A stretch of 64,000 nucleotides of DNA from Oscillospiraceae bacterium. Lineage in GTDB: Bacteria; Bacillota; Clostridia; UBA1212. Shown one piece after another: positions 1 to 64,000 of this stretch. Every line of letters begins with the position of its first letter. Within the stretch, counting starts at the first letter, position 1. Both the position numbers and the translations under genes were made by a program. The notes below the pieces were generated by a model, which made no database searches, was not told where the DNA came from, and saw only the letters and a list, made by a program, of their open reading frames with translations. Where the stretch lies: NCBI GenBank assembly GCA_015069195.1, contig SVJA01000004.1, forward strand, positions 10,978-74,977. The letters run 5' to 3'.

Positions 1-547
1 CTTAGAACGCGAAAAGCAGAAAGAGAAAGAGCGCAAGCAAAAAGAAAGAGACAAAAAGAAAGCTCAGGAACAGAAAGCTTTGATGCTTGAAAAAGATAGA
101 AAAGAAAAAGAGCGTGCGAAAGCTAAAGCTTTAAAAGAGAAGCAACTTGCGGCAGAGAAAGCTCAGAAGGAAAAGGATGCCGCAAAAGCGAAGGCTTTGC
201 GCGAAAGAGAAGCCGCTAAGCTTTTAAAGGAAAGAGAAGCGGCAAAGGCTAAAGCTTTGAAAAAGAAAGAAGCCGAGGCTGAAAAACTTCGCAAGGAAAA
301 AGAGTTACAGCTTGAACGAGACCGAAAAGCTAAAGAACGCGCGAAAGCGAAGGCCTTGAAAGAAAAGGAACTCGAAAAAGAAAAGTTGCGCAGACAGAAG
401 GTCGCAGAAGCTGAAAAAGCTCGCAGACAAAAGGCTACAGAGGCTGAAAAGGCTCGTAGATTAAAGGCTAAAGAAGCCGAAAAGTTACGAATGAAAAAGC
501 AAAAAGAAAGAGAGCAAGAAAAAGCTAAAAAGACTAAGAAAGATTGA
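1..547 (+). CDS. Lys/Glu/Ala-rich charged repeat (coiled-coil-like) protein, C-terminal part; reading frame is open from position 2 so the 5' end lies outside the window
   Basis: ORF 80..547 continues upstream in frame without a stop. Tandem 11-13 aa repeats (KAKALKEKE..., EAEKARRQKAT x3) are mirrored by 33-39 bp DNA repeats. No enzymatic motif. Confidence 0.5.
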   Translation, partial: LEREKQKEKERKQKERDKKKAQEQKALMLEKDRKEKERAKAKALKEKQLAAEKAQKEKDAAKAKALREREAAKLLKEREAAKAKALKKKEAEAEKLRKEKELQLERDRKAKERAKAKALKEKELEKEKLRRQKVAEAEKARRQKATEAEKARRLKAKEAEKLRMKKQKEREQEKAKKTKKD

Positions 548-576
548 ATTTGACACAAATTATGAAAGGAGCGGCT

Positions 577-1473
577 ATGGCAAAGAAAAGCATTTTGAAA
601 AACATACTTATCATATGCGGACTGTTCATTGTACTGATAGCTGCAACTTTTTCGTGGTTTGTTATGAGAGACAGCGGTGATATCGGAAATCTGGAAATGG
701 CAGTTATCGATGCTGCGTATATAAAGGTTTCTAAGGACGAAGGTCTTACTTGGGAAAACAACTTGGACTTAGATCTGGGAACGATAGTTTCTTTGAGGGA
801 AACGACGGGTGACGGTGTAACTTTTTATGAACCTGTATACGACGGTACCGACAGTATAAGCGGATATGTACAATCGGCAAATGAAAATGTGTATTTTGAA
901 AGTGTAATTACTTTTAAGACTGACAGAACCCAAAGTATATATCTTACCGATGAGAGTTTTATTGTTCCGGCAGATACCGCGAGTGATACAAAGAATAAAA
1001 GTGAATTCGGTAATTACAGCAAGGATTATATAGCCGGTGCGATTCGTGTGGGATTTTTTGAGTTGACGGATGCTGGAGAATATAAGCCTGTTTTTATATG
1101 GGTACCAAATCCGAAAATTCAATATAATGCAAAGAATAACACGGTAACGGAAAACGGCACGGTTGAAGATTATTATTCATACTATGCAAATGGTGAAGAA
1201 CCGGGATTCGTGAAAATAATGACAAACGGCGAGTCAGATGGCATGTCAGATCCTTTGGTGTGGGGCAGTTTACAGCAAGACGGAGTAAAACCGGTGTTGT
1301 CTTTTGATAAAGAGACCGAAGCCGAACCTGACGGTAGCATCACTAAAAAGCTTATTGCTCGTGTCTGGGTAGAGGGTACTGACCGCGAATGTGTCAGAGC
1401 ATTGTATCAGGGTAAGTTCAAAATGTATTTTAAATTTCAGGCGGTAAGGGAGGTTAGCAACAATGAAGAATAA
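577..1473 (+). CDS. Secreted protein with SipW-cognate-type signal peptide (paralog 1 of 3); function unknown
   Basis: Start chosen at MAKKSILKN (RBS AAAGGAG 5 nt upstream). N-terminus has a K-rich n-region, a hydrophobic h-region, then TFSWF. Shares DYIAGAIRVxFxELTD, NPK and RVWVEGTDREC motifs with the next two genes. Confidence 0.7.
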   Translation: MAKKSILKNILIICGLFIVLIAATFSWFVMRDSGDIGNLEMAVIDAAYIKVSKDEGLTWENNLDLDLGTIVSLRETTGDGVTFYEPVYDGTDSISGYVQSANENVYFESVITFKTDRTQSIYLTDESFIVPADTASDTKNKSEFGNYSKDYIAGAIRVGFFELTDAGEYKPVFIWVPNPKIQYNAKNNTVTENGTVEDYYSYYANGEEPGFVKIMTNGESDGMSDPLVWGSLQQDGVKPVLSFDKETEAEPDGSITKKLIARVWVEGTDRECVRALYQGKFKMYFKFQAVREVSNNEE

Positions 1474-2605
1474 GAATAAATTAGTAATAAGTATAGTTGC
1501 TATCCTTGTTGCGCTTACGGCTATCGGCGGAACTCTTGCATGGTTCTTCATAAATGAAAGTTCTTATGTAGACTATGGTTCTGACATTTCCTGTGAAGCC
1601 GGACAGAGCTTAGAGATATCTATCGACGGAGGTAAGAGTTGGTCGGGATTTGTGTCAAACGAAGGTTTCAAATCATCCACTGTTGATATAACAGGGGATG
1701 GTATAAATATGTACAGACCCGTTTCTATCGACGAAACTTCAAATCCGACGGGTTACCAACCGGCAGTTGCAATTGATGAAAATGGTGTGGGAGATTTTAT
1801 AGATATTGACTTGATGTTCCGTACCACTTCCAAGATGAATGTGTATCTGAACGGTGAATCATATATTTCTCCTACAAATCCTACGTTGGGCGGAAATATG
1901 TTCGGCAATTTCAGCCGTGATTATATTGCAGGAGCTACCAGAGTTGCTTTTATAGAAGTGACAGATAATGTCGAAACCGGTGCAGAAGAATATGATTTGA
2001 AAATGATTTGGGCGCCCAATCCTAAATATCAGCTTTCGAAGAGTACAGGCGGCATATATACTTTTACTGTTAACGGATCAAGAGAAACATATTACTATAC
2101 TGTCTATGAGGATGGTGAGTATGTAAAGAAAGCTTATACATCTGATGATTTTGCAACATCTCGTTTCCTTGCGGGAAATACCGGTGCTGACATATCAAAC
2201 GGCGGTGAGAGTGCTGTTTTGTTTTCTACAAATCCGGCTGCCGGAGAGTTTGATTACAAAAAAATGAAGATAAGAATTTGGTTTGAGGGAACTGACCGTG
2301 AGGCAAGTGAAGCTCTTGCCGGTGGAAAAGTTGCGGCAAAACTGAAGTTTACCGGATTAAATAAAGCCGTTCCATCCGAAGAGAATTTGAATGCGCTGGA
2401 TGCGGTAGAATATGATGTTTCTTCAAAGTCTTTAACCGGTGTGCTATCGGGAATGGCGTTCTCAACAGACGGATATACTTGGACCGCTTACAATGATGCA
2501 AAGCCTAATTTGCCGAATTTTGACAGCGGAATGATTGTATATTTACGGTACAATGAAACAAAGGGCAGTCTTAGGACTGACATTAAAAAAATAATGATTC
2601 CATAG
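1463..2605 (+). CDS. Secreted protein with SipW-cognate-type signal peptide (paralog 2 of 3)
   Basis: RBS GGGAGG. N-terminus MKNKNKLVISIVAILVALTAIGGTLAWFF. Motifs TGDGINMYRPV, FGNFSRDYIAGATRVAFIEVTD, IWAPNPK, RIWFEGTDREASEAL are shared with paralog 1. Overlaps the upstream gene by 11 nt. Confidence 0.7.
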   Translation: MKNKNKLVISIVAILVALTAIGGTLAWFFINESSYVDYGSDISCEAGQSLEISIDGGKSWSGFVSNEGFKSSTVDITGDGINMYRPVSIDETSNPTGYQPAVAIDENGVGDFIDIDLMFRTTSKMNVYLNGESYISPTNPTLGGNMFGNFSRDYIAGATRVAFIEVTDNVETGAEEYDLKMIWAPNPKYQLSKSTGGIYTFTVNGSRETYYYTVYEDGEYVKKAYTSDDFATSRFLAGNTGADISNGGESAVLFSTNPAAGEFDYKKMKIRIWFEGTDREASEALAGGKVAAKLKFTGLNKAVPSEENLNALDAVEYDVSSKSLTGVLSGMAFSTDGYTWTAYNDAKPNLPNFDSGMIVYLRYNETKGSLRTDIKKIMIP

Positions 2606-2615
2606 AAAGGGGCAT

Positions 2616-3491
2616 ATGCATATGAAAAAATTAAAAGGTCTTATGTCCGTGGTTTCTGTGGTGTGGGCGTTTTTTCTGTTGATTGCATTTACGTTTACAT
2701 GGGTTGCCAGGAACTGGACACCGAGTTTTGAGCAAAATGAAATACAGATCAGTACAGCAGGTGCGCTGGTTATAAGCTTGACCGGTGACGATAATCATGA
2801 CGTTGTTTCTCTTAATGAGGTTGTCCAACTCGATTCATTTGTCTTTAAGCAAGTGTCCAGCCAAGATGGTGAGACATTCTTCTGGAAGGATTTTACTCCT
2901 ACTCTTAATGACGAACCCGCGGTTTACAAAAAGGTTACCGATTTGCAGAAAGAAAACTATATAGACACGGAGTTTGCTTTGAAACTTGACGATTCGCTTA
3001 CTGAACCGAAGTACATATTTATACATCCTGATTCGATTTTGTCCAGCGAAAACATCGGAATATCCTCTGATGTTGCAAAGGCTATAAGGATTTCTTTGCA
3101 GTATGAAGATATCGATGAAAACGGTCAGCCTGTAAAATATTCATATATTTTAGGCAATACAGAAGATAAGGATGAACCGGATTATTCTACTTCGGCGGTT
3201 TTACCCGATGCTGACGGTAAAAATGATAAGGATGAGACTGCTACAAACCAGCAGAAAGTATACAATCTGCGCTATTTCAATGCCGGTTGGGATAATTATA
3301 CAAACGGGCAGACTGATCATAATTTTACGGTTGAACCGTCGAGAACACTGTTCAAACTTAACCCTGGTGGAATAAGATGGATAAAGATGAGAATTTGGCT
3401 TGAGGGTGCAGATGAAAACTGCGTAAATGAAATTGCAGGGCAGTCTTTTGATATGGTGTTGAAATTTGATTCAATCAGTGTATCACAATAA
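2616..3491 (+). CDS. Secreted protein with SipW-cognate-type signal peptide (paralog 3 of 3, more divergent)
   Basis: N-terminus MHMKKLKGLMSVVSVVWAFFLLIAFTFTWVARNW. C-terminal motif RIWLEGADENCVNEIAGQSF aligns with the WxEGTDRE motif of paralogs 1 and 2. Confidence 0.65.
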   Translation: MHMKKLKGLMSVVSVVWAFFLLIAFTFTWVARNWTPSFEQNEIQISTAGALVISLTGDDNHDVVSLNEVVQLDSFVFKQVSSQDGETFFWKDFTPTLNDEPAVYKKVTDLQKENYIDTEFALKLDDSLTEPKYIFIHPDSILSSENIGISSDVAKAIRISLQYEDIDENGQPVKYSYILGNTEDKDEPDYSTSAVLPDADGKNDKDETATNQQKVYNLRYFNAGWDNYTNGQTDHNFTVEPSRTLFKLNPGGIRWIKMRIWLEGADENCVNEIAGQSFDMVLKFDSISVSQ

Positions 3492-3525
3492 TTTTTAAGA
3501 CAAGAACACGAAAGGAGGCAGAGAT

Positions 3526-4143
3526 ATGCGTGATTTGAAAAAATTAATACTTCCGATGATCTCGATATTGCTTTGCCTCACTGCAACATTTGCTTGGATA
3601 AATGAGCTCCAGAATCCTGAGGGACGTTATCTTAATTTTGAGTTCAAAGACGGTAAGGCTGTTGTTACGGACACCGACATAGAAGTTAAAATGTACAGAG
3701 ATAGAACCGGGACAGATGATTTTGAGGATATTACGGCTTCTTTTGCAAATGGCAGTCTTGAAAATTTAGTTAATATAGATAATTTTGCACCGGGTGCAAG
3801 ACAAAAGTACAAAGTGGAAATTGCTAATACCGGTAAGATTCCGCTCTCACTTCAGATGGTACTTTCAAACATTTCCTGCCCTGATGAATTATTGCAGGAA
3901 CATCTTGTTGTGGGAACAGGTGGATTTGAAGGATTCACTGCGGAATATCCTGCTCCTGATTTGGTGCAGGACACTATGAAAAACAGTCTTGTCGGAGAGA
4001 GCATTGTCTTGATTGACGGTGCAGCTGTACCGGCGGACAAGACTGTAACTATTTACTTTTACGTAATGTTTTCGCGTACTGCGACAGAGGAAGTTTCCGA
4101 CTGTCACTTTACAATCGGAAGCGTTAACTTTATAGCATTATAA
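3526..4143 (+). CDS. TasA/camelysin-family (peptidase M73-like fold) secreted protein
   Basis: RBS AAAGGAGG. Signal peptide ends ATFAWINE. The mature region VNIDNFAPGARQKYKVEIANTGKIPLSLQMVLSN matches the TasA/CalY motif NLKPGDKLTKDFQFENNGSLAIKEV (comparison from memory). Confidence 0.7.
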   Translation: MRDLKKLILPMISILLCLTATFAWINELQNPEGRYLNFEFKDGKAVVTDTDIEVKMYRDRTGTDDFEDITASFANGSLENLVNIDNFAPGARQKYKVEIANTGKIPLSLQMVLSNISCPDELLQEHLVVGTGGFEGFTAEYPAPDLVQDTMKNSLVGESIVLIDGAAVPADKTVTIYFYVMFSRTATEEVSDCHFTIGSVNFIAL

Positions 4144-4160
4144 ACGGAGAAATTGAAGAA

Positions 4161-4724
4161 ATGGTTAAAAAGATTTTTAAAATTTGTTCAACTGTACTGT
4201 TTGTTTTGCTGATGATAATAACCGTAACACTTGTTGTTATGAGATTTATGGGGGAAAGCTACAGTTTCCTTGGGTATAATGCATATTATGTCCTAACGGG
4301 AAGTATGGAGCCTGAGATTATGGCCGGAGATGTTATTTTTTCAAAATCAGTTGATGATATGTCCAAACTTAAAGTCGGCGATGTTATTACATATAACGGC
4401 AGAGTCGGAACGGTAAAGGATAAATCAATAACTCATAAAATTATAGAGATGCGTGAAGAAAACGGTGAACTTGTTTTTGTGACGCAGGGCGTTGCAAATC
4501 CGGCGGCAGACCCGCCGATAACATCGGATCAGATTGTTTCTAAGATGGTTTTTAAAAGCAGTCTTTTAGGAAATGTCGTTTCGGTTGTAAACAACAAGGT
4601 CGGATTTTTAATGATAATAATATTGCCGCTTGCGGTATTCCTTACGAGTGAGGTTGTTTCACTTGTAAGAACATATAAAGAATGTAAGGAGGAACAGGTA
4701 GATGAAGAAAATGCAGCAGCTTAA
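4161..4724 (+). CDS. sipW: Signal peptidase I, ER/archaeal type (S26B), SipW-like
   Basis: N-terminal TM segment followed by YVLTGSMEPEIMAGDVIF, the GSMEP catalytic-Ser box of ER-type SPases. A conserved His lies in GTVKDKSITHKIIE. C-terminal second TM segment. 187 aa. Confidence 0.85.
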   Translation: MVKKIFKICSTVLFVLLMIITVTLVVMRFMGESYSFLGYNAYYVLTGSMEPEIMAGDVIFSKSVDDMSKLKVGDVITYNGRVGTVKDKSITHKIIEMREENGELVFVTQGVANPAADPPITSDQIVSKMVFKSSLLGNVVSVVNNKVGFLMIIILPLAVFLTSEVVSLVRTYKECKEEQVDEENAAA

Positions 4725-7700
4725 AATTTCAAAACTGAAAAATCTTGTAGGTCGACGCTACGGTATGCTTGCACTTGTTCTTTCTTTTGTTATGTTGCTT
4801 ACTACAATATCCTTTGCTTGGTATCAGAATCAGGTTTCTTTGGAAGGTAACACTTTTTCAACCGGTGATATCGATTTTGTGTCACGCGGATATGATAGCG
4901 AGGGAAATCTTGTTACAACTATTTTGCAAGGCGACAAAGATCCTGCCGGCTATGAGAAAGTAAACCAGCCTCTTTTTAATCACATCGGTTGGGATGCAAA
5001 CATGCAGACCGAAACTTCGTACATAGTTGTCGAAAAGACCGGTTCTTTGGAGATGGATTATAAGATAAGCTTTACTGCAGCCGGAACTGTTGAGTATCTC
5101 GGCGGATTTTGGTATGCACTTACCGACGTGACAAATGAGGTTGTGGGTACAAGTTCAAACAGTGACCATTCAGCGCTTCTCAAAGATTATATTGCAAAAG
5201 GCAACAATCCTAAGGCTGAAACTGATGGCTATAATATGGCGACAATGGACAGATATGCGACGATAGGCAGTATTTTAGATGGTTCAAATATAACCGCAAG
5301 ATATTATCGTTTGGACTATGGCATGAAATCTTCTGCAATTCCTGAAGAATACACAAACATGTCTGTTGAGATATTTGCAAAGATTTTTGTGACTCAGGTC
5401 GGCGCTTTGGACAGTGAAGACGGTACAGGTTATACATACAACTGTTCTTCACAGCTTGATATAGAAAAGGCAAGAGAGCAGGCTCTCCCCGGAGATAATA
5501 TTGTATTGCTTAACAATATTACTTTCGAGGGCGATTTGGTTTTCAATAAAGGTGTAAATCTTTTCACAAACAACTACACTTTGGAAGTTCTCGGTAATTT
5601 GATTTACGAATATGTTGCTCCGACTGCGATGACCGTGAATGTTTCCGGTAACGGACGTATTCTTGTCAGTTGCCCTCGTGCGGGAGTCGGCGGCAACTTT
5701 ACAATCGAGGCTCCGAACAGTGATGTAACAATCATCGGAAGTAACACTTCGGACGGTGATATTGTTACTGAGAGCAGATTCACTGTAAGCGGAACACGCG
5801 CCTATGGTGCGGCTGGTGTTACCCTTAGAAACTTAAGAGTTGTAGATAAAGCGTACGGTACTCTTAAAACTATATATGTAAACAGTAATTCAAGAGTGAC
5901 CGTTACTGACAATACAACAATTTCAAGATTGGAAGCTGTTGCCAGAGCTACAAATATCGAAGTTCAGAATATGGGTATCATCCATGAGCTGTCTTTGATA
6001 AATATGTATATTTTGCCGCAGACATTGAGCCCGCAGATTTATGTATATAATATGGGTATTATTACTCAATCTATACAGCTTCCTGCATGGTCTACTCCGT
6101 TCGAAATTGTTACTCAGTCGCCGCTTACATGCTCCGGCAATACAAAAATTGTTCAAGCGATTACGGGTAATGATATGTCCGTAACAGGTGCTACAGTAAC
6201 CGGGGCATTCACAACTGCTGATATTGAAAGAGAAAACATAGACGATACTGTTGTTCCTATGGGTAACAGCAATACTCAGCTTATAGTTTACTATCAGAAT
6301 ATTAAAAAAGACGGTCAGACAGTTGAAACGACTATTCAATCATTACTTGAAGATTATTTCAGAGAGATAAATGTTGTAAATGTTGCGGCAGCTATTGCCG
6401 AAATTACAGATTTGAGAGTTATATCTGTTGAAGGCAAGCAAGTTCTGAATTCTGATATACAGTATCTCAGAGGTGCTGCGTTGCCGTATCTTAAGAATAT
6501 TGATTTGGAACGTGCTATCTTATTTGATACTGTTACTTCAAGAGAAAATCATTTGTTCGACAATGCTTTCAACGGTGATACAAGGATTGAAAATCTTGTA
6601 TTGCCACAGCGACTTGAGTCTATCGGTGTCGGTGCTTTGAGCAATATGTCTTGTGATAATGTTATAAGAATTCCGGAGTCTGTAAAGGAGTTTGGTGTGA
6701 ACTGGTTTAGAGGAACAAAATATGTTTGCTTTGAATCACCCACCCCTGTCATTGCCGCATATAATGCTGCTTCAGGTCTTTCTGGTGTTAAGGCAATATT
6801 TACAGAAGAACCGTATCTTTCTGCATATAGACAAAATTATGCAAACTATGCAAATATTATTTACTGTGTTGGTCAAAAGGATGACAGCGGTAATAATTTT
6901 GTGCGCCGTCTTAATCAGGGAAATGATTGGGAGATTGTTTACTATATTGGTAATCAGGGGAATATAACAAGTCTTTCCGTGGGATCAAATGTTCGTGTCG
7001 ACGGTCAGCTTATTAATATTGTAAATATAGGTGAAAATGCATATGGAAATACTTTGCCGGATTCGGTTACAACTATAAGCTTTGCCGATGGAGTTCGTGT
7101 GATAGGTAAGAGAGCTTTTTACGGTCGACCGATAAAGTCTGTTGAAAGTTGGGGAATATCTTTAACTACAATTGGTTATGGTGCTTTTGAAAATTGCTCC
7201 CTTCTGCAAGGCGAGATAATGCTTCCGGCAACAATGCAGACAATTGACTCGTATGCATTTGCTTCTTGTGGCATGCTTGAGGGTATAAATGCAGGTGGTA
7301 CAAAATTTGTCTATACCGGTGCATTTTTAAATTGTTCCGGTATGGTTTATGCAGATATGTCGAGTGTTGAGACATTTGAGACTGTTGGTACTGTTGGCGT
7401 TTTCAATAATTGCCCCAGACTTGTATCAGTGACTGCTCCGACACTTAAGAAAACAATAGGAAATGTATTTTGGAATTTAAGCTCTCTTAGAGAGGTTGTT
7501 TTCGGTGCGGCTTCTTTTGAAGAAGTTGCTGTTTCCGGATTCACATCATTTTATGGTAGTGTAGGAAATAATACTAAAATATATTTTGATGTGGATGATA
7601 CCTCTTTGGTAGCTATAAACGGTGTGTCTTCTGAACGTATTTATTCTGCTGGTAATAAACTTGGCGAAGTTATTGTTAATGACTATAATATAGGTGAATA

Positions 7701-10700
7701 TATTATTCGAAACAATGACAACGGTGAGGTTGTTTTGGTTACTTCGAATATTGATTATGTTTCAAATGGTAGCAGTGCTGATTTGATATCATTCCCTGAA
7801 GAGTACAATGGAAGTATAGTTACTGAAATTGGTAGAAATGCTTTTCGATATCAGACTTTTGATAATGTGAAAATTTCGTTCGGTAGTGGATTGAAAAAAA
7901 TAGGCGAGTATGCTTTTTATGAGAAGAGCGGTATCGAATATTTGGATTTTAGTCAAGCTGTAAATCTGAAGAATATCGGTGAATATGCATTTTGTAGAAA
8001 TGTCGGAATTGAGGGCGATTTAATTTTGCCCCAAAGTATGCATGAGATTGGTGCATATGCATTTTATAGCTGTTCCGAGATAAGTAATATAAATACAGGT
8101 GGAACTTCTTTTGTCAGAGAAAGTGCATTTGAGTTGTGTGGTAAAATTGTAAAGGCTGAATTGCCTGAAGTTTTGATATTAGGTGGAGCTACTAATGACA
8201 ATTCTGCCGTTTTCTTAAATTGTAGCTCATTGGTAGCTGTATATATGCCGAAATTATATTTGATTAATGGCTTTTACACTTTTCGATATTGTACAGCGTT
8301 ACGCGAACTTCATATGGCAAGTAGCAATGCGGAAATGAATTTTAATGGATATTCTTTTACTGATTGTGATAGTTCTAAAATTAAGATTTTTGTGCCGGAA
8401 GAATTAGTTGATTTCTACCGTGCAAAGGGACTTGCTGGTCTTCAAGATCGTAGTGTGTTTGAAGAGGGTGAGAAGCTAGGTGAAAATATTATTTTCGGAT
8501 ATAATATTGGTGAATATATTGTCAAAGAAAATCATGATGGAACGGCAACTCTTATAACTTCTCGTATTGATTTTTCTAGTGAGGTAGTACTTCCTAGTGT
8601 GTGGAATGATAACGGGGTAGAAAGAAAAATTACTGTTATCGGTGAGAGTGCATTCAAAAATGGTATATTTAATAATGCAACTCTTTCTATTGGTGAATAT
8701 GTGGAATTGATTGAAACAAATGCCTTTGATTCTGCTAATGGGCTTAAGGCGGTTAATTCTTGGGGCAATGCATTAACAACAATTGCAAATAATGCATTTT
8801 TTAATTGTGCAGATTTGACTGCAGATATTGTGTTGCCTGATTCATTGGATTACATAGGTGATTCTGCCTTTGCTTCAAGCGGTATAAAGAGTGTTGTTAC
8901 TGGTGGTGCTACTGCAGTTGGTTGGGACGTTTTTAAGAATTGTCAAAAACTTATATGGGCTGAGCTATCAAATGTGGTGATGATTGGAAAAGCTGGCCGT
9001 GATAATTGTTTATTTGAAGGTTCTGAAAATTTAGTATCTGTTAGAGCTCCGTTGTTATCCGTAGTTAAAGGTCAGTTTATTTTTATTGGCTGTGGCTCTT
9101 TGCGAGAATTGTATTTAGGCGCTTCCGACTTTGAGTCTTTAGGTGGTTATGCTTTTTACTTGTGCCAAACAGATAAGATAAAGATTTTTGTGCCTGCGGA
9201 GTTGTTGGATTTTTATAAAAGTAAGAATCCAGATGGACTAGGTGCTACTCATATTTATCCTATTGGTGAAAAAGTTGGTACAAATGAACTTAATGGTTAT
9301 AACCTTGGAAGATATATAGTTAAAGTTAATGAAGATGGTCAGACTGCTACACTTATAACATCGAATGTATCTTTTGAGGGCGATGTGACATTGCCTAATA
9401 CATTTACGAGTGACGGAAAAGAATTTCCTATTACTGCGATATTTAAAAATGCATTTATGAATGAGTCTTTTACAAATGTGAATCTTACTGTGGGTGCACA
9501 CGTTAAAGAAATCAGTGAGAATGCGTTCTATGGCAGAAAAGGTATTTTGAATGTAAATCTTAAAAATACAGAAACTGTTTGTGATTCTGCTTTCTATAAT
9601 TGCTCGGACATGACAAATCTTGTGGCAAATTATTTGAAAACGATAAAGGGAAACAATGCATTTAACGGATGTTTATCGCTTACAATATTGACTTTGCCCT
9701 CACTTGAAAATGTTACTGGATCGCAGAACTTTGCAAATAATACATCTATCAAGAAGGTTTATTTACAGAATATTGTATCGTTAGGTAATCAGACTTTCTA
9801 CGGTTGTTCAAATCTTGAAGAATTTGTAGTAAATAAAAAGCTTTCTTCTGCAAACGATATACCTACGGCGACAGATGCATTTTCAGGCGACGTTCGCACG
9901 GATCTTCCGATAAGAGTTCCTGCTGCTTCTATGAGTTACTATGGTGGTAGCTGGCAGGGCAGACCGGTGCTTGCTTACGGAGATACTATCGTCGTGGGGG
10001 ATGAGTCTTTTGTTGTTCTTCCTATGAATGGTGGATATATTATCCAATCATATATCGGTGGATCAGAATCCGTTGTGATTCCGGAGACTCTTGGGACGTT
10101 AAATGTTGTAGGTCTTGAAGAAAATGCTTTTGGAATAGTGACACAAACTATTACATCTGTTACTTTACCAAAGTATCTGTATTTCCTTGGTTTTGATGCT
10201 TTGTCGGAACTTTTGGGACTTAATGAGATTGCAGTAGATTCCGAGAATAGATTCTTCTCTTCTGTTGACGGTGTTCTTTATAGCAAAGACAAAAAAATGC
10301 TTGTAAGATATCCGCACGGAAAGACTGATGCATCGTTTACCGTTCCTGATATGGTCGTTGCAATTTCGGGTAATGCATTTAAAAATGCAAGAAATCTTAA
10401 CTCAATAATCCTTGGTAGCGGGTTAGGTGCTATAGACAGTGTTGCATTTATCGGATGTAATTATCTCGGACAGATCACATTCACCGGAGCTGTTCCACCC
10501 GTACTTATGGGAGCCTCGATATTTGATACGAACCTTACCGGATTTACAATGACTGTTCCGACTGGTAGTGTTGATGCATATATACGTGCAATGAATTTTG
10601 CAGAGTATGCACCGTATATGAACGGTGGAATTGAGATCCCGACAAGCGGTGATATGAATATGATTCATTGGGGCCCTGCGGTTGCACAGCAGACAAACGT

Positions 10701-10773
10701 TTACCCAACTTCTTCCAGAAAAAAAGATGAAGAAGATTATGTCGTGAACAGAACTACGACATCAGGCAATTGA
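4702..10773 (+). CDS. Giant (2023 aa) secreted surface protein: SipW-cognate signal peptide plus TasA-like N-terminal module, a beta-helix-like region and many BspA-type leucine-rich repeats (LRR_5)
   Basis: RBS AAGGAGG. N-terminus ...LLTTISFAWYQNQVSLEGNTFSTGDIDF (compare TasA ATFASGTLDL). Dozens of repeats of the form IGxxAFxxCxxLxxIxLP. Four ~260-aa super-repeats each begin with LGENIIFGYNIGEYIVKEN..-like blocks. Overlaps the sipW 3' end by 23 nt. Confidence 0.8.
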   Translation: MKKMQQLKISKLKNLVGRRYGMLALVLSFVMLLTTISFAWYQNQVSLEGNTFSTGDIDFVSRGYDSEGNLVTTILQGDKDPAGYEKVNQPLFNHIGWDANMQTETSYIVVEKTGSLEMDYKISFTAAGTVEYLGGFWYALTDVTNEVVGTSSNSDHSALLKDYIAKGNNPKAETDGYNMATMDRYATIGSILDGSNITARYYRLDYGMKSSAIPEEYTNMSVEIFAKIFVTQVGALDSEDGTGYTYNCSSQLDIEKAREQALPGDNIVLLNNITFEGDLVFNKGVNLFTNNYTLEVLGNLIYEYVAPTAMTVNVSGNGRILVSCPRAGVGGNFTIEAPNSDVTIIGSNTSDGDIVTESRFTVSGTRAYGAAGVTLRNLRVVDKAYGTLKTIYVNSNSRVTVTDNTTISRLEAVARATNIEVQNMGIIHELSLINMYILPQTLSPQIYVYNMGIITQSIQLPAWSTPFEIVTQSPLTCSGNTKIVQAITGNDMSVTGATVTGAFTTADIERENIDDTVVPMGNSNTQLIVYYQNIKKDGQTVETTIQSLLEDYFREINVVNVAAAIAEITDLRVISVEGKQVLNSDIQYLRGAALPYLKNIDLERAILFDTVTSRENHLFDNAFNGDTRIENLVLPQRLESIGVGALSNMSCDNVIRIPESVKEFGVNWFRGTKYVCFESPTPVIAAYNAASGLSGVKAIFTEEPYLSAYRQNYANYANIIYCVGQKDDSGNNFVRRLNQGNDWEIVYYIGNQGNITSLSVGSNVRVDGQLINIVNIGENAYGNTLPDSVTTISFADGVRVIGKRAFYGRPIKSVESWGISLTTIGYGAFENCSLLQGEIMLPATMQTIDSYAFASCGMLEGINAGGTKFVYTGAFLNCSGMVYADMSSVETFETVGTVGVFNNCPRLVSVTAPTLKKTIGNVFWNLSSLREVVFGAASFEEVAVSGFTSFYGSVGNNTKIYFDVDDTSLVAINGVSSERIYSAGNKLGEVIVNDYNIGEYIIRNNDNGEVVLVTSNIDYVSNGSSADLISFPEEYNGSIVTEIGRNAFRYQTFDNVKISFGSGLKKIGEYAFYEKSGIEYLDFSQAVNLKNIGEYAFCRNVGIEGDLILPQSMHEIGAYAFYSCSEISNINTGGTSFVRESAFELCGKIVKAELPEVLILGGATNDNSAVFLNCSSLVAVYMPKLYLINGFYTFRYCTALRELHMASSNAEMNFNGYSFTDCDSSKIKIFVPEELVDFYRAKGLAGLQDRSVFEEGEKLGENIIFGYNIGEYIVKENHDGTATLITSRIDFSSEVVLPSVWNDNGVERKITVIGESAFKNGIFNNATLSIGEYVELIETNAFDSANGLKAVNSWGNALTTIANNAFFNCADLTADIVLPDSLDYIGDSAFASSGIKSVVTGGATAVGWDVFKNCQKLIWAELSNVVMIGKAGRDNCLFEGSENLVSVRAPLLSVVKGQFIFIGCGSLRELYLGASDFESLGGYAFYLCQTDKIKIFVPAELLDFYKSKNPDGLGATHIYPIGEKVGTNELNGYNLGRYIVKVNEDGQTATLITSNVSFEGDVTLPNTFTSDGKEFPITAIFKNAFMNESFTNVNLTVGAHVKEISENAFYGRKGILNVNLKNTETVCDSAFYNCSDMTNLVANYLKTIKGNNAFNGCLSLTILTLPSLENVTGSQNFANNTSIKKVYLQNIVSLGNQTFYGCSNLEEFVVNKKLSSANDIPTATDAFSGDVRTDLPIRVPAASMSYYGGSWQGRPVLAYGDTIVVGDESFVVLPMNGGYIIQSYIGGSESVVIPETLGTLNVVGLEENAFGIVTQTITSVTLPKYLYFLGFDALSELLGLNEIAVDSENRFFSSVDGVLYSKDKKMLVRYPHGKTDASFTVPDMVVAISGNAFKNARNLNSIILGSGLGAIDSVAFIGCNYLGQITFTGAVPPVLMGASIFDTNLTGFTMTVPTGSVDAYIRAMNFAEYAPYMNGGIEIPTSGDMNMIHWGPAVAQQTNVYPTSSRKKDEEDYVVNRTTTSGN

Positions 10774-10779
10774 TAAAAT

Positions 10780-10947
10780 TTAATATTTTTTAAAATTAAA
10801 ATTCGGAGGCATAAGCTGATTTGCTTGTAATAAGTAAAAGGCGAGTGCCTCTGTTTGATTTTCTCTGAATTTTCCTTTTGTGTTTTCATCTGCGAGTGAT
10901 GCGGATAAATCGCGAATCCTTTTCTGGATGTATTGGAATTCTGTCAT
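10780..10947 (-). CDS. Small hypothetical protein (55 aa), MTEFQYIQKRIRDLSASLADENTKGKFRENQTEALAFYLLQANQLMPPNFNFKKY
   Basis: Not in the ORF track (shorter than 60 aa). ATG is preceded by GGAGG with 6-nt spacing. Convergent with the giant gene. No homology recognised. Confidence 0.3.
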   Translation of the reverse strand: MTEFQYIQKRIRDLSASLADENTKGKFRENQTEALAFYLLQANQLMPPNFNFKKY

Positions 10948-11015
10948 AGTAATCCTCCGGTTTTGTAGTTATAAATGTAGTTTATCCCGACAATAAAAAA
11001 ATATGAAAAATGTGG

Positions 11016-11044
11016 TTGACAACGCCTGACGATGCGTATAAAAT
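11016..11044 (+). promoter_or_regulatory. Putative sigma-A promoter of the str operon (TTGACA-17-TAAAAT)
   Basis: TTGACA at 11016-11021, 17-nt spacer, TAAAAT at 11039-11044, about 70 nt upstream of rpsL. Confidence 0.5.
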
Positions 11045-11112
11045 AATCTAGTCTGCGTACAAGGGATTACTATGCCTTGTAGACGGATAGAATATTATTG
11101 GAGGTGAATTGA

Positions 11113-11538
11113 ATGCCAACATTTAACCAGTTAGTTCGTAAGGGAAGAGAGACTCAGACAAAGAAGTCTACATCTCCTGCATTGCAGAGAGGTATAAACT
11201 CACTCAAGAAAAAGTCTACTGACATCAGTTGTCCTCAGAAGAGAGGCGTTTGCACAAACGTAAGAACAACTACCCCTAAGAAGCCTAACTCAGCTTTGAG
11301 AAAAATCGCCAGAGTACGTTTGACAAACGGTATGGAAGTTACTGCTTACATTCCGGGTATCGGACATAACTTGCAGGAGCACAGCGTTGTTCTTATCAGA
11401 GGCGGTAGAGTTAAGGATCTGCCTGGTGTAAGATACCACATTATCAGAGGTACACTCGACGCAGCAGGTGTTAACAACAGACTTCAGAGCAGATCTAAAT
11501 ACGGTGCAAAAGCGCCTAAGGCTGCTGCTAAGAAATAA
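11113..11538 (+). CDS. rpsL: 30S ribosomal protein S12
   Basis: [12 protein letters not shown]...[59 protein letters not shown]; canonical S12. Confidence 0.97.
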
Positions 11539-11665
11539 TATCTGAATATTATTCTCAGCGAAATTTTAAGAATTTTTCATACCGGTTATACCGGAAGGTG
11601 CCGAGTATTTAATATATATGTGCGATAAGCCTTGTTAAATACGCGAGCACTGACTGCGGATATAA

Positions 11666-12187
<522 letters not shown>

Positions 12188-12207
12188 TATCAAGGAGATT
12201 TTAGACT

Positions 12208-14310
12208 ATGGGAAGAGAATATTCACTTAAGAATACCAGAAACATAGGCATAATGGCTCATATCGATGCCGGTAAGACAACAACTACCGAGCGTATACTC
12301 TACTATACAGGTAAGAACCATAAAATCGGTGAGACACACGACGGTGCTGCTACAATGGACTCCATGCAACAGGAGCAGGAGAGAGGTATTACTATCGCCT
12401 CTGCTGCTACGACTGTACACTGGGTTACAGACCGCGGAACAGCTAATGAAAAGGACACAAGAATAAACATTATCGATACTCCCGGACACGTTGACTTCAC
12501 AGTAGAGGTTGAGCGTTCACTCCGTGTACTCGACGGTTCTGTTACACTTTTCTGTGCTAAGGGCGGCGTTGAGCCTCAGTCAGAGACAGTTTGGAGACAG
12601 GCTGACAAATACGGCGTTCCGAGAATAGGTCACGTAAACAAGATGGATATTTTGGGTGCTGACTTCTATCGTGTTGTTGACATGATTAAAACACGTCTCG
12701 GTGCAAATGCAGTGCCGATTACATTGCCTATCGGTAAAGAAGATACATTTACAGGTATTATTGACCTTGTAAAAATGGAAGCTCATATCTATGAGGGAGA
12801 ACTCGGTGAGAAAGTTACCGTTACAGAGATTCCCGCTGATATGATCGAGCTTGCAGAACAGTACAGAGGAGAGATGCTCGAAGCTATCGCTTCTGAAGAC
12901 GAAGAGCTTATGATGAAGTACCTTGAAGGTGAGGAACTCACTATTGATGAAATCAAGGGTGCTATCCGTAAAGCTACTATCGGTCTCAATATCATCCCTG
13001 TTACTTGTGGTTCATCATACAGAAACAAAGGTGTACAGCAGTTGCTTGACGCTATCGTTGACTACTTGCCTTCACCGCTCGACGTTCCTGCTATAAAGGG
13101 TGAACTCCCGGATGGTTCTGAGACAGTTCGTCACTCAAGCGACGAAGAGCCTTTCTCAGCTCTCGCATTCAAAATTTTGACTGACCCGTTCGTAGGTAAG
13201 CTCTGCTTCTTCAGAGTATACTCGGGTTATGTTGACGCAGGTTCTTATGTTCTTAACTCAACAAAGGACAAGAAAGAGCGTATGGGTCGTATCGTATTGA
13301 TGCACTCAAATCAAAGACAGGAAATTGAACGTGCTTATGCCGGTGATATCGCCGCTGCTATCGGTCTTAAAGATACAACAACAGGTGACACACTCTGTGC
13401 AGAGAACAGCCCTGTAATCCTCGAGCGTATGGAATTCCCGGATCCGGTTATTTCAGTTGCTGTTGAGCCTAAGACAAAAGCAGGACAGGAGAAGATGGGT
13501 ATCGCCCTTCAGAAACTTGCTGAAGAGGATCCTACATTCAGAGTAAAAACTGATCCTGAAATCGGACAGACAATCATTTCCGGTATGGGTGAGCTTCACC
13601 TCGAAATCATTGTTGACCGTTTGCTCCGTGAGTTTAAGGTAGAAGCTAACGTAGGTAACCCGCAGGTTGCTTACAAAGAGGGTATCAAGAAAGCTGCTAT
13701 CAAGCAGGAAGGTAAGTTCGTAAGACAGTCCGGTGGACGTGGTCAGTACGGACACTGTGTAATTGACGTTGAACCTTTGGAAAGAGGTAAAGGATACGAG
13801 TTCGTTAATAAAATCGTCGGTGGTGTTATTCCTAAGGAATACATCGGACCTGTTGACCAGGGTATCCAGGAAGCTCTCCAGAGCGGTATACTTGCAGGCT
13901 ATCCTGTAGTAGACGTAAAGGTTACTTTGGTATTCGGTTCATACCACGAAGTCGACTCATCTGAAATGGCGTTCAAGATTGCCGGTTCTATGGCTATCAA
14001 AGAAGCTATAAAGAATGCAGGACCTGTACTTCTCGAGCCTATCATGAAGGTTGTTGTAGTAGTTCCTGAGCCGAACCTCGGTGACGTAATCGGTTCGATC
14101 AATGCTAAACGTGGTCGTATCGAGAGCATTGATGACGGTGCTGCCGGAATCAAGCAGATCACATCTTTCGTACCGCTTGCAGAAATGTTCGGTTACACAA
14201 CACAGCTTCGTTCTATGACTCAGGGTCGTGGTTCATTCTCTATGGAGCCGAGCCACTACGAAGACGTTCCGAAGAGCGTTCAGGATAAGGTTATCGCTGA
14301 GAAAAAGTAA
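12208..14310 (+). CDS. fusA: Elongation factor G
   Basis: [23 protein letters not shown], 700 aa; canonical EF-G. Confidence 0.97.
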
Positions 14311-14320
14311 TAAATTAAAT

Positions 14321-14342
14321 CGCGGCGGCGTGACGCCGCCGC
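14321..14342. other. GC-rich perfect hairpin GCGGCGGCG-TGA-CGCCGCCGC after fusA (no clear U-tract)
   Basis: 9-bp GC stem; likely a partial terminator or attenuator between fusA and the tuf promoter. Confidence 0.4.
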
Positions 14343-14391
14343 AAAATAACTGATTAGCAGGCTTAGTTTTCGCTTAAAATAAAAATTAAGC

Positions 14392-14420
14392 TTGATATAT
14401 AGGTAAAAAATGTGTATTAT
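14392..14420 (+). promoter_or_regulatory. tuf promoter, TTGATA-17-TGTGTATTAT (extended -10)
   Basis: TTGATA at 14392-14397, 17-nt spacer, TG at 14413-14414, TATTAT at 14415-14420. Confidence 0.6.
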
Positions 14421-14478
14421 GTACACATTGAAATTTACCAAAAAATTCTTTTATTTTATCAAAAGGAGGACATTTTAA

Positions 14479-15690
14479 ATGGCTAAATCAAAGTTCGAAA
14501 GAACAAAACCCCACGTAAATATCGGTACTATCGGTCACGTTGACCATGGTAAAACAACTCTTACAGCTGCTATCACAAAGACTCTCGGTCTTGGTAACGC
14601 TAACGTTGCAGCTATGGCTTACGACCAGATCGATAACGCTCCGGAGGAGAAGGCAAGAGGTATCACGATTAATACTTCACACGTTGAGTATGAGACAGCT
14701 ACAAGACACTACGCTCACGTTGACTGCCCCGGACATGCCGACTACGTTAAGAACATGATCACAGGTGCTGCTCAGATGGACGGCGCAATTCTTCTCGTTT
14801 CAGGTCCCGATGGCCCGCAGGCTCAGACAAGAGAGCACATCCTTCTCGCTCGTCAGGTTGGCGTTCCTTACATCGTAGTATTCATGAACAAGTGCGACCA
14901 GCTTGCTGAAGAAGATATGGAGCTCCTCGATCTTTCAGAGATGGAGATCAGAGACCTTCTCAATCAGTACGAGTTCCCGGGTGACGATATTCCGATCATC
15001 AGAGGTTCAGCTCTCAAAGCTCTCGAGTGCGAAAGCTCAGATCCCAGTGATCCGGCATACGCTCCTATCCTCGAGCTCATGGCTGCAGTAGACGAGTACA
15101 TTCCTACTCCTGAGAGACCGACAGACAAGCCGTTCCTTATGCCTGTTGAGGACGTATTCACAATCACAGGTCGTGGTACAGTTGCTACAGGTCGTCTTGA
15201 GAGAGGTATCATCAAAGTTGGTGACGCTGCTGAAATCGTTGGTATCAAAGAAGAAGTTAAGAGCACAGTTATCACTGGTGTAGAAATGTTCAGAAAGCTT
15301 CTCGATCAGGCTGAAGCAGGCGACAACATCGGTGCTCTTCTCAGAGGTATCCAGAGAACAGAAATCGAGCGTGGCCAGGTTCTCGTAAAACCCGGTACAA
15401 TCAATCCTCACACACATTTCTTTGGTCAGGTATACGTACTTACTAAAGAAGAGGGTGGACGTCACAAACCTTTCTTCTCAAACTACAGACCTCAGTTCTA
15501 TTTCCGTACAACAGACGTTACAGGTGTTATCACTCTTCCCGAGGGAACAGAAATGGTTATGCCTGGTGACCACGTAACTATGGAAGTTAAACTCATTACT
15601 CACATCGCTATGGAGGAAGGTCTCCGTTTCGCTATCCGTGAGGGTGGTAGAACTGTTGGTGCAGGTACTGTTTCTAAGATCGTAGAATAA
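14479..15690 (+). CDS. tuf: Elongation factor Tu
   Basis: [23 protein letters not shown], 403 aa. Confidence 0.97.
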
Positions 15691-15754
15691 TTTATTATTT
15701 GAGATTTTGACAGTGTTCATGTTTATATGAACGGCAAAACAAATTCTAGAATTA

Positions 15755-15791
15755 AAGTTCCTCTTGCTTTATGGCAAGAGGAACTTTTTTT
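15755..15791 (+). terminator. Intrinsic terminator after tuf
   Basis: GTTCCTCTTGC-tttatg-GCAAGAGGAAC followed by TTTTTTT. Confidence 0.85.
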
Positions 15792-15812
15792 ATGCGTCGA
15801 TGGTCTTGTGGG

Positions 15813-15841
15813 TTGAATTATGCTTTTCGGAAATGTATAAT
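15813..15841 (+). promoter_or_regulatory. Sigma-A promoter TTGAAT-17-TGTATAAT upstream of the PucR-family regulator
   Basis: Consensus-like -35, 17-nt spacer, extended -10. Confidence 0.55.
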
Positions 15842-15874
15842 TATAAATGAATAATTATGCGAAAGCGAGGTTGA

Positions 15875-17035
15875 GTGCTATTGATTAGTAAAGGCGGAAG
15901 ACAACAACTTGAAAAACTTGCTGATATCATAGGTGATGTTTTCGGAGTTGCAGCCTCTACCGGTGTTGTTTTATTCAGCAGCGTTGATGATTTGCCCGAA
16001 GGCTCTTTTATAGAACTTCCGGATCAGGAGGATGCATCTAATCTTGCAGAAAGCGGTTTTATTCAGACAAATCGTTATTCGTATATGAAATATTTTATAA
16101 ATGATGAGGAATACTTGTGGTTTTTTGTAGGACGCAGCAAGATTGACTCTAAAAAAATTTTGGAGCTTGCTGTGTGTGCTTACGATAATAAAGAGGATTC
16201 TGACCGAAGAAAGACACTTGATTTCTTCAGGAGTCTTATGGTGAATGGCGTTGATTCCGTCAGTGCCGTTGATATGAGCCATTACGGCAGTATGAGAGCA
16301 TCAGTTTCAGGATATGCAGTTATTGTGATCGTGAATGAAAAGAAGAAAAATATTGTATCGGTAGATTCGGAAGCGCAGATTGCTATTCTAGAGAGTATTT
16401 TTCCGATGGGACAGGGATTCTATGTGGTGCCGGTAGAGATGGGAAAGACTGCTGTAGTATGTCCTCTTCACAGCGGATTTACTTTTGATGATGCAGTGAA
16501 TCAGGCTTCCTTGATAAAGGATACGGTTCTTTCGGAAGTTATGATGAATGTAAGTGTTGCTGTCGGTATGGCGGCAGACGGTATCAGAGCGTTGCCTGCG
16601 GCATACAAGACTGCTGAGAGAGCAGAGGCTGTCGGCAGTACTTTCGAGTTGAACGAAAAGTGCTTTGTATATGATAAGCTCGGTGTACATAGGCTTGTGT
16701 ACGGTCTCGGCGCAGAGAGTTGTCTTGCTTATATGAAAGAAGTTTTCGGAACTGAATTTTTGAGTGAGCGCTTCAGTAAGGCAAAGTCGAACACTAAGGA
16801 TGAGCTTTTGGTGACTATAAAACTTTTCCTTGAAAATAACCAGAATATAAGTGAAACATCGAGAGCTTTATATGTCCACAGAAATACACTTATTTACAGA
16901 ATAGATAAGTTTAACAAAATTACAGAACGTGATTGTACGAAATTCGAAGACGGAATGTTGATAGGAGTAGCTCTGCTCATAATGCAATATTTCGTAAAGA
17001 TGTTCCCTGAGCGTCTTGAAACTGATTTTAATTGA
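15875..17035 (+). CDS. PucR/CdaR-family transcriptional regulator (C-terminal PucR HTH)
   Basis: C-terminus SETSRALYVHRNTLIYRIDKFNKITERDCTKFEDGMLIGVAL is a PucR-type HTH. Start is GTG; the exact start is uncertain. Confidence 0.7.
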   Translation: MLLISKGGRQQLEKLADIIGDVFGVAASTGVVLFSSVDDLPEGSFIELPDQEDASNLAESGFIQTNRYSYMKYFINDEEYLWFFVGRSKIDSKKILELAVCAYDNKEDSDRRKTLDFFRSLMVNGVDSVSAVDMSHYGSMRASVSGYAVIVIVNEKKKNIVSVDSEAQIAILESIFPMGQGFYVVPVEMGKTAVVCPLHSGFTFDDAVNQASLIKDTVLSEVMMNVSVAVGMAADGIRALPAAYKTAERAEAVGSTFELNEKCFVYDKLGVHRLVYGLGAESCLAYMKEVFGTEFLSERFSKAKSNTKDELLVTIKLFLENNQNISETSRALYVHRNTLIYRIDKFNKITERDCTKFEDGMLIGVALLIMQYFVKMFPERLETDFN

Positions 17036-17055
17036 TAGAACAGAGGGTTTTAAGT

Positions 17056-17778
17056 ATGTCAAACAGTGAATTTAAGGGACCTAAAATAGTCTTTGAAAAT
17101 GTAACGAAAGAATATCCTAACGGCGTAAAGGCGTTGGATAATGTTAATTTTACAATAGAACCGGGAGAATTTGTGTTCTTAATGGGACACAGCGGTTCGG
17201 GAAAGTCGTCGCTTATAAAACTTATGATGCTCGAAGAACGTCAGACTTCAGGTAAGATTACTATCGGAAAAGATGACCTTTCAGATATAAAGGGCGGAAA
17301 GATTCCTTATTACAGACGAAAAATCGGTGTCGTATTCCAGGACTTCAGAATAATAAAAAGCAAGTCTGTATTTGAGAATGTTTCATTTGCTATGGAACTG
17401 ACCGGCGAAAAACGCAAGGAAATTGCCAGAAAAGTAAAACTCGTTCTCGGCATTGTTGGCTTGCAAAGAAAAATAAATGAGATGCCGGATTGTCTTTCAG
17501 GCGGTGAACAGCAACGTATTGCTATTGCCAGAGCTATTGTGAATGTTCCAGGACTTATAATTGCAGATGAGCCTACCGGCAACCTTGATCCGAAGAACTC
17601 AGTGGAGATAATGAATTTGTTGCAACAGATAAACCAAAGAGGTGCAACTGTTGTTATTGCAACTCACGAAAAAGAACTTGCAGAGCGTATGGGCAAGCGA
17701 ATTATAATGCTTGACCACGGAAAGGCAGATACCGGCGATGATGCAAGAGTCGATAACGGAGGTGAGTCTGATGAATGA
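17056..17778 (+). CDS. ftsE: Cell-division ABC transporter ATP-binding protein FtsE
   Basis: Walker A GHSGSGKSS, signature LSGGEQQRIAIARA. Start MSNSEF with RBS AGAGGG; the track start at 17032 lacks an RBS. Confidence 0.85.
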   Translation: MSNSEFKGPKIVFENVTKEYPNGVKALDNVNFTIEPGEFVFLMGHSGSGKSSLIKLMMLEERQTSGKITIGKDDLSDIKGGKIPYYRRKIGVVFQDFRIIKSKSVFENVSFAMELTGEKRKEIARKVKLVLGIVGLQRKINEMPDCLSGGEQQRIAIARAIVNVPGLIIADEPTGNLDPKNSVEIMNLLQQINQRGATVVIATHEKELAERMGKRIIMLDHGKADTGDDARVDNGGESDE

Positions 17779-18694
17779 GTTCTTTTCGAGAGTCCGTGTT
17801 TTCGGATATATGCTTAAGCAGGGTGCAAAAAATATTCTTCAAAATATGTTTATGATATTTGCTTCGGTAAGTGTGATATTTGCTTCTCTTATGATTATCG
17901 GTGCTCTCGTATCCGTTTCGACAAATATGCAGACTATAATTGATCACTACAATGACAGACCGGAGATAAGAATAAATTTTGAATCTCGGATTACTGAGGA
18001 AGAATGTCTTAAAGTAAAAGATATGCTTCTTGCAGATTCGCGTGTCGAGGAGGTTGTATATATCTCTGCTGACGAGAATATGAAAGGTTTGATAAAAACT
18101 TTTGAGAACGAAGGAAACGGTGACTTGTTTGCCGGATATACCGATAATGCTCAGCTTAGATTCGTAAGCCTGGATGTAAGTCTTGTACCAGCTGTGTCGG
18201 GTGATGAGTTTGAAAGCTTTGTGCGAAGTGATGTAGAAGGTGTTTCCGATGTCAGAAACATTGCAGGAGTAGTAAACAAACTCGAAACAATAAAAGTTGT
18301 CGTCAGAACTTGCTCGGTAATTGCAGTATTGGTATTTGGTTGCCTCTCTGTGTTGCTTGTATTTAATACCGTAAAATTGACTGTTTTTGCGAGAAAACGT
18401 GAGATAGAGATTATGAAATATATAGGTGCAACCGATGTGTTTATAGTCGGACCGTTCATAATAGAAGGTTTCTTTGTAGGACTTGTAGGTTCGGTATTTT
18501 CATACGGTGTATTGAAACTTTCGTATTCGCTCGTATACGAATATTTCACAAAAAATACATTGTTCGGAGATTCGGTAGAATTGGTGAAGTTTGATGCATT
18601 AGCAGGAAGCTTCTTATTGTGGTTTGTTGTTGCGGGAGTTGCCCTCGGTATCAGTGCCGGTGCTCTTGCCGTAAAAAGACATGTTAGAGTCTGA
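17771..18694 (+). CDS. ftsX: Cell-division permease-like protein FtsX
   Basis: Start MNEFFSRV (RBS GGAGGTGAG) overlaps the ftsE stop by 8 nt. Four TM segments plus an extracellular loop; canonical ftsEX order. Confidence 0.8.
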   Translation: MNEFFSRVRVFGYMLKQGAKNILQNMFMIFASVSVIFASLMIIGALVSVSTNMQTIIDHYNDRPEIRINFESRITEEECLKVKDMLLADSRVEEVVYISADENMKGLIKTFENEGNGDLFAGYTDNAQLRFVSLDVSLVPAVSGDEFESFVRSDVEGVSDVRNIAGVVNKLETIKVVVRTCSVIAVLVFGCLSVLLVFNTVKLTVFARKREIEIMKYIGATDVFIVGPFIIEGFFVGLVGSVFSYGVLKLSYSLVYEYFTKNTLFGDSVELVKFDALAGSFLLWFVVAGVALGISAGALAVKRHVRV

Positions 18695-18712
18695 TGATAC
18701 ACGGAGGTTATT

Positions 18713-20149
18713 ATGGCAGACGATGAAAAAATAATAGAAAATCAGCAAAGTGACGAGCAACCGTTGCTTGACTATGCGGCTACGGTAAACGGAAAGGCAC
18801 CGGAGAAAAAGAAAAAATCGTTGTTCGGAGGAAAAAATATATTTAAAAATGTAAGAAAAAAGGCAGAAGTTAAAGTGAATGCTTTTGTTCTGTTTTTGCT
18901 TGCGGCAGTACTTATAGTGGTTACCGTATTTGCGACATTTATTCTCGCGGATAAGTTTTACTATAACGGATATGCCCTTGAAAAGGGAAACAAAGTTACC
19001 TTTCGTGACAAGGATGCCGATTCGGTGAAAATTGCGAAGTTTCAGGATATTTTAGATTTCATAAATGAGAACTATTATACCGACTATGATATAAACGAGT
19101 TGATAGAGGGTGCGATAAACGGTGTAGTAGAAGAACTCGAAGATCCGTACAGCAAGTATTACAGTCCAGATACAATGGACGAGTACATTTCGTTTGTAGA
19201 GGGTACATATTCCGGTATAGGTATAACCGTAACAAAGACTGACACAGGTTATCTTGTAGAGGAAGTGACCGCGGATTCTCCCGCTGCCAAAGCCGGTGTA
19301 AAGGTCGGCGAAACCATGACTGCCATAAACGGAGAGTCTGTTATCAATATGGAAGCTGAGAAGTTCAATTCATATCTCAAAACAGACGGTAACGCTTTGA
19401 CTGTATCATTTATAACGGCTGACGGCAAAACCGTTGACAGAAAAATAACTGTTGCGATTATAAAAGAACAGACAGTAAATGTTAAAAAACTTGAGGGTGA
19501 CTTGGTTTGCGTAAGCATCACACAGTTTGTTCCCGGAACTGCGGATTCGTTTAAGTTCGCCATAGAGAAGATTGTTGCTGACAAGACGTATAAGGGAGTA
19601 GTAATCGATCTGCGCAATAACCCCGGCGGATATGTAGACGAGGCTTCTAAAGTTGCCGATATGATTTTGCCGGAAGGAACGGTTGCTACTGCTCAAAACA
19701 GAAAAGGTGAGACTGTAAAGAAAATAACATCTGACACGGAATGTATTTCAATTCCGATTGCAGTAATTATAAATGAAAATACCGCTAGTGCCGCAGAACT
19801 TCTTGCCGGTGCGATAAGAGATTTTAAATACGGTGCATTGGTGGGTGTAAAGTCTTACGGTAAGGCGCTTGCACAGATAAATAAAAAGTATGAGAATGAC
19901 GGCAGCGGAATTGTACTTTCTACTTCCAGATACTTCACCCCATCGGGTGAATGTATAGATGGTGTAGGAATTACTCCTTCGACTGTGGTTGAGCTTGCTG
20001 ACGAGTATAAAGATGTTTCGGTTGATAAAATTCCTACCGGATATGATGTTCAGCTCTATGCTGCGATGTCCGCTCTGGGAGTAGAATCGACTGAGAAAAT
20101 CACACCTCCCGCAGAGACTGATTTGGATGCTGAAATGAAAGCTGAATGA
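18713..20149 (+). CDS. S41 family C-terminal processing peptidase (CtpA/CtpB-like) with N-terminal TM anchor and PDZ domain
   Basis: VIDLRNNPGGYVDEASKVADMIL, ...NENTASAAELLAGAI..., PDZ-like segment GIGITVTKTDTGYLVEEVTADSPAAKAGVKVGE. Confidence 0.85.
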   Translation: MADDEKIIENQQSDEQPLLDYAATVNGKAPEKKKKSLFGGKNIFKNVRKKAEVKVNAFVLFLLAAVLIVVTVFATFILADKFYYNGYALEKGNKVTFRDKDADSVKIAKFQDILDFINENYYTDYDINELIEGAINGVVEELEDPYSKYYSPDTMDEYISFVEGTYSGIGITVTKTDTGYLVEEVTADSPAAKAGVKVGETMTAINGESVINMEAEKFNSYLKTDGNALTVSFITADGKTVDRKITVAIIKEQTVNVKKLEGDLVCVSITQFVPGTADSFKFAIEKIVADKTYKGVVIDLRNNPGGYVDEASKVADMILPEGTVATAQNRKGETVKKITSDTECISIPIAVIINENTASAAELLAGAIRDFKYGALVGVKSYGKALAQINKKYENDGSGIVLSTSRYFTPSGECIDGVGITPSTVVELADEYKDVSVDKIPTGYDVQLYAAMSALGVESTEKITPPAETDLDAEMKAE

Positions 20150-20150
20150 T

Positions 20151-20921
20151 ATGTACGGAAATATAGCAAATTTTTACAACAGATATACTTCCGATATTGA
20201 TTATAAAAAAATCGCTGACTATCTGGAAAAATTATTCCGAAAGTACGGTCTTCCTGAAAGAAGTGACGGCGGCGACGTACCGATGATTCTCGATGTCGCT
20301 TGCGGTACCGGGGAACTTACCTGTATTCTTGCAAATCGCGGTTATGAGATGATAGGTCTTGATCTGAGTGAGGAGATGCTTGAGGAGGCTCGTGATAAAG
20401 CATTCTCGGAGAATTTGGATATTCTTTGGCTTTGTCAGGATATGTGCAAAATGGATATGTACGGCACCGTAAGTGCGATGATATGCATTACAGACGGTAT
20501 AAATCATATAGTATCGGAAAAATCTCTCCGGAACTTTTTCTTACGAATAAGAAATTTTATTGACGACGGAGGTTTGTTTATTTTTGACGCGCTTTCCGAA
20601 AATTACTTTGGAAAGGTTGTCGGGAATAATACTTTTTTTGATGACGGCGAGGATGGAACTTGTATCTGGACCAGTAAGTATAACCCTGGAAAAAAGCTTT
20701 GTAAGTATAACATAACATTTTTTGAATGTTGTGATGAAGAGGAGCAACTTTACGAAAGATACGATGATGTTGTTCGTGAAAAAGTCTGGTCGGACGAGGA
20801 GTTTGAGAATGCCGCCAATTCGGCCGGTTTCAGTGCTCTTGCGGTATATGACGGTATGTCACTGAAAAAAGCAACTGATGATACCTGTAGAAAGTTTTTT
20901 GTATTGAGAAAAAATAATTGA
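20151..20921 (+). CDS. Class I SAM-dependent methyltransferase
   Basis: Motif I ILDVACGTGELTCILANRGYEMIGLDLSEEML. Confidence 0.75.
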   Translation: MYGNIANFYNRYTSDIDYKKIADYLEKLFRKYGLPERSDGGDVPMILDVACGTGELTCILANRGYEMIGLDLSEEMLEEARDKAFSENLDILWLCQDMCKMDMYGTVSAMICITDGINHIVSEKSLRNFFLRIRNFIDDGGLFIFDALSENYFGKVVGNNTFFDDGEDGTCIWTSKYNPGKKLCKYNITFFECCDEEEQLYERYDDVVREKVWSDEEFENAANSAGFSALAVYDGMSLKKATDDTCRKFFVLRKNN

Positions 20922-21122
20922 TATAAAATGTTAAAAATTATCGAATTTTGTTTGCTTTTAAAATTCCGCTGTGATAAAATCCAACTTGTGAATGTCACCG
21001 GTTGTTTTGTACAGCGGGATATGTATATGCGGCCGGACTTATTTGTGTAAGTCTGGCTTTTTATGTTTCCTTTGTGCGAGAAATCAGTGGGTTTACGGAG
21101 AAAAAATTTTTGGAGGCAAAAA

Positions 21123-22316
21123 ATGAAAAAAATTATTGCTTTACTTCTCGTTGCCGTTATGGTACTCGGTTTGGTAGCTTGCGGCGGAGACAAAAAAGAC
21201 AAAGATACATTCAAAGTCGGATTTATCTTCCTTCATGACGAGAACTCAACTTATGACAACAACTTTATGATGGCTGCTAAAGCAGTTCAGAAAGAACTCA
21301 ATCTTACAGACGATCAGGTTATCTTTAAAGTAAACGTTCCTGAAGGCAACGAGTGTTTCGATGCTGCTGAAGATCTTGTAGATATGGGTTGTGACGTAAT
21401 TTTCGCTGACAGCTTCGGTCATGAGTCATATATGATTCAGGCTGCTAAAGAGTATACAGACGTTCAGTTCTGCCACGCTACAGGTACACAGGCTAAGGTT
21501 GAAAAACTTTCTAACTATCACAATGCTTTCGCTTCTATCTACGAAGGTCGTTTCCTCGCAGGTATTGCTGCAGGTCTCAAACTTAACGAGATGATTGCTA
21601 GCGGTAAGATTACTGCTGACAAGGCAAAGATCGGATATGTAGGTGCATTCCCGTATGCTGAAGTTAAATCAGGTTATACATCATTCTTCCTCGGCGCAAG
21701 ATCTGTATGTCCTACAGCTACCATGGATGTAAAGTTTACAGATTCATGGTTTGATATTGGTAAAGAAAAATCAGCCGCAGAGTCTCTTATGAGTGACGGT
21801 TGTGTACTTATCAGCCAGCACGCTGACTCAGAGGGTGCTCCTAAGGCTTGTGAAGCTGCAGGTGTTCCTAACATCGCTTACAACATCAGCACTATTTCTA
21901 TGGCTCCTAATACAGCTATCATTTCTTCAAAAATCAACTGGGCTCCTTACTTCAAGCTTATGATTGAGTCTGTACAGAAGGGTGAGGCTATTCCTACAGA
22001 TTACTGCGGAACAATCGAGACAGGTTCTGTTGAACTTACTGAACTCAACGAAAAAGCTGCAGCTGCAGGCACAAAAGAAGCTATTGACGCTGCTATGGCA
22101 AAATTCAAAGCAGGCGAGCTCAAAGTATTTGATACTTCTAAATTTACTGTAAAGGGTGCTGCACTCGCAGAGTATGCTGCTGACATCAACGGCGACTACA
22201 AACCTGATGAAGGCGTAAACGTAATCAAAGACGGTTACTTCAATGAGTCAGACGCTAATGCTCACAGATCTGCTCCTTACTTTGATCTTGACATCGACGG
22301 TATTACAATAAAATAA
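21123..22316 (+). CDS. BMP-family (PnrA/Med-like) ABC transporter substrate-binding lipoprotein, nucleoside-type
   Basis: Lipobox LVACGG. Conserved BMP blocks GFIFLHDENSTYDNNF, YVGAFPYAEVKSGYTSFFLGA, ISQHADSEGAPKACEAAGV. Start MKKIIALL with RBS GGAGG. Confidence 0.85.
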   Translation: MKKIIALLLVAVMVLGLVACGGDKKDKDTFKVGFIFLHDENSTYDNNFMMAAKAVQKELNLTDDQVIFKVNVPEGNECFDAAEDLVDMGCDVIFADSFGHESYMIQAAKEYTDVQFCHATGTQAKVEKLSNYHNAFASIYEGRFLAGIAAGLKLNEMIASGKITADKAKIGYVGAFPYAEVKSGYTSFFLGARSVCPTATMDVKFTDSWFDIGKEKSAAESLMSDGCVLISQHADSEGAPKACEAAGVPNIAYNISTISMAPNTAIISSKINWAPYFKLMIESVQKGEAIPTDYCGTIETGSVELTELNEKAAAAGTKEAIDAAMAKFKAGELKVFDTSKFTVKGAALAEYAADINGDYKPDEGVNVIKDGYFNESDANAHRSAPYFDLDIDGITIK

Positions 22317-22465
22317 TATTCGCTATTAATAATGATTATAAAGATGTTGAGCGAAGATTGTCTTCGCTTGACATCTTTAAATTTTTAATTTTAAAAAGAA
22401 TGTCGCAATAAATACTTAAAATTTGCGGGATTGTTTTTAAATTTAAAAACGGAGGTACTTCCAAA

Positions 22466-24001
22466 TTGCAAGAAAATGCTATAGAACTCAAGCACATAAC
22501 AAAGCGTTTCGGAAATGTTGTTGCAAATAACAATGTCAGCCTTTGTGTGCGAAAAGGCGAAATTCTTTCATTGCTCGGAGAAAACGGCAGCGGAAAGACC
22601 ACACTTATGAATATGATTTCGGGCATTTATTATCCCGACGAAGGGCACATATTCATTGACGGAAAAGAAGTTGTGATATCTTCTCCTAAAGATTCTTTCA
22701 AATACGGAATCGGTATGGTTCACCAACATTTCAAGTTAGTTGACCTTTTTACCGCTACAGAAAATATTGTACTCGGTCTTAAGGAAAAGGGACGCTTTGA
22801 TATAAAGATTGCAAAGGGCGATGTAAAAGCCATCAGCGAAAAGTATGGTTTTGCTCTTGATCCTGACAAGAAGATTTATGAAATGTCTGTTTCGGAAAAG
22901 CAAACCGTTGAAATTATAAAGGTATTGTATCGCGGTGCGGAAATTCTCATATTGGACGAGCCTACGGCAGTTCTGACTCCGCAGGAAACACAAAAACTCT
23001 TCAAAGTTCTCCGGAGAATGAAAGAGGACGGAAAAGCGATAATTATTATCACGCACAAACTTCACGAGGTTATGTCAATCTCTGACAGAGTTGCAGTTCT
23101 CAGAAAAGGTGAATGTATCGGCGTTGTAAATACCGCTGAAACAAACGCATCGACACTTACCGAGATGATGGTGGGCAAGAAAATTGAGCTTAATATTGAG
23201 CGCAGTGACGTTGTAAATCCTGCGGACCGTCTTGTAGTTGAAAATATAAATTATTTTGACAAAGAAGGCGTGAAAATACTTGATAACATTTCTTTTACTG
23301 CTCGCTCAGGTGAGATACTCGGTATTGCCGGAATTGCGGGTAGCGGACAGAGAGAACTTTTGGAGTCGGTTGCAGGTCTTATAACCGTGGCATCAGGCAA
23401 AATTACATATCATGATCCTGTGACAGGAGCAGAGGAAGACCTGTGTTCTAAAAATCCCGTACAGATACGAGATCTCGGCGTAAGACTTTCTTTTGTACCT
23501 GAGGATAGATTGGGTATGGGTCTTGTTGCCAATATGGATATTGTCGATAATATGATGCTCAGAAGCTACAACGACGGAAAAACTGTTTTTGTAGAGCGAA
23601 AAGAACCTAAAAATCTTGCAGAGAGAATTATCGAACAACTTGAGGTTGTTACCCCTAACGCACAGACTCCCGTAAGACAGCTTTCGGGAGGAAATGTTCA
23701 GAAAGTTCTTGTAGGCCGTGAGATTGCTTCGTCGCCTACCGTTCTTATGGCTGCGTACCCCGTAAGAGGACTTGATATAAACTCTTCTTATCTTATATAC
23801 AATCTTTTGACAAAACAAAAGGACAGCGGCGTTGCTGTTGTATTTGTAGGAGAAGACCTTGATGTTCTTTTGGAATTGTGCGACAGAATAATGGTAATTG
23901 CCGGCGGTCGAATCAGCGGAATTGTTGATGCACGTACTGCTACAAAAGAAGAAGTCGGATTCCTTATGACAAAGACGGACGGAGGGTTGGCAAATGAGTG
24001 A
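22466..24001 (+). CDS. ABC transporter ATP-binding protein with duplicated NBDs (BMP/nucleoside importer)
   Basis: TTG start with RBS GGAGGT. Two Walker A motifs (GENGSGKTT, GIAGSGQRE) and two signature motifs. Confidence 0.85.
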   Translation: MQENAIELKHITKRFGNVVANNNVSLCVRKGEILSLLGENGSGKTTLMNMISGIYYPDEGHIFIDGKEVVISSPKDSFKYGIGMVHQHFKLVDLFTATENIVLGLKEKGRFDIKIAKGDVKAISEKYGFALDPDKKIYEMSVSEKQTVEIIKVLYRGAEILILDEPTAVLTPQETQKLFKVLRRMKEDGKAIIIITHKLHEVMSISDRVAVLRKGECIGVVNTAETNASTLTEMMVGKKIELNIERSDVVNPADRLVVENINYFDKEGVKILDNISFTARSGEILGIAGIAGSGQRELLESVAGLITVASGKITYHDPVTGAEEDLCSKNPVQIRDLGVRLSFVPEDRLGMGLVANMDIVDNMMLRSYNDGKTVFVERKEPKNLAERIIEQLEVVTPNAQTPVRQLSGGNVQKVLVGREIASSPTVLMAAYPVRGLDINSSYLIYNLLTKQKDSGVAVVFVGEDLDVLLELCDRIMVIAGGRISGIVDARTATKEEVGFLMTKTDGGLANE

Positions 24002-25106
24002 TTTAAAAACAAAAAAACATGAGCCGGTGATTCACATCACAAAACGTGCGGATTTGGTTTGGTATAAGGCCTGGATAATACGTGCCGTTGCTGTTCTTGC
24101 AGCTTTGATTGTAAGTGCCGTTGTAATAATGCTTTTGACCAAAGAGAACCCTATACAGATATATGCTTCGATGATCGAAGGTAACTTCGGTACTGAAAGA
24201 AGAATATGGGTTATGCTCAAAGAACTTGCCATTCTGCTGTGTGTATCTTTGGCGGTAACGCCTGCGTTTAAAATGCGATTTTGGAATATCGGAGCAGAAG
24301 GACAGGTTTTGGTTGGAGCTCTCGGATCTGCTGCCTGTATGTTTTATTTAGGCGATTCGTTGCCGTTACCGGCTATGCTTATACTTATGTTTATTGTATC
24401 CGTAATTTGCGGAATAATATGGGGAATAATTCCTGCATTCTTTAAGGCAATATGGAATACAAACGAAACTCTTTTTACTCTTATGATGAACTATGTTGCT
24501 ATGCAACTTATATCGTTCTTTATAATGGTTTGGGTTCCCAATGGTTCCAGCGTAATGGGAGTAATAAACCCTCAGACAAAAAGCGGTTGGCTTCCAGAAG
24601 TTTTCGGACAAAAGTATCTTTTAAGTATTTTGTTTGTTGCGGTTACGACAATAATCCTTTTCATATATCTTAAGGAAAGTAAACAGGGATATGAGATAAC
24701 GGTTGTCGGAGAGAGTGAAAATACTGCCAGATATGTAGGTATAAACGTTAAAAAAGTTATTATCAGAACAATGGCAATATCAGGCGGAATATGCGGAATG
24801 GCTGGATTTTTGCTTGTTTCCGGAATCAATCATACCGTTTCGGCTAACCTTGCAGGCGGTGTAGGATTTACTGCGATCATGGTGTCATGGCTTGCTAAGT
24901 TCAACCCGATAGTTATGGTACTTACTTCGTTTATAATAGTATTCTTACAAATCGGTGCCGGTGAAATAGCCACATCGTTCCGCTTGAATCAAAGTATTGC
25001 CGATATAGTAACCGGTATAATTTTGTTCTTCATAATCGGTTGTGAATTCTTTGTAAGATATAAAATAAACTTCCGTACGAAAGAAAAGGAGGAAAAAAAT
25101 GCTTGA
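23994..25106 (+). CDS. ABC transporter permease (BMP-system, first subunit)
   Basis: Polytopic membrane protein. 8-nt overlap with the ATPase gene. Confidence 0.8.
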   Translation: MSDLKTKKHEPVIHITKRADLVWYKAWIIRAVAVLAALIVSAVVIMLLTKENPIQIYASMIEGNFGTERRIWVMLKELAILLCVSLAVTPAFKMRFWNIGAEGQVLVGALGSAACMFYLGDSLPLPAMLILMFIVSVICGIIWGIIPAFFKAIWNTNETLFTLMMNYVAMQLISFFIMVWVPNGSSVMGVINPQTKSGWLPEVFGQKYLLSILFVAVTTIILFIYLKESKQGYEITVVGESENTARYVGINVKKVIIRTMAISGGICGMAGFLLVSGINHTVSANLAGGVGFTAIMVSWLAKFNPIVMVLTSFIIVFLQIGAGEIATSFRLNQSIADIVTGIILFFIIGCEFFVRYKINFRTKEKEEKNA

Positions 25107-26067
25107 GAAAATAATTGCTTTTATTTGCGCAGCGATAGTGCAGGGTATTCCTCTTTTGTACGGCGCAACAGGTGAAATTATTACCGAGAAAAGCGGTAAT
25201 CTGAACTTGGGAATTCCCGGAATAATGTATGTCGGCGGTATATCAGGTATTATAGGAGGATACTTCTATGAGAAAAGTACGGCTGAACCTAATGTTGTGC
25301 TTTGCATATTGATTCCTCTTCTTGCTTGTATAATAGGATCAGTATTGATGTCGTTGATATACAGCTTTCTGACAATAACTTTGCATGCAAACCAAAATGT
25401 AACAGGTCTTGCTCTTACTACTTTCGGAATGGGTATCGGTAACTTCTTCGGCGGCTCGCTTTTGAGCTTCTTTGGTGAGAGCGGTTCAATATCACTTCTT
25501 ACAACCGGTACTTATTATGCAACTCCGTTGGGCTTCTCAATAGGAAAGATTGAAATATCTTTCGGATTTATGGCCTATCTGGCTGTAATTATTGCTTTGG
25601 CAACATCGTTTGTCCTTAATCGTACGAGAGTAGGTCTCCATCTACGTGCTGTCGGTGAAAATCCGGCTACGGCAGATGCGGCAGGTATAAATGTAACATT
25701 GTACAAATATCTTGCGACTTGTATCGGCGGAGCCATTGCCGGAATGGGTGGTCTGTACTTCGTTATGGACTATACTACGGGTGCATGGACAAACAACGGT
25801 TTCGGTGACAGAGGCTGGCTTGCTGTAGCGATAGTAATATTTGCTCTGTGGAAACCAAAGTCTGCAATCTGGTGTTCGTTTGTATTCGGCGGACTTTATA
25901 TAGTTTGCGTGTACATCCCCGGATTGTCGTCTGCGACGAAGGAATTGATAAATATGCTCCCGTACATTGTAACAATACTTGTTCTTATCATTACAAGTGC
26001 CAGAAAGAAACGTGAGCATCAGCCTCCTGCAAGTCTCGGACTTCCGTATTTCAGAGAAGAAAGATAA
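25099..26067 (+). CDS. ABC transporter permease (BMP-system, second subunit)
   Basis: Polytopic. Overlaps the previous permease by 8 nt. Confidence 0.8.
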   Translation: MLEKIIAFICAAIVQGIPLLYGATGEIITEKSGNLNLGIPGIMYVGGISGIIGGYFYEKSTAEPNVVLCILIPLLACIIGSVLMSLIYSFLTITLHANQNVTGLALTTFGMGIGNFFGGSLLSFFGESGSISLLTTGTYYATPLGFSIGKIEISFGFMAYLAVIIALATSFVLNRTRVGLHLRAVGENPATADAAGINVTLYKYLATCIGGAIAGMGGLYFVMDYTTGAWTNNGFGDRGWLAVAIVIFALWKPKSAIWCSFVFGGLYIVCVYIPGLSSATKELINMLPYIVTILVLIITSARKKREHQPPASLGLPYFREER

Positions 26068-26144
26068 CTTAAATAAAGTATTATATGATTGCGGGTGCTG
26101 TCTGGGTATGGATGCGCCCGTAAGTTTTTATAGAAACATTTTGT

Positions 26145-26173
26145 TTGACTTTAAGATAATAATATGATATTAT
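26145..26173 (+). promoter_or_regulatory. Sigma-A promoter TTGACT-17-TGaTATTAT for the amino-acid ABC operon
   Basis: TTGACT at 26145-26150, 17-nt spacer, extended -10 at 26165-26173. Confidence 0.55.
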
Positions 26174-26262
26174 GCTGTCGGTTTAGCAAAGTAAAGTAAA
26201 AAAGCAAAGCTTGCTGAATCATAAAGCTACAGAAAATTATTGATTTTGAAAGGAAGTTCATT

Positions 26263-27168
26263 ATGAAACGTACAATTACAACTATTCTTTCCGTTATGCT
26301 TATTGTTGCGACATTGTTTACCTTTGTTGCATGCGACGGAGATAAGAAAGATGAAAACAATAACAAATTCGGTAAGGAGCTCCTCGGTGTTACATCACAG
26401 CTCGATGCTCTTAACGGACTTAAGAAAGGTGACGCTGACATCGCAGTTATCGACTCTGTTATGGCAGGTTACTACATGAACAGCACAGAAGAGTTCAAAG
26501 ATTATCAGGTTCTTGATAAAGTTGCTCTTGCTGAAGAAAAGTACGGTATTGCCGCTAAGAAAGGCAACGAAGCTCTTATGTCAAAGATTAATGAAGCTCT
26601 TATCGCTCTCGTTGATTCAGACTATAAGACAGTAGCTGCTACATACGGACTTACAACTGAGCTCCTCGTAAAGGCTGACACAACAAACCCTTATGCAAAC
26701 GCAACTGACAAGTCCTGGGATGATGTTGCTGCTGCAAAGAAACTTATCGTAGGTTACACACTCTTTGCTCCTATCGCTTACAATGACGGCGAAGGCGCTG
26801 ATGCAAAACTCGTAGGTTTTGATATTGACCTTGCTAAGGCTGTTGTAAAATATCTTAACACAACATATTCTACAGAAGTTGAAATCGAATTTATCGTAAT
26901 TGACTGGAATCAGAAAGAAGCTCTTCTTGAGAACGGTTCTATTGACCTTGTTTGGAACGGTATGACAATTACTCCCGAGAGAGAAGCAGGTATGTGTGTT
27001 TCAGTTCCTTATCTTGCAAACAAGCAGGTTGCTATTGCTTCAAAGACTGACGCTGAAAAGTACAACAAAGCGTATGATGAGTTTGTAACATTGACAGCAG
27101 ATGCAGTTATCATTGTTGAGAAAGGTTCTGCAGGAGAGTCACAGGTTCTTCCTGACGAAGAGAAATAA
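26263..27168 (+). CDS. Amino-acid ABC transporter substrate-binding lipoprotein (family 3 SBP)
   Basis: Lipobox FVACDG. Tandem SBP_bac_3-like halves. Confidence 0.85.
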   Translation: MKRTITTILSVMLIVATLFTFVACDGDKKDENNNKFGKELLGVTSQLDALNGLKKGDADIAVIDSVMAGYYMNSTEEFKDYQVLDKVALAEEKYGIAAKKGNEALMSKINEALIALVDSDYKTVAATYGLTTELLVKADTTNPYANATDKSWDDVAAAKKLIVGYTLFAPIAYNDGEGADAKLVGFDIDLAKAVVKYLNTTYSTEVEIEFIVIDWNQKEALLENGSIDLVWNGMTITPEREAGMCVSVPYLANKQVAIASKTDAEKYNKAYDEFVTLTADAVIIVEKGSAGESQVLPDEEK

Positions 27169-27171
27169 TAA

Positions 27172-27858
27172 ATGGAATTTTGGCCGTTAATTTATGAATT
27201 GTGCGAAGGCTTCAGTTTAACGCTGAAGCTTTTTGCACTTACTTTAGTTTTTTCAATTCCGCTCGGTTTTATTTGTTCCTTTGCAGCTATGTCGCCATTC
27301 AAACCGCTTAGCTGGCTTATGAACGGAATTATATGGATAGTCAGAGGTACACCGCTCCTTTTGCAGTGTATCATTGTGACGTTTATACCATCTACACTTC
27401 TTGATATGCCTAACAAGGACTTTGCTGCAATGCTTCATATAGACACGATGGCAGACTTGCAGTTCTTGTTTGTACTGATTGCATTTTCCCTTAACTACGC
27501 ATGTTATTTTGCCGTTATTTTCGAAGGCGGAATAAAGAATGTGTCGGTAGGTCAGCACGAAGCCGGTCAGGTTCTCGGAATGACAAAAGGACAGATCTTC
27601 AGACATGTAATATTAATGCAGGTTGTCAGAAAAATTACAGCTCCGATGAGTAACGAAATTATTACTCTCGTAAAAGATACGGCTCTTGCAAGGGCACTCA
27701 GCGTTGTTGAAATCATTGCAGTTGCATATCAGAATGTAAACAAATTTGCGGTATTGTCGCCGCTTATCTACGCAAGCGTTTTCTATCTTGCATTCAGCGG
27801 AATTCTTACGATTGTATTCCACTTGGTTGAAAAGAAACTCAGTTACTACACTGTATAA
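27172..27858 (+). CDS. Amino-acid ABC transporter permease (HisM/GlnP type)
   Basis: EAA-like loop ...[38 protein letters not shown]. Confidence 0.85.
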
Positions 27859-27875
27859 TAGTTTGGGAGATAAAA

Positions 27876-28658
27876 ATGAATGTACTTGAAGTAAAAAATT
27901 TAACAAAAAGCTTCGGCGACCATCAGGTTATCAAAGGCGTATCGTTCACTCTCAAACAGGGCGAGGTACTGGTTCTGATAGGTTCATCCGGAAGCGGCAA
28001 AACGACTCTGTTGCGATGCCTCAATTTTCTTGAAACCCCTGACGGCGGCATCGTAAATGTCTTAGGCGAAGATGTATTCAATGCAGCACTTCATCGCAAA
28101 TTGACCGAAAAAATGCTTCGCGACCGAAGACTTCACTTCGGACTTGTTTTCCAGTCGTTTAATTTATTTCCGCAACACAATGTCCTTAAAAATGTAACTC
28201 TGGCACCGCTCCTTCGCCTCAAAGAAAAGAAACTTCCAAAGGCTGAAATGAAGAAGGCGCAAGAGGAAATAATCGAGAACGGCAAGCAGTTGATTTCAAT
28301 GGTGGGGTTGTCCGATAAACTTGACGCATATCCTTGCACATTATCGGGTGGTCAACAGCAACGTGTAGCAATTGCACGTGCCCTAGCTCTCAACCCGGAT
28401 ATACTGTGTTTTGACGAACCGACATCTGCGCTTGATCCGGAGCTTACCGGAGAGGTATTGCGAGTTATCCGTTCCCTTAAAGACCAAGGAAGAACAATGA
28501 TTGTCGTTACTCACGAGATGGAATTTGCAAAGAATGTTGCAGATCATGTGATTTATATGGCGGATGGCGTGATAGAAGAAGAGGGTACACCTGCTGATGT
28601 GTTTGATAATCCGCAGTCCGAAAGAACGAAAGCTTTTTTGGCAGCAGGAAAGAAGTAA
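27876..28658 (+). CDS. Amino-acid ABC transporter ATP-binding protein (GlnQ-like)
   Basis: [33 protein letters not shown]. Confidence 0.9.
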
Positions 28659-28660
28659 AG

Positions 28661-28737
28661 AAAATTCTACAGGGGCTATGTAAAATTATGGTTTACGTTC
28701 CGTAAAAAAAATTTTACATAGCCCCTGTAGAATTTTT
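28661..28737. terminator. Long perfect hairpin (~27-bp arms) directly after the ABC ATPase gene; probable bidirectional terminator and first part of the composite element
   Basis: GAAAATTCTACAGGGGCTATGTAAAATT - loop ATGGTTTACGTTCCGTAAAAA - AATTTTACATAGCCCCTGTAGAATTTTTTC. Confidence 0.7.
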
Positions 28738-28770
28738 TCGAATGTTTTGTCGGTGCAGAGTTTTCAGCTA

Positions 28771-28799
28771 TTGACACGATTTTTTGAGTAAGTTAATAT
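28771..28799 (+). promoter_or_regulatory. Sigma-A promoter TTGACA-17-TAATAT driving the small RNA (copy A)
   Basis: TTGACA at 28771-28776, 17-nt spacer, TAATAT at 28794-28799. The conserved RNA body starts 8 nt later. Confidence 0.6.
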
Positions 28800-28805
28800 A
28801 CTAAA

Positions 28806-28902
28806 AAGGGCATTGCCTGAAACGGTTATGCTCCTTGGAAGATTATTTTAGGGAATGGCTGCGTTCGTTGGTAAAATTATAGAGCGCAGTCATTTTTGTT
28901 GG
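28806..28902 (+). ncRNA. Candidate ~95-nt small RNA (copy A); putative type I antitoxin convergently overlapping a BsrG-like toxin gene
   Basis: Bounded by a consensus promoter and a 3' hairpin GCTGCG...CGCAGT plus U-run (CATTTTTGTT). About 80% identical to a second promoter-plus-terminator unit at 52726-52824. Contains the anti-SD-like UGCUCCUUGG. Confidence 0.55.
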
Positions 28903-28973
28903 CTTTTATAAAAAATTATAAAGATAAGTTCTAATATGTTAAGTGTGATCATTAGAGTTTCGTATGTGCTCAT
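28890..28973 (-). CDS. 27-aa hydrophobic peptide MSTYETLMITLNILELIFIIFYKSQQK; candidate type I toxin (BsrG-like)
   Basis: ATG preceded by GGAGGTGA with 8-nt spacing. Single TM helix plus a polar SQQK tail. Its 3' end overlaps the plus-strand RNA 3' end by 13 nt. Resembles B. subtilis BsrG (MTVYESLMIMINF...SSQKKK, recalled from memory). Confidence 0.5.
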   Translation of the reverse strand: MSTYETLMITLNILELIFIIFYKSQQK

Positions 28974-29176
28974 GCCAATCACCTCCTCTACGTCGGTGTG
29001 GACTTCATGACATTCGTTATGGCACAAAACCATCACTCACTCATTTCGTCACGCTTTCTTTTCGCAAAAAGTCACGCTCTGCAAACCTGTTCAGTTGTAA
29101 ACGCCTTCACAACGGTTTGCTGTCGCTACCAACTTTTTACGACTGAAAGGAGTAACCCAACCGACAAATATTCTAA

Positions 29177-29258
29177 CCCCAAACAGAACGCTGAAGGAAT
29201 ATTCTTTTTACGGACAAAGGACGTAAAAAGAATATTCCTTCAGCGTTCTGTTTGGGGG
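29177..29258. repeat. Perfect palindrome with 34-bp arms and 13-nt loop, abutting the pckA -35
   Basis: CCCCAAACAGAACGCTGAAGGAATATTCTTTTTA - CGGACAAAGGACG - exact reverse complement. The apex reads TTTACG..CGTAAA, as in two other long hairpins. Confidence 0.65.
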
Positions 29259-29287
29259 TTGACAACCAACCCAAAAAAACATAAAAT
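29259..29287 (+). promoter_or_regulatory. pckA promoter TTGACA-17-TAAAAT
   Basis: TTGACA at 29259-29264, 17-nt spacer ACCAACCCAAAAAAACA, TAAAAT at 29282-29287. Confidence 0.6.
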
Positions 29288-29366
29288 CAATTAATATGTA
29301 TTTTTATACATATTATAAAATGGGTAATGATATGTATTTATTGCAGAATCTTAGGAGGATTTATAT

Positions 29367-31037
29367 ATGGCTACTAAAGCTTACTTTAAAACAGAAGAGA
29401 TCGGAAAGGGCAAAGTTGGTTTTGCAAAGACCCGTTCTATCATCGAAGCAGCTTTTTACGGAAATAATGTTGAGAAAGTAACTTCTCTTGCACAGGCTTA
29501 CGAGCTTGCTAAAAATTCACCCGGAACTATCGTAACTGATATGCCGGTATACAAAGGAGAGACTTTTGGCCTTCCGGCTGATGCTAAAGTACTTTTGTTC
29601 AACGACGGTTCTATCACAGGTCGATATGCCGCTGCGAGAAGAATTGCAGGTGAGCCCGGCGTTGATTGCGAGTCTCTTGACAAACTCGTTATGGATGCTG
29701 TTTATGACACAAGATGGAAAAAGATGTATCATGCAGAAGTTTTCATCGGCCTTGATCCGGAGTTTATGGTTAAGGCACACCTTCTTATTCCTCAGGGCGA
29801 GGAGAACATTATGTACTCTTGGATGCTCAACTTCCAGTATATGAGCGAGCAGTACATTGAGATGTACAAGAATTCAAAGGTTTATGACAACGAGGCTGAC
29901 ATTTACATATTCTCAGATCCTCAGTGGAAGGGTTCTGACAGAACTGATATCTGCGACGGAAAGTGCCTCTCATATTTCAACACTGCTACAAACTGTGCAG
30001 CTATTTTGGGTATGAAGTATTTCGGTGAGCATAAGAAGGGTACTCTTACAATCGGTTGGGCTATCGCTAACAGAAACGGTTATGCATCATGCCACGGCGG
30101 TCAGAAAGAGTATTTGCTTGCTGACGGCAAGAAATATGTTGCATCTGTATTTGGACTTTCAGGTTCAGGTAAGTCTACTATCACACATGCTAAGCACGGT
30201 GGTAAGTACGGCGTAACTGTATTGCACGATGATGCTTTCATTATCAATACTGAGACATGTTCTTCTGTTGCTATGGAGCCTACATATTTTGATAAGACTG
30301 CTGACTATCCGACAGGTTGCGAGGATAACAAATATTTGCTTACAGCACAGAACTGCTCCGCTACTTTGGATGCAGACGGAAAAGTTGTTCTTGTAACAGA
30401 GGACATCAGAAACGGTAACGGCCGTGCGATTAAGTCAAAGCTTTGGTCACCTAACCGTGTTGATAAAATCGATGCACCGGTTAATGCGATTTTCTGGATT
30501 ATGAAAGATCCTACAATTCCTCCGGTTGTTAAACTCAAAGGTGCTTCACTTGCATCAGTTATGGGTGCTACACTTGCTACAAAGCGTTCAACTGCCGAAA
30601 GACTTGCTCCCGGCGTTGACCCGAATGCACTCGTTGTTGAGCCTTACGCTAACCCGTTCAGAACTTATCCGCTCGTAAATGACTACGAGAAGTTCAAAAA
30701 GCTTGTTGGTGACAAGAATGTTGATTGCTATATCATCAACACAGGCGACTTTATGGGTAAGAAAGTTCAGCCTAAGGATACTCTCGGAGTTATCGAAGCT
30801 ATCGTAGAAGGCAAAGCAGACTTCAAACCTTGGGGACCGTTTGAGGATATCGAAATCTTTGAGTGGGAAGGATTCGTTCCGGATCTTAACGATGCAGAGT
30901 ATGTAAAACAGCTCAAAGCTCGTATGCACGACAGACTCGAGTTTGTTCAATCCAGAGACGATGTAAAGGGTGGCTTTGATAAGCTTCCTGCTGACGCTGT
31001 TGCAGCACTTGCAAAAGTTATTGCAGAGCTTGGCTGA
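29367..31037 (+). CDS. pckA: Phosphoenolpyruvate carboxykinase (ATP)
   Basis: Kinase-1a region VFGLSGSGKSTIT; PEPCK-ATP family length and architecture. Confidence 0.88.
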   Translation: MATKAYFKTEEIGKGKVGFAKTRSIIEAAFYGNNVEKVTSLAQAYELAKNSPGTIVTDMPVYKGETFGLPADAKVLLFNDGSITGRYAAARRIAGEPGVDCESLDKLVMDAVYDTRWKKMYHAEVFIGLDPEFMVKAHLLIPQGEENIMYSWMLNFQYMSEQYIEMYKNSKVYDNEADIYIFSDPQWKGSDRTDICDGKCLSYFNTATNCAAILGMKYFGEHKKGTLTIGWAIANRNGYASCHGGQKEYLLADGKKYVASVFGLSGSGKSTITHAKHGGKYGVTVLHDDAFIINTETCSSVAMEPTYFDKTADYPTGCEDNKYLLTAQNCSATLDADGKVVLVTEDIRNGNGRAIKSKLWSPNRVDKIDAPVNAIFWIMKDPTIPPVVKLKGASLASVMGATLATKRSTAERLAPGVDPNALVVEPYANPFRTYPLVNDYEKFKKLVGDKNVDCYIINTGDFMGKKVQPKDTLGVIEAIVEGKADFKPWGPFEDIEIFEWEGFVPDLNDAEYVKQLKARMHDRLEFVQSRDDVKGGFDKLPADAVAALAKVIAELG

Positions 31038-31066
31038 TAAAAATTTAAACATATAAAAATTTTAGG

Positions 31067-31105
31067 CACCACAGTTTCCGTGAGGAAACTGTGGTGCTTT
31101 TGTGT
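31067..31105 (+). terminator. Intrinsic terminator after pckA
   Basis: AGGCACCACAGTTTCC-gtga-GGAAACTGTGGTGCTTTTGTG. Confidence 0.8.
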
Positions 31106-31117
31106 GTAGTGATTTGT

Positions 31118-31146
31118 TATGCGCGAATTTACTTTTGCCCTTCATT
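31118..31146 (+). promoter_or_regulatory. Promoter TTTACT-17-TATAAT for the unknown-gene / sbcDC operon
   Basis: TTTACT at 31118-31123, 17-nt spacer, perfect TATAAT at 31141-31146. Confidence 0.55.
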
Positions 31147-31176
31147 GAATTATAATGAACCAAAGGCGGTGACTCT

Positions 31177-31989
31177 ATGGGATTATTCAAATTTTTTCAC
31201 ACAACAAAAACTTATGAAGAGGATATTCAAAGGGAGAAAGATTGTGTTACCAGAATAAAACAGGCTGTCAGCCAAAGGTGCGGTATTGATAATTTTATAG
31301 ATTACGACGAGTTCACGGTTGCTTTTTCAGGTTCAAAAGATAATATGGAATTGATGCTTGAAATTTGTACTCAAAAGTGTGAAGGCAAAAAATATCTGTA
31401 TGCTTCCGTTGATGATGACGTTTCGTGGCAAGAATGGGATTTTGATAACACTGAAGAGTTTGAAAACAGTATTATCGAATTTATCGCAAATCGTGTTAAT
31501 CGCACCATAAAAACTGTTACGGAAGTGAATAATAAGAGTTTTCGGGTTGCATCGTATTATTTAGATGAAAATAATGAGTGGGTGTGTTTCGAAGATGAGA
31601 GTTCCTATAGTAAGTTATTTTGCTATATTACAGCACACTTGACGAAAACAAGTGAAATAATAAAAACTTATAAGCTAGAGACCGGTACTGATATTGAATC
31701 GGAGATTAATCAATCTTCTTGGGATGACAAGTATAAGAAGTTGGATTTAAATGACGGAAAACTGCAAAGTTTTTGCGATGACGATGAAGATATGTTGCTA
31801 ATCACGTATGAAGATGGTATGCAGATAGATGTCGGTTACATTAAAGCGGAAGAAAGTTACTATATTACTGTCGTACAAGATGAAACAATAGAGTCGTGGA
31901 ATAATCCGCTGGGAGTAGTTGTGATTACCGATAAATCAAAAATACCGGAAGAATTACAAAAAGCAATATATAAATATCGAAATATGTAG
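31177..31989 (+). CDS. Hypothetical protein (270 aa), first gene of the sbcDC operon; has a paralog at 47756..48238
   Basis: FIDYDEFTVAFSGSKDNMELM..SWQEWDFDNTEEFENSIIEFIANRVNRTIKTVTEV aligns with FIDINETSAAFSGTKDNFDLY..EWKEWDFKSQDDFENAIVEWLCKRINHTIKTVTEM of the minus-strand paralog. No known domain recognised. Confidence 0.7.
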   Translation: MGLFKFFHTTKTYEEDIQREKDCVTRIKQAVSQRCGIDNFIDYDEFTVAFSGSKDNMELMLEICTQKCEGKKYLYASVDDDVSWQEWDFDNTEEFENSIIEFIANRVNRTIKTVTEVNNKSFRVASYYLDENNEWVCFEDESSYSKLFCYITAHLTKTSEIIKTYKLETGTDIESEINQSSWDDKYKKLDLNDGKLQSFCDDDEDMLLITYEDGMQIDVGYIKAEESYYITVVQDETIESWNNPLGVVVITDKSKIPEELQKAIYKYRNM

Positions 31990-32008
31990 TATACCTACGG
32001 AGGGTCAT

Positions 32009-33148
32009 ATGAAATTCCTACACATTGCTGACCTTCACATCGGAAAACGAGTTAATGAGTTTTCGATGATAGAAGATCAAAAATATATACTTAATGGAAT
32101 ACTGAAAATCATTGATTCGGAGAAAGTACAGACCGTGCTTATGGCGGGTGACATTTACGATAAGGCAGTACCGTCTGCTGAGGCGGTGCAGCTTTTTGAT
32201 ACCTTTTTGACGAGGCTTGTGAAAAAAGACATAAAGGTTTTTGCCGTGAGCGGAAACCATGATTCTGCGGAGAGAATTGCCTTTGCGTCACAGATTATGA
32301 AAGACAGCGGTGTGTATATGTCACCGGTTTATGACGGCGTGGTTAAACCGATAAAAATGACGGACGAGTTCGGAGAGGTAAATATTTATTTGTTGCCTTT
32401 TATAAAACCGATACATGTGAGAAGTTGTTTTGATGATGCAGAGGAAATCCGTACGTATGACGATGCGGTAAAGTTTGCCGTTGAGAAGATGAATGTTGAT
32501 ACGGAGGCAAGAAATGTAATTGTTGCTCATCAGTTTGTTACGGGTGCGGAAAGATGCGATTCGGAGGAAGTTTCGGTAGGCGGCCTTGATGATATAGAGT
32601 ACCATGCGTTTGATAAGTTTGATTATGCGGCGCTCGGACACATTCACGGAGCACAGCACATAGGCAGAGCCGAGGTCAGATACAGCGGTACTCCGCTCAA
32701 ATATTCATTCTCGGAAGTGAAACATAAAAAATCGGTGACGATTGTTGATATAAAAGAAAAAGGCAGGGTGGAAATTACTACCGTTCCGCTTGTGCCGCTT
32801 CACGATATGCGTGAGATAAAGGGTACATATATGGATGTCAGCAACAGACAGAATTATGAAGGTACAGATACCGAGGACTATATGCATATTACATTGACCG
32901 ACGAAGAGGATGTGCCGGATGCGATAGCAAAGCTTCGTGCAATTTATCCTAACATTATGTGTCTTGATTACGACAACAAACGCACGCGGAACTACAATGT
33001 TATCGACAGTGCAGATATAAGCAAAAATAAAAGTCCTGTTGAACTTTTTGCGGAACTGTATGAAAAGCAAAACAACAGCGAAATGTCGGATGCACAGAGA
33101 GAGATAGTAGAGAAAATTGTTGAAGAAGTAACGGAGGGAGCAGTATGA
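32009..33148 (+). CDS. sbcD: Exonuclease SbcD (Mre11-family metallophosphoesterase)
   Basis: MKFLHIADLHIGK, GDIYDK, GNHDS motifs. Confidence 0.85.
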   Translation: MKFLHIADLHIGKRVNEFSMIEDQKYILNGILKIIDSEKVQTVLMAGDIYDKAVPSAEAVQLFDTFLTRLVKKDIKVFAVSGNHDSAERIAFASQIMKDSGVYMSPVYDGVVKPIKMTDEFGEVNIYLLPFIKPIHVRSCFDDAEEIRTYDDAVKFAVEKMNVDTEARNVIVAHQFVTGAERCDSEEVSVGGLDDIEYHAFDKFDYAALGHIHGAQHIGRAEVRYSGTPLKYSFSEVKHKKSVTIVDIKEKGRVEITTVPLVPLHDMREIKGTYMDVSNRQNYEGTDTEDYMHITLTDEEDVPDAIAKLRAIYPNIMCLDYDNKRTRNYNVIDSADISKNKSPVELFAELYEKQNNSEMSDAQREIVEKIVEEVTEGAV

Positions 33149-35919
33149 AACCGATAAAACTTACAGTGTCTGCTTTCGGTCCGTATGCAGATAAAAAAGT
33201 GATTGATTTCGGGCTTTTAGGTGCGTCAGGCATTTATCTCATTACCGGAGATACCGGAGCGGGAAAAACGACCGTTTTTGACGCCATATCCTTTGCTCTG
33301 TTCGGAGAGGCAAGCGGTGAGATGCGAGAACCAGCGATGCTTAGAAGTAAATATGCTACGCCTGATGTACCGACGTATGCAGAACTTGAATTTGAAAACA
33401 AAGGAAAAGTATATCGTGTAAAAAGAAATCCCGAGTACGAAAGACCGCGCGAACGCGGAGAGGGTATGACGACGGAAAAGCCGAATGCAGAACTTGTATT
33501 TTCCGACGGCAGAACACCGGTTACAAAATACACGGAAGTAACCGCGGCGATAACTGAAATTTTAGGTTTTGATCGCAAACAATTTACCCAGATAGCGATG
33601 ATTGCACAGGGCGATTTTATGAAGCTTCTGACCGCTGATACCGACAACCGCGGAAAGATATTGAGAGATATTTTCAAAACAAAAATGTACGCTGACATTC
33701 AGGAAGAAATCAAAAAGTTTTCCCTGGAAATAAGCAAGCGTTATGAGACTCTCAAAAAAAGCACAGAGCAGTATATAAACGGAATCCGTGTCGATGAAAC
33801 AAGTGAATTTTATTATGAAGCGGACAGGCTGAAAGGACTTTTGAAAAAATCGTGTCCTTTTGAAGATGCGGTAAGACTTCTTGAAGATATTATAAAAGAA
33901 GACAGCGGAAAAATTCGTGAGATTGACACCAAGATTGCGGAGATAAACGCAAAAATCAAAGAACTTGATACATTGTACGGAAAAGTTGAAACGGCAGAGA
34001 AATCCGTTGCAGAGATAAGTCGTCTTATAGCTGAAAGAGAAAAGGCGTTGGAAGTCGCAGAGCAGAAAGCTAAACTGTATGAAGAAAAGAAATCTTTGAT
34101 TGCAGAAGCGGAAGCTTTGACAGGTAGAATCGCAGAACTTAAAGCCACTGCTGAAAAGTACGGAGCGCAGACAAAATTAAATGAAGCCATTGAACTTTTA
34201 AATAAAGAAATTGTTTTGATAAACGGCCGAGTATCTGCTTTGCAGAAGAAAAAAGCCGACACGGAAAAAGAACTTGAACATTTGAAAAAAGAACAGTTGG
34301 CTTTGAAAGGTTCCGACAAAAAATTAATCGAACTCAAAAATTCTCTTGAAGCTCACAACAGACGAAGAGAAGAACTCCGCATAATATATACAGATTTGCA
34401 ACAATACAAAACCATAAAGGCGGAATGGCAGACTTTGACGGCAGAATATAAGGCCGCGGCAGAGATATGCGATGCATCAAATCATAGATATTTGGCCGCT
34501 GAGAGAGCATTTTTGGATGCACAGGCAGGTATTCTCGCAAAAAAATTGGTAGACGGCGAATGTTGCCCCGTATGCGGATCTGTTTCGCATCCGGCACCGG
34601 CGGTACTTCACGCAGATGCTCCGTCGGAAGATGATGTAAAATCATTAAAAGCACAATATGAAAAAGATCATAAAGCTGCAGTTGAATTGAGTGAAAAGGC
34701 GAGCGGTAAAAAAGCAGAAGCTGAAACGCTGTGGAAAAAGATTGTTGCTGAAACGACAGTTTTCGGTGTTCTTACAGCAGAGGAACTTTTAGTTGCAGTG
34801 TCCGAAGAAGGCAAAAAAGAAAAGCAGAGCATTGATGATATAAATGCCGAAATAAAGGTTTGTGAGGCCGGTGCAAAACGTCTTACGGAAATCGAAGACG
34901 ATTTGCCACTCAAAGAAAAAGCTCTTTCAGATACAAACGACGCTCTTTCGAATGCAAAAGCTGAGGCGGCTACCGCAACGGCAAAATTATCTGAAACAGA
35001 AAAGCAACTTGCCGATATAAATAAAACACTTGAATTTGACAGCATAGATGCTTTGAACGGTGCAGTGAAAACTGCTGAAAAAAGAAAAACAGATATTGAA
35101 ACTGAACTTGAAAAAGCAAAGAAAGAAGCAGAAGACTCGCAAAAACGAGCAGACGAATTAAATGCCTCAATAAAGGCGCTTGAAAAGAATCTGGATAAGA
35201 CTTTGCCTTTGGATAAAGAAACGTTGACAGAGAACCGTAAGGCGCTTAAAACTGAATTAGCAACACTTAATTCAGAACGTGACAGAGCAACTTCACGATT
35301 TGATGCCAATAGCGAAACACTTGCCGCTATAAAATCAAATCTTGCCGAATCTGTAAAAACCGAGGCACAGTATCAGACTGCCGTAGCTCTGTCAAATACC
35401 GCAAACGGAAATGTTTCAGGCAAAGAGAAAATAAGCTTTGAAACATTTGTTCAGGCAACTTACTTTGAACGAATTATACGTCGTGCAAACATTCTGCTTA
35501 TGGATATGAGCCACGGTCAATTTGAATTGAAACGTCGTGAAAAAGCTGATAATCACAGAAATAAAAGCGGTCTTGAACTCGATGTAATCGACCACTACAA
35601 CGGTACCGAAAGAAGTGTAAAAACTCTTTCCGGCGGTGAATCGTTTAAAGCTGCACTTGCACTTGCTCTTGGTTTATCGAATGAAATCCAATCAATGGCA
35701 GGCGGCATTCGCATCGATTCAATGTTTATCGACGAAGGTTTCGGTTCGCTTGACTCAGAATCACTTGATCAGGCAATAAAAGTCCTCAACCAACTTTCTG
35801 ACGGCAATCGTATCGTAGGAATAATTTCTCACGTAGCAGAACTTAAAAATCGCATAGAAAAGCAAATTGTTGTCACTAAAGATAAAACCGGTGGCAGCAA
35901 TGTAAAAGTGGTAGTGTAA
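33145..35919 (+). CDS. sbcC: Exonuclease SbcC (Rad50-like SMC ATPase with zinc hook)
   Basis: Walker A GDTGAGKTT, long coiled coil, central CPVCGS zinc hook, C-terminal LSGGESF signature and D-loop. 4-nt overlap with sbcD. Confidence 0.85.
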   Translation: MKPIKLTVSAFGPYADKKVIDFGLLGASGIYLITGDTGAGKTTVFDAISFALFGEASGEMREPAMLRSKYATPDVPTYAELEFENKGKVYRVKRNPEYERPRERGEGMTTEKPNAELVFSDGRTPVTKYTEVTAAITEILGFDRKQFTQIAMIAQGDFMKLLTADTDNRGKILRDIFKTKMYADIQEEIKKFSLEISKRYETLKKSTEQYINGIRVDETSEFYYEADRLKGLLKKSCPFEDAVRLLEDIIKEDSGKIREIDTKIAEINAKIKELDTLYGKVETAEKSVAEISRLIAEREKALEVAEQKAKLYEEKKSLIAEAEALTGRIAELKATAEKYGAQTKLNEAIELLNKEIVLINGRVSALQKKKADTEKELEHLKKEQLALKGSDKKLIELKNSLEAHNRRREELRIIYTDLQQYKTIKAEWQTLTAEYKAAAEICDASNHRYLAAERAFLDAQAGILAKKLVDGECCPVCGSVSHPAPAVLHADAPSEDDVKSLKAQYEKDHKAAVELSEKASGKKAEAETLWKKIVAETTVFGVLTAEELLVAVSEEGKKEKQSIDDINAEIKVCEAGAKRLTEIEDDLPLKEKALSDTNDALSNAKAEAATATAKLSETEKQLADINKTLEFDSIDALNGAVKTAEKRKTDIETELEKAKKEAEDSQKRADELNASIKALEKNLDKTLPLDKETLTENRKALKTELATLNSERDRATSRFDANSETLAAIKSNLAESVKTEAQYQTAVALSNTANGNVSGKEKISFETFVQATYFERIIRRANILLMDMSHGQFELKRREKADNHRNKSGLELDVIDHYNGTERSVKTLSGGESFKAALALALGLSNEIQSMAGGIRIDSMFIDEGFGSLDSESLDQAIKVLNQLSDGNRIVGIISHVAELKNRIEKQIVVTKDKTGGSNVKVVV

Positions 35920-35943
35920 ATTTTATCGAAGTAAAAAATATGT

Positions 35944-36140
35944 AGCGAAAGCGCGCCAACCTGTTTGGGTTTGGCCCGCTTTCGCTTTACCAACGGAGCC
36001 GCGGCTCCGTTGGTTCGAACAAGCTGTCGCAGAATCAATTCCCACAAGCTGTGGGAATTCTAAATTTTAACCTGAGGGAAACTCGAAGGAAGTCCTATAA
36101 ATAAACCCACAAATTGTGGGAAACCCTGTGGGTTTTATTT
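35944..36140. repeat. Cluster of four palindromes in the convergent intergenic region, including CCCACAA-N3-TGTGGG twice
   Basis: AGCGAAAGCGCGCC...GGCCCGCTTTCGCT; CCAACGGAGCCGCGGCTCCGTTGG; GAATTCCCACAAGCTGTGGGAATTC; AAACCCACAAATTGTGGGAAACCCTGTGGGTTTTATTTT. Confidence 0.5.
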
Positions 36141-36174
36141 TCGGGTCTGTCGAGCAAATAAGAATTTTGTCGAA

Positions 36175-36537
36175 TTACGTGGCACAAACGTTTGGATATT
36201 TTGCAAGTGCACATGCTCTGTGCGTCGCACCGTCATATTCTCGCTGTAAGAACTTTTCACAAGAACCCCAGTATTCGGGTCGCGAGAACGTTACAAGCGG
36301 ATAAGAAACCTCTTTTTTCCCCGAAAGATGAAATCTCATACAATCTTTGCATTTTCTGGAATCAAAATCCATTTTCCTTATGATGGGTTCAGCTTCTTGC
36401 TTTTGTTGGAATTTTTCACAGAAAGTCATATCGATAACCGGACCATGAAGTGAGCATAAAAGCATTCCGTCAATAAGTCTTCCGATATAGTTTTCGCAAG
36501 ATAGACAATTTATAATAACTGTCGAATTTTTAGGCAT
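36175..36537 (-). CDS. Cysteine-rich hypothetical protein (120 aa), putative metal-binding
   Basis: RBS AGGAG plus ATG. Eleven Cys, including CLSCEN, CSLHG and CKDC pairs. No recognised domain. Confidence 0.6.
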   Translation of the reverse strand: MPKNSTVIINCLSCENYIGRLIDGMLLCSLHGPVIDMTFCEKFQQKQEAEPIIRKMDFDSRKCKDCMRFHLSGKKEVSYPLVTFSRPEYWGSCEKFLQREYDGATHRACALAKYPNVCAT

Positions 36538-36616
36538 AATATCAACTCCTGTTGTCTTTTGTATTTAATTGTATAGACATTATAGCGGAGTTATGAGGAA
36601 AAGATTATTTCCCAGG

Positions 36617-36697
36617 AAATCTCCGTAGGTACAACAAAATATTATGGTTTACTTCTTACGGTCGTAAAATAGTATTTTGCTGTACCTACGGAGATTT
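36617..36697. terminator. Long near-perfect hairpin (~27-bp arms); second member of the hairpin family
   Basis: AAATCTCCGTAGGTACAACAAAATATT - loop ATGGTTTACTTCTTACGGTCGTAAAA - TAGTATTTTGCTGTACCTACGGAGATTTT. The loop shares ATGGTTTAC...CGTAAAA with the 28661 hairpin. Confidence 0.6.
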
Positions 36698-36817
36698 TGC
36701 TTAAATTATAAAAGTGTTGTTTAGTACCTATGGCTCTAAAAATAACTCTGTATATATTTATCAGATGTTTTACGAGGGCTTACAGTTTTTTCCATTTATG
36801 TAATTTTATTATCATTT

Positions 36818-36893
36818 ATGACGATTTTGAACGCAGTCATTTTGTTTGATTTTGGCGAAACAGTAAAATGATAGGTTTTAAAACGTAAAGCAT
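36818..36893. pseudogene. Degenerate third copy of the RNA/toxin module: promoter fragment fused directly to the RNA 3' terminator, plus an 18-aa toxin remnant on the minus strand
   Basis: TGACGATTTTGA matches the copy-A -35 region, then GAACGCAGTCATTTTGTTTGATTTT matches the copy-B 3' end. The minus strand encodes MLYVLKPIILLFRQNQTK*, ending like the toxin (..QQK*), with no RBS. Confidence 0.4.
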
Positions 36894-36907
36894 AATTGCC
36901 GGTATTT

Positions 36908-36920
36908 GTATATACGGATA
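36908..36920 (-). repeat. Degenerate partial duplicate of the tRNA-Leu 3' end (GTCCTGTTATCCG), 190 bp from the intact gene, same orientation
   Basis: CGGATAACAGGAC occurs at 36908-36920 and again at 37110-37122 inside the tRNA; the typical signature of an att-site duplication. Confidence 0.45.
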
Positions 36921-37062
36921 ACAGGACTGCGACTCGCCTGGAATGATTAAGGCTCGCTGCATAAGTTCGACATAGCCGTTCAACCTTCGCTGACACTCGG
37001 TTTCACGGTTTCTCACAAATTGAACCTTTACGGTTCTGCGTCCTGTTTATGAACTGATATTA

Positions 37063-37104
37063 AAATGTACAGGCACTACCTAACGGCAGTGCCTGTACAT
37101 TTTA
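37063..37104 (-). terminator. Hairpin terminator downstream of tRNA-Leu
   Basis: AAAATGTACAGGCACT-gccgttaggt-AGTGCCTGTACATTTT. Confidence 0.6.
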
Positions 37105-37107
37105 ATA

Positions 37108-37190
37108 TGCGGATAACAGGACTTGAACCTGCATGAAGTTGCCCTCACTGGTACCTGAAACCAGCGCGTCTGCCATTCCGCCATATCCGC
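37108..37190 (-). tRNA. tRNA-Leu (anticodon CAG), class II with long variable arm
   Basis: Reverse complement GCGGATATGGCGGAATGGCAGACGCGCTGGTTTCAGGTACCAGTGAGGGCAACTTCATGCAGGTTCAAGTCCTGTTATCCGC-A. 7-bp acceptor stem, anticodon loop TTCAGGT, T-loop TTCAAGT. Confidence 0.85.
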
Positions 37191-37485
37191 TTTTGACACT
37201 CTTTATTTTTACACGGCAAGAGCCGGCCGAGGCGGAGCACGAGGCTGTTTCCGCAGATATCATACTTCTCTTGTTTTTACACGACTGAGAGAAAGCCGAG
37301 GCGGAGCGTATGTCACCTACCAGGTACGCTTATATCCGCAAACGTTAAAATTATACCGCATAAGAAATTTAAATGCAACCTTTCATAAGAAATTTTGAAA
37401 GAATGAGGGCGTTGGTACGGCATACCTTTAGAAGACTGTTCATATATTGAGTACAGACGTAGTGAAGGAGGCATTTTTGTAGGAA

Positions 37486-38574
37486 ATGGCTATTGATATA
37501 GGGGCACTTGTGCAGGAATATTACGGGATACGTGTCATTAAATGTTGTAATACGCGTGAAGGCTGGGTTATAGAAAACGAGGTGCAGGAGAGACTTTTAT
37601 GCAGGGCGTTACCGCTTCGGGGTGAGAAAATTGTCGGAACTTATGTGATATTGAACCATTTGAGAGAGAATGGTTTTGAAAAGACTGACAGGTATGTTGC
37701 GGCGTTAAACGGGTTGCCTTTTATGCCGGGATACGGTGTGAATTATGTTTTGATGAGGCGGAGTGTCGGGCGTGAATGTGATATAAATTGCTGTGAGGAC
37801 CTTGCGGATGCTTCGAGGTTGCTTGCTGAGATGCACCTTGCTTCAAAGGGGTTTACCCAGCCTAAGGCGGTGGGTGAGCTGATGCGGTTCCATAATTTGA
37901 TTAATTCGCCTGAGGATGCAAGCGAGGAGCCGAGGCAGGGGCTCAGCGACGAGCGTGGAGAAGCGGTGTTTAATTTTAATTGCTACATAAAAAATGATTT
38001 GGGGAATATTCCCGATACATTTAAGCGGCGGCTTGAAGAATTGAAGAAATTCAGAAAGACGGCGAAGAAGAGCAGGAATACATTTGATTATGCGTATCTT
38101 TCCGTTGCAGATTATTATTGCAATCTGGCGGAGCAGATTTACGGTGAAATAGAGTTGTCGCCTTACAGAAAGTTGACGGAACTGTACTGCGAAGAAGGTT
38201 GCCTTTGTCACAGGGATTATACCGGACACAATATTTTGCTTGGGAAGAATGAGGCTGTACTGAATTTTGAAAGCTCGTGTATTGATTTACCTGTTTATGA
38301 TGTTGCGAATTTTCTGAGAAGGAGAATGCGAAAGTGCGGTTGGTCGGTGGAGGATGCCGAATTTATACTTAATAATTACAGCAAGACGAGGCCGCTTTCA
38401 GATGATGAAATAGTTGTTTTGAAAGTATTGCTTCAATTTCCGCAGAAGCTTTGGAGGATAATCAATAAATACTACAACAGCCGCAGATCGTGGTGTGAGA
38501 AAAGTTGCTTGATGCAACTTGAAGAGGTTAAGCAGGAAAAAGATCCGTTGGCGGAATTTGCAAAGAAATTTTAA
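37486..38574 (+). CDS. CotS-family spore coat protein / kinase-like phosphotransferase
   Basis: HRDYTGHNILL catalytic-loop-like motif. CotS/YutH-family length. RBS spacing is long (14 nt), so the start is slightly uncertain. Confidence 0.7.
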   Translation: MAIDIGALVQEYYGIRVIKCCNTREGWVIENEVQERLLCRALPLRGEKIVGTYVILNHLRENGFEKTDRYVAALNGLPFMPGYGVNYVLMRRSVGRECDINCCEDLADASRLLAEMHLASKGFTQPKAVGELMRFHNLINSPEDASEEPRQGLSDERGEAVFNFNCYIKNDLGNIPDTFKRRLEELKKFRKTAKKSRNTFDYAYLSVADYYCNLAEQIYGEIELSPYRKLTELYCEEGCLCHRDYTGHNILLGKNEAVLNFESSCIDLPVYDVANFLRRRMRKCGWSVEDAEFILNNYSKTRPLSDDEIVVLKVLLQFPQKLWRIINKYYNSRRSWCEKSCLMQLEEVKQEKDPLAEFAKKF

Positions 38575-38680
38575 TTTAATTCATTGAAATTAAGTCAAGC
38601 ACGCATATAAGCGGGGGATATTGCATAATATTTAGCGTATTCAAGGCGAGAATACATACATTTAAGGAGGTTAAAGAGCT

Positions 38681-40240
38681 ATGCCGGAGTTAATAAAAAA
38701 TTATATTAAAACAAGCAGACTTCTTTCTACTGAGGTTTTGAGAAGTGTTTTTGATTCCGATTATACTATTCCGGAGGTAATGCCGGAGATTAAACAAGTA
38801 TTGACCGTAGATGCGAAAGCATTTGTTGAAAAAACTTCTGTTGACGGTGACAGAGTTTCGGCGGAAGTTTTGATAAAATACACAGTTTTGTATATGCCGG
38901 AGGGCGAAGAGGTATCGGTAAAGAGCGTGTCGTTTAAAAATTCACAGACATTTTTGATAAATGCGCCGGGCATCGAAGAGGAGTTCAGGGCAGTTGTAAA
39001 GTGCTGTGTTGAACAGACTGAGGTTCTAAGTGCGGGCGGAAGAAAATTGTCGGTTCGATGCGTGGTAAAGTGTTCTTCACATATAGAGAATATTTCGGAA
39101 ATTGCCGTGCCCTGCGATATTTTGGGAATTGAAGACGTTCAGACACGAGATGATATTTGTCCGATGAATGTGACGATTGAAAATCTGACCGATGTGCTTG
39201 ATTTGAAAGAGCGCATCTCATTGCCGGTCGGAAAAGACCCAATTTACAGAGTAATAAAAAGCAACGCATCGATTTCGGATATTACATACTCCGTCGCTTC
39301 GAATGAATTGACTGTAAAGGGTATTTTAAATGTGACAACTCTTTACGAGGCGGACGGTGTGACAAAGGATTTGCAGGTTATGGAAAGTGAAGTGCCTTTC
39401 AGCGAGGTAATTTTCGTGGAAAATGACAGCGACACACTTGATTGGAGCATAGATTATTCACTTGTTTCATTTTGCCTTGATGCCGAAGAGGATGCAGACG
39501 GTGAAAAACGAGTTCTGTGCATAGTATCTTCAATTAAATTTGATGTGACGTCTTCTGAAAATGTGCCGGTTAAAATGATGACGGATGCGTATTCACTTTC
39601 GTGTGCATTTGACCTCTCTCGCAAAAATTTTGACGTGTATACAAAGTGCGGAGATCTTATGTCTCAGTTCGTTCTTAAAAATGCGGTGAGTGTGCCGGAG
39701 GGCTTCCCTGCTATCGCAGAAATTGTAAACCTTGATGGTCAGATAGGTCAGATGGAAGTTACCGCGGAAGATGGCGGCGCAATTATTGAGGGCGCAGTTG
39801 TCTGCAACATTCTTTATCTTGCAAAAGACGCTGAAAGTCCGATCGCATCATTTACCGAGCAAATTCCGTTCGCTCAGAAAATCGACCGCCGCGATATAAC
39901 ACCGGAAACATTGATAAACCTTAATCTAAACGTAAATCATACTTCGTACAGTTTGCTTTCTCCAACTGAAACTGAGCTCAGAATTGCACTTTCGGCACAG
40001 GGCGAAGCTCTCAATGCTCAACCGATAAATATGATAAGCGATGTCGGAACAGTTTACGAACTTGACGCAAATGCCGCAAACCGTGCATCAATTTTGATTT
40101 ACGTTGTACAGCCGGGAGATACAATGTGGAAAATCGCAAAACGTTACAATGCACCGATTGAAATTCTGAAATCAATAAATGATATAGAAAATGCCGATTT
40201 GATTCTGCCGGGACAGAAATTATTAATCCCTCGCAGCTGA
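38681..40240 (+). CDS. LysM-domain protein with large DUF3794/SPOCS-like N-terminal region (SipL/SpoVID-like sporulation protein)
   Basis: C-terminal LysM YVVQPGDTMWKIAKRYNAPIEILKSINDIENADLILPGQKLLIP. N-terminal repeated beta-rich region. Adjacent to the cotS-like gene. Confidence 0.7.
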   Translation: MPELIKNYIKTSRLLSTEVLRSVFDSDYTIPEVMPEIKQVLTVDAKAFVEKTSVDGDRVSAEVLIKYTVLYMPEGEEVSVKSVSFKNSQTFLINAPGIEEEFRAVVKCCVEQTEVLSAGGRKLSVRCVVKCSSHIENISEIAVPCDILGIEDVQTRDDICPMNVTIENLTDVLDLKERISLPVGKDPIYRVIKSNASISDITYSVASNELTVKGILNVTTLYEADGVTKDLQVMESEVPFSEVIFVENDSDTLDWSIDYSLVSFCLDAEEDADGEKRVLCIVSSIKFDVTSSENVPVKMMTDAYSLSCAFDLSRKNFDVYTKCGDLMSQFVLKNAVSVPEGFPAIAEIVNLDGQIGQMEVTAEDGGAIIEGAVVCNILYLAKDAESPIASFTEQIPFAQKIDRRDITPETLINLNLNVNHTSYSLLSPTETELRIALSAQGEALNAQPINMISDVGTVYELDANAANRASILIYVVQPGDTMWKIAKRYNAPIEILKSINDIENADLILPGQKLLIPRS

Positions 40241-40313
40241 CAAAAAGCGTGGCGGTGAAAAAAGGGCGAAGGCAAAGCCTTCGATATTTTTCACTGCCAC
40301 GCTTTTTGTCAGC
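40236..40313. terminator. Long inverted repeat terminator after the LysM gene
   Basis: GCTGACAAAAAGCGTGGCGGTGAAAAA...TTTTTCACTGCCACGCTTTTTGTCAGC. Confidence 0.75.
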
Positions 40314-40410
40314 TTAGTTGGGGAAGAGGAGGAGTGAAGGCGGAACTTTCGATGTTTTGTTTGACAATAAGTTTGACTGCATTTAGTATATAACCGTGGA
40401 GGGATTCAGT

Positions 40411-40953
40411 ATGAAATTATTGATTGCATCGGATATACACGGTTCTGCAGAGTATTGCAGACAACTTTTGGAAGCGTACAAAAGAGAAGGTGCGGAGAAA
40501 CTAATACTTTTGGGAGATATCTTATATCATGGTCCGCGAAATGATTTGCCCGTAGGTTATGCACCGAAAGAAGTTATTAAAATGTTGAATGATATAAAGC
40601 ACGAGATTTTGTGCGTGAGGGGGAATTGTGATACCGAAGTTGACCAGATGGTGCTGGAGTTTCCGATTCTTGCAGAGTACGCAATTATGTATCACGGCGG
40701 TAGACTGATGTTCTTTACTCACGGACATACGCTTAATGAGTCAAAGCCGCCGTTGCTCAAAAAAGGTGATATTTTGTTTAACGGACACACCCATATCCCG
40801 TGTGTCAGAGAGTATGACGATTACACTTATATTAATCCCGGATCGATATCAATTCCGAAAGAAGGTTCAGAACATAGCTATATATTGATTACGGATGGAC
40901 TTGTCGAGTGGAAAGATTTGACCGGAAAGACATACGACAAATATAATTTTTAA
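40411..40953 (+). CDS. Metallophosphoesterase (YfcE/MJ0936 family phosphodiesterase)
   Basis: MKLLIASDIHGS, LGDILYHGP, GNCD, GHTH motifs. RBS GTGGAGGGA. Confidence 0.8.
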   Translation: MKLLIASDIHGSAEYCRQLLEAYKREGAEKLILLGDILYHGPRNDLPVGYAPKEVIKMLNDIKHEILCVRGNCDTEVDQMVLEFPILAEYAIMYHGGRLMFFTHGHTLNESKPPLLKKGDILFNGHTHIPCVREYDDYTYINPGSISIPKEGSEHSYILITDGLVEWKDLTGKTYDKYNF

Positions 40954-40976
40954 AAGTTTTAGCAGAACTGTTTGAT

Positions 40977-41012
40977 TTGCAGGTACATAAAATATTGTAC
41001 CTGCATTTTTTT
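40977..41012 (+). terminator. Intrinsic terminator
   Basis: TGCAGGTACataaaatattGTACCTGCA followed by TTTTTTT. Confidence 0.8.
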
Positions 41013-41074
41013 GCGTAAATTACACAAAATAGAGGCAAGAATGTAAATAGAATTGAATTTTTCGGAGGTTTTGA

Positions 41075-43681
41075 ATGGAAAAAATTGTAGATTCAAAGGA
41101 ATCGTTGATTGAACTTATAGATAGGGTGAGATTGGCCCAGAAAAAGTTTGCGGAATTTTCACAGGAACAGGTTGACAGAATTTTCAAGGAAGTTGCGATG
41201 GCGGCAAACAAAGCACGGATAGAACTTGCAAAGCTTGCTGTAGAAGAAACTAAAATGGGTGTTATGGAAGACAAGGTTATAAAGAATCATTATGCCGCGG
41301 AGTACATTTACAATGCATATAAAAATACAAAAACCTGCGGAGTAATTTCAAATGATATGACTTACGGAATAAAGACAATCGCAGAGCCGATCGGAGTTAT
41401 CTCGGCACTTATTCCGACGACAAATCCGACATCGACAACTATTTTTAAAATATTGATTTGTTTGAAAACTCGTAATGCAATTATAATCAGCCCTCATCCG
41501 AGGGCTAAACGGTGTACCGTGGCCGCCGCCAAGCTTTTGGCAGAGGCGGCGGCTCGGGCGGGCGCGCCGGAGGGAATTGTCGGGTGGATAGATGCGCCCG
41601 CCGTGGATCTGACTGAATTATTGATGAAAAAGTCAGATACAATACTTGCCACGGGCGGCCCCGGAATGGTAAAGGCCGCCTATTCGAGCGGCAAGCCGGC
41701 ACTCGGTGTCGGTGCGGGAAATGTGCCGGCGGTGATTGATGAAAGTGCCGATATATTGAATGCCGTCAATTCGATTATTCATTCAAAAGTATTTGATAAC
41801 GGAATGATTTGTGCGTCGGAGCAGGCGGTGATTGTGCCTGAAAAAATTTATGCGACAGTGAAAAAAGAATTCGCAAGGCGCGGTTGTGCTTTTTTGAATG
41901 ATAACGAGATTGAATTGATGAGAAAGACGATTTTAGTTGACGGCTCGCTTAATTCGAAGATTGTAGGACAGACGGCTGAGCAGATTGCGGAAATGGCAGG
42001 GATTACCGTGCCGCAGGGCACTAAGATATTGATAGGCGAGGTAGAGTCAACCGATATAAGCGAGGCTTTTGCACACGAAAAACTTTCACCGGTGCTTGCT
42101 ATGTACAAGGCAAAGGATATTGACGATGCATTTTCAATAGCAGAGAAATTGATAGAGGGCGGCGGTGCAGGTCATACTTCGTCGGTATTTATTGATGAAA
42201 AAGATGAAACGGCAAAGAAGAATCTTAAAAAGTTTGAAGAGAGAATGAAAACCTGCAGAATATTGGTCAATACGCCTGCGGCACATGGCGGTATCGGCGA
42301 CCTTTATAACTTCAGATTGATTCCTTCACTTACGCTTGGTTGCGGTTCGTGGGGCGGAAATTCGGTGCCGGATAATGTGGGGGTAAAGAATTTGCTTAAT
42401 ATAAAAACTGTTGCAGAAAGGCGTGAAAATATGCTTTGGCTTCGTTGCCCCGAGAAAATATATTTCAAGAGAGGTTGTATGGCAACGGCACTTGACGAAT
42501 TGCGCGACGAACTCGGCAAAAAACGTGTTTTTATCGTTACGGACAATTTCCTTTACACGAACGGTTACACAAGACCGATAACCGATAAGCTCGACGAACT
42601 CAAAATTGATTACACAGTTTTCTTCGATGTTGAGCCTGACCCGACGCTTGAATGTGTAAAGATGGGTGCGGAGCGAATGAGAGAGTTTAAACCCGACTGC
42701 ATATTAGCCTTCGGCGGTGGTTCTGCAATGGATGCGGCAAAAATTTGCCATGTGCTTTACGAACATCCCGACGTGTCGTTTGATGACCTTGCAATGCGTT
42801 TTATGGATATTCGAAAGCGTATAAATAAGTTTCCGAAAATCGGTGAAAAGGCTTACTTTATTGCAATTCCGACATCTGCCGGAACTGGCTCTGAGGTGAC
42901 GCCGTTTGCCGTAATAACCGATGAAAAGAGCGGTATAAAATACCCGATAGCAGATTACGAATTGATTCCGGATATGGCAATTGTCGATGTCGATTTTCAT
43001 ATGTCGGCACCGAAGTCACTTACGGCGGCTTCGGGTATTGATGCAGTGACACACGCGTTAGAAGCGTATGTATCAATGCTCGCAACCGACTACACCGACA
43101 GCCTGTCGCTTTCTGCTCTGAAAATAATATTTGAATACTTGCCGAGAGCATACGAAAACGGTGAAAAAGATCTTGTCGCACGAGAAAAAATGGCCAATGC
43201 CGCAACAATGGCGGGAATGGCTTTCGCAAACTCATTCCTCGGAATATGTCATTCAATGGCACACAAGCTCGGCGCTGCTTTCAACTTGCCTCACGGTGTT
43301 TCAAACGCACTTATGATTAACGAGGTGATTCGCTTCAATTCAAGTGAAAGACCTCTCCGCATGGGAACATTCCCTCAATACAGCTATCCCCACACGGCAA
43401 GGCGATATGCAGAGATTGCTGAAAACCTTGGTTTAAAAGGTAAAAACGATGATGAAAAAATTGACCGATTAATTGAACTTATCGACAATCTGAAAGAGCG
43501 GATAGGAATTAAAAAGACTATCCGCGATTATGTTCCCGATGAAAAACTTTTCATGAGCAAACTTGACACAATAACGGAGCAAGCATTTGACGACCAATGC
43601 ACCGCCGCAAATCCTCGCTACCCGATGATGTCGGAATTGCGGCAAATCTACCTTAACGCTTACCACGGCATTCAGAATTAA
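41075..43681 (+). CDS. adhE: Bifunctional acetaldehyde-CoA / alcohol dehydrogenase
   Basis: 868 aa: N-terminal ALDH domain plus C-terminal iron-containing ADH domain (GGGSAMDAAK, HxxxH motifs). Confidence 0.95.
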   Translation: MEKIVDSKESLIELIDRVRLAQKKFAEFSQEQVDRIFKEVAMAANKARIELAKLAVEETKMGVMEDKVIKNHYAAEYIYNAYKNTKTCGVISNDMTYGIKTIAEPIGVISALIPTTNPTSTTIFKILICLKTRNAIIISPHPRAKRCTVAAAKLLAEAAARAGAPEGIVGWIDAPAVDLTELLMKKSDTILATGGPGMVKAAYSSGKPALGVGAGNVPAVIDESADILNAVNSIIHSKVFDNGMICASEQAVIVPEKIYATVKKEFARRGCAFLNDNEIELMRKTILVDGSLNSKIVGQTAEQIAEMAGITVPQGTKILIGEVESTDISEAFAHEKLSPVLAMYKAKDIDDAFSIAEKLIEGGGAGHTSSVFIDEKDETAKKNLKKFEERMKTCRILVNTPAAHGGIGDLYNFRLIPSLTLGCGSWGGNSVPDNVGVKNLLNIKTVAERRENMLWLRCPEKIYFKRGCMATALDELRDELGKKRVFIVTDNFLYTNGYTRPITDKLDELKIDYTVFFDVEPDPTLECVKMGAERMREFKPDCILAFGGGSAMDAAKICHVLYEHPDVSFDDLAMRFMDIRKRINKFPKIGEKAYFIAIPTSAGTGSEVTPFAVITDEKSGIKYPIADYELIPDMAIVDVDFHMSAPKSLTAASGIDAVTHALEAYVSMLATDYTDSLSLSALKIIFEYLPRAYENGEKDLVAREKMANAATMAGMAFANSFLGICHSMAHKLGAAFNLPHGVSNALMINEVIRFNSSERPLRMGTFPQYSYPHTARRYAEIAENLGLKGKNDDEKIDRLIELIDNLKERIGIKKTIRDYVPDEKLFMSKLDTITEQAFDDQCTAANPRYPMMSELRQIYLNAYHGIQN

Positions 43682-43687
43682 GCTATA

Positions 43688-43730
43688 CCCGGTAGCAAAA
43701 CGGCATTCTGCCGTATTGCTACCGGGATAT
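43688..43730 (+). terminator. Terminator after adhE
   Basis: CCCGGTAGCAAaacggcattctgccgtaTTGCTACCGGG followed by ATATTT. Confidence 0.7.
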
Positions 43731-44061
43731 TTCAACTATATGTATGCCGTTAAATGAATGAAAACTGTAAAATGTTGCAAAAATCTTTTCTAAAAACTGC
43801 ATTTGCATTGACTTTTTTACTTGAATATGCTACTAAACAAATGGAAAGTGTAAATATTTGCAAACCCCTTTTCTTCGAAAGTGTCATATGTTGTAAACTG
43901 CATTTACAGAATAACATATTCTATAAACATCTTATCGACAGCGGAGTCGAAGAGCACCATATGATTCGGTTTGCCTTTGATTCTGCTGCCGATCTCTATT
44001 TGATAGAAGAGAATTTTATTGCGATAGAGAAAAAAACCGGTATTACAAGGAGAAATTACAT

Positions 44062-45492
44062 ATGAAAAAATTCGACACAAAGGTTCAACATTTAAAATAT
44101 AAAGTGCTTCGTGAAGTTGCCCGCCACGAGTGGAACGACACTCTCGAGGAAAACATTATCGATTTGCCCAAGAGCATTATTCCGGGAAATATTCCGACAA
44201 TGCGCTGTTGTGTATACAAGGAGCGTGCTATTCTCTCTGAACGCATAAAACTTGCTATGGGCGGCGATAAAACAAATCCGAATGTTATAGAAGTAATAAA
44301 TATTGCATGCGACGAATGTCCCGTCGGCGGCTACGAAGTAACCGATGTGTGTCGCGGATGTCTTGCACACCGCTGTGAAGATGTATGCCCAAAAGATGCA
44401 TTTACTTTTGATGAAAACCATGTGGCACGAATTGATAAATCCAAATGTATAAACTGCGGTCTCTGTGCAACGGCGTGTCCTTTCAATGCAATAATAAACC
44501 GAATCCGTCCTTGTCAGAATGCCTGCAAAATAAATGCAATTTCGGTGGATGATGATTTTTCTGCAAAGATTGACAATGATTCCTGTACTGCTTGCGGTGC
44601 ATGCGTCTATCAATGTCCTTTCGGTGCGATTTCTGACAAATCCTACATACTTGATCTCGTAAGACTCCTCAAAAAAAGTTCCGAACAGGGCAGTAACATC
44701 AAAGTTTACGCAGTTGTCGCTCCGACCGTTTCCAGCCAGTTTACTTATGCAAAACTCGGTCAAGTGGTCACCGGTCTTAAAAAACTCGGTTTCTGCAATG
44801 TAACCGAGGCTGCACTCGGCGCCGATATGGTTGCTCAGGCAGAGTCAAAAGAACTCGCTGAAAAAGGCTTCATAACGAGTTCTTGTTGCCCCGCTTTTGT
44901 TGCCTACATAGAAAAGAATTTCCCTGATTTAAAACAGTACATTTCTCACAATCTTTCACCTATGGCAACCGTATCAAAATACATAAAGGATCACGACGAA
45001 AATGCCAAAGTGGTATTCATCGGTCCATGCACAGCAAAAAAGGCGGAGATAAAAAAAGAAGAAGTCAGCAAATATGTTGACATTGCGATTACTTTCGAAG
45101 AACTTCAGGCACTCTTTGACAGCAGAGATATTGACATAACGTCACTCGAGGAAGGCACTCTTGACAATGCATCATATTTCGGCAGAATTTTTGCAAGGTG
45201 CGGCGGCCTTTCCGAAGCGGTTGCCCAAGGATTAAAGGAGCAGGGCTTTGATGATTTTGAATTAAAACCGATTTCCTGTGACGGTATAGAAGCTTGCCGA
45301 ACGGCACTTTTAAAGAAAAGCAAAAATCTGCTTGATGCAAACTTTATTGAAGGTATGGCATGTGTGGGCGGTTGCATCGGCGGCGCCGGTTGTCTGACTC
45401 ATAGCCCGAAAAACAAATCTCACATAGAAAGTCACAGCAAGCAATCTATTGAAAAAACAATTTCCTCGGCAATTGAAAAGTATTCAAATTGA
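44062..45492 (+). CDS. [FeFe]-hydrogenase-like protein (ferredoxin-like Cys clusters plus Fe_hyd_lg_C domain) with non-canonical H-cluster motifs
   Basis: RBS AAGGAG. Two CxxCxxCxxxCP ferredoxin motifs. L1 TSSCCPAFV (canonical TSCCPxW), L2 GPCTAKKAE (canonical MPCxxKxxE), L3 EGMACVGGCIGGAGC (canonical ExMxCxxGCxxGGGQ). Confidence 0.8.
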   Translation: MKKFDTKVQHLKYKVLREVARHEWNDTLEENIIDLPKSIIPGNIPTMRCCVYKERAILSERIKLAMGGDKTNPNVIEVINIACDECPVGGYEVTDVCRGCLAHRCEDVCPKDAFTFDENHVARIDKSKCINCGLCATACPFNAIINRIRPCQNACKINAISVDDDFSAKIDNDSCTACGACVYQCPFGAISDKSYILDLVRLLKKSSEQGSNIKVYAVVAPTVSSQFTYAKLGQVVTGLKKLGFCNVTEAALGADMVAQAESKELAEKGFITSSCCPAFVAYIEKNFPDLKQYISHNLSPMATVSKYIKDHDENAKVVFIGPCTAKKAEIKKEEVSKYVDIAITFEELQALFDSRDIDITSLEEGTLDNASYFGRIFARCGGLSEAVAQGLKEQGFDDFELKPISCDGIEACRTALLKKSKNLLDANFIEGMACVGGCIGGAGCLTHSPKNKSHIESHSKQSIEKTISSAIEKYSN

Positions 45493-45507
45493 TTTTATCA
45501 AAAATAT

Positions 45508-45557
45508 GACAAAACGACGCGGCAACCATCAAAGGATGGTTGCCGCGTCGTTTTGTC
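45508..45557. terminator. Bidirectional terminator between the hydrogenase-like gene and the M23 peptidase gene
   Basis: GACAAAACGACGCGGCAACCATcaaaggATGGTTGCCGCGTCGTTTTGTC. Confidence 0.75.
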
Positions 45558-45558
45558 A

Positions 45559-46398
45559 TCATCCTACCGAGGTTGCCGTAGGTTGCATAATATTTATAGT
45601 TGAAGTAGGCTTTGAAGTGGCTGTGGGAGTTGTAGTTGAAGTTGAAGTAGGTGAAGGGGTGGAACTGTCGGAATCTTCTGCATCAGATGCATCCGCCGAA
45701 GTTTCTTTCGGGAAGAACAATGTCGGGTCGACTTTCTTGCCGTTTTGGATTACTTCAAAGTGAAGATGTGTTCCTGTTTCTTTTTCGCAGAAAATCGTAT
45801 CACCCAAAGTTCCGAGAACCGAGCCTGTTGTCACCTGTTTGCCGACTGTAAGATCATTCATCGCTGCAATTCCGCAGTAAATAGTCTTTGTTCCGTTTCC
45901 GTTATCAATGATAATCGTTGTTCCGTAAAGCGGGTCGGACTTTATATCGATGACAGTTCCTGTCACTGCGCACTTAACATCTTCTCCCTTTTTGCCTGCA
46001 ATATCGATTGCCGGATGAACTTTCCATTCCTTGAGTGTCTTGTTGTAAACGAGTTTTTTATCGGAAAATTCAACGAGTATTTTGCCCGAGACCGGCTTTG
46101 CGAGAGTCAACTTTTCAGGCTCTGCCGTTCCCTGAGGTGCAGTTGCACTTGGCTTTACCGGTTTGGAAACGCTCGTACTTCCGCCGTTTGCCGAACTTTG
46201 CTGGCTGTCAGTGGATTGCGGCATAGATGCTGTCGGTATTAAATCCGCAGATACGGGATCTTTGTTCAGCAACGTAGATGTATCATCATTTGACTTGTGC
46301 TCAAGTATCGCAATTCCGGCAATACATACCGCAAAAACGCATACAATCAATATCAAATAATAACCGTTTGTTTTTAGAAATTTTTTCATGTATATCAA
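45559..46398 (-). CDS. M23 family metallopeptidase (LytM domain) with N-terminal TM anchor and Ser/Thr/Pro-rich linker; possibly SpoIIQ-like
   Basis: HPAIDIAG (HxxxD) and GTHLHFEV (HxH) motifs. TM segment YYLILIVCVFAVCIAGIAIL. Confidence 0.8.
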   Translation of the reverse strand: MIYMKKFLKTNGYYLILIVCVFAVCIAGIAILEHKSNDDTSTLLNKDPVSADLIPTASMPQSTDSQQSSANGGSTSVSKPVKPSATAPQGTAEPEKLTLAKPVSGKILVEFSDKKLVYNKTLKEWKVHPAIDIAGKKGEDVKCAVTGTVIDIKSDPLYGTTIIIDNGNGTKTIYCGIAAMNDLTVGKQVTTGSVLGTLGDTIFCEKETGTHLHFEVIQNGKKVDPTLFFPKETSADASDAEDSDSSTPSPTSTSTTTPTATSKPTSTINIMQPTATSVG

Positions 46399-46571
46399 CC
46401 TCCGCAGTTAGTTTTGCCGTAAAATTCCATTGGTATACATGGGTTATTAAAAAATTGCTTTAAGAAGTTTTAGGCTAATCTTTATATTGTTTTAGCCTGT
46501 GTTTTATGAGATAATAATTCTATCATATGTATCAAGGGTAAACTTTCCGAATAAAGTTTTTAGGAGGATTC

Positions 46572-47684
46572 ATGCAAAAGTCTGTACATTCTGAGCTTTC
46601 GGCGCAGATAGAATTGCCGAAATTATCGGTCATTATTCCTGTTTACAATGCCGCCGGAAAAATTGAAAAATGCATTGCTTCTGTTCTAAAACAAAAATTT
46701 TCAGATTTTGAATTATTGTTGATTGATGACGGTTCGACTGATAATACTGCTGAGATTTGTTTGCTCTATGCCGAAAAGGACAAGAGAGTTCGTTACTTTA
46801 AAAAGGAAAATGGCGGGCCTTTTCAGGCACGAATTGTAGGATTTGAAAACTCGTGCGGTACATATGTTACTACTTGTGATGCAGATGACTATTACGCGAA
46901 TGATAAGGCTTTTGGCATCATGTATAATTCAATAGTGAAATCCGGTTGTCAGGCTTTGCAATTTGCCTTTTACCGAAAATTTAACCATATAAAAGTGGGA
47001 CGCAGACAAGTTTCTGCTCCGTTGGTTATTGACAATCAAGACGAGTTTCTTGAGAAAGAATATCCAAAGCTCATGTGCAGTTTTTGGGACGAATCGCACC
47101 TGACTCCGTCAGTTTGGAACAAAGTATACCACAGAAGTTTGCTTAAAAATCTTCCTGTATTAGAGGATACTGACAAGTTCTTTTTCGGTGAGGATATGTT
47201 GTTGAATTTGTTCTTATTGAAAGATTGCACATCCTTTTTATTGATTCCTGACAAGTTGTACGTGTATCAGGAGAATGTTGGATTGAATGGTTCGTTTTCC
47301 ACGCGCACTATGTTTGATCTGGATATTTTGAAAAAATACCAGCTTCGGTTTATTGAGCAACAAAACCATGCGAAGAAAGACACTATTCTGACTAATTATT
47401 TTGTAGAGATAGTGGGTTGGTTACTCTCATACGTACAACAGGGCCTGTCACATATCGAGGAAGAAGAACTTTTGGAACTGGTACGAAGCATACTTGATTT
47501 ACCGCGATTTAAAATTGCTTCAGAGTATTATCAGGAAAGATCGCACATTCATTGGCTTCCTGCAGATCTGATTAGAAACCGTAACCCTGAAGAGTATATA
47601 AAATCCGCTCGTGAAGCTTGCAGGAACTCTTCGTTGAAAAACAATATTGCTCTTTTTATCAGAAAAATTATCTATAAGATATGA
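46572..47684 (+). CDS. Family 2 glycosyltransferase
   Basis: LSVIIPVYNAAGKIEKCIASVLKQKFSDFELLLIDDGSTDNT, DxD at CDADDYY. Confidence 0.8.
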   Translation: MQKSVHSELSAQIELPKLSVIIPVYNAAGKIEKCIASVLKQKFSDFELLLIDDGSTDNTAEICLLYAEKDKRVRYFKKENGGPFQARIVGFENSCGTYVTTCDADDYYANDKAFGIMYNSIVKSGCQALQFAFYRKFNHIKVGRRQVSAPLVIDNQDEFLEKEYPKLMCSFWDESHLTPSVWNKVYHRSLLKNLPVLEDTDKFFFGEDMLLNLFLLKDCTSFLLIPDKLYVYQENVGLNGSFSTRTMFDLDILKKYQLRFIEQQNHAKKDTILTNYFVEIVGWLLSYVQQGLSHIEEEELLELVRSILDLPRFKIASEYYQERSHIHWLPADLIRNRNPEEYIKSAREACRNSSLKNNIALFIRKIIYKI

Positions 47685-47704
47685 ATTGTTGAGTATTCGG
47701 AAAA

Positions 47705-47742
47705 TAAAATGCACGGTATGATTTTTATCACACCGTGCATTT
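47705..47742. terminator. Bidirectional hairpin terminator
   Basis: AAAATGCACGGTatgatttttatcacACCGTGCATTTT. Confidence 0.75.
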
Positions 47743-47755
47743 TGATGATAGGTTT

Positions 47756-48238
47756 TTACAAATAATATTCTTTTATTCTTTCCTCAAACATATCCTCTGT
47801 AATTACGAGGCGCACAAGTAAATTCGATACTTTTTCATCAGATGTTAAAATCCACTCATTTGTTTCTTTGTTGAGAGTGTATTCGGTTACCTTGATGTAT
47901 TTATGACGTTTCATTTCCGTTACAGTTTTGATTGTATGATTGATTCTTTTACAAAGCCATTCGACTATAGCGTTTTCAAAGTCGTCTTGTGATTTGAAAT
48001 CCCATTCCTTCCACTCAAAATGATCATCCATATAAACGCTGAGATAGTCCTTGCCTCTCTTTTTTTCGACACTTACAGAAAAGTACAAATCAAAATTGTC
48101 TTTCGTTCCTGAAAATGCGGCACTGGTTTCGTTTATATCAATGAATTTTGATATGCCTGTTTTTGCGGATATTTTGTTTTTTATATTGTTTAAACATTCT
48201 GTCGAATTTTTTGTAATTGAATTTTTTCTTTTAAACAA
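47756..48238 (-). CDS. Hypothetical protein (160 aa); shorter paralog of the 31177..31989 protein; TTG start, overlaps the upstream gene by 49 nt
   Basis: Alignment to the 31177 gene over ~140 aa, including WxEWDF and RxNxTIKTVTE blocks. Start-codon and overlap oddities may indicate decay. Confidence 0.5.
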   Translation of the reverse strand: MFKRKNSITKNSTECLNNIKNKISAKTGISKFIDINETSAAFSGTKDNFDLYFSVSVEKKRGKDYLSVYMDDHFEWKEWDFKSQDDFENAIVEWLCKRINHTIKTVTEMKRHKYIKVTEYTLNKETNEWILTSDEKVSNLLVRLVITEDMFEERIKEYYL

Positions 48239-48689
48239 GCGTGGAATTTTTTTAATGGTTTTCTTCCCGGGAACGGTTTATCCAACACCCACGGCAACTC
48301 AAAAACATTATTTACTGAAATTGTAAAATAATCTCCTGTTTGTTCGTTTGGTGAGGCAAATCCCTCGGTAATGACAAGGCTAAAAAACAGATTGTCATGT
48401 ATGTCGATTTCGTATTCACCCATAGTTGATACTTTGCCACATACTGTATAATCAATTCCAAAATATTGAATCTCATCATCTAATTCAACACTCATACACT
48501 CGTCGGGCTTCGTTATATCCACGCCAAAGTCAGCAAGAAAAGATTCGAGTTTTGGAAATTTACCTTTGATTTGGGCATAATAATTTTCGCAGTATTCGCA
48601 TTCGCAAAGTGAGTGCGTCTTATAATAGTCTATCGTTTTTTTCAGGTCTACTTCAAACACGTATCCATCTTTCTGGATTGTGGTCATAT
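48190..48689 (-). CDS. Hypothetical protein (~166 aa from MTTIQKDGYVFEVDL)
   Basis: The internal ATG at 48689 has RBS GAGGTGAG. The track ORF extends to 48813 without an RBS. Contains CECEYCENYY. No domain recognised. Confidence 0.5.
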
Positions 48690-48901
48690 ATCTCACCTCA
48701 CTTTCTGTTATTATACCACACCGTGATTGAAAGTGAAGATTTTCTAAACTAATTGGTCCTACTTGACCACATACAGAGGGGGTTATTCTTGGCGTAGGTG
48801 CTAATATGTTCAAAATAGCAGGGCCCGTGATTGTATACGGTACGGTGGCATCGGTTGCTTATGGGCTTATTTATTGGATAACACCCCTGTTTTTATGTGC
48901 A

Positions 48902-48932
48902 AAAAAAGCGACACTTGTACAGTGCCGCTTTT
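48902..48932 (-). terminator. Terminator after the 48933..49430 gene (minus strand)
   Basis: Minus-strand sense AAAGCGGCACtgtacaaGTGTCGCTTTTTTT. Confidence 0.6.
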
Positions 48933-49430
48933 TCATTTCTTAAAAGGTTTTTCTTCATACCAAGCAGGTTTTCGGTATTCATCCCACTCAAGTGTAACGG
49001 AATCAAAAGAAAACTGTACTTGAAACCAAGGCTCGTTTCCGTTGCCTTCGAAATACGGAGTTCCGTTTTCAAGTGTTCCAAATTCGAAAACAGTTACACC
49101 AACACGAAGTTCATTTAATAATTTTTCTTCTGCTGTTTGCCCTTCGAAAATAACCTGTGGTTCATCGGTGTAGAGTTTTCCGTTTGCATCTTGTTTCCAT
49201 GCTCTGCCGGGTTCGAAACATTTTACTTTGAAATCTGTAAAAGTGATTTGTGTAAGTTCAATTTCCATATCCGTAGGATAATGATTTTGCTCGGTATTCT
49301 TGTGAATATTCAAGTATTCTACAGAAATATTTAATATATTGTTCTCAAAACTTTCGAACTTAAAATAAGCATCGTGAAATTCAAAATCCGAAAAGATATT
49401 CTTAGATAAGTATTTCATCACTTTCTCCAA
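48933..49430 (-). CDS. Hypothetical protein (165 aa), co-transcribed with the UDP-sugar genes
   Basis: Start overlaps the epimerase gene 3' end by 12 nt. No domain recognised. Confidence 0.6.
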   Translation of the reverse strand: MEKVMKYLSKNIFSDFEFHDAYFKFESFENNILNISVEYLNIHKNTEQNHYPTDMEIELTQITFTDFKVKCFEPGRAWKQDANGKLYTDEPQVIFEGQTAEEKLLNELRVGVTVFEFGTLENGTPYFEGNGNEPWFQVQFSFDSVTLEWDEYRKPAWYEEKPFKK

Positions 49431-50554
49431 ACCATCTTGTTTACGATGCCTGTGTAGCTCTGAATGATTTTGACAACTTTTGTGCTGACATTTTCGTCGA
49501 CGTAGTTCGGAACGGGGAGTCCGAGGTCGCCGTTTTCAAACATTGCAACGGCTGTGTCAACTGCCTGTAGAACATGTTCTGTGCCGATTCCGCCGAGGAT
49601 AAAGTTTCCTTTGTCGATTGCTTCGGGGCGCTCGGTGCTTGTTCTTATACAAACTGCCGGGAATGAGTTGAAGTACGAAGCCTCTTCGGGAAGAGTACCG
49701 CTGTCAGAAACTACGCAGAAAGCGTTGAGCTGCAGGTGGTTGTAGTCCGAGAAACCGAACGGTTTGAGGCTTCTTACGAGCGGGTCGAAAACGAAACCGC
49801 GTTGCTCTATAAATTTAGCACTTCTCGGGTGCGTGCTGTAAATGACAGGCATATTGTATTTCTGCGCCATTGCATTCACTGCGTTCATCAAATCAAAGAA
49901 GTTCTTTTCGTTGTCGATGTTTTCCTCTCTGTGTGCTGACAGGAGGATATATTTGCGAGGCTCAAGGCCAAGTCTGTCAAGAACATCGCTTGCTTCGATT
50001 TTAGCGCGGTTTGCGGAAAGTACTTCTGCCATAGGAGAGCCTGTTACGTAAGTTCTTTCCTTTGCAACGCCTTCGTGATTTAAGTATCTTCTGGCATGTT
50101 CACTGTAGCAAAGATTCACATCGGCAATGTGGTCAACAATTCTGCGGTTCGTCTCCTCGGGGAGATTTTCGTCAAAGCATCTGTTACCGGCTTCCATATG
50201 GAAAATCGGGATTTTGAGTCTCTTTGCAGGGATAGCTGAAAGCGCGGAGTTTGTGTCGCCGAGAATGAGTACGGCGTCAGGTTTAACCTCTGCCATAAGT
50301 TCGTAGCTTTTTGCTATGATGTTTCCGATAGTGGCACCAAGATTGTCGCCTACTGCATCAAGGTAGTAGTCCGGCTCACGAAGTCCTAAATCTTCAAAGA
50401 AAATCTGATTAAGTGTGTAGTCCCAATTCTGTCCCGTGTGAACGAGTATCTGGTCAAAATATTTGTCGCATTTTTTTATAACTTCGGAAAGTCTGATGAT
50501 TTCAGGCCTTGTGCCGATGATTGTCATAAGTTTAAGTTTCTTTGCATCGCTCAT
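49418..50554 (-). CDS. UDP-N-acetylglucosamine 2-epimerase (WecB / FnlC-CapG type)
   Basis: Start MSDAKKLKLMTIIGTRPEIIRLS with RBS GGAGG (6-nt spacing). Epimerase_2 family. HTGQ, DSG and similar blocks. Confidence 0.85.
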   Translation of the reverse strand: MSDAKKLKLMTIIGTRPEIIRLSEVIKKCDKYFDQILVHTGQNWDYTLNQIFFEDLGLREPDYYLDAVGDNLGATIGNIIAKSYELMAEVKPDAVLILGDTNSALSAIPAKRLKIPIFHMEAGNRCFDENLPEETNRRIVDHIADVNLCYSEHARRYLNHEGVAKERTYVTGSPMAEVLSANRAKIEASDVLDRLGLEPRKYILLSAHREENIDNEKNFFDLMNAVNAMAQKYNMPVIYSTHPRSAKFIEQRGFVFDPLVRSLKPFGFSDYNHLQLNAFCVVSDSGTLPEEASYFNSFPAVCIRTSTERPEAIDKGNFILGGIGTEHVLQAVDTAVAMFENGDLGLPVPNYVDENVSTKVVKIIQSYTGIVNKMVWRK

Positions 50555-50555
50555 A

Positions 50556-51668
50556 TTAAACCTCCAAAAAGTAAGTGTCGGGATTTGCGGGATCGAAAGG
50601 CTCATTTGCCCACATAAATGTTACCATATCGGTATCGCCCAAGTTTTCTATGTTGTGAGTGTATCCGGGCGGAATGTCAACTACTTCTAATTTTTCATCT
50701 GATACGAAGTATTCTATAATCTCTCCGCCGTTTATATCTCTGAATCTGATAACACCGTTGCCTTTTACAACGAGGAACTTTTCGTTCTTTGTGTGATGCC
50801 AGTGGTTGCCCTTTATGATGCCGGGCTTTGAAATATTGACTGAGAACTGGCCTTGGCCGACCGTCCTTATAATCTCGGTGAATGAACCTCTGTTATCGAC
50901 ATTCATTTTGAGGTTGTACGAAAAATCGTCTGTCGGAAGTGCGCTTAGGTAAGTAGAGTAGAGTTTCTTCTCAAAAGCATCATTCATATCGGGAACGGAA
51001 AGTGTTTTGCGGCTCTCTTTGAATTTGTACAAAAGGTCTGTAATGTGACCGAGTGTCGCTTTGTGAAAAATAGGTACTCTGCAGTAACCGTCAGCTTCTG
51101 TGTTTGCATTGCCTGCGAGAGCTGCCTTAAGTTCGCATACCACATCGTCAATATAAACGAGTGTGAGTTCTATTTTCGGGTCTGTGACGGTAATCGGCAA
51201 ATCTCTTGAAATGTTGTGGCAGAACGTCGCAACTGCGCTGTTGTAATTAGGTCTGCACCATTTACCGAAAACATTCGGAAGTCTGTATACATAAACTTTT
51301 GCACCGGTCTCTTTGCCGTAATTCAGAAGGAGATTTTCGCCTTCTTTTTTGCTTTTGCCGTAAGGGTTGTCAAGCTCTGCCTGAGTAGAGGAAGTCATGA
51401 GAATAGGACAAGTGTTTCCGCTCTTTTTAAGATAATCGAGCAGAGTGCTTGTGAAACCGAAATTGCCTTTCAAAAATTCTGCCGGATCTTTCGGTCTGTT
51501 TACCCCGGCAAGGTGAAATACAAAATCACAGTCTTGCGTGAATCTTGCAAGTTCTGTCTCGTCCGTATCAATGTCGTACGAATATATTTCAATCTCTTTA
51601 TTTTGGCTAAGCTCTGCAACAAGATTTTTACCTACAAAACCTTTTGCACCTGTTATGAGAACTTTCAT
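50556..51668 (-). CDS. CapF/FnlB-like bifunctional protein: N-terminal NAD-dependent SDR epimerase/reductase plus C-terminal cupin
   Basis: MKVLITGAKGFVGKNL Rossmann motif, YGKSK catalytic dyad, C-terminal cupin region ...GNHWHHTKNEKFLVVKGNG. Confidence 0.8.
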   Translation of the reverse strand: MKVLITGAKGFVGKNLVAELSQNKEIEIYSYDIDTDETELARFTQDCDFVFHLAGVNRPKDPAEFLKGNFGFTSTLLDYLKKSGNTCPILMTSSTQAELDNPYGKSKKEGENLLLNYGKETGAKVYVYRLPNVFGKWCRPNYNSAVATFCHNISRDLPITVTDPKIELTLVYIDDVVCELKAALAGNANTEADGYCRVPIFHKATLGHITDLLYKFKESRKTLSVPDMNDAFEKKLYSTYLSALPTDDFSYNLKMNVDNRGSFTEIIRTVGQGQFSVNISKPGIIKGNHWHHTKNEKFLVVKGNGVIRFRDINGGEIIEYFVSDEKLEVVDIPPGYTHNIENLGDTDMVTFMWANEPFDPANPDTYFLEV

Positions 51669-51740
51669 ACTGCGCCTCCGTTAATATAACTGGTTTTATG
51701 ATATACCAAAAAGTGTTTTCTTTCAATAAATTATCGCACA

Positions 51741-52544
51741 TCAGGCGTTTTCGAGAATGAATTTTTCTATTACAAACGCGACTCCGTCATTTGCATTTGT
51801 TTCAGTTACAAAATCTGCGAGACTTTTTACATCGTCGGGTGCATTGCCCATAGCGACACCGAGGCCTGCCAGCTTTATCATTTCAACATCGTTGTAACCG
51901 TCGCCGATACAGATAATCTCTTCATTTTTTATACCGTAGTCTGCTGCAATGGCTTCTACCGCCGTAGCTTTTGATACAGTCGGGTCAAAGAATTCCAGAA
52001 ACTCGGGAGCCGTTCTGACACATGAAGATGTATTTCCGAAGAATGATTTCATTTCACTTAAATATGCGGTGATTTTCTCAGGCTCATCATACCAGACGAT
52101 TTTTGTGATGCCTGCATCTAATACAGGTGTCATATCGCTCAGAATCTCAGCTCGTCCGCGTGAATATCCCTCGTATATGCGCACATTGTCGTTATAGACA
52201 TTTGCGTAGAGTTTGCCGTTTGACCAGATGCAAAGAGTTGTGTTTCTCTTTAAGCCTTCCGAAATAACTTTTTCTGCAACATCTCTTTCAAATGCCTGTT
52301 TGAAAAGTAAATTGCCTTCGGGGAATTTTACAATCTCCGCACCGTTGCAAAGAATAACGGGGCTCTCAAGCGCGACAATTTCATCATAAATGTCAACGCC
52401 TGCAACGGCGCGACCTGTGGAAACCACCGTCAGTACGCCTTTTTCTTTTGCTTTCATAAGCGCGTCAAAGTTCCTTTTTGTAATGATTTTTTCGTGTGTT
52501 AAAAGTGTGCCGTCCATATCAACGGCGAGCATTTTGTATTTCAT
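51741..52544 (-). CDS. HAD-superfamily Cof-type hydrolase (sugar phosphatase)
   Basis: Start MKYKMLAVDMDGTLL (DxD motif I), motif IV GDGYNDVEMI. The upstream part of the track ORF has no coding signal. Confidence 0.8.
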   Translation of the reverse strand: MKYKMLAVDMDGTLLTHEKIITKRNFDALMKAKEKGVLTVVSTGRAVAGVDIYDEIVALESPVILCNGAEIVKFPEGNLLFKQAFERDVAEKVISEGLKRNTTLCIWSNGKLYANVYNDNVRIYEGYSRGRAEILSDMTPVLDAGITKIVWYDEPEKITAYLSEMKSFFGNTSSCVRTAPEFLEFFDPTVSKATAVEAIAADYGIKNEEIICIGDGYNDVEMIKLAGLGVAMGNAPDDVKSLADFVTETNANDGVAFVIEKFILENA

Positions 52545-52597
52545 AAAACTGCATATCCTCTGCTGTGATAAACTTACTTTAAAATAATACCACAAAA

Positions 52598-52661
52598 GGC
52601 TACCTGTGCAACAGTTAAAATCGACCCGATATCCGATTTTTGAACTGTCGCACAGGTAGCC
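52598..52661. repeat. Long hairpin (~27-bp arms, 2 mismatches) preceding RNA copy B
   Basis: GGCTACCTGTGCAACAGTTAAAATCG-acccgatatc-CGATTTTTGAACTGTCGCACAGGTAGCC. Confidence 0.55.
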
Positions 52662-52689
52662 TTTACCAAGAATGTCATTCAAAATGTAT

Positions 52690-52718
52690 TTGACAGCAAA
52701 ATAACATCAAAGTTATAT
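52690..52718 (+). promoter_or_regulatory. Promoter TTGACA-17-TTATAT of RNA copy B
   Basis: Same geometry as copy A. The conserved GGGCAT RNA start lies 9 nt downstream. Confidence 0.5.
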
Positions 52719-52725
52719 ATTTATA

Positions 52726-52824
52726 ATGGGCATGGTCTGAAAGGTTATGCTCCTTGGGTATTTTTTATTTGGGAATGGCTGCGTCTCTTATCTGAGTTGG
52801 AGGGCGCAGTCGTTTTGTTTGATT
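52726..52824 (+). ncRNA. Candidate small RNA, copy B (orphan antitoxin-like)
   Basis: GGGCATGGTCTGAAAGGTTATGCTCCTTGG...GGGAATGGCTGCGTC...GGGCGCAGTCGTTTTGTTTGATTT; about 80% identity to copy A, including the terminator. No intact toxin ORF on the opposite strand. Confidence 0.5.
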
Positions 52825-53054
52825 TATGTAAAGGCTGACTCGCAAGAAAATAATGCCATAAGCGTTTCTGTTTGTAAATGATGTCAAATATTTCCCGAGA
52901 AATATTCCGAAAGCAGTATATAAGATTAAACATAAATATACACTTGAATAACAGGCACATTTAGTATAAAATAACAAAAGTAATACATTATGTAGTTTTT
53001 TTTTACAGTAAGATAAGGGTTAGTTATAACATAAGTTACGAAGGAAAGAGTAAA

Positions 53055-54191
53055 ATGGGTAGTATTGATTTTTTGATATGTGCAGATATGCACCTTGATT
53101 CCACGTTTGCGCTTGATAATGATTTGCGCAGAGAAGAACAAAAATTCACTTTTGAAAAAATTATAGATACTGTTTATGAAAACGGCGCGGAACTTTTATT
53201 GATTCCGGGCGACCTTTTTGATGTCAGAAATCCTGCACAGGAGACAGTAGATTTTGTAATTCGTCAGTTTAAAAGAATTCCCGACACAGATATATTGATC
53301 GCTCCGGGTAATCATGATCCGTATACGACCGACTCACCGTATTTTTATGCGGAATGGCCGGAGAATGTTTATATATTCAAAGCGGACAAGATGCGTTGCT
53401 TTGAAATATCTCTTCGTGATACCTGTGAGAAAAAGCTTCGTATATACGGAATAGGAAATGCGGGACATTTCACGAGAAAGACATTGCTTCGTGATGCGAA
53501 TGATACACTTCCTGTTCTTGATCATGACTATACAAATATATTGCTTATGCACGGCGATGCAGAAGTTTCAAAGTCTGTTTATAACCCCATTCATACACAG
53601 GACTTGAAGGAATGTGAGTTTGATTTGTGTGCTCTCGGTCACAGACACCGCTTTGAAAAGTCACCCTTTTATGTTTATTCAGGGGTACCTTACCCAAGAG
53701 GATTTGACGAGTGGGGCGACTGCGGCGTTGTTGAAGGTACTATAAGTGACGGCGGAACCATTATCAGTTGGTTCGAATCTATAGAGGGAAGACGCTACAT
53801 TGATACTGAAATAAATATAGAAGAACTTGATGATTGTACTCCCGAGGATATTTGCATCGAGATACTTAAAAAGATAACTCCCGGAAAAAATTTTTATAAA
53901 GTCAGAATAGAGGGCAGAATCGCAGAGGGCAAAAAAATAAATTGCAGTGCGATAGAGATGCGACTTGAAAAGGATTTTCCCGGAATAAAAATAGAGGATA
54001 ATACTTCGCCGATGACTGATTACAATCTTATTTCAAGAGAAAATTCACTCAGAGGAATTTTCATAAGAAAATTGCTTTCAATGCAGCGCGGAGCGAGCAT
54101 GGAAAAAGTTGTAGACAAGCAGGCTGTTGCAGATGCGATGAACCTCGGTATGAAAGCTTTTGACGGAACGCTTACGGCGTCGGATGACTAA
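53055..54191 (+). CDS. SbcD-like DNA repair exonuclease (YhaO-type metallophosphoesterase)
   Basis: ICADMHLD, PGDLFD, GNHDP motifs. Confidence 0.8.
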   Translation: MGSIDFLICADMHLDSTFALDNDLRREEQKFTFEKIIDTVYENGAELLLIPGDLFDVRNPAQETVDFVIRQFKRIPDTDILIAPGNHDPYTTDSPYFYAEWPENVYIFKADKMRCFEISLRDTCEKKLRIYGIGNAGHFTRKTLLRDANDTLPVLDHDYTNILLMHGDAEVSKSVYNPIHTQDLKECEFDLCALGHRHRFEKSPFYVYSGVPYPRGFDEWGDCGVVEGTISDGGTIISWFESIEGRRYIDTEINIEELDDCTPEDICIEILKKITPGKNFYKVRIEGRIAEGKKINCSAIEMRLEKDFPGIKIEDNTSPMTDYNLISRENSLRGIFIRKLLSMQRGASMEKVVDKQAVADAMNLGMKAFDGTLTASDD

Positions 54192-54208
54192 TTCGGAGGA
54201 GTGAATTT

Positions 54209-56095
54209 ATGATTATACGAAAAGTTAAAATTTACGGCTTCGGCAGACACAAAGACAAAGAGTGGTCATTTGAGGACGGTCTTAATGTTATTTACGGAGA
54301 GAACGAAACAGGAAAGTCTACGATATTTGCATTCATTCGCTCTATGCTTTACGGTCTTACCGGAAGAGGTACAGAGAATTTCAGAAAAAAATATATTCCC
54401 TGGAACTACACAAAAGGTACAGACCGTTTCGGCGGCGAGCTTGAATTTGTTCACAAGGACATTGAATACAGAGCCATCAGTTTATGGGGCGATTCAAAAC
54501 GCGAGGACAAAGTAAGTTTGTTCAACAACACAACAGGTGCTGAGATAAGAATTCCCGACGGCAGAACTATCGGCGAACACATATTGCAGCTTACGGCAGG
54601 CGCCTATGATTCATCCATTTATATAGGTCAGATGGGTTCCGTGATAAATGCTTCAGATGATAAGGATGGCATACTTGTTTCAAGACTTTCTGCAGTATCA
54701 GGTCTCGGTGAGAGTGAAGCTTCCGCTGTAAAAGTTATCGGTCGGATAAAAGAATGTATGGATAAAATACGTTCCCCCAGAGGTAATGCCGGAATACTTG
54801 ACAAACTCTATTTCCGGAAGACTCAATGTGAAAACGATATGAACCGTCTGGAACTTACTGACGGAAATGCTTCTGAATCAAGTCTGAAACTTAACGAACT
54901 TATGGCAGAACGCGAAAATATTTCCGAGGAAATAAAGGGACTCAAAGGAAAAATTCGCATCATAAAGGCCATAAAAATAATAAACAAAAAGAACAAGATT
55001 ATAGAACTTTTCGAAGCGCTCGATGAGCTTAATGAGAAAGCAGAGTACTACAAAAAGAAAATAAAAGACCTTTCTTCCTATTCGACTGATTCCGAGACTT
55101 CTGCTAAAAAGAATATATCCGGAATTGTGGCTGTTGTGCTTGCGGTATTGTTTGTTGTAGCAGGATTTTTGCTTTTTGGAAAACTCAGAACGGTTGCAAT
55201 TATACTTTTTGCAGTTGCATTGATATCGGTTGCACTTGCCGTTGTTTCGTTTGTCGGCAAATCAAAGAGCAAACAGAGTGCACAGGAAAAGCGAAACCAT
55301 GAAAAAGCCGATGTGATACAGAAGCTCGATGAAACCGAGGCTTTGATTGCAGAAAAAGAAAGTGTTCTCGACGATAAAATGGAAGGATATACTTTTGAAC
55401 AATTGGAAGAACGCTGGAAGAAAGCAAAGGAAATAATTGATGTCGCAGGTTCTCGTGTATGTACGTCACTTGCTCTCGAATCTGCTGAAAAACATACTGC
55501 AACGGTTGAAGAGTTGTCTGAAAAGTTGAATTCATACGATTCTGAAATCGGTTATCTCAAAGCTACAATCGACAACATGTACAAAAACGAGAGAATGTCT
55601 TTCTCCGAAGCTTCTGCAAAATATTACGATATCTGTGCAAAGATAGATTATTACGAGAGAAAGTACGACGGTTTGAAACTTGCAAAGGAAGTTGCCGAGG
55701 AGAGTTTTGAAGAACTCAGAACAACATTTGGTCCTGTGCTCAGCAATGAGACCGAAAACATTCTTTCAAAGATTGTCGGAACAAAAGGTAATGTGAAAAT
55801 CGGTGATGATTTCAATATTTCGGTATTCGACGAAGATATGCCGAGAAATATTTCATCGTACAGCGGTGCAGCGGTAGATCAGACATACTTTGCACTTCGC
55901 CTTGCAATAGCCGGCGTTATAGCTCCGAAGGGACAGCCTTATCCGTTGTTGCTCGATGACCCGTTTGCTCAGTATGATGATGACCGTCTTGCTAAAGCTA
56001 TGGAGTTTTTAAACACATACGAAGGATCGCAGATAATTCTTGCGACTTGTCAGAAACGTGGTGCTGACATGGGCAAATCATTTTACAAATTATAA
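54209..56095 (+). CDS. SbcC/Rad50-like AAA ATPase (YhaN-type) with central predicted TM hairpin
   Basis: Walker A GENETGKST. Coiled-coil arms. Central hydrophobic pair IVAVVLAVLFVVAGFLLF / VAIILFAVALISVALAVVSFV. C-terminal D-loop LLLDDPFAQYDDDR. Confidence 0.8.
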   Translation: MIIRKVKIYGFGRHKDKEWSFEDGLNVIYGENETGKSTIFAFIRSMLYGLTGRGTENFRKKYIPWNYTKGTDRFGGELEFVHKDIEYRAISLWGDSKREDKVSLFNNTTGAEIRIPDGRTIGEHILQLTAGAYDSSIYIGQMGSVINASDDKDGILVSRLSAVSGLGESEASAVKVIGRIKECMDKIRSPRGNAGILDKLYFRKTQCENDMNRLELTDGNASESSLKLNELMAERENISEEIKGLKGKIRIIKAIKIINKKNKIIELFEALDELNEKAEYYKKKIKDLSSYSTDSETSAKKNISGIVAVVLAVLFVVAGFLLFGKLRTVAIILFAVALISVALAVVSFVGKSKSKQSAQEKRNHEKADVIQKLDETEALIAEKESVLDDKMEGYTFEQLEERWKKAKEIIDVAGSRVCTSLALESAEKHTATVEELSEKLNSYDSEIGYLKATIDNMYKNERMSFSEASAKYYDICAKIDYYERKYDGLKLAKEVAEESFEELRTTFGPVLSNETENILSKIVGTKGNVKIGDDFNISVFDEDMPRNISSYSGAAVDQTYFALRLAIAGVIAPKGQPYPLLLDDPFAQYDDDRLAKAMEFLNTYEGSQIILATCQKRGADMGKSFYKL

Positions 56096-56206
56096 TTAAG
56101 CTAATTCATAGGAAACATTATTCTCCTTTCTAAAAATGCAAGAACCCGACGCAATGATAAAACATACATTGCGTCGGGTTCTTGCATTAAATCATTTTAC
56201 GATTAA

Positions 56207-57040
56207 TTATATTTTATATTCTCCGGTGCAAACTCTTACTGCCGGACCTTCCATAATGACATGGTTGTCGTCTCGCCAAGTGATTTTGAGATCGCCGCCG
56301 TTGAGCTTTACGGTGACTTGTCTTTCGCAGAGACCGTTGAGAATGCCTGCAACAGCAACCGCGCTTGCTCCTGTTCCGCATGCCATTGTTTCTGCTGAAC
56401 CGCGCTCCCATACTCTCATACGAAGTGTTTTGCGATCGAGTACGTTTACAAACTCTGTATTTGTGCGTGCAGGGAATATTTCATGGCTTTCGAAGAACGG
56501 TCCGATAGCTTCCAAATCCATATCTTCTACTTTTTCGTCTTGAAATATGATGGCGTGGGGATTGCCCATGGAAACTGCCGTGACATTGTATGTTTCTCCT
56601 TTTACAATCACAGGCTCGTTTATCATTTTATCGCCGTTGAAAATTACCGGAACTTTTTCAGGTGTCAGTATAGGTTCGCCCATATCAACGCTTGCGCCTA
56701 CGCATACACCGTTTTCGATTATGAGATCGAGGTGTTTTACTCCTGCAAGTGTTTCGATATCAACGCTGTCGCCTGTCACATAGCCTTCGTCGTGAAGGAA
56801 TTTGCCGACGCATCTGATGCCGTTGCCGCACATCTCGGCCTGTGAACCGTCTGCGTTGTAAATATTCATTGTGTAGTCTGCAATTTCAGATTTGCCTACG
56901 AGTATAAGGCCGTCTGAACCTACGCCGAAATGTCTGTCACTTATCTTTCTCGACACTTCTGCGGGATTATCTATTTTTTCTTTCATGCAATCAACATATA
57001 TATAGTCATTGCCGAGTCCTTGCATTTTTACGAATCTCAT
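56207..57040 (-). CDS. dapF: Diaminopimelate epimerase
   Basis: GLGNDYIYVD, CGNGIRC, MACGTGASA catalytic Cys motifs. Confidence 0.92.
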   Translation of the reverse strand: MRFVKMQGLGNDYIYVDCMKEKIDNPAEVSRKISDRHFGVGSDGLILVGKSEIADYTMNIYNADGSQAEMCGNGIRCVGKFLHDEGYVTGDSVDIETLAGVKHLDLIIENGVCVGASVDMGEPILTPEKVPVIFNGDKMINEPVIVKGETYNVTAVSMGNPHAIIFQDEKVEDMDLEAIGPFFESHEIFPARTNTEFVNVLDRKTLRMRVWERGSAETMACGTGASAVAVAGILNGLCERQVTVKLNGGDLKITWRDDNHVIMEGPAVRVCTGEYKI

Positions 57041-57141
57041 TGTGTTTCCTCCTGTAGTTGAACAATGTACGGGCTGATTTTATCATAAGTGCTCAAAAAA
57101 ACATACTATTTTTTTGGTGGGCGTGTTATAATTCAATAGAT

Positions 57142-58134
57142 ATGGAAAAGAATACAGCGTTGATAGAAAAATATATAAAGAAACCTTTTTACATAGGTGA
57201 TGTACGCGCGGACAACAATGTGTTCCTTGCACCGATGGCGGGTGTGTGCGACAGAGCTTTCCGTACAGTTTGCAAAATGCACGGTGCCGGTATGGTTTAT
57301 TCAGAGATGATAAGTGCCAAAGGTGTTCATTACAAAAGCGAGAACAGTATAATACTCGCCGAAACCGATGAACGAGAATTTCCTTGTGCTGTTCAGATTT
57401 TCGGTTCAGAACCTGAAATTATGGCAGAGGCCGCGGTAGTCTTTGAAAAAATGGGAGCACCGCTTATTGATATAAATATGGGTTGCCCGGTGCCGAAGGT
57501 TGCCGGAAACGGTGAGGGCTCTGCACTTATGAAGGATCAGAAGCTTGCCGGAGAGATAGTAAGGGCAGTCAGTGATGCGGTAAAGGTGCCTGTTACGGTA
57601 AAAATGCGCCGAGGATTTAAAATAGGCGATGAAAGTGCTGCAGAACTTGCTCAGATTGTATGTGAAAACGGTGCAAAGGCGGTTACGGTTCACGGAAGAT
57701 ACAGAGAAGAGTATTATTCGGGTGCTTCTAATCGTGATACGATAAAAAAGGTAAAACAGTCAGTCGATGTTCCGGTCATTGCCAGCGGTGATATTTGCTG
57801 TGTGCAGGATGCTTATGAAGTTTTTGAGGAAACCGGTTGCGACGCTATAATGATAGGCAGAGGTGCACTCGGAAATCCGTGGATATTCGAAGATATGTTA
57901 AACGGTTTTGATTCATCGCACAGCGGAGAGGATATACTAAAAGAAGTAGAACTTCACAGTAAACTCGTTATAGGGTTCAAGGGCGAAGACATCGGTGTGC
58001 GCGAACTACGCAAACATATGGCGTGGTATCTCAAGGGACTTCCCGGTAGTGCGGCAGTACGAGACAGACTTTTTAAGGCTGTGAAATATGATGAACTCAT
58101 AGGAGTTTTAAGTGAATATTTATTGAAAAAGTGA
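57142..58134 (+). CDS. dusB: tRNA-dihydrouridine synthase (DusB-like)
   Basis: LAPMAGVCDRAFR, DINMGCP, KMR, GDI motifs. Start MEKNTALI. Confidence 0.85.
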   Translation: MEKNTALIEKYIKKPFYIGDVRADNNVFLAPMAGVCDRAFRTVCKMHGAGMVYSEMISAKGVHYKSENSIILAETDEREFPCAVQIFGSEPEIMAEAAVVFEKMGAPLIDINMGCPVPKVAGNGEGSALMKDQKLAGEIVRAVSDAVKVPVTVKMRRGFKIGDESAAELAQIVCENGAKAVTVHGRYREEYYSGASNRDTIKKVKQSVDVPVIASGDICCVQDAYEVFEETGCDAIMIGRGALGNPWIFEDMLNGFDSSHSGEDILKEVELHSKLVIGFKGEDIGVRELRKHMAWYLKGLPGSAAVRDRLFKAVKYDELIGVLSEYLLKK

Positions 58135-58148
58135 GCGGAGGTATTTTT

Positions 58149-58400
58149 ATGAATTACAAATTCAGAACATCGGGTGTATGTTCAAGTATGATAGAATTCG
58201 ACTTAAATGATGGTATAGTTTCAAATGTAAAATATACGGGCGGCTGCAACGGAAATCTCAAAGGCATTTCTGCAATGGCAGAAGGAATGAAGGCCGAGGA
58301 TGTCATTCAAAGGTTGGAAGGAATCAAATGCGGTTTCAAAAATACTTCATGTCCGGACCAATTTGCAAAGGCTTTGCGCACCGCTTTGGCACAGGAGTGA
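58149..58400 (+). CDS. TSCPD-domain small protein
   Basis: Start MNYKF with RBS GGAGG 8 nt upstream, immediately after the dusB stop. Motif NTSCPDQ. Confidence 0.7.
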   Translation: MNYKFRTSGVCSSMIEFDLNDGIVSNVKYTGGCNGNLKGISAMAEGMKAEDVIQRLEGIKCGFKNTSCPDQFAKALRTALAQE

Positions 58401-58520
58401 CGACACTGTATGTATTGTCAGCAAATTAGTTTAAATGCTTGTCAAATATTGGTTGCCGAATAAAAAATGCGGTGATATAATAAAAAATGATTTAATGAAT
58501 ACATTAAGGAGATTTCATAT

Positions 58521-59387
58521 ATGAAAGCATGCCTTGCGAGAATTAAAGAAAGACCTATATTGATAGTCTTTATATTGTTTTCTACGTTGTTCTTCTGTGC
58601 AGCAGAACAGTTTAATCCGATAATCAGAGAGTATGGTTCTATGAGCAAGCTGCTCGAAGGTGACGGATATGTTGATTTGTTATCTGATTTTGCACATTGG
58701 TTGGCGACACATGTATCTTCGCCGCTCGTGGTACTGATAACCGTGGTTGTTGCAATTGTGTTCCTTTTTGCCGTATCAGCCGTAATCGGAATTTTCTTTT
58801 CAGGATATTCACATGTTCTGTATCTTTCACTTATAGATCATGCTCCTAAAAAAGGTGAGTTTAAGGTCGGTATAAATAAAAACTTCCTTAAAGTTACACT
58901 TTACTTTACATGTACATTCATTTTTTCGATACTGTTTGTAGTACTTGCTGCATATTCACTTATCCCTGCAGCTATGACTATAAAACAGCTTCTTGCGGCA
59001 GGAGATACGAGCGTTATTGTAAGATTGGTATTCCTTTGCATATTGACAGCGGTTGTGCTTTTCTTTGCTACCGTATTTTTCGCAATGTACCTTTCATTCG
59101 TGCTTCCGGGCCTTATCGGATTTAAGCGCGGTGGTGTAGGTGTTTCGATAAAGATGGTAAACGGTTACTGCTGGTATCTTATCCCCAGAACTCTTGCATA
59201 TCTTTTGGTTATGGCAGGTATCATAGTACTTATGCTTTTGCTCGGATACGGTGAAGCTACAGGTATTTCCGCAGTGATATTCCTTGCACTGAATACTATA
59301 TTGAAATTTTTTGCAAACTTTATATATATTTACTATGTATTCTCAACATTCATTGCGATGAAAGAAGATATGTTTGCTGCAGAGTGA
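58521..59387 (+). CDS. Polytopic membrane protein of unknown function
   Basis: Six or more hydrophobic segments. No catalytic motif recognised. Confidence 0.6.
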   Translation: MKACLARIKERPILIVFILFSTLFFCAAEQFNPIIREYGSMSKLLEGDGYVDLLSDFAHWLATHVSSPLVVLITVVVAIVFLFAVSAVIGIFFSGYSHVLYLSLIDHAPKKGEFKVGINKNFLKVTLYFTCTFIFSILFVVLAAYSLIPAAMTIKQLLAAGDTSVIVRLVFLCILTAVVLFFATVFFAMYLSFVLPGLIGFKRGGVGVSIKMVNGYCWYLIPRTLAYLLVMAGIIVLMLLLGYGEATGISAVIFLALNTILKFFANFIYIYYVFSTFIAMKEDMFAAE

Positions 59388-59412
59388 TTTTTAGAAGAAT
59401 ATTGATTGATGA

Positions 59413-59444
59413 CGCCCCTCGCAGAGGTTGCGAGGGGCGTTTTG
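59413..59444 (+). terminator. Intrinsic terminator
   Basis: CGCCCCTCGCagaggttGCGAGGGGCG followed by TTTTG. Confidence 0.8.
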
Positions 59445-59506
59445 TATACAAAACAGCCGCTGACTGTTTTGAAAGTCAGCAGCTGCTAAATTTTATAGAA
59501 TATAAC

Positions 59507-59998
59507 TTAGTTACCGTCCATATTGTCAGATACTGTAAGTATACAAAACACCGATATTCCCAATCCTTGACCGAATGCCGTGAGGCCTTCGCCGGTGGTG
59601 GCGGTGATGCCGATATCGTTTTTTGTTACAGAAAGAAGTTCTGCGATTTTTCCTTTCATTTCATCGATTTTCGGGGACATCTTGGGGACAAGACATTCGA
59701 TTGTTATTGAAAGATGATTTATTTTGTAGGGCGTTTTGGCAAGGTCGTCGAGTGCGACTTTCAGATATGCAGAGGAATCAATGATGCCGCTCTTGCAAAT
59801 GTCGTCTGCAACCTTTCCCAAAATGTTTCTGCCGGTGATTCCGGAAACTGCATTTGTTATAGCGTGAAGTACTACGTCGCCGTCGCTGTTTGCGCGGAGT
59901 CCTGTGCTCCCCGGAAATTCAACACCGCCCAAAATCAGCGGTTTAGCAGTTTCTTTATCAAATGCGTGAGAGTCCTGTCCTATGGAACATTTGACCAT
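59507..59998 (-). CDS. ispF: 2-C-methyl-D-erythritol 2,4-cyclodiphosphate synthase
   Basis: IGQDSHAF, HSDGDVVLHA, TTTEGL-like blocks. Confidence 0.88.
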   Translation of the reverse strand: MVKCSIGQDSHAFDKETAKPLILGGVEFPGSTGLRANSDGDVVLHAITNAVSGITGRNILGKVADDICKSGIIDSSAYLKVALDDLAKTPYKINHLSITIECLVPKMSPKIDEMKGKIAELLSVTKNDIGITATTGEGLTAFGQGLGISVFCILTVSDNMDGN

Positions 59999-60016
59999 TT
60001 TATTGCCTCCCGAAAA

Positions 60017-60469
60017 TCAGTTGTTGCCTGTGTGACCAAAGCCGCCGCCTCTGTTTTCGCCGATAGCGGAAACATCGTCAACAACTTCGAATTCCATCAT
60101 AGGAACTTTCTGGAGTACGAACTGTGCAACTCTGTCGTCCTTTGCAATAGCAAAGCTTTCTGTGGCAGAAGTGTTTGTGAGAATGATACCTACTTCGTCA
60201 CGGTAACCTGCGTCAATTGTACCGGGTGCATTTGCAACTCGGATGGGAGTTTTGAATGACATACCGGAGCGCGGTCTTACCTGTATTTCGTAGCCTACCG
60301 GAATCGCAACTTTGAGTCCTGTGGGAATGATTTTTGTTTCGCCGGGAGCGAGTGTTATATCAATGGCAGCACGCACATCCATACCTGCGTCGCCGGGTTT
60401 TGCATAAAAGGGAAGTGATACGCCTTCTCTGCAAATTTCAATAGCAACTTTTACTTTTTCCTGATTCAT
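60017..60469 (-). CDS. dut: dUTP diphosphatase
   Basis: AGYDL-type and RSG, GxIDxGYRG motifs (PRSGMSFKT, GTIDAGYRDEVGIIL). Confidence 0.9.
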   Translation of the reverse strand: MNQEKVKVAIEICREGVSLPFYAKPGDAGMDVRAAIDITLAPGETKIIPTGLKVAIPVGYEIQVRPRSGMSFKTPIRVANAPGTIDAGYRDEVGIILTNTSATESFAIAKDDRVAQFVLQKVPMMEFEVVDDVSAIGENRGGGFGHTGNN

Positions 60470-60493
60470 TTTTATTTCCTGCCTTTCATTTAA

Positions 60494-61288
60494 TTATCTG
60501 TAATCGTTTAAAATATTATATCTCAAAATACAATCTCCTGAAATATGTTTTTTTACATATTCTTCGTCAATTTCAATGTTTTTCGCAGAAAGTACAAGGT
60601 TTTGACAGTCAAGAGGCAATCCTATGAGCGGAAATTCGTTTCCTGCATTGTCGGTAATAGTGTATCCTGCCGTGCCGTTTTTGCCGCACTTACCGCAATG
60701 ATATTTCGGGTCGTCTGTTATGAAGCAATGTTCGCTTCTCATCACAATAACTTTGCCGCCGACAATTATCTCGGGCAGTATCGTTCCGTCCGGTAGCTTG
60801 CAAACTGCGTTTGCAAGCCGGATTTGTTCCGCCGCTTCCGGCTCGGGCGAAAACGTTATGCTGTTAAGGCCGGAAGCGGCCCAAAATGCGGCGCTTTCAG
60901 CGTTAAACACATTCAGACTGTAATCGCCGCATAAAAACTTGTCGGATTTATTTCCGGCGGCTTTGCCGCCGGGAGTGCCAGTTGCTGTCAAAATTCCATC
61001 GAGAAACGGCAGGTCGCCTATATTTTCAATCAAGAAACCGTCTGCCGTTTCGCAAACGGCGTCAAACTTATTTGCAAAATCAGTTCTTGCATTGCCTTTG
61101 TTTATATACGGCAATACAGCAACTTTTTCACACGGCATATCTGCGATGAGTCGGGTAATGTCGCTGGTCGTAAAAGCATTGTACGGAAGATATATTCGCA
61201 TTGCCTCTTCAAGGAAAGTGTTGTTTTTCGAGACGCACATTGATTTGAAAGTTTCAATACTGTAAAAGTAAAAAGATTTGTAAATCAT
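60494..61288 (-). CDS. Hypothetical protein (264 aa), likely the separately encoded C-terminal (DUF3656-like) partner of the upstream U32 peptidase
   Basis: The ATG immediately follows the U32 gene stop (TAAATG). Cys pairs HCGKCGKNG. No RBS other than AAGGGG. Confidence 0.55.
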   Translation of the reverse strand: MIYKSFYFYSIETFKSMCVSKNNTFLEEAMRIYLPYNAFTTSDITRLIADMPCEKVAVLPYINKGNARTDFANKFDAVCETADGFLIENIGDLPFLDGILTATGTPGGKAAGNKSDKFLCGDYSLNVFNAESAAFWAASGLNSITFSPEPEAAEQIRLANAVCKLPDGTILPEIIVGGKVIVMRSEHCFITDDPKYHCGKCGKNGTAGYTITDNAGNEFPLIGLPLDCQNLVLSAKNIEIDEEYVKKHISGDCILRYNILNDYR

Positions 61289-62842
61289 TTATCTGCGCCC
61301 CTTTCTTATGTCGGAAAGATTTTGAACAGCATTTCTGCGAAGTGATTTAATCACTGAAAAGGGTACAAAACTTTTGCCGTCGGTTTGAATTTCTGCCGAA
61401 ATCATATTGTAAGGAGTTCCGCCGAGTTCCGAAAGCTTCTTTTTAACATTTTCTATGTCAATTCCTTTGTCGGAAAAATCGCACGGTATGTCGCTTTCTG
61501 TCGTAACCTTGTTGCCGTCATTGTCGCAAAGTGTAAAAATACATTTTTGGCCGCAAAAAACTTGAAGAGTGCCTGAAACCGGAACTTTTCTGAGTTCTGT
61601 ATCGGGCGCATAGTATTTGCTGTAATTTTTCATAAGTTGCGCATCGTAATTTTTGTAGAACCGGAGGCCTTCTTTGTAGTTTGGTGCTTTTCCTGCAACG
61701 GTAATTTCTGTTTTGTTGCCTTTGGGTATTATAACATTTATGACGCCGCCGAAGTCTCCGCCTTCAAATGTGATGCCGTCGCCCTGAGAAAGACAATCCG
61801 AAAAAAGTGAAACTTCCGCTTTGAATATGCTGACAGGTCCTTTGACTTTCTGCGTAGGTGCAAGCAATTTGCCGGCTAAAATGCCTTGGTGACCGGGTTT
61901 GTTTTCCGTGATGCTGTCAAGTGACATCTTTCCGAGTTGGTGTCCGCTCGTAAAACCGCCGCGCGAAAAAATGACGCCGAGCTCTGCCATATCCTTGTCG
62001 GTACAGATTTCATATGAGTTTTTGCTGTTTGCAACAGCCGTAACAGCATTTTTATATTTTTCGGTAACGATTGCGGTGTACTCAGGTGATTTTAAGCGAC
62101 CTTCTATTTTGAGAGAATCGACACCTGTTTCAATAAGTTTTTCAATGTATGAAAGGCTGCAAAGGTCTGCCGGACTCATTCTCGGTGAGAATCGTAAATT
62201 TTTCCTGTTGTCAATTTTTGATGAATCCGGAACATTCAAATTGTAATTAAGTCTGCAAGGTTGTGAACAGGTTCCGCGGTTACCGCTTCTGCCTGTTAAA
62301 AATCTGCTCATCATACATTGACCGGAGTAAGAGATACAAAGTGCTCCGTGACAGAATACCTCTGTTTCCATAATGTTTGCATTGCAAATTTCGGCAATTT
62401 CTTCTAACGAAAGTTCGCGGGCCAGAACGGCACGGGTGAAACCGAGTTGCTTCAAAAATTTAAGTCCGTCAATGTTATAAACGGTAAGTTGCGTGCTTGC
62501 GTGGAGCTGCGCTTTTATTTTCCCGTAAAGTCTTTTTGCGATGCCTATGTCCTGAACGATAAATGCGTCAACGCCCAGAGCGTCTGCTCGCAGAGCCATT
62601 TCAACGGCATCATCAATTTCACTGTCCGAAATAAGTGTGTTAAGTGTGATATATACTTTAACACCGCGAATGTGGGCATAAAAAACACACTCCGCCAATG
62701 TTTCAAAAGTGAAATTATCGGCGGATATTCTTGCGTTGTATTTAGGCAAACCGATGTAAACCGCATCGGCTCCTGCCTGTGCCGCAGCTTTGAATGAATT
62801 AACGCCGCCGGCAGGTGAAAGAATTTCGGGAAATTTTTTCAT
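61289..62842 (-). CDS. U32 family peptidase (collagenase-like)
   Basis: N-terminal ILSPAGGVNSFKAAAQAGADAVYIG, conserved E..CxSYSGQC block. Confidence 0.85.
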   Translation of the reverse strand: MKKFPEILSPAGGVNSFKAAAQAGADAVYIGLPKYNARISADNFTFETLAECVFYAHIRGVKVYITLNTLISDSEIDDAVEMALRADALGVDAFIVQDIGIAKRLYGKIKAQLHASTQLTVYNIDGLKFLKQLGFTRAVLARELSLEEIAEICNANIMETEVFCHGALCISYSGQCMMSRFLTGRSGNRGTCSQPCRLNYNLNVPDSSKIDNRKNLRFSPRMSPADLCSLSYIEKLIETGVDSLKIEGRLKSPEYTAIVTEKYKNAVTAVANSKNSYEICTDKDMAELGVIFSRGGFTSGHQLGKMSLDSITENKPGHQGILAGKLLAPTQKVKGPVSIFKAEVSLFSDCLSQGDGITFEGGDFGGVINVIIPKGNKTEITVAGKAPNYKEGLRFYKNYDAQLMKNYSKYYAPDTELRKVPVSGTLQVFCGQKCIFTLCDNDGNKVTTESDIPCDFSDKGIDIENVKKKLSELGGTPYNMISAEIQTDGKSFVPFSVIKSLRRNAVQNLSDIRKGRR

Positions 62843-62862
62843 ATCAAACGTTTTTTATATAA

Positions 62863-63213
62863 TCAGAAACGATTTGTACGTCTTTTGAGTTCTTCGTTTT
62901 GTCTGAGGAGTGAATTAACCTGCTCCTGCAAATCCTGATAGTCTGTTTTAAGTCTGTCGTACTCTTCAACCATTCTGGAAGCATCGTTTGAAAGGGATGT
63001 AAAACTTTGCTGTGCTTTGAAAAGCTCATCAGTTACAGCAAGTGCCGCCATAGCGGTAGCTGTCTGTTCGCCGAGCTGGATTCCGTTTGTGGAGGCTGCT
63101 GCAATTTTTGTGTTGAGATAATGCTCAATTTGCTTTATATACTCTTCGTTTTCGTCATGAAGAATGGTGTAATATTTCTGACCGATTCTAACTTTGATTT
63201 TCTTCTTTTCCAT
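62863..63213 (-). CDS. zapA: Cell division protein ZapA
   Basis: Start MEKKKIKVRIGQKYYTI with RBS GGAGGT; ZapA N-terminal fold plus C-terminal coiled coil. Confidence 0.8.
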   Translation of the reverse strand: MEKKKIKVRIGQKYYTILHDENEEYIKQIEHYLNTKIAAASTNGIQLGEQTATAMAALAVTDELFKAQQSFTSLSNDASRMVEEYDRLKTDYQDLQEQVNSLLRQNEELKRRTNRF

Positions 63214-63373
63214 AATGACCTCCGCGAAACACAAACCGTGAAATTATATAGTAAAACTATATGGATAAATATAACAGAAAAAGAGGTATTTGTAAAATAT
63301 AAACGGTATATTGTGAGGAGAAGTGCGCATGTGATATAATTTCAGTATAAAAAGGGCGATTTTTGAGGAGTGA

Positions 63374-63832
63374 GTGAAATTGAAAAACAATATGAGAAAA
63401 GTATTTTTAATTTTCTTTATAATTTCCTTTTTTGCAATGGGTGTAACATTCATTTGTAGTGCATCTATGTCAAAAGATTTGGTTTTGCTCATCCCGGGTG
63501 GCATTGCCCTTATAGGTGCAATTTTTAGTGTTGTTTTACTATGCAAAAAACAATCAGAATACCGTGTTATCAACGAAGAATTGGTTGTCACATATAACGG
63601 AAAGGATGTAAGCCGGTTAAAAAAGGATGATATATGTTCTTTGAAATTTGTGTATGACGCTTTTGATGAGAGTTTGTATATGATACGATTTAGTGTACAA
63701 AACAAACGACACAACATTGTAATAAATCCTGAAAACAGGAGTGATATGTTGCTTTTTTTTGAAAACCATACAAAAACGATCTCTCGTAACTTGATATACT
63801 ACTTAGTAATGTTTCTGACAGGTTTGCAATAA
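63374..63832 (+). CDS. Hypothetical small membrane protein
   Basis: Two TM segments at the N-terminus. No homology recognised. Confidence 0.45.
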   Translation: MKLKNNMRKVFLIFFIISFFAMGVTFICSASMSKDLVLLIPGGIALIGAIFSVVLLCKKQSEYRVINEELVVTYNGKDVSRLKKDDICSLKFVYDAFDESLYMIRFSVQNKRHNIVINPENRSDMLLFFENHTKTISRNLIYYLVMFLTGLQ

Positions 63833-64000
63833 CAATTAAACTTTGTAAATTATTTATGAATTTATGTAAACCACTATGAGTATAAACCAAGGAAATCTGA
63901 TATCGAGCAGATTTCCTGTTTATACTCATATGGTTTTTTATCTTCTCATATCCGTGCTTATATTGCTGTTGTTGTTTTCGGGAATTAAATGACTTGCATC

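Follow-up and report, generated by a model that had tools for sequence, protein, structure and literature searches.

The six genes that open the window (the whole 64,000-nucleotide stretch of Oscillospiraceae DNA that was analysed) are the distal half of a conserved 12-gene cluster whose hosts are uncultured gut Clostridia, and in its predicted proteins the locus matches CoCoPALM, a kind of system that has already been named but never studied. Most probably the locus makes a heteropolymeric fibre on the cell surface, with an LRR protein as its adhesin. The order of the unit is EAL, g2, g3, the signal peptidase SipW2, a McrB-like GTPase with transmembrane (TM) and coiled-coil segments, a DUF2357 McrC-like coiled-coil protein, A, B, C, D, the signal peptidase SipW1 and a giant LRR protein, the last being usual but not constant. 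The cluster crosses the window edge, and its upstream genes were seen in locus L004, which the window matches from position 8539 onward with 1 mismatch in 12605 bases. The following features lie in the window:

2..547, + strand: last 181 codons and stop of a 637-aa DUF2357 McrC-like protein (full gene at L004 7172-9085)
577..1473, + strand: gene A, 298 aa, predicted secreted protein rich in beta structure, with B, C and g3 as paralogues and the C-terminal motif WVEGTDREC (BLASTP, A with B, E = 7e-34; A with C, E = 7e-8)
646..660, + strand: TFSWF codons, signal-peptide end of A and predicted peptidase site (motif scan; conserved in orthologues)
1463..2605, + strand: gene B, 380 aa, member of the A family that ends in an additional beta domain of about 75 aa
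1532..1546, + strand: TLAWF codons, signal-peptide end of B (motif scan)
2616..3491, + strand: gene C, 291 aa, divergent paralogue of A and B, with the motif IWLEGADENC
2691..2705, + strand: TFTWV codons, signal-peptide end of C (motif scan)
3526..4143, + strand: gene D, 205 aa, small putative jelly-roll protein, closest to TasA/BsaA among the small ones
3586..3600, + strand: TFAWI codons, signal-peptide end of D (motif scan)
4161..4724, + strand: gene E, SipW1, 187 aa, SipW-like archaeal/ER-type (S26B) signal peptidase (TIGR02228)
4702..10773, + strand: gene F, 2023 aa, BspA-type LRR protein with a SipW-type signal (PF13306, E = 4.7e-93)
4810..4824, + strand: SFAWY codons, signal-peptide end of F (motif scan)

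The six plus-strand ORFs A to F (577-10773) are spaced from a 23-base overlap to a 34-base gap, with a GGAGG-like ribosome-binding site ahead of each start, as expected from the six co-directional, tightly packed genes described in the first-pass annotation. The locus start given there, 544, is where the ORF of gene A opens; a Shine-Dalgarno site precedes the ATG at 577, which is also the public gene call, and the unit itself extends upstream past the window edge. The lysine-rich ORF at 1-547, proposed as a possible member of the same transcription unit, does belong to it, being the coiled-coil tail of the DUF2357 protein. The adjacency to rpsL holds in the source organism but in none of the other loci compared, and a promoter-like site of its own (11016-11044) serves rpsL as a candidate start; this neighbourhood is incidental.

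Synteny comparison, which the first-pass annotation had suggested, recovered the same gene order in loci of related Clostridia and in Coprobacillus. The unit was found in the source organism and in at least 11 other MAGs, one of them from Coprobacillus, and its order is kept from Oscillospiraceae to that MAG (loci with the same 12 genes in the same order: L001, L003, L004, L006, L007, L010, L014, L019, L020, L021, L022 and L023/24). The rearranged variant L027 retains SipW2, McrB, DUF2357, A-like, B-like, D and SipW1 genes. Because the Coprobacillus locus and L027 are both without the LRR giant, the adhesin is an accessory part, a point against the fibre reading. In the loci examined, the cluster is flanked by housekeeping genes and not by defence islands.

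CoCoPALM was named by Bell et al. (eLife 2024; PMC11090510) in three sentences, with analysis deferred to a later publication, and was placed among CoCoNuT-like systems predicted to be defensive. Its features there are a McrB-like GTPase with an N-terminal TM segment and a coiled coil, a DUF2357 McrC homologue and an association with signal peptidases, the last stated for a whole large clade of McrB GTPases (PMC11090510). All three are present here, as a McrB-like GTPase with TM and coiled-coil segments, a DUF2357 coiled-coil partner and two peptidases. The GTPase (507 aa; L004 5618-7141), encoded just upstream of the window, matches the AAA+ domain of McrB (PDB 6hz4) over residues 193-383 (E = 2e-7) and the McrB model NF008457 (E = 2.6e-7). 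Hydrophobic segments at about residues 10-32 and 55-80 are followed by a heptad-like, predicted coiled-coil region with a faint resemblance to FtsL (PF04999, E = 0.04). CoCoPALM GTPases are described with an NxD signature in place of NxxD; the invariant GTANNDDS here is aligned by HMMER to MNTADRS of McrB, its NNDD being readable in either way. This protein is the most conserved component of the cluster, its alignment columns averaging 83% identity where those of the predicted secreted proteins average 42-63%. Its partner, g6, matches DUF2357 (PF09823) with 38.3 bits against a cutoff of 23.3 (L004 7172-8341), as do 12 of 12 orthologues, and ends in a K/E-rich tail of about 250 aa that reaches window position 547; the part in the window is a K/E/A/R-rich coiled-coil tail (30% K, 20% E, 18% A and 11% R). 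Pfam shows no nuclease or effector domain in the partner beyond DUF2357, and no PD-(D/E)xK nuclease is recognisable. In every locus with enough flank the pair lies between the second peptidase and gene A, a placement still seen in the rearranged L027 and in Coprobacillus, where B has fallen to 29% identity.

The predicted secreted proteins are tied together by the ends of their signal peptides. The 64-kb window has 90 ORFs of 100 aa or more, and the motif [TS][FLYI][ASTG]W[FVIYL] occurs near the N-terminus of exactly five of them, A, B, C, D and F, against a chance expectation of about 0.06, and these are the five N-termini that had been assigned to the SipW-cognate type. It always ends the N-terminal hydrophobic segment, at residues 21-37, and is kept in orthologues at 40-50% identity. 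With g3, six proteins share the end T-x-[AST]-W-[FVIY]. No cluster protein reaches the 19-bit cutoff of TIGR04088, the model for SipW-cognate signal peptides against which a check had been proposed: B comes closest (13.1 bits, E = 0.081) and A, C, D, F, g2 and g3 give no match, so the likeness to such signals is one of motif. In both B (0.82 against 0.69) and D (0.92 against 0.74), conservation is highest in the segment directly behind the predicted cut. Camelysin is cleaved between TFA and FF. The mature N-terminus of TasA, with TWA preceding AF at the cut, was checked against PDB 8aur.

Both cluster peptidases are of the archaeal/ER type with Ser and His intact, and two TIGR02228 peptidases are present in all loci. 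SipW1, the product of gene E, scores 98 bits against this model of archaeal-type signal peptidase I and SipW2 scores 97.6 (cutoff 51.85), which bears out the S26B assignment of the 187-aa protein and its GSMEP box, although gene E is the fifth of six genes and not the central one. SipW1 stays below the cutoff of the Bacillus SipW equivalog NF046067 (101.6 against 190 bits). Its catalytic Ser (GSMEP) and His (THKI) are conserved, but V/T stands in place of the Asp of the GDN box, which SipW2 and B. subtilis SipW both have; this weighs against a fibre.

The products of g3, A, B and C are paralogues over their full length and g2 has the same C-terminal motif, and by sequence these proteins constitute a large unannotated family, the A/B/C family numbering 2881 clusters. 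Gene A has no Pfam or NCBIfam match, the A/B/C family has none in Pfam, and Peptidase_M73 matches none of 122 B-family members. Judged by such searches, A, B and C are not members of the TasA family, and in fold their family resembles TasA and the archaeal donor-strand filaments only weakly. At 205-380 aa, A to D are larger than the "small" substrates first described.

Gene D has TasA and AbpA as its top fold matches, and fold matches are enriched for filament subunits. Residues 21-36 are its most conserved stretch, and residues 26-49, predicted to be disordered in the monomer model, are a candidate donor strand. D scores 12.7 bits (E = 0.076) against TIGR04090 (BsaA; cutoff 60 bits), which matches 11 of 120 D orthologues weakly (best E = 0.0038). 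The Peptidase_M73 search proposed earlier (PF12389) gave no match to A-D, to any of 120 D orthologues or to the F of the window, and A-D stay below threshold for every TasA, camelysin, BsaA and TIGR04088 model.

Gene F is confirmed as a 2023-aa LRR substrate with a cognate-type signal, matching PF13306 (LRR_5) in seven stretches with 308 bits (cutoff 27.7); against the HupY/LrrG equivalog it scores 84.7 bits, below 1250. Its N-terminal domain (about 230 aa) is conserved and begins with a TasA-like segment; after it come a beta-helix-like linker and BspA-type LRR modules. The noted resemblance of its mature N-terminus to ATFASGTLDL of TasA is upheld by hhalign, which places the segment there, and F orthologues conserve it as EFSTGxIxF. 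In the hhalign comparisons with TasA, only the signal peptide and N-terminal strand align, at 5-10% probability, which weighs against a fibre. Peptidase_M73 matches 2 of 14 F N-terminal orthologues weakly (best E = 0.0017), and BsaA/camelysin signals in D and the N-terminus of F are weak. F has no LPXTG, no C-terminal TM segment and no recognisable wall or membrane anchor, which also counts against a fibre, and sortase, PilB-like and prepilin-peptidase families match none of the cluster genes.

Taken together, the cluster probably encodes a heteropolymeric surface fibre with the BspA-LRR giant as its adhesive end piece and the membrane-anchored McrB-like GTPase as an integral part. The seven candidate secreted proteins (g2, g3, A, B, C, D and F) would leave the cytoplasm through Sec and stay anchored in the membrane through their signal peptides until the two dedicated peptidases cleave them behind the small residue before Trp, as SipW does on TasA (after TWA) and as in camelysin (after TFA). 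Polymerisation would then take place outside the cell by donor-strand complementation, the conserved new N-terminal segment of one subunit inserting into the next, a mechanism that TasA, BsaA, AbpA and archaeal threads also use; g2 is a candidate for the base next to the membrane. On the cytoplasmic side, the membrane-anchored GTPase, with its McrC-like activator, may control or power assembly or export, or may signal, and the EAL protein suggests control by c-di-GMP. TasA-type fibres are known to assemble without NTP, which weighs against this reading. The donor strand of TasA is its mature N-terminus, residues 28-38 (PMC9674648), and that of BsaA is disordered in the monomer (PMC11580942), as is the segment predicted in D.

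Three other readings were weighed. The cluster may instead be a membrane-anchored envelope complex or short pseudopilus-like stalk showing the LRR protein, in which the N-terminal anchors stay uncleaved, the S26 proteins act as assembly factors or process only a subset, and no long donor-strand fibre forms. AF2 models the N-terminus as a single long helix of about 30 residues, g2 combines a membrane segment without the W motif with a long basic cytoplasmic N-terminus, SipW1 is without the GDN Asp and F is without any other anchor. An interfacial membrane Trp is a usual trait of anchors. BsaA oligomers, too, are reported to be held in the membrane by the signal peptide until cleavage (PMC11580942). 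This arrangement is nevertheless rather unlikely, given two dedicated peptidases with conserved catalytic Ser and His, a motif like known SipW sites, strong conservation right after the predicted cut and fold matches enriched for filament subunits. The GTPase's membership of the McrB family, the grouping of CoCoPALM with predicted-defensive systems (PMC11090510), a match of the GTPase to the PADLOC defence-candidate model PDC-M26A (E = 4.5e-38) and the fast divergence of the surface components would suit an McrBC-derived conflict or immunity system related to CoCoNuT, in which a GTPase effector in the cytoplasm is coupled to surface proteins that serve as sensors, decoys or receptors; the lack of a Pfam effector domain in the McrC-like protein besides DUF2357, the housekeeping flanks, and an EAL regulator and LRR adhesin that better suit adhesion or biofilm make this quite unlikely.

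Very unlikely, finally, is a plain biofilm-matrix operon, with SipW processing more than one matrix or fibre protein, that lies beside an unrelated McrB/McrC-like pair, for instance a defence module inserted upstream. The PDC-M26A match and the top fold matches of D agree with it, and the earlier view of an expanded tapA-sipW-tasA operon survives insofar as an S26B peptidase is encoded among substrates with TasA/camelysin-like signal ends. The 12-gene cluster is not a simple expansion, however, containing an extra SipW-like peptidase, two more paralogous candidate substrates, an EAL gene and the McrB-like GTPase/DUF2357 pair. That pair sits at a fixed place inside the cluster, the GTPase gene is the most conserved of all, A, B and C fall outside the TasA family by sequence, and peptidase association extends across a large McrB GTPase clade (PMC11090510). 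Within the preferred reading of a heteropolymeric fibre, it is a doubtful possibility that the McrBC-derived, membrane-anchored GTPase and its partner serve a donor-strand fibre of the TasA superfamily as its dedicated motor or gatekeeper, ordering, powering or exporting it, with A, B and C as a new pilin class. If so, this would be the first NTP-dependent assembly machine for donor-strand filaments, a restriction-enzyme engine re-used to build a cell-surface organelle, and the 2881-cluster family would be a new major class of Gram-positive pilins.

Among known systems, CoCoPALM is alike in its McrB-like GTPase with an N-terminal TM segment and a coiled-coil (FtsB/FtsL-like) region, its DUF2357 McrC homologue with a long coiled coil, its signal-peptidase genes and its Bacillota host, while the seven secreted proteins, their signal motif, the TasA/BsaA likeness, the LRR adhesin and the EAL gene found here are absent from its description. 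The McrBC type IV restriction enzyme (PDB 6hz4, 6ut6) shares the AAA+ GTPase core (Walker A GTGKT, Walker B LDEMN and signature region) and a DUF2357 partner, but its DNA-binding N-terminal domain is here replaced by a membrane anchor and coiled coil, and the partner here has no recognisable PD-(D/E)xK nuclease. Archaeal donor-strand filaments (AbpA bundling pili, 7ueg; Sulfolobus threads, 7pnb; Pyrodictium cannulae, 9h8b) show no detectable sequence relationship to the cluster proteins, use the generic signal peptidase and have no known McrBC-like genes. The operon tapA-sipW-tasA of Bacillus subtilis (TasA fibres; PDB 8aur; PMC9674648) is alike in its dedicated archaeal/ER-type peptidase encoded among the substrates, in a signal end of T-W/F-A followed by an aromatic residue, in a minor protein, TapA, that bears a TasA-like N-terminal strand, as does F, and probably in a mature N-terminus that serves as the donor strand and in jelly-roll/beta-sandwich subunits. 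The sipW-bsaA-bsaB-bsaC operon of Clostridium perfringens (TIGR04090; PMC11580942), whose BsaA model D orthologues match weakly and D itself far below 60 bits, is likewise a clostridial SipW operon with several TasA-like secreted proteins and a large accessory protein. It polymerises through an N-terminal disordered strand (PMC11580942), and a separate NTP-driven machine aids export of the polymer; that machine consists of type IV pilus proteins in C. perfringens, whereas the accessory machine here is McrBC-like and encoded inside the operon.

ORF calling returned six co-directional plus-strand reading frames within 544-10773, here A to F, which follow one another at distances between a 23-base overlap and a 34-base gap, each with a GGAGG-like site upstream of its start. 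For A, a TTG codon at 544 was dropped as the start in favour of the ATG at 577, which has the Shine-Dalgarno site and is the start used in the public annotation. On L004, a metagenome contig from the same population whose sequence from position 8539 onward equals that of the window but for 1 mismatch in 12605 bases, six further co-directional genes lie upstream of A, and the locus extends beyond the 544-10773 of the first-pass annotation.

Genes of the cluster; coordinates refer to the window unless L004 is named.
L004, upstream of g2, co-directional: HD/EAL protein, 451 aa
L004, co-directional: g2, 231 aa
L004, co-directional: g3, 310 aa
L004 4836-5567, co-directional: SipW2, second archaeal-type signal peptidase, 243 aa
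L004, co-directional: McrB-like GTPase, 507 aa
L004, co-directional: McrC-like DUF2357 protein, 637 aa, last 181 codons at window 2-547
577-1473, plus strand: A, 298 aa, upstream start at 544 rejected
1463-2605, plus strand: B, 380 aa
2616-3491, plus strand: C, 291 aa
3526-4143, plus strand: D, 205 aa
4161-4724, plus strand: E (SipW1), 187 aa
4702-10773, plus strand: F, 2023 aa

The lysine-rich repeat protein that had been suspected of belonging to the same unit does so, since window 2-547 holds the last 181 codons of the McrC-like gene and thus encodes its K/E/A/R-rich coiled-coil tail (30% K, 20% E). A Ruminococcaceae/Oscillospiraceae MAG encodes proteins with the same sequences as B and D (locus tags E7384_037xx; GenBank MBE7064914-25), and the public labels there are hypothetical proteins, "signal peptidase I", "DUF2357 domain-containing protein" and "EAL domain-containing protein".

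Gene order was read with HMMs built from the 12 gene products across four B relatives at 40-50% identity and 19 loci from a species-representative genome scan. The same order of 12 genes was found in every locus with enough flank, except that Coprobacillus lacks the LRR giant, and it persists at B identities of only 28-29%, in a MAG of Clostridia and another of Coprobacillus (Erysipelotrichales). The hosts are all uncultured gut or rumen bacteria (buffalo, cattle, goat, rabbit, chicken), and a giant BspA-LRR adhesin is present in most species examined. The Coprobacillus MAG carries an 11-gene stretch on two contigs, L023 and L024, with identical gene coordinates and scores and with no LRR giant downstream of the last peptidase (12744-13340 onward). 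Locus L027 has the order SipW2, McrB-like, DUF2357, 282-aa protein, 1039-aa B-like protein, 196-aa protein and 185-aa peptidase, has no LRR gene, and replaces the separate B and C by the 1039-aa protein; these two variants delimit the core of the cluster. The McrB-like gene is its best conserved member (83% mean column identity; E = 2e-248 even in Coprobacillus), the secreted proteins diverging faster (42-63%), and the membrane-anchored GTPase and its DUF2357 partner are strictly co-inherited with the secreted set and the peptidases.

The downstream neighbour differs by species, being rpsL here and elsewhere an SNF2 helicase, a sulfate transporter or a DUF1097 gene, and rpsL has its own near-consensus strong promoter-like site (TTGACA-17-TAAAAT, 11016-11044); its adjacency is therefore incidental, and a functional link was rejected. 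The 339-base spacer between F and rpsL (10774-11112) holds a 55-aa minus-strand ORF (10780-10947) that is a gene in public assemblies. Window 11113-15690 is a standard str operon of rpsL, rpsG, fusA (700 aa) and probably tuf (403 aa), whose genes are unrelated to the fibre locus.

The 507-aa protein begins with two hydrophobic segments and a coiled coil with a faint FtsL match (E = 0.04), followed by an McrB-type AAA+ GTPase domain (PDB 6hz4, E = 2e-7; NF008457, E = 2.6e-7) that the positive-inside rule would place in the cytoplasm; it also matches PADLOC PDC-M26A (E = 4.5e-38). The N-terminal part of the 637-aa protein is DUF2357, the McrC N-terminal domain (38.3 bits, cutoff 23.3), which was matched in 12/12 orthologues tested, and Pfam detected no nuclease domain in the protein. 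Its conserved residues 160-380 (L004 7650-8310), between DUF2357 and the coiled coil, occupy the place of the McrC PD-(D/E)xK nuclease and contain no clear D...ExK motif and no Pfam nuclease; this region could be an inactivated nuclease. A PDB search with the full McrC-like profile gave low-complexity coiled-coil matches only. The EAL gene suggests control by c-di-GMP; an Rfam search of the whole 21-kb locus gave no match, c-di-GMP riboswitch included.

The co-directional six-gene set with shared signal ends that the first-pass annotation described is real. Among all 90 window ORFs of at least 100 aa, the motif [TS][FLYI][ASTG]W[FVIYL] occurs five times, all in A, B, C, D and F and each time where the N-terminal hydrophobic stretch ends, against about 0.06 occurrences expected by chance, so the pattern is not a chance one. 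Seven co-encoded proteins have N-terminal membrane segments, 6/7 of them finishing in T-x-[AST]-W-aromatic/aliphatic; the signal of g3 ends in TYAWF, of the same type as in A-C, and in g2 the basic N-terminus is longer and the membrane segment lacks the Trp motif. None of the candidate substrates reaches the cutoff of TIGR04088, the SipW-cognate signal model proposed as a check, B being closest at 13.1 bits against 19.

The assignment of E to the ER/archaeal-type signal peptidases was borne out by TIGR02228 (archaeal-type signal peptidase I; 98 bits, curated cutoff 51.85), while the Bacillus SipW equivalog, at 101.6 bits, stays under its model cutoff of 190. SipW2 scores 97.6 bits against TIGR02228, and the catalytic Ser and His are intact in both enzymes. 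SipW2 keeps the GDN box, whereas SipW1 and all its orthologues have G-[VT]-A-N at this place and lack the Asp. B. subtilis SipW presumably also has a GDN box. Judged by their sequences, SipW1 and SipW2 may have different activities or substrates.

The probable substrates are of three kinds. A, B, C and g3 are full-length paralogues (g3 versus A, B and C: hhalign 98%, E = 1e-13), to which g2 is joined as a fifth member through its C-terminal W-x-EG-x-D-x-E-C motif (hhalign 89%). By its profile matches the A/B/C family is large and unannotated, with 2881 clusters (50% identity) at E <= 1e-3 and 200 at E <= 1e-30 for the B-family profile; A-D gave nothing at threshold in Pfam, NCBIfam or PADLOC, and the PDB had no relevant match by sequence or profile for B and D, for their two families or for the N-terminus of F. 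The confident AF2 model of B (pLDDT 90) shows a beta-sandwich core with a long helix on its N-terminal side and a small beta domain on its C-terminal side. Nothing in the PDB matched it significantly in Foldseek; the fold-match list includes CanX cannulae, CS17, CfaB, FimA, FimG and the DUF1102 tube, all donor-strand filament subunits. The C-terminal beta domain (window 2375-2605, residues about 305-380) recurs in tandem in larger proteins of the representative library (P0325, 9 stretches; P0349, 1550 aa, 5 stretches) and looks like a mobile, unannotated repeat domain. Near the C-terminus, A, B, C, g2 and g3 have W-x-EG-x-D-x-E-[CA] in common (window 1280-1310, 2270-2300 and 3400-3430; C-termini of g2 and g3 on L004). 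Its W, E, G and D are invariant in 122 sequences, and by analogy with sites reported for archaeal cannulae and AbpX it might bind a metal (Ca2+).

D is small and BsaA/TasA-like. In its AF2 model (pLDDT 79) residues 26-49 are disordered, and unrelated jelly rolls follow close behind TasA and AbpA in the fold list. The proposed membership of the TasA/camelysin family failed at the HMM level, Peptidase_M73 being matched by 0/120 D orthologues; TIGR04090 (BsaA family) has weak matches in 11/120 (best E = 0.0038). The alignment of the D family profile with that of B has a probability of 86%, partly owing to the signal peptide.

The giant F contains seven stretches of BspA-type LRR domain (E = 4.7e-93); neither an LPXTG signal nor a membrane segment at the C-terminus is present. 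Its N-terminal domain is kept across species (AW[YF], G-x-EFSTG-x-I-x-F, VESTGS, YLGG, IFATQ); a profile search returned one near-identical relative among the matches listed, and 2/14 orthologues match Peptidase_M73 weakly (best E = 0.0017). Three profiles were compared by hhalign with TasA (a single sequence, its mature part, residues 28-261, identical to PDB 8aur), and the aligned part is limited to the signal and N-terminal strand, with a probability of 0.6-10%. The likeness seen earlier between NTFSTGDIDF of F and ATFASGTLDL of TasA is recovered as a pairing, but with a probability of only 5%. The F orthologue at L001 13298-18799 has an extra C-terminal NlpC/P60 (cell-wall hydrolase) domain that is absent from window F; the cargo end of the giant varies between species.

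Camelysin is cut between TFA and FF, and the mature N-terminus of TasA is A28, after TWA (checked against PDB 8aur). By analogy, the seven proteins would be exported by Sec and cleaved by the peptidases before the Trp, and the new N-terminus would serve as a donor strand. In TasA, residues 28-38 at the start of the mature protein form the donor strand (PMC9674648), and in BsaA it is an N-terminal disordered loop, SipW being thought to cleave BsaA after subunit docking (PMC11580942). The donor-strand idea agrees with conservation, which is highest in the 15-30 residues past the predicted cut (B, 0.82 vs 0.69; D, 0.92 vs 0.74), and with the disorder of this segment in the monomer model of D. F, with the same signal type, a TasA-like N-terminal strand and no anchor of its own, would fit a terminal adhesin or TapA-like nucleator, and g2 may be the membrane-proximal base. 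For BsaA, export of the polymers from the cell reportedly depends on type IV pilus proteins (PMC11580942), a precedent for an energy-dependent helper of TasA-family polymers.

Three other readings were weighed. Uncleaved N-terminal anchors could instead form a membrane complex, which would accord with the missing GDN Asp of SipW1, kept in SipW2, and which we consider unlikely. A McrBC-derived defence system with surface sensors would account for the McrBC-family relatives and the PADLOC match, but the domain searches showed no effector and the locus sits among housekeeping genes; this reading is distinctly improbable. Least credible is a plain expanded TasA operon with the McrBC pair as an unrelated neighbour, given the invariant position and extreme conservation of the GTPase; the TasA-like signal ends and S26B-type peptidase of the first-pass interpretation stand, but a plain TasA operon is not supported.

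The locus appears to build a fibre of TasA-superfamily-like subunits with an LRR adhesin, and it joins two fields so far unconnected, TasA-type donor-strand fibres and McrBC-type GTPases. The coupling of GTPase to fibre is the question of interest; if fibre formation does need the GTPase, this would be a new assembly principle for Gram-positive surface appendages. Testable predictions concern cleavage sites, donor strands, a Walker A mutant and the pairing of peptidases with substrates. The hosts are abundant uncultured gut and rumen Clostridia, for which adhesion to plant fibre, mucus or partner cells is ecologically relevant.

Among known systems, type IV and sortase pili were rejected for lack of the corresponding signals and machinery. 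The name CoCoPALM comes from a census of McrBC systems (Bell et al., eLife 2024; PMC11090510), which gives these systems, usually with coiled coils on both McrB and McrC homologues, three sentences and defers their analysis; no later paper on CoCoPALM was found, and the supplements of the CoCoNuT paper hold no CoCoPALM content. The present locus has a TM and coiled-coil McrB-like GTPase, a DUF2357 coiled-coil partner and signal peptidases, as in CoCoPALM; as to the NxD versus NxxD signature, the invariant motif here is NNDD, aligned by HMMER with NTAD of McrB. The locus is a member of this named kind, and the window shows its "pilus" half, with two archaeal-type peptidases, five family proteins, D and usually an LRR adhesin across the locus. 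The composition of that half, the shared signal motif, the two peptidases and the size of the A/B/C family go beyond the literature found.

Follow-up and report, generated by a model that had tools for sequence, protein, structure and literature searches.

Surface fibres described so far in Gram-positive bacteria are sortase pili, type IV pili and TasA-type donor-strand fibres. Type IV pilus and T2SS minor-pilin clusters bring together tandem divergent paralogous subunits with a conserved N-terminus, a large adhesin, a dedicated peptidase and an NTPase. TasA and BsaA fibres assemble through donor-strand exchange (PMC9674648, PMC11580942). Another system, CoCoPALM, comprises an McrB GTPase with an FtsB-like transmembrane (TM) and coiled-coil region, a coiled-coil McrC homologue and signal peptidases, which were called 'likely pilus assembly factors' (Bell et al. 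2024, eLife, PMC11090510). It takes up one paragraph of that paper, where its analysis is deferred to a 'forthcoming publication' and the cargo proteins are not described. Our literature search for McrB together with SipW gave no relevant match, and CoCoPALM has not been characterised since.

We analysed an operon of an Oscillospiraceae bacterium whose machinery, judged from its sequence, appears to match CoCoPALM. The window (the whole stretch of DNA analysed, 64,000 nucleotides) is identical to contig L005 over positions 9425-20424 of the latter. It opens mid-operon, and L005 shows the complete locus: a co-directional string of 12 genes encoding an EAL protein, uF-2, uF-1, SipW, an McrB-like GTPase, an McrC-like protein, P1, P2, P3, P4, a second SipW and an adhesin. 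Inside the window the genes are separated by short spacers, and two pairs overlap, P1/P2 by 11 nt and sipW/adhesin by 23 nt. The features are collected in table 1. P1-P3 most likely belong, as subunits, to a surface fibre of Firmicutes from gut and rumen that is still uncharacterised.

Table 1. Features of the locus; positions refer to the window unless contig L005 is named.
Feature	Position	Strand	Basis or remark
First SipW-type gene	L005 5722-6453		TIGR02228; upstream of window
McrB-like GTPase, putatively membrane-anchored	L005 6504-8027		upstream of window
McrC-like (DUF2357-family) partner, 3' end, K/E-rich coiled-coil tail	1..547	+	start upstream of window
P1 (position dF1), F-family subunit	577..1473	+	298 aa
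P1 signal/TM region	aa 1-26	+	sequence
P1 putative SipW site TFS↓W27	nt 646-660	+	motif
P1 TGDG block	nt 805-828	+	motif
P1 FGN..DYIAGA block	nt 1006-1071	+	motif
P1 IWVPNPK	nt 1096-1116	+	motif
P1 RVWVEGTDREC	nt 1360-1392	+	motif
P2 (position dF2), F-family subunit	1463..2605	+	380 aa
P2 putative site TLA↓W27	nt 1532-1546	+	motif
P2 RIWFEGTDREA	nt 2273-2305	+	motif
P3 (position dF3), F-family subunit	2616..3491	+	291 aa
P3 putative site TFT↓W (W29)	nt 2691-2705	+	motif
P3 RIWLEGADENC	nt 3390-3422	+	motif
P4, remote TasA/AbpA-like subunit, 205 aa	3526..4143	+	NFAPG, putative site TFA↓W24
Second SipW-type (ER/archaeal-type) signal peptidase I, 187 aa	4161..4724	+	TIGR02228, NF046067
Adhesin, 2023 aa	4702..10773	+	putative site SFA↓W40, TasA-like N-terminal domain, nine BspA-type LRR_5 stretches

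An earlier note on this DNA had read P1-P3 as three tandem paralogs of 309, 380 and 291 aa. Three homologous open reading frames do follow one another on the same strand, with one length to correct: the 309-aa protein is the mechanical reading frame 544..1473, which uses an alternative TTG start at 544, and a Shine-Dalgarno sequence (AAAGGAG) 6 nt 5' of the ATG at 577 points to 298 aa, the start of the public annotation. P3 has 291 aa from the ATG at 2616 and 289 aa from the ATG at 2622 in the database. About 80 extra residues at the C-terminus of P2 (aa 300-380) are conserved and specific to dF2 orthologues. In pairwise comparisons P1 and P2 were 33% identical over their full length (E 7e-34) and P1 and P3 23%, also over their full length (E 7e-8); the match between P2 and P3 was restricted to the C-terminal block (E 5e-6). 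Profiles of the orthologue groups gave hhalign E-values of 7e-61 (dF1-dF2), 1e-25 (dF1-dF3) and 2.5e-28 (dF2-dF3). On these alignments P1, P2 and P3 are homologous well beyond chance, with P3 the most divergent, as had been proposed. The same proposal gave all three proteins four motifs, of which the C-terminal R(V/I)WxEGxD block is the only one fully common to them. TGDGxxFY and FGN(Y/F)S(K/R)DYIAGAxRVxF(F/I)E(L/V)TD are exact in P1 and P2 and degraded in P3 (to 'SQDGETFF' and 'DVAKAIRI', respectively), and IW(V/A)PNPK is found in P1 and P2 and missing from P3. The NxxPG motif is indeed missing from P1-P3 and found in the fourth gene (NFAPG, aa 86-90). What did not survive is the sequential duplication, understood as a local and recent one. 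Each paralog has positional orthologues across about 48 loci, and the best cross-locus match keeps its position for P1 (31/34), P2 (32/33) and P3 (29/29). Hence, the triplication is ancient.

The family to which these proteins belong, which we call F, is not defined by three genes, as had been supposed. Two more paralogs, uF-2 and uF-1, lie just upstream of the window (hhalign, 1e-12 to 8e-32), and an exhaustive profile search uncovered 6,418 cluster representatives at E<=1e-3, of which 308 at E<=1e-30. This large family is unannotated. P1-P3 had zero Pfam matches at E<=1 and matched no NCBIfam model, 32 diverse members matched no Pfam (E<=10) or NCBIfam model, and the names of F cluster members were never informative. 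No enzyme family thus claims the F proteins in these scans, the outcome that the earlier note had named as refuting did not occur, and the suggestion of an uncharacterised family distinct from TasA holds. Aligned with hhalign to 56 PF12389 proteins, F gave a probability of 3% (E 0.014) over signal-region columns only, and the groups of each position gave 0.2-5% against the TasA family. The best match of the F profile to PDB sequences was the N-terminus of the archaeal-type 'flagellin' 8fk7, at a non-significant E of 1.4. An AF2 model of P1 (pLDDT 83, pTM 0.76) consists of a helix at residues 2-30 followed by an all-beta domain. Foldseek searches of the PDB with this model returned nothing significant: the top matches were concanavalin-like jelly rolls (GH16 glucanases, a laminin LN domain and PNGase F), the best being a GH16 jelly roll at E 0.034 and TM 0.20-0.22, AbpA (7ueg) came at E 0.28, and TasA was not among the 50 best matches. 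The F core therefore has no significant similarity to TasA by profile or by Foldseek. We also rejected a GH16 identity, given the Foldseek E of 0.034 and no GH16 Pfam match in the 32 members. The C-terminal block of F reads ExxDxx (the GH16 catalytic motif is ExDxxE), with only E266, G267 and D269 invariant.

We then compared the locus across 68 sources. The sample was drawn with two P1/P2-type motifs (alignment A3), and is biased to close relatives rather than covering all 6,418 representatives. The F profile matched 299 open reading frames, in 68/68 sources. SipW was present in 61/68, the GTPase in 53/68, the McrC-like partner in 55/68 and P4 in 61/68, and every shortfall fell on truncated contigs. 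The earlier note had asked whether homologues always neighbour sipW, and in this sample the two are tied: SipW lies in the same gene string as F in 61/68 sources, including every contig of at least 10 kb, and the seven sources without it are contig fragments of 1.6-5.3 kb. The distant locus L068 has the same link. It is a minimal locus in which four F genes and two SipW genes accompany the GTPase and a DUF2357 partner, with no P4 and no adhesin. The near-universal link with SipW and the GTPase covers the P1/P2-type subfamily and this one distant locus. Gene order recurs in about 60 species, and the locus adjoins the str operon in the core chromosome. Conservation declines from the GTPase (68%) through uF-2 (44%) and SipW (38%) to the secreted subunits (25-30%). 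Carriers are common among uncultured Oscillospiraceae, Acutalibacteraceae and Ruminococcus of the rumen and gut and among some Bacilli. HMM-classified gene maps of the 68 sources, from the EAL gene to the giant protein, revealed no unassigned gene at a fixed place. We found no sorting signal (LPXTG-type) at the C-termini of P1-P4 and the adhesin, and no Pfam match to a sortase among the scanned operon proteins.

Both SipW genes of the locus match TIGR02228 at about 98 bits (cut-off 51.85), and the one in the window matches the NF046067 SipW model at E 3.9e-29. S48, M49, H92 and D117, which include the catalytic Ser, His and Asp, are invariant in 113 SipW paralogs encoded by these loci. These two predicted SipW-type genes correspond to the associated signal-peptidase-family genes of CoCoPALM. 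Except for uF-2, the secreted components have a basic n-region and a hydrophobic helix followed by [ST]-x-[AS]-W; in F proteins the residue at -3 after the TM segment is T or S, that at -1 is A or S, and that at +1 is invariably W. This motif is a plausible SipW cleavage site. The earlier description of P1-P3 as SipW-type substrates has the sipW linkage, these residues and the intact catalytic residues of both SipW paralogs in its favour, and falls short on the dedicated signal model: TIGR04088 (34 positions, cut-off 19 bits) scored 9.7 bits in P2 (E 0.96), gave no match in P1 and P3, and gave a sub-threshold match in 1/32 F members. A likeness at the level of the motif persists, with T-x-A/S before an aromatic residue. 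A further contig, L070, has other xAWF/xSWF proteins and ends early.

P4 and the adhesin differ from the F proteins in being recognisably related to TasA. P4 matched the TasA family with hhalign (88%, E 2.9e-6), and its AF2 model (pLDDT 78.5) retrieved the AbpA structure 7ueg (E 4.6e-4) and the TasA fibre 8aur (E 2e-3), both with a Foldseek probability of 1.0; 9h8b and 7pnb are also on the list. The P4 profile found nothing among PDB sequences, and against TIGR04090 (BsaA family) P4 reached 12.7 bits (E 0.076, cut-off 60). The adhesin matches PF13306 at 4.7e-93, and its N-terminal 320 aa match TasA at E 1.3e-5 over 201 columns and P4 at E 9e-8. An N-terminal segment is common to all of these proteins: F and P4 share it over columns 8-54 (hhalign 92%, E 6e-7), and the adhesin shares it with F at 94-96%. 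Just after the predicted cleavage site, the AF2 models of both P1 and P4 have a stretch with a pLDDT below 50 that is followed by a confident beta domain, as expected of an uncomplemented donor strand.

The GTPase is related to E. coli McrB (6hz4, E 2e-7 by phmmer; NCBIfam McrB, 2.6e-7) and matches the PADLOC candidate-defence model PDC-M26A at 4.5e-38. Its Walker A (GISGTGKT) and Walker B (ILDEMN) motifs occur in 47/47 proteins, and its signature GT(A/I/C)NNDDST fits 'NxD followed by D' and, when aligned without gaps to NTAD, NxxD as well. The N-terminus has a hydrophobic helix at aa ~55-80, then RKYVRVRK and a heptad-like stretch; aa 53-131 match Pfam FtsL (E 0.04) and TIGR02209 ftsL_broad (E 0.13), both under the cut-offs. 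The partner has a full length of 637 aa (L005 8058..9971), with a K/E-rich C-terminal region of about 250 aa. That of the window's genome has no direct Pfam match, and no nuclease domain matched the partner. An HMM built from the partners of 55 loci matches the L068 protein at 2e-90, and this homologue matches PF09823 (DUF2357) at 47.8 bits (cut-off 23.3). By this profile relationship the partner corresponds to the McrC homologue (DUF2357) with coiled coil of CoCoPALM. The GTPase/McrC-like pair and the second SipW, which were out of sight of the earlier note, shift the picture from a tapA-sipW-tasA-like trio to a CoCoPALM-type system.

The explanation to which we give a little better than an even chance is that P1-P3 are anciently diverged, position-specific members of F supplying secreted subunits of a CoCoPALM-type surface fibre of monoderm bacteria from gut and rumen, in a minor or adaptor role. 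The two dedicated SipW peptidases would cleave before the invariant Trp. Cleavage would expose the conserved N-terminal segment of about 25 residues common to F, P4 and the adhesin, which may serve as donor strand as in TasA, AbpA and BsaA fibres, and the subunits would polymerise into one heteropolymer. Composition and gene order suggest that uF-1, which is rich in Ala, Gly, Ser and Thr, is the bulk subunit, and that P1-P3 and P4 are low-copy adaptors between the shaft and the LRR adhesin. uF-2, presumably uncleaved and bitopic, would serve as anchor in the membrane. The GTPase and its McrC-like partner, both cytoplasmic, may permit or energise assembly across the membrane, perhaps by way of the tail of uF-2 that lies in the cytoplasm. 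The TasA-type fibres known so far do not require an NTPase, and the donor-strand model therefore gives the conserved GTPase no established role. A broader proposal, which we regard as possible but doubtful, is that CoCoPALM is an unrecognised class of NTP-dependent pilus machine in monoderms, in which a membrane-anchored McrB-type GTPase hexamer and an McrC-like coiled-coil partner, both from restriction systems, would drive or gate the assembly (or retraction) of heteropolymeric fibres. Their subunits, including P1-P3, would have a fold new among solved pilins and be matured by ER-type signal peptidases of their own.

Other explanations read the same evidence differently. P1-P3 might be independent exoproteins or surface proteins exported by SipW (lectin-like or enzymatic jelly rolls) that do not polymerise and share their regulation with a TasA-like fibre built from P4 and the adhesin alone. 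Such proteins would account for the jelly-roll matches of the P1 model, for the CBM26 and Flg_new modules carried by F-family proteins in Ruminococcus-type loci, and for the undetectable TasA homology of the F core. We consider this rather unlikely: the jelly-roll matches are non-significant (E at least 0.03, TM ~0.2), 0/32 members match GH16 or other enzyme Pfam models, and L068 keeps its four F proteins with SipW, GTPase and partner in the absence of P4 and adhesin, which makes F the core cargo. Co-assembly better accounts for five strictly positional paralogs whose N-terminal segment recurs in P4 and the adhesin.

That common helix and the segment after it could instead be those of type IV pilin-like proteins, which would retain the hydrophobic helix as filament core and be extracted by the GTPase/McrC-like machine, while the SipW paralogs would act on other substrates or on just part of the components. 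The continuous helix of the AF2 model, the strict conservation of a putatively membrane-anchored NTPase beside the F genes, the layout of tandem minor subunits plus adhesin that recalls minor-pilin/PilY1 operons, and the non-significant match to 8fk7 all go in this direction. Still, the locus has no prepilin peptidase, class III motif (G↓F..E) or T2SSE-type ATPase, an invariant Trp preceded immediately by small residues at -3 and -1 fits cleavage by SPase I after the h-region, two SipW genes with intact catalytic residues are conserved in the operon, and P4 and the N-domain of the adhesin resemble donor-strand pilins (TasA, AbpA) and not helical pilins. This makes pilin-like subunits improbable. 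A locus that is primarily an McrBC-derived conflict (defence) system, with F proteins as envelope sensors or effectors, is in our judgement very improbable. The matches of the GTPase to the PADLOC model and McrB and the DUF2357/McrC-like family of its partner invite it, as does the origin of CoCoPALM in a census of Type IV restriction relatives, but the authors of the census themselves, in the paragraph concerned, favour pilus assembly (PMC11090510). Moreover, the partner matches no nuclease domain, an EAL gene opens the locus and a giant LRR adhesin closes it, and its stable order beside the str operon is unlike that of defence islands. We dropped the defence-island reading of the GTPase pair as primary explanation for this fixed operon position.

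In this locus TasA-like parts and SipW occur together with a very large family that goes unnamed in databases, and with a GTPase/McrC-like pair borrowed from restriction systems, an association covered in one paragraph of Bell et al. 2024. The terminal proteins of these loci carry BspA-type LRR or starch-binding CBM26 modules, and hence the system is a candidate means by which these organisms attach to their host, to partner cells or to starch granules. With the cargo family defined, the CoCoPALM idea has components that can be tested, and experiments are possible in a cultured carrier, Ruminococcus sp. zg-924.

Among known systems, the organisation of the locus resembles that of type IV pilus and T2SS minor-pilin clusters, but cleavage is predicted after the hydrophobic helix and not before it, the peptidase is of family S26 and not A24, and the NTPase is an McrB-type AAA+ protein and not PilB/GspE. 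Structurally, P4 comes closest to the archaeal bundling pili AbpA (PDB 7UEG), to cannulae and to Sulfolobus threads, in which jelly-roll subunits form donor-strand filaments, whereas P1 itself only reaches the E of 0.28 with AbpA. The operons of these archaeal systems contain no dedicated SipW (PMC9245690), and none of the systems has been reported with an McrBC-like module. The sipW-bsaA-bsaB-bsaC operon of Clostridium perfringens (TIGR04090; PMC11580942, PMC7395162) is another clostridial operon in which SipW accompanies several remote TasA-like subunits, and BsaA follows a donor-strand model with membrane-anchored polymers. In our locus P4 stays below the TIGR04090 cut-off and there is no vWA protein, and the F family is missing from the bsa operon as described. 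The tapA-sipW-tasA operon of B. subtilis (TasA: PDB 8AUR, 5OF1; PF12389) shares with ours a dedicated SipW-type peptidase and independence from sortase. The TasA signal (GGGTWA↓AFND) resembles those of F in having T-x-A before an aromatic residue, and TasA has remote homologues in P4 and in the N-domain of the adhesin. In contrast, P1-P3 match neither PF12389 nor the TasA profile, there are at least seven signal-bearing components instead of two, there are two SipW genes, and TasA assembly does not use a GTPase/McrC-like pair. The likeness to CoCoPALM is seen in an McrB-like GTPase, a DUF2357/McrC-like protein whose coiled coil is long, and genes for signal peptidases within one operon; the GTPase may also have the N-terminal TM and coiled coil and the NxD signature of that system. 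Of these parts the window itself covers just the second SipW and the tail of the McrC-like gene. To them the present analysis adds the F family with its five paralogs of fixed position, a TasA-like subunit (P4) and the adhesin.

The six genes at window positions 544-10773 all run in the same direction (ORF map), and the window begins in the middle of their operon. The upstream flank can be read from a second contig (L005), because window positions 1-11000 correspond to L005 9425-20424 at 100% identity. The order there is an EAL/HD_5 gene, two further paralogs of the family of P1-P3 (uF-2 and uF-1; we call the family F), a SipW peptidase, a membrane-anchored McrB-like GTPase and its McrC-like coiled-coil partner. 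After the partner come P1, P2, P3, the TasA/AbpA-like P4, a second SipW and a 2023-aa LRR protein, hereafter the adhesin. Our conclusion is that the cargo family of a CoCoPALM system is represented here by five or more positional paralogs, of which P1-P3 are three. The EAL gene opens the string in L005 and in 22 other loci, i.e. where that flank is available, which hints at control by c-di-GMP. Besides the overlap of P1 and P2, the second sipW overlaps the adhesin gene by 23 nt (4702-4724), the remaining spacers within the operon measure 10-34 nt, and we found no convincing internal terminator in it. This is consistent with a single transcript with translational coupling. From their sizes and position, we read the two large ORFs after rpsL as the EF-G and EF-Tu genes of the str operon, so that the locus would belong to the core chromosome.

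Features of the operon, its surroundings and the loci compared with it
Feature	Source	Positions	Description
EAL protein	L005	2622-3977	first gene of the string; weak HD_5
uF-2	L005	3974-4669	231 aa, bitopic, ends in VVIWLEGEDPEC
uF-1	L005	4712-5644	310 aa; SSATYAWFT and SIWLEGQDGDC
Upstream SipW	L005		NF046067 2e-30; TIGR02228 97.6 bits (cut-off 51.85)
GTPase	L005		507 aa; one strong TM helix, short coiled coil, McrB-type AAA+ domain
Partner	L005		637 aa, cytoplasmic; K/E-rich tail is window ORF 80..547
P1	window	577 (ATG start)	298 aa; AAAGGAG Shine-Dalgarno 6 nt upstream; agrees with public annotation P0001
P2	window	1463..2605	380 aa; 11-nt overlap with P1 (1463-1473)
P3	window	2616..3491	291 aa; 289 aa from second ATG
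C-terminal extension of P2	window	2360-2605	P2 aa 300-380
Block-closing Cys, P1	window	1390-1392	C272
Block-closing Cys, P3	window	3420-3422	C269
Same site, P2	window	2303-2305	Ala
Second SipW	window		TIGR02228 98 bits
Adhesin	window		2023 aa; nine BspA-type LRR_5 stretches
Region after adhesin gene	window	10774-15690	55-aa minus-strand ORF directly 3', then rpsL (PF00164 in L005), then 700-aa and 403-aa ORFs
tRNA	window	37108-37190 (-)	single Rfam match at gathering threshold in the whole 64 kb
Type B loci	L001	12870-16804	others: L036, L050-L052, L054-L057, L061, L062, L065
L070 features	L070	3899-4519 (-), 5091-11043 (+)	distant locus

The ORF that the earlier note gave as 309 aa is real, but that length counts from a mechanical TTG start at 544, and the ATG at 577 is the best start. 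In BLASTP, P1 matches P2 (E 7e-34, 33% identity) and P3 (E 7e-8, 23% identity) over the full length, and the match between P2 and P3 (E 5e-6) is confined to the C-terminal block. Four motifs had been described as common to the three proteins. Only R(V/I)WxEG(T/A)D occurs in full in each of them; TGDGxxFY and the long block FGN..DYIAGA..TD are exact in P1 and P2 and degenerate in P3 (SQDGETFF and DVAKAIRI, respectively), while IWxPNPK is missing from P3. The motif observation is therefore real, yet overstated as regards the third paralog. The sequences do bear out that P1-P3 lack the N..PG motif and that the fourth gene product has it. At the positions of P1 and P3 (dF1 and dF3), as in uF-1 and uF-2, the RxWxEGxDxxC block ends with a single conserved Cys, which is not found at that of P2 (dF2). 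Since it is the only Cys of the mature P1 and P3 chains, this residue cannot make an intramolecular disulfide, and it might bind a metal or link subunits. Orthologues at dF2 are longer at the C-terminus by a conserved stretch of about 80 aa (…FSTDGYTWTAY…NLP…VYLRYNET…), which dF1 and dF3 lack.

Neither P1-P3 nor any of 32 diverse F relatives matched a Pfam or NCBIfam model. A word-indexed search gave only 93 relatives, all annotated as 'hypothetical' and from Ruminococcaceae/Oscillospiraceae-type MAGs. When a balanced profile of 32 sequences was run exhaustively with HMMER, 6,418 cluster representatives passed E<=1e-3; the stricter limits E<=1e-10 and E<=1e-30 left 2,922 and 308. Eight residues are invariant in the 32-sequence alignment (P1 numbering: W27, G80, A155, R157, W264, E266, G267 and D269). 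Profile-profile comparisons link all five F positions (dF1-dF2 7e-61, dF1-dF3 1e-25, dF2-dF3 2.5e-28, uF-1 with the dF positions 1e-27 to 8e-32, uF-2 with the rest 1e-12 to 3e-20). The AlphaFold2 model of P1 is confident (pLDDT 83, pTM 0.76) and consists of a helix (residues 2-30), a low-confidence stretch (32-44) and an all-beta domain. Foldseek found no significant match to it in the PDB (best: GH16 jelly roll, E 0.03, TM 0.2; AbpA bundling pilin, E 0.28), and F has no significant profile match to TasA.

Scanning a genome collection with P1/P2-type motifs revealed 59 loci in gut and rumen Clostridia and a few Bacilli, among them the isolate Ruminococcus sp. zg-924 (locus L052, type B). Profile-based classification of every ORF in 68 sources gave F in 68/68, SipW in 61/68, P4 in 61/68, the partner in 55/68 and the GTPase in 53/68. 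Every missing component falls on a short or truncated contig, so the neighbourhood with sipW raised in the earlier note holds in this P1/P2-type motif sample. The order [EAL], uF-2, uF-1, SipW, GTPase, partner, dF1, dF2, dF3, P4, SipW, giant protein recurs in 34 loci, a count that includes repeat recoveries of the window's own locus and of that of L003. Another 14 loci, mostly from Ruminococcus, have a variant layout (type B), in which three F genes lie upstream and as many as three SipW genes close the string. Their F proteins are larger (500-1600 aa) and bear CBM26 (starch-binding) and Flg_new/Ig modules, which stand in for a separate LRR adhesin. A minimal locus, that of the distant relative P0092 (L068), has four F genes, SipW, GTPase, partner (which matches PF09823 DUF2357, the N-terminal domain of McrC, at 47.8 bits) and SipW. 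In another distant locus (L070), three proteins with the N-terminal motifs GSLSWFT, SSLSWFT and PVLAWFS come after the relative P0093 (421 aa), and no SipW or GTPase was seen up to the early end of the contig; P0093 lies divergently to a gene resembling type IV pilins (N_methyl). Best cross-locus matches keep their own position for dF1 (31/34), dF2 (32/33) and dF3 (29/29). The triplication is thus old, with each copy under position-specific constraint, and not the local, recent event that the proposed sequential duplication would suggest. Median identity is 68% for the GTPase, 38% for SipW and 25-30% for the secreted subunits; uF-2 is the best-conserved subunit (44%).

All secreted components save uF-2 have a basic n-region and a hydrophobic helix ahead of a conserved site (T/S at -3, aromatic or aliphatic at -2 and A/S at -1 before an invariant W, with F/I/L/Y after it), a pattern that agrees with the -3/-1 rule for type I signal peptidases. 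TasA, whose signal peptide before A28 presumably ends in GGGTWA, has a similar site. Its mature chain begins at A28 in 8AUR. None of P1-P3 and the 32 F members reaches the threshold of the TIGR04088 'SipW-cognate' HMM. The SipW residues S48, M49, H92 and D117 are kept in 113/113 locus-encoded paralogs, and SipW most likely cleaves before the conserved Trp, at predicted mature N-termini W27 in P1 and P2 and W29 in P3 (numbered from ATG 2616). Pilin-like subunits that retain the helix are less consistent with the data. As uF-2 has a basic cytoplasmic tail of 25-40 residues and a TM helix with no xAW site, it probably remains membrane-anchored.

The P4 family aligns with PF12389 (88% probability, E 2.9e-6) across the signal, the strand at the N-terminus and the NxxPG region. 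The AF2 model of P4 (pLDDT 78.5) matches 7ueg (AbpA bundling pilus) at E 4.6e-4 and 8aur (TasA fibre) at E 2e-3, with probability 1.0 each, and cannulae and the Sulfolobus thread are also among the matches. Over their first 320 residues, the giant proteins align with TasA (E 1.3e-5 over 201 columns) and P4 (E 9e-8). F shares with P4 and the adhesin only an N-terminal stretch of 16-55 columns (85-96% probability), i.e. the signal and first mature segment. F subunits, P4 and adhesin most likely polymerise into one fibre, and non-polymerising exoproteins are a less consistent reading of P1-P3. The GTPase matches McrB (6hz4, E 2e-7; NCBIfam McrB, 2.6e-7) and PADLOC PDC-M26A (4.5e-38); a defence function of the locus is likewise less consistent. 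For a fibre, gene order, composition and conservation suggest the subunit roles. uF-1 is Ala/Gly/Ser/Thr-rich (35%, against 28-30% in P1-P3), has the strongest GVTYAWFT consensus and would be the bulk subunit; P1-P3 and P4 would be adaptors to the adhesin, and uF-2 would anchor the fibre in the membrane, perhaps coupling it to the cytoplasmic GTPase. What we say of cleavage and polymerisation, of the roles of the subunits and of the work of the GTPase is inferred.

The donor-strand mechanism is established for TasA (PMC9674648) and, for BsaA, modelled with mutational support (PMC11580942). By analogy, the shared N-terminal segment of the fibre subunits is most likely the donor strand that joins them. 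CoCoPALM was named by Bell, Makarova, Wolf and Koonin (eLife 2024) in one paragraph on a clade of NxD-type McrB GTPases, with analysis left to a future paper and cargo proteins not described in the text and supplements that we searched (PMC11090510); our literature search retrieved no later paper using the name. The GTPase of these loci has the signature GT(A/I/C)NNDDST (47/47); its Walker A is GISGTGKT and its Walker B ILDEMN (also 47/47). The locus fits the description, with clade placement and FtsB-like homology as candidate assignments. SipW-dependent extracellular fibre subunits are already known as a kind of system, and the machinery has a published name. The family itself is unannotated and very large, has a core without detectable likeness to TasA, and is tied to a McrBC-derived GTPase module, unexplored in any surface structure. 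There is a substantial chance that the whole system represents a new class of pilus machinery.

Follow-up and report, generated by a model that had tools for sequence, protein, structure and literature searches.

Within the window (the whole 64,000-nt stretch of DNA that was analysed), an open reading frame at 4702–10773 of the forward strand encodes a protein of 2023 aa, which raises the question of what so large a product does and whether its internal repeats are a recent and variable acquisition. We confirmed that the reading frame is real. Its product is a secreted LRR protein of the cell surface, from an uncultured Clostridia bacterium of the gut or rumen. Pfam LRR_5 (PF13306) was matched in six stretches (E 4.7e-93), and no other Pfam domain was found; 28 IGxxAF-type motifs are spaced 21–25 aa apart. 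The sequence also matched the BspA-type LRR structures 4fs7 (E 1e-22), 4gt6, PcpA (4cp6), and TpLRR (6mlx). An earlier note on this DNA had described a giant BspA-type LRR protein consisting of a signal peptide, a non-LRR head with a beta-helix, and BspA-type LRRs arranged in ~260-aa super-repeats, and this architecture was borne out. Hydropathy analysis revealed a single hydrophobic segment (aa 21–39) following a Lys/Arg-rich start; neither a second hydrophobic or transmembrane segment nor an LPXTG motif was found. Since the gene starts 23 nt inside the gene of a SipW-type signal peptidase, a separate promoter region is lacking.

Features of the giant gene and its upstream neighbours (positions in the window).
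Feature	Position	Strand	Remarks
Lys/Glu-rich C-terminal tail of 637-aa protein	1..547	+	start upstream of window; covered by L001 3933-5846
309-aa exported protein	544..1473	+	SipW-type signal (..ATFS|WF..); C-terminal RIWLEGxDxxC motif family
380-aa paralogue of 309-aa protein	1463..2605	+	..GTLA|WF..; 33% identical to 309-aa protein, E 4e-33
291-aa paralogue of 309-aa and 380-aa proteins	2616..3491	+	..FTFT|WV..; RIWLEGxDxxC family
205-aa exported protein	3526..4143	+	..ATFA|WI..; faintly like giant N-terminal region and BsaA/TasA-type matrix proteins
SipW-type (archaeal/ER-type) signal peptidase I	4161..4724	+	187 aa; last 23 nt overlap start of giant gene
Ribosome-binding site AAGGAGG	4687..4693	+	8 nt 5' of giant-gene ATG at 4702
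Signal peptide, aa 1-39	4702..4818	+	Lys/Arg-rich N-region; hydrophobic core 21-38; predicted cleavage SFA|W (A39|W40)
N-terminal beta-sandwich domain, aa 40-245	4819..5436	+	AF2 pLDDT 82, pTM 0.81 (isolated domain)
Predicted right-handed beta-helix, aa 246-520	5437..6261	+	AF2 pLDDT about 90; strands every ~20-25 aa
Divergent first LRR_5 module, aa 521-725	6262..6876	+	Pfam LRR_5 at ~aa 620-675
Super-repeat A, aa 726-986	6877..7659	+	complete LRR_5 domain
Super-repeat B, aa 987-1258	7660..8475	+	self-BLAST, module alignment, A-D HMM
Super-repeat C, aa 1259-1524	8476..9273	+	most similar to B (39% over its length, locally as much as 46%)
Super-repeat D, aa 1525-1758	9274..9975	+	shorter; lacks about one LRR unit
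Divergent C-terminal LRR_5 module E, aa 1759 to ~1990	9976..10671	+	17-24% identity to A-D
Short polar C-terminal tail and stop codon	10672..10773	+	no LPXTG, TM, or wall-binding domain

The end of the signal peptide follows the motif (S/T)(F/Y)(A/S)|W. Across 82 family members, S or T is found at −3, F or Y at −2, and A or S at −1, followed by a Trp that is invariant in all 82 and then by F or Y (+1). Signals of the same type are carried by the four small proteins encoded upstream and by two more located further upstream. In an hhalign comparison, A39|W40 of the giant protein fell on the TWA|AF stretch of TasA, the site at which SipW cleaves that protein. The alignment (E 0.001, probability 21%) was collinear through the signal of TasA, its N-terminal strand, and its first hairpin. 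The 187-aa peptidase scored 98 bits against TIGR02228 (sigpep_I_arch), above the curated cutoff of 51.85, and matched NF046067 (SipW) at E 3.9e-29; its homologue overlaps the giant gene at the equivalent position in four related loci (L008, L009, L010, and L011). Translation of the giant gene is coupled to that of sipW, and the two genes stay paired in relatives. The giant protein would be exported through Sec by means of a TasA/camelysin-style signal peptide, with the adjacent peptidase most likely cutting between A39 and W40.

The gene order 309–380–291–205–SipW–giant is kept in the same four loci, whose giant heads are only 32–56% identical. The RIWLEGxDxxC family has 186 matches, all of them unnamed or labelled "hypothetical protein" and none with a Pfam domain; the 309-aa protein itself had no match in Pfam or NCBIfam. 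The 205-aa protein matched a profile of the giant N-terminal domain at E 4.6e-5 (hhalign, probability 68%) when the signal was included and weakly, at E 0.009, when it was removed; against a TasA profile it gave E 0.0017 (probability 15%), and against TIGR04090 E 0.076. The 637-aa protein is the second gene product of a conserved pair, in which a membrane-anchored McrB-like AAA+ protein is followed by a DUF2357-type protein; its positional homologues in L010 and L011 (40–49% identity) carry Pfam DUF2357. Besides this pair, the operon holds two sipW paralogues. What is new is this conserved operon, which is wholly unannotated and has a SipW-type signal peptidase dedicated to it.

Between the signal and the LRRs lies a head that AF2 modelled as a beta-sandwich followed by a beta-helix. 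The beta-sandwich, at aa 56–235, is separate from the helix and had no match in Pfam; its domain features a conserved strand at the N-terminus (..TG.I..) and a hairpin that reads "N..(P)G....Y..I.NTGSL". The earlier note had called the head TasA-like. For the secretion signal, the N-terminal motifs, and the gene context, the term is apt, but no such likeness could be shown for the fold: the top Foldseek matches in the PDB did not include TasA, TapA, or AbpA, and none had E below 1e-3. The giant protein had no match to PF12389, which was matched by 2 of 17 relatives at 2.5e-5, dropping to E 0.19 without the signal peptide; a profile–profile comparison of the head with TasA, signal removed, gave E 0.021. 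The motifs quoted earlier for the TasA-like/beta-helix-like head, NVSGNGRILVSC (aa 313) and GSNTSDGDIV (aa 346), both sit inside the predicted beta-helix and not within a TasA-like domain.

When sequences were clustered at 50% identity, 129 representatives matched the head (signal, beta-sandwich, and beta-helix), and for 53 the match had E<=1e-30. The matches lie at or near the N-terminus in nearly all cases, and most full-length proteins are 1.4–4.1 kaa long, the longest having 4141 aa. Seven full-length members (>1,000 aa) were checked, and each contains 3–15 LRR_5 stretches; one of two short matches has a single stretch and the other has none. The head defines a family of giant LRR proteins that comprises about 129 sequence clusters and is encoded in this conserved operon.

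Self-BLAST of the giant protein produced diagonals offset by about 268 aa (E 1e-15 to 1e-38), demonstrating that the super-repeats are real. Four modules, starting at aa 726, 987, 1259, and 1525, align with one another over their full length, and module A is as similar to B–D as these are among themselves. Module E gave no self-BLAST match at the 1e-4 cut-off and scored 17 bits against an HMM of modules A–D (maximum for shuffled sequences, 1.9); it has an orthologue in relatives. The module at aa 521–725 was marginal against the same HMM (6.2, with shuffled sequences scoring 2.0 at most). The four blocks proposed earlier, near aa 985, 1265, 1530, and 1770, therefore have starts that agree with ours at 987, 1259, 1525, and 1759 but make up the wrong set: the last is the outlying module E, and both the full-length module A and the divergent module at aa 521–725 had been overlooked.

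The repeats are ancient whole-domain duplications, neither recent nor switchable. Pairwise identities between modules were 17–39% for residues and 36–51% for bases. Where two modules share a residue, they encode it by the same codon in 31–56% of cases, while codon usage alone predicts 44%; synonymous sites are therefore saturated. The youngest duplication, B/C (39% identical), is older than the split from relative P0002, which has an 83% identical head and orthologous modules 68–76% identical to those of the giant protein. In the distant relatives P0004, P0005, and P0006, one module stands in place of B and C. TRF found nothing relevant in the DNA of the gene; the longest direct repeats span 54 bp (74%) and 42 nt (76%), its simple tracts are three A7 only, no di- to hepta-nucleotide repeats were found, and inverted repeats (maximum 22 nt) were not convincing. 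The identical 2023-aa sequence is present on at least 17–22 independently assembled contigs in ENA, JGI, and Logan assemblies, and its 90% identity cluster contains no other sequence. Saturation, the lack of long DNA repeats and simple sequence repeats, and the identical independent contigs leave no support for a duplication of recent date, for variation in phase or length, or for an assembly artefact. The earlier suggestions of a recent internal duplication and of a candidate for phase or length variation, for which the gene also lacks its own promoter, are contradicted by these data. We give almost no credence to a recently expanded tandem-repeat adhesin that switches repeat number or expression. 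Super-repeats do exist, and module number varies among relatives from other species (1742–1789 versus 2023–2028 aa, up to the longest member), so length does change, but on an evolutionary time scale. The array grew long ago by duplication of whole domains; now it is no recombining repeat tract but a stable collection of diverged modules for binding, which probably differ in specificity.

What, then, is the function of this protein? In our judgement it is probably a SipW-processed adhesin, perhaps displayed on a fibre of the small proteins encoded with it. The mature product would be an extracellular multi-domain BspA-type LRR binding protein with a conserved head (a beta-sandwich, then a beta-helix stalk) in front of six complete LRR_5 domains. 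The ~260-aa super-repeats account for four of these. Because the protein has no C-terminal anchor and is constantly encoded together with five or six small proteins bearing the same signal, we infer that these assemble into a matrix fibre or pilus to which the head would attach the LRR array. Such docking would be analogous to TapA/TasA, to the arrangement proposed for AbpB/AbpA, and to FimH-type tip adhesins.

An unlikely alternative is that the N-terminal segment stays uncleaved and that the protein is a type II membrane-anchored surface adhesin acting on its own, its neighbours being unrelated exported proteins. AF2 models aa 2–47 as one continuous helix, and the protein has no other anchor. 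However, the small residues at −3 and −1 and the invariant Trp after the hydrophobic core resemble a processing site, and the coupled peptidase gene keeps its position in distant relatives. An anchor beneath a Gram-positive wall would also bury the head, though a ~2000-aa array could still reach out. Rather less probable is that SipW processing simply releases the protein, which would then act as a binding protein in solution or within the matrix, with no attachment to a fibre. In favour of this, the fold searches and profile comparisons did not establish a link at fold level from the head to TasA or TapA; conservation of the head as a unit in ~129 clusters and strict co-linearity with the small proteins argue, circumstantially, for a shared structure instead. 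It is very improbable that the beta-helix is an enzyme (a polysaccharide lyase or depolymerase) targeted to its substrate by the LRR array. Foldseek did match the head to beta-helices of the PL6 chondroitinase and alginate lyase type, weakly and without significance (E 0.016–0.12); Pfam returned no lyase or hydrolase, and the invariant head residues are G, N, P, L, I, and T, none of them acidic or basic.

The preferred reading, a processed and possibly fibre-borne adhesin, was compared with known systems. With BspA-type LRR_5 proteins (T. forsythia BspA, T. pallidum TpLRR, S. pneumoniae PcpA, S. agalactiae HupY/LrrG, and the structural-genomics entries 4fs7, 4gt6, and 4h09), the giant protein shares the ~24-aa unit (IGxxAFxxCxxL), an N-terminal cap strand, a C-terminal cap, and an extracellular location. 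It differs from them in having six complete LRR_5 domains in one chain behind a unique beta-sandwich and beta-helix head, and in export by a SipW-type signal with no choline-binding, LPXTG, lipoprotein, or T9SS anchor; its score against the HupY equivalog model (85 bits, cutoff 1250) is far below the threshold.

The matrix-fibre systems (the Bacillus subtilis tapA-sipW-tasA operon, with B. cereus calY/tasA and C. perfringens bsaA) likewise have a dedicated archaeal-type signal peptidase gene between presumed substrates, with several small exported proteins encoded alongside. As in TasA, the signal ends in a small-aromatic-small | aromatic motif and is followed collinearly by a "TG.(I/L)" strand motif, but PF12389 and the TasA jelly-roll were not recovered. 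Moreover, the protein encoded after sipW is a 2023-aa LRR array and not a 26-kDa fibre subunit, and the operon adds a second sipW paralogue and the McrB-like and DUF2357-type proteins. According to a published proposal, a protein resembling TapA could initiate a filament of the TasA type, its distal domains serving as adhesins (PMC9245690).

No sequence or fold similarity was detected to AbpB/AbpA of Pyrobaculum bundling pili or to FimH-type tip adhesins; the distal part of the giant protein consists of about 1500 aa of LRR domains, and the system is bacterial, with dedicated signal peptidases. By analogy, however, the plan is alike, a signal-proximal beta-sandwich followed by distal domains, and a predicted GTPase is among the products of the operon in Pyrobaculum too. 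In that plan the distal domains are put forward as adhesins, with the proximal part taken up into a donor-strand filament (PMC9245690).

The ATG of the giant gene lies 8 nt downstream of an AAGGAGG sequence, and the gene starts 23 nt within the preceding SipW-type peptidase gene, so that the two overlap by 23 nt. Its product was deposited as MBE7064925.1, a "hypothetical protein" of a Ruminococcaceae/Oscillospiraceae MAG. Downstream of the gene lies the rpsL-rpsG-fusA-tuf operon, which has a promoter-like site of its own. The gap from the giant gene to the rpsL promoter holds a 55-aa ORF on the opposite strand, called in all metagenome copies and without a family match. A tRNA is the sole Rfam match at gathering score within the 64-kb window.

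A Pfam scan of the giant protein revealed six stretches of LRR_5 (PF13306, BspA-type; 308 bits versus a gathering cutoff of 27.7, E 4.7e-93), and no other domain. The protein contains 28 IGxxAF-type motifs (core IGxxAFxxCxxL), with 21–25 aa between neighbors. By sequence, the LRR part matches the solved BspA-type LRR proteins 4fs7 (E 9.6e-23) and 4gt6 (E 9.3e-21), as well as PcpA (E 3.6e-15), TpLRR (E 6e-10), and 4h09. As a bacterial surface protein, the LRR array is of an ordinary kind; membership in the LRR_5 family suggests that the giant protein functions as an adhesin. The single hydrophobic segment spans aa 21–39; neither an LPXTG motif nor a second or C-terminal hydrophobic segment was found in the giant protein, which is thus not of the sortase-anchored (LPXTG) type.

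The earlier note had described four tandem super-repeats. The giant protein was cut into pieces, each of which was compared with the remainder using BLAST, and diagonals offset by ~268 aa were obtained (E 1e-15 to 1e-38). Modules start with the usual LRR_5 cap, YxIGxYIV..N.DG...L(I/V)TS, and end with KI.VP..L.D.Y; each super-repeat is therefore a complete LRR_5 domain, and these domains follow one another in tandem. While the proposed architecture is real, and the proposed starts fit modules B, C, D, and E, module A had been missed, and E stands apart from the others. Among the full-length relatives (>1,000 aa) checked, seven of seven share this architecture, with 3 to 15 LRR_5 stretches; one of two short relatives checked has a single LRR_5 stretch, and the other has none.

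Positions of features of the giant gene, its product, and the surrounding cluster (aa, residues of the giant protein; other numbers, nucleotides of the window unless a locus is named; L001, a copy of this locus reaching upstream of the window; L006, the locus of a low-GC relative that carries P0001)
Feature	Position	Remark
Giant gene	4702-10773 (+)	ORF call, 2023 aa
Helix (signal)	aa 2-47	AF2
Beta-sandwich	aa 56-235	AF2; isolated N-domain pTM 0.81
Beta-helix	aa 245-520	AF2, pLDDT ~90
Early LRR module	aa 521-725	far more distant from A-D
Module A	aa 726-986	aligns full length with B, C, D
Module B	aa 987-1258	aligns full length with A, C, D
Module C	aa 1259-1524	aligns full length with A, B, D
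Module D	aa 1525-1758	aligns full length with A, B, C
Module E	aa 1759 to ~1990	far more distant from A-D
SipW-type signal peptidase, 187 aa	4161-4724	precedes giant gene
SipW-type paralogue, 243 aa	L001 1597-2328	
AAA+/637-aa gene pair	L001 2379-5846	immediately 5' of the window, which covers the tail of the 637-aa gene at 1-547
Small-protein paralogue family	544-3491; L001 17-1519	290-380 aa
55-aa ORF	10780-10947 (-)	
tRNA	37108-37190 (-)	
Split AAA+ gene	L006 5990-7139	80-aa and 233-aa ORFs
Split giant gene	L006 9492-12784	109-aa ORF (signal and head start) and 927-aa ORF

Pairs of modules have 17–39% of residues and 36–51% of bases in common. Where two modules agree in a residue, they also share its codon in 31–56% of cases, versus 44% expected from the codon usage of the giant gene; no synonymous-site signal remains between the modules. 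No tandem repeats were found in the giant gene by TRF, and its longest DNA self-match was 54 bp at 74% by self-blastn, and 42 nt at 76% in a direct-repeat search. The relative P0002 (2028 aa, head 83% identical) contains an orthologue of every module, at 68–76% identity, while P0004, P0005, and P0006, with heads 42–57% identical, have one module in place of B and C. The youngest duplication thus dates between these two splits and is old. Recent internal duplication, as claimed previously, is not borne out, since the modules are this dissimilar in DNA and the B/C duplication is older than the split from P0002.

Because of its repeats, the giant gene had also been considered a candidate for phase or length variation. 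Three A7 tracts, all within the LRR part, are the only simple-sequence or short tandem repeats found in the gene. A search for an invertible element yielded no convincing inverted repeats, those present being scattered and 22 nt or shorter, and the gene lacks a separate promoter region. Exact-sequence look-up, a limited test of polymorphism, located the exact 2023-aa product on 17–22 contigs in assemblies of different samples (ENA, JGI, and Logan), and the 90% identity cluster of the giant protein consists of one sequence, with no variant. With no repeats to recombine or slip, no switch element, and an identical product on all these contigs, the proposed variation does not hold. Between species, length and module number do vary (1742–1789, 2023–2028, and up to 4141 aa). 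An assembly artifact was rejected, since an assembler can neither collapse nor expand modules so strongly diverged in DNA, and independent assemblies agree. The module array is ancient and stable; the repeats form no switch, and the original reason for flagging the giant gene falls away.

The head, the non-LRR N-terminal part, was modeled with AF2 from a 17-sequence alignment (pLDDT 82), and is predicted to consist of a signal helix, a beta-sandwich, and a beta-helix. The head motifs quoted in the earlier note are located in the predicted beta-helix. No family was found for the head in Pfam and NCBIfam, and its profile matched no PDB sequence. Foldseek searches of the PDB with the whole head and with the isolated N-domain produced nothing significant, TasA included, and the same was true of a search of viral structures with the head. 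The beta-helix might be read as an enzyme, but this appears unlikely. A word-index homologue search with the head returned one match only, and an exhaustive HMMER search was needed; it yielded representatives of 129 clusters, with E<=1e-30 for 53. In nearly all 129, the match is at or near the N-terminus, and the full-length proteins are mostly 1.4–4.1 kaa long. All named relatives are "hypothetical"; an Acutalibacteraceae MAG and a water-buffalo cecum Clostridia MAG are among the sources. Phage origin of the giant protein was rejected, as no relatives were found in viral contigs.

TasA is cleaved at TWA|AF, and CalY at TFA|YF. The signal of the giant protein ends in SFA|WY and is similar to both in having a small-x-small end followed by aromatic residues. 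The logo derived from 82 family members reads S/T, F/Y, A/S | W (82/82), F/Y ... G(+9) ... TG(+14, +15). When the head was aligned by hhalign with a TasA family profile of 25 sequences, the match was no more than suggestive (E 0.001, probability 21%); over 80 columns, extending from the signal through the N-terminal strand and first hairpin, the head motif was collinear with TWA|AFND...FASGTLDL of TasA. Removal of the signal peptide reduced the match to E 0.021 and a probability of 2%, and with a single TasA sequence as target, the motifs alone of the N-domain were aligned, not significantly. The giant protein did not match PF12389 (TasA/camelysin) even at E<=10; two of 17 relatives did at 2.5e-5 with the signal peptide included, and one at E 0.19 without it. 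The jelly roll of TasA is known from the solved structures 5of1 and 8aur. We conclude that the giant protein has an export signal and N-terminal motifs of the TasA type, while fold homology to TasA is unproven.

The peptidase encoded immediately upstream matches TIGR02228 (98 bits; cutoff, 51.85) as well as the SipW model (E 3.9e-29), and it is fairly likely to cleave the giant protein at the predicted site, A39|W40. Loci of relatives were collected by scanning genome contigs with a four-sequence alignment, a single-protein query having given none. Cluster order and content are kept in L008–L011, where giant heads are 32–56% identical, giant proteins are 1680–3883 aa long, and a SipW gene is also next to the giant gene. 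Besides the giant LRR gene, the ten-gene cluster contains the genes of two SipW-type peptidases, of a membrane-anchored AAA+ protein and its DUF2357-type partner, and of five or six small proteins with the "|W" signal. The two peptidases are paralogues, each preceding its own set of putative substrates; the duplication is present in L006, too.

All four upstream small proteins (309, 380, 291, and 205 aa) have the same "|W" signal, and none belongs to a Pfam or NCBIfam family. Three are paralogous and share a C-terminal RIWLEGxDxxC motif; two more paralogues, one truncated at the locus edge, lie beyond the window edge in L001. The family has an N-terminal (T/S)(F/Y)(A/S)|W(F) signal and the C-terminal motif RIWLEGxD(R)EC...GG...LKF, whose acidic and Cys residues might bind metal. 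It has no Pfam/NCBIfam match, and its 186 database matches are all unnamed or "hypothetical protein".

The AAA+ protein (507 aa) has N-terminal transmembrane segments and a McrB-like AAA+ GTPase domain (McrB E 2e-7). No other gene in the cluster is conserved as well as the one encoding it, with 65% identity where giant heads are ~32% identical. The 637-aa protein that follows has homologues with Pfam DUF2357, and in L001 a Lys/Glu-rich tail of ~230 aa. The pair is found within the SipW/adhesin cluster in every examined locus whose contig covers that stretch; a McrBC-like pair is unexpected in a surface-protein operon. Both the AAA+ gene and the giant gene are split in L006; the system may be decaying there, the sequence may contain errors, or this lineage may use a different genetic code.

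The giant protein is secreted and carries multiple LRR_5 domains, a conserved head, and a SipW-type signal; its coupling to a SipW gene and to the small proteins that share this signal is conserved. On the model of TapA/TasA and of the proposal made for AbpB (PMC9245690), the head may dock onto a fiber made by the small proteins, a possibility we advance tentatively. Alternatively, the signal could stay uncleaved and serve as the anchor of the giant protein, whose only hydrophobic segment it contains, though its TasA/CalY-like end looks like a processing site; or the giant protein could simply be released into the matrix, a reading to be set against the conserved head and its co-encoded partners. 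More speculatively, and with rather low probability, the products of the ten-gene cluster may include a Gram-positive surface filament of gut/rumen Oscillospirales that has not been described before. The small proteins would polymerize in a TasA-like, chaperone-free manner, the head of the giant protein would insert in the fiber as a tip or anchor subunit and display up to 15 LRR domains, and the NTPase pair would help to assemble the fiber or to control this step.

Docking of the head on fibers of co-encoded proteins, if real, would amount to a new sortase-free mode of adhesin display in Gram-positive anaerobes, and would help to explain how Oscillospirales, abundant but uncultured, attach to particles, host mucus, or partner cells. 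The protein family and operon, from uncultured gut/rumen Clostridia, are coherent and wholly unnamed or "hypothetical" in source databases, and a literature search found no study of a SipW link to BspA-type or LRR adhesins, the two being mentioned together in just two papers. The head, the coupling to SipW, and the conserved unannotated operon are a new variation on the SipW/TasA theme, in which a mode of export so far known for small matrix-fiber subunits is coupled with giant adhesins of 1.4–4.1 kaa.

Follow-up and report, generated by a model that had tools for sequence, protein, structure and literature searches.

A candidate BsrG/TxpA-like type I toxin-antitoxin cassette on the chromosome of an uncultured Clostridia bacterium, with an intact antitoxin RNA gene and a toxin arm that is probably silent or weakly expressed

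In the hok/sok system of plasmid R1, the toxin mRNA folds back on itself, 5' end to 3' end. Chromosomal hok loci are frequently inactivated (PMC2887945). The bsrG/SR4 system of prophage SPbeta (Rfam family RF01412) is built on a comparable fold. [quoted passage not shown] The bsrG/SR4 duplex is cut by RNase III (PMC3834814; PMC6562991). BsrG and TxpA lyse the cells once their antitoxin is removed, and some members of the BsrG family are toxic only if overexpressed (PMC6562991). TxpA-like toxins in Clostridiales and an antisense RNA of about 110 nt for an Enterococcus homologue have already been reported (PMC2887945).

The locus described here is located in a 64,000-nt stretch of DNA from an uncultured Oscillospiraceae bacterium (assembly GCA_015069195.1, contig SVJA01000004.1), and this whole stretch is referred to as the window. 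A sequence-only reading of the window had proposed a type I toxin-antitoxin module at positions 28771-28973, consisting of a small RNA (sRNA) gene and a convergent gene for a BsrG-like hydrophobic peptide. The coordinates of the features are given in Table 1. The reading favoured by the present analysis, with a probability of about 0.6, is that of a chromosomal type I cassette of the BsrG/TxpA (Hol_Tox) type in an uncultured member of the Clostridia, in which the sRNA gene and the ORF are intact and the toxin arm is silent or weakly expressed. Judged from sequence comparison, the combination of a convergent sRNA and a small hydrophobic peptide is one that recurs as a conserved cassette.

Table 1. 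Positions and properties of the cassette, its second copy and the flanking hairpins in the window.
Feature	Position	Strand	Remarks
Antitoxin sRNA promoter	28771..28799	+	TTGACA 28771-28776, 17-nt spacer, TAATAT 28794-28799; score 10/12
Antitoxin sRNA, ~100 nt	28806 to ~28905-28908	+	Both transcript ends predicted
Parts of the sRNA	5' hairpin 28806-28836; terminator hairpin 28856-28892, separated from it by a linker; U-tract starting at 28893	+	
Predicted toxin mRNA 3' UTR	28800..28889	-	Fully complementary to sRNA; predicted transcript ends
Possible toxin terminator	28836-28808, U run 28807-28803	-	Sequence complementary to the sRNA 5' hairpin, then the U run; putative
Toxin-type ORF, 27 aa	28890..28973, including TGA stop	-	MSTYETLMITLNILELIFIIFYKSQQK; ATG at 28973, TGA 28892-28890
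Shine-Dalgarno sequence GGAGG	28986-28982	-	8 nt before ATG; read from the sequence
Segment upstream of the toxin SD	28993..29171	-	Unrelated to the toxin promoter and 5' leader of relatives
Second, toxin-deleted cassette copy	52691..52902	+	Match to sRNA model R2 at 52717-52828, 80.3 bits, E 4.7e-14
Relic toxin promoter in second copy	52842-52902	-	84% identical to L061; joined directly to the sRNA gene
Long perfect hairpin, left boundary	28661..28736	.	27-nt arms, 100% complementary; after ABC-transporter ATPase gene
Long hairpin, right boundary	29172..29262	.	41-nt arms; abuts the pckA promoter

Several features of the locus are very similar to bsrG/SR4. The stop codon is located in a hairpin complementary to the antitoxin terminator and the two RNAs are predicted to pair at their 3' ends, while a long 5'-3' helix with an antitoxin able to bind its 3' half was seen in the complete relatives of the window copy only. 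The bsrG/SR4 geometry recognised in the sequence-only reading was thereby recovered, by the stop-codon hairpin here and by the P1-like helix in the complete relatives. At the peptide level BsrG and the window peptide share the N-terminus M-[ST]-x-Y-E-[ST]-L-M-I, an Asn at position 12 and a tail of Q and K. In contrast, the window peptide has 27 residues against 38 in BsrG, and the sRNA has about 100 nt against 183 nt and four stem-loops in SR4. The host is an uncultured member of the Clostridia, the site is not a prophage and, unlike bsrG, the window copy has neither the 5' arm of P1 nor a toxin promoter. The RF01412 model gave no match in the region 28600-29400 at E values up to 10; the same model did match the loci L008 (169 bits) and L053 (84 and 59 bits). 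The resemblance to hok/sok lies in the 5'-3' fold-back, predicted here for the toxin mRNA of the complete relatives, and in the frequent inactivation of chromosomal hok copies; the peptide and the RNAs are unrelated, and Sok pairs at the 5' end and not at the 3' end.

The plus-strand promoter, the conserved sRNA body and the hairpin with U-tract of the original proposal were all found where stated. A TTGACA-17-TAATAT or TTGACA-17-TAGTAT promoter occupies the homologous position in four related cassettes, and in the window copy 93 nt separate the sRNA promoter from the toxin stop codon. The core stems of the terminator, 28856-28866 and 28882-28892, are followed by TTTTTGTTGG. The predicted fold of the sRNA has an energy of -37.4 kcal/mol (z = -4.36), and none of 200 shuffled sequences was as stable. 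A covariance model, R2, was built from five homologous sRNA copies with the window sequence among them; it scored 108.8 bits against the window sRNA (28797-28908) and identified the further copy in the window. All 27 predicted base pairs were kept across the five copies, with variable loops and a variable linker. No compensatory change was present in the stems of these five copies, and the structure of the sRNA is therefore backed by the pattern of conservation and not by covariation. The conservation of the stems could in part be due to the overlapping ORF and to a recent shared origin of the copies. Comparison of the RNA with Rfam, suggested as a check in the sequence-only reading, assigned no family to the sRNA or the toxin mRNA on either strand, in the window as a whole or in 28600-29400. 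Neither in the window nor in the Lachnospiraceae family described below did the 5' part of the sRNA pair in trans with the toxin translation start any better than shuffled or non-cognate controls. Pairing of the sRNA with the pckA leader was insignificant (p 0.38).

On the minus strand, the ATG with its GGAGG at 8-nt spacing was confirmed. Read on the toxin strand, the terminator stem begins with the three bases of the TGA stop codon, and a stop codon within the hairpin complementary to the antitoxin terminator was found in the window copy and in all homologues. An overlap of at least 13 nt between the two 3' ends had been proposed, and this holds provided that the sRNA ends in its own U-tract. 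Downstream of the stop-codon hairpin the toxin strand reads UUCCCUAAAA, which is not a U-tract, so that this hairpin carries such a tract only on its sRNA side; after the next hairpin comes UUUUUAGUAUAUU. As modelled, a toxin transcript would probably extend as far as the UUUUU behind the complement of the sRNA 5' hairpin, resulting in an overlap of about 100 nt. Two properties of a type I system were thus found in silico: an antisense RNA gene with its own promoter and terminator that overlaps the toxin transcript, and an ORF for a small hydrophobic peptide that has a ribosome-binding site of its own. Taken singly, these elements are insignificant. In 3 kb, ten promoter-like sites occurred where 5.7 were expected, and the window contains 2333 stop-to-stop ORFs of 15 aa or more, among which 27 codons are unremarkable. 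The case therefore depends on comparison with other sequences.

The closest homologues were found at locus L061, where two tandem cassettes occupy the same site between an ABC-transporter ATPase gene and pckA, and where PckA is 97% identical to that of the window. In a blastn search with positions 28760-28992 (about 235 nt, from the RNA promoter to the toxin SD), the two L061 cassettes were 74.5% and 72.7% identical, with E values of 3e-35 and 4e-28. A profile search seeded with both peptides revealed extra copies in ruminant-type metagenome contigs: two further cassettes in L064/L065, near tsaD, and a more distant group in L066-L073. Nucleotide homology together with the match to R2 places the window copy among the cassettes of the MSDYEIL type (L061/L064). 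The sRNA and the stop-in-stem layout are shared with these cassettes, and with L061 the chromosomal site as well. The L061/L064 cassettes differ from the window copy in being complete, in occurring as tandem pairs and in encoding peptides of 28 residues. Identity between the window and L061 is distributed unevenly: 94% in the sRNA 5' hairpin, 82-94% in the terminator stems, 70-75% in the linker, 27-60% in the terminator loop, 61% in the ORF outside the overlap, 79% in the SD block (28974-28992) and 33-37% beyond the SD. Among all copies the sRNA stems are 82-100% identical and the 5' hairpin 94-100%. Since other genomes carry the same combination as a homologous unit, the cassette is beyond chance. 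The PckA of the window is itself identical to that of an NCBI metagenome-assembled genome labelled Ruminococcaceae or Oscillospiraceae bacterium (protein MBE7064942.1). A lineage whose PckA is 91% identical shares the ABC-transporter/pckA synteny, and its intergenic region of 316 nt holds no cassette. On this comparison, the cassette is lineage-specific.

In the complete cassettes the toxin promoter consists of TTTACA or TTGTCA, a 17-nt spacer and TGgCATTAT, about 100 nt before the ATG. The leader, also of about 100 nt, contains GGGCATTGC...TTATCCTCCTTGGGAG and closely resembles the sRNA 5' hairpin; it is therefore complementary to the 3' UTR on the toxin strand. Predicted pairing of leader and 3' UTR in L061/L064 amounted to -43 to -51 kcal/mol compared to -21 to -28 kcal/mol in shuffled sequences (p < 0.005). 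In 11 of 14 cassettes the toxin strand was more stable than the opposite strand.

The ORF behaves as a coding sequence under constraint in these comparisons. Against its L061 homologue, pN was 0.26 and pS 0.72 (pN/pS 0.36), there was an in-frame indel of 3 nt, and start and stop codons were at homologous positions. The two L061 ORFs differ from each other by two synonymous and no non-synonymous changes. The window peptide is 56% identical to the 28-residue L061 peptide, has a hydrophobic core score of 2.26 and a lysine at the C-terminal end, and its hydropathy is inside the range of the family. The likeness to BsrG claimed in the sequence-only reading held at the level of the superfamily: an alignment of the closest relatives, prepared with the window peptide left out, matched Hol_Tox members including BsrG with an hhalign probability of 96.9% (E 1.8e-10), and homology to Hol_Tox was thus found at profile level. 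The peptide alone scored 14.3 bits against Pfam PF16935 Hol_Tox (E 0.038, residues 1-17), under the gathering threshold of 23.3 bits. For comparison, BsrG scored 34.5 bits and the L006- and L007-type peptides of the Lachnospiraceae 29.5 and 30.9 bits; L061- and L064-type peptides taken alone gave no Pfam match.

The BsrG sequence behind the sequence-only reading was exact, with a 100% match to prophage SPbeta, and the pairwise alignment suggested there was carried out by BLASTP: 11 of 25 residues were identical, with an E value of 7e-5 that applies to a single pairwise comparison. When BsrG was searched against all 2333 ORFs of the window, the candidate was the top match at an E value of only 0.05-0.5. 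The signal is concentrated in the first 9-12 residues of the peptide, and a profile of residues 10-27 of the Lachnospiraceae peptides did not single out the window ORF. A family profile gave an E value of 4e-8, which was not relied on because it is partly circular, the family having been collected with a pattern from the N-terminus of the peptide itself. NCBIfam gave no match to the peptide, a tblastn search of the peptide against phages gave nothing, and the module itself, compared by blastn with phages and plasmids, produced chance matches only. A word-indexed protein search with a 48-residue ORF extended to a GTG start returned nothing real; in a search of 1.84 billion representatives, matching was confined to this spurious N-terminal extension and was rejected.

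A second set of cassettes was obtained by scanning public collections with degenerate DNA patterns for M-[ST]-x-Y-E-[ST]-[LF]-M-I. Viral contigs, and genomes of Blautia, Fusicatenibacter, Eisenbergiella and further Lachnospiraceae (loci L005-L049), yielded peptides of 27 residues, for instance MSTYETLMIILTTASLIVAILRYTNKK. Two of the peptide types exceed the Hol_Tox cutoff, and one peptide is annotated by NCBI as "putative holin-like toxin". A convergent TTGACA-17-TATAAT promoter (11-12/12), 98-106 nt from the stop codon, was present in about 28 of 33 Lachnospiraceae loci. The window copy has in common with these cassettes the peptide length of 27 residues, the GGAGG, the convergent promoter and a terminator overlapping the stop codon; the first nine residues of the window peptide are identical to those of the L006 type, with 14 of 27 residues identical overall. 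Leader and 3' UTR of the Lachnospiraceae cassettes are also predicted to pair, at -42 to -55 kcal/mol (z -4 to -6), by sequences that differ from those of L061/L064. DNA similarity is restricted to the SD and the first codons, and the Lachnospiraceae sRNA model R1 scored 10.9 bits against the window sRNA (E 2.8), below unrelated terminators of the window. The Lachnospiraceae terminator is bidirectional, whereas that of the window has a U-tract on the sRNA side only. Their cassettes lie within prophage lysogeny modules, next to integrase, ImmA and XRE genes, whereas the window copy sits between housekeeping genes. By these comparisons the Lachnospiraceae cassettes are relatives by design and N-terminal motif, and not close homologues.

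The toxin arm is where the window copy departs from its homologues. Going upstream, homology to the complete cassettes is lost no more than about 20 nt past the ribosome-binding site, near position 28993, and neither the promoter nor the leader of L061/L064 is present. Upstream of the SD no sigma-A-like site scored above 7/12, and the segment 28993..29171 had no homologue among all loci compared. Complementarity between the 5' and 3' UTRs of the window copy was -24.4 kcal/mol (p 0.59), and a P1-like helix was not found. A possible remnant of the toxin promoter, with TTTACA at the aligned position and a mutated -10 element, appeared in a MAFFT alignment; it is not claimed, because local alignment of the segment to the L061 leader was insignificant (p 0.14). 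A promoter-like TTAACA-16-TATAAT on the minus strand inside the ORF (28942-28915) was judged to be a chance match in AT-rich coding sequence. Since toxin promoter and leader are missing and homology ends near the ribosome-binding site, the toxin arm of the window copy is probably silent or weakly expressed. The original type I reading of a convergent cassette is supported by the comparison with related sequences, and the missing toxin promoter and leader had gone unnoticed in it.

It is somewhat unlikely, though a serious alternative, that the cassette is fully active, with an unrecognised promoter somewhere in the novel upstream segment of 180 nt driving the toxin and the sRNA acting through the 3' overlap alone. 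Candidates would be the isolated TAGAAT at 29175-29170 or a promoter recognised by a different sigma factor. Toxin promoters in the related families are also weak (7-10/12), so that the missing promoter does not prove silence. The ORF and its strong GGAGG are intact, with the constraint described above, and long-term silence would not be expected to leave an ORF intact behind a good ribosome-binding site. In predicted folds the start codon was mostly paired (P(unpaired) 0.05-0.18) and the SD had a P(unpaired) of 0.4-0.5; the upstream segment is moderately structured (z -2.0), and both the paired start codon and this structure would fit an active cassette. Against this, the best promoter-like match is the site of 7/12, all complete relatives tested have a leader arm pairing with the 3' UTR and the window copy has none, and homology breaks right at the SD. 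The second copy in the same genome is, furthermore, clearly degenerate.

In this second copy the sRNA part (52710-52854) is 78% identical to L061, about 150 nt comprising ORF, SD and leader are missing, and CGA is found at the position of the stop codon. Cassettes of this family therefore do decay in this genome and keep the sRNA gene. The surroundings of the window cassette are an amino-acid ABC transporter, pckA and sbcCD, and no integrase or phage gene was found within 3 kb, so a location on a mobile element was not indicated. The left hairpin in Table 1 is probably a terminator outside the cassette, taken as such because long hairpins are common, with 12 in 64 kb. The right hairpin had a marginal match to the region upstream of pckA in L061. 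Rfam microRNA matches on the flanking hairpins were below threshold and rejected as spurious.

A function other than toxicity was also considered. The peptide could be a small regulatory membrane protein whose level is tuned by the antisense RNA, like ComI among the BsrE/H-like peptides. Weak matches of related peptides to the NCBIfam ComI model would fit such a role, as would the members of the family that are toxic on overexpression only (PMC6562991). This explanation is nevertheless very unlikely. BsrG and TxpA, the closest characterised relatives, are lytic without their antitoxin (PMC6562991), the Lachnospiraceae relatives are located in prophage lysogeny modules as addiction modules are, and the loss of the ORF from the second copy is consistent with a harmful ORF being selected against. 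A chance arrangement of an AT-rich open frame beside an unrelated terminator and a promoter-like site, for all that such sites and short ORFs are common, is effectively refuted by the conservation of the whole unit as a block in other genomes, in a pattern that fits an sRNA and an ORF.

The mode of action of cassettes of this family is probably like that of bsrG/SR4. By sequence comparison, a strong promoter precedes an sRNA gene of about 100 nt, convergent to a gene of 27-28 codons for a membrane peptide. The terminator of this sRNA is the complement of the stop-codon hairpin of the toxin mRNA, and its 5' hairpin the complement of the toxin 3' UTR. In the complete relatives, the 5' leader of the toxin mRNA is predicted to pair with the same 3' UTR that the sRNA complements. 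By analogy with the bsrG/SR4 experiments, the sRNA would bind the 3' part of the toxin mRNA and displace the 5' leader, and a CCUCC stretch in the displaced leader could then close the ribosome-binding site. The duplex of sRNA and toxin mRNA would, by the same analogy, be a substrate of RNase III. The sRNA retained in the window may still neutralise paralogous toxin mRNAs, given that its 5' hairpin is 94-100% identical among the copies.

The locus is best seen as an unannotated, divergent cassette of the BsrG/TxpA type in an uncultured Clostridia lineage, probably from a ruminant gut, which neither gene callers nor the models of Pfam, NCBIfam and Rfam detect. It leaves the general picture of type I systems as it was. 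The relatives display several stages together: complete tandem cassettes, a cassette without the toxin control region and a cassette without the ORF. They also suggest that the logic of bsrG/SR4, a 5'-3' helix and an antitoxin mimicked by the leader, occurs widely among Clostridial cassettes whose RNA sequences are unrelated. A more far-reaching proposal, considered distinctly unlikely as a whole, is that the sRNAs of the two disarmed copies confer anti-addiction immunity against incoming or paralogous toxins through pairing of the 5' hairpin with the 3' UTR, and that the P1 switch is conserved across Clostridial Hol_Tox cassettes without shared RNA sequence. If the anti-addiction part of this were true, disarmed type I cassettes would constitute an RNA-based defence against related mobile cassettes.

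A second copy of the cassette is present in the window in degenerate form, and its sRNA gene was matched by R2, the RNA model built from five homologous sRNA copies. In this copy a relic of the toxin promoter is fused to the sRNA gene, and the leader, the Shine-Dalgarno sequence and the ORF have been deleted. The copy is flanked on the left by a HAD-like hydrolase gene and on the right by a metallophosphoesterase-like gene. Among the cassettes of the Lachnospiraceae type, the ORF ends after 18 codons at the loci L051 and L040. In L051 an insertion of about 75 nt was found within the ORF, and the remaining ORF and the convergent promoter lie beyond the insertion. The L051 copy is a further disarmed toxin.

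Positions of cassette copies and associated features
Feature	Sequence	Position	Strand	Score or remark
Degenerate second cassette copy	window	52691-52902		
sRNA gene of this copy	window	52717-52828		80.3 bits
HAD-like hydrolase gene	window	end near 52682	minus	
Metallophosphoesterase-like gene	window	start 53055		
Long hairpin	window	29172-29262		
Promoter-like TTAACA-16-TATAAT	window	28942-28915	minus	11/12, within toxin ORF
Tandem complete cassettes	L061	1640-2310		
Tandem complete cassettes	L064	1040-1700		
Overlapping ORFs between cassettes and pckA	L061	2480-2900		
Rfam BsrG match	L053	7913-8165		84 bits
Rfam BsrG match	L053	4384-4663		59 bits
Cassette copy with 18-codon ORF	L051	about 3237	minus	

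Intergenic regions of this genome are rich in very long, near-perfect hairpins with arms of 18-41 nt, found at the tabulated site and at 11 others. The tabulated hairpin and the pckA promoter overlap at the promoter's -35 box; the microRNA matches of this hairpin in Rfam are spurious and lie below threshold. A transcript from the promoter-like site would run antisense to the sRNA. The match at this site, which falls in AT-rich coding sequence, is probably fortuitous.

Complete cassettes are paired in tandem, at a spacing of about 420-430 nt, on L061 and L064, two metagenome contigs of sister Clostridia. In the second copy of L064 the A-run preceding the stop is longer by one A, giving an ORF of 44 aa instead of 28; the extra A may reflect either a frameshift or a mistake in the assembly. 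Translation of the L061 interval leading to pckA gave several overlapping ORFs with repeated peptide motifs (SAVKITFSPHPAVFSELIAV...), which suggests tandem DNA repeats.

One of the two Rfam BsrG matches on the metagenome contig L053 encodes a 27-aa BsrG-like peptide, MTVYESLMIAINFASLIVVILAFRQQK, which scored 24.3 bits, above the cutoff of 23.3 bits for Hol_Tox (PF16935). Its QQK tail resembles that of the window peptide. Outside the Firmicutes, a 22-aa variant, MSDYETLMIVIAIITLVVSVIR, occurs with a strong GGAGG in two Spirochaetales MAGs (L043 and L045), where the promoter scan found the convergent promoter weak or absent.

In six of the Lachnospiraceae prophage cassettes (L005, L007, L017, L032, L033 and L042) the 5' part of the sRNA is nearly a copy of the toxin 5' leader, so that the two form an inverted repeat flanking the ORF and the leader is complementary to the 3' region of the toxin strand. 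This complementarity is strong (z -4 to -6), with G-U pairs working in favour of the toxin strand. The predicted pairing of leader and 3' region can be likened to helix P1, the 5'-3' helix of bsrG mRNA, despite the lack of relationship between the RNA sequences.
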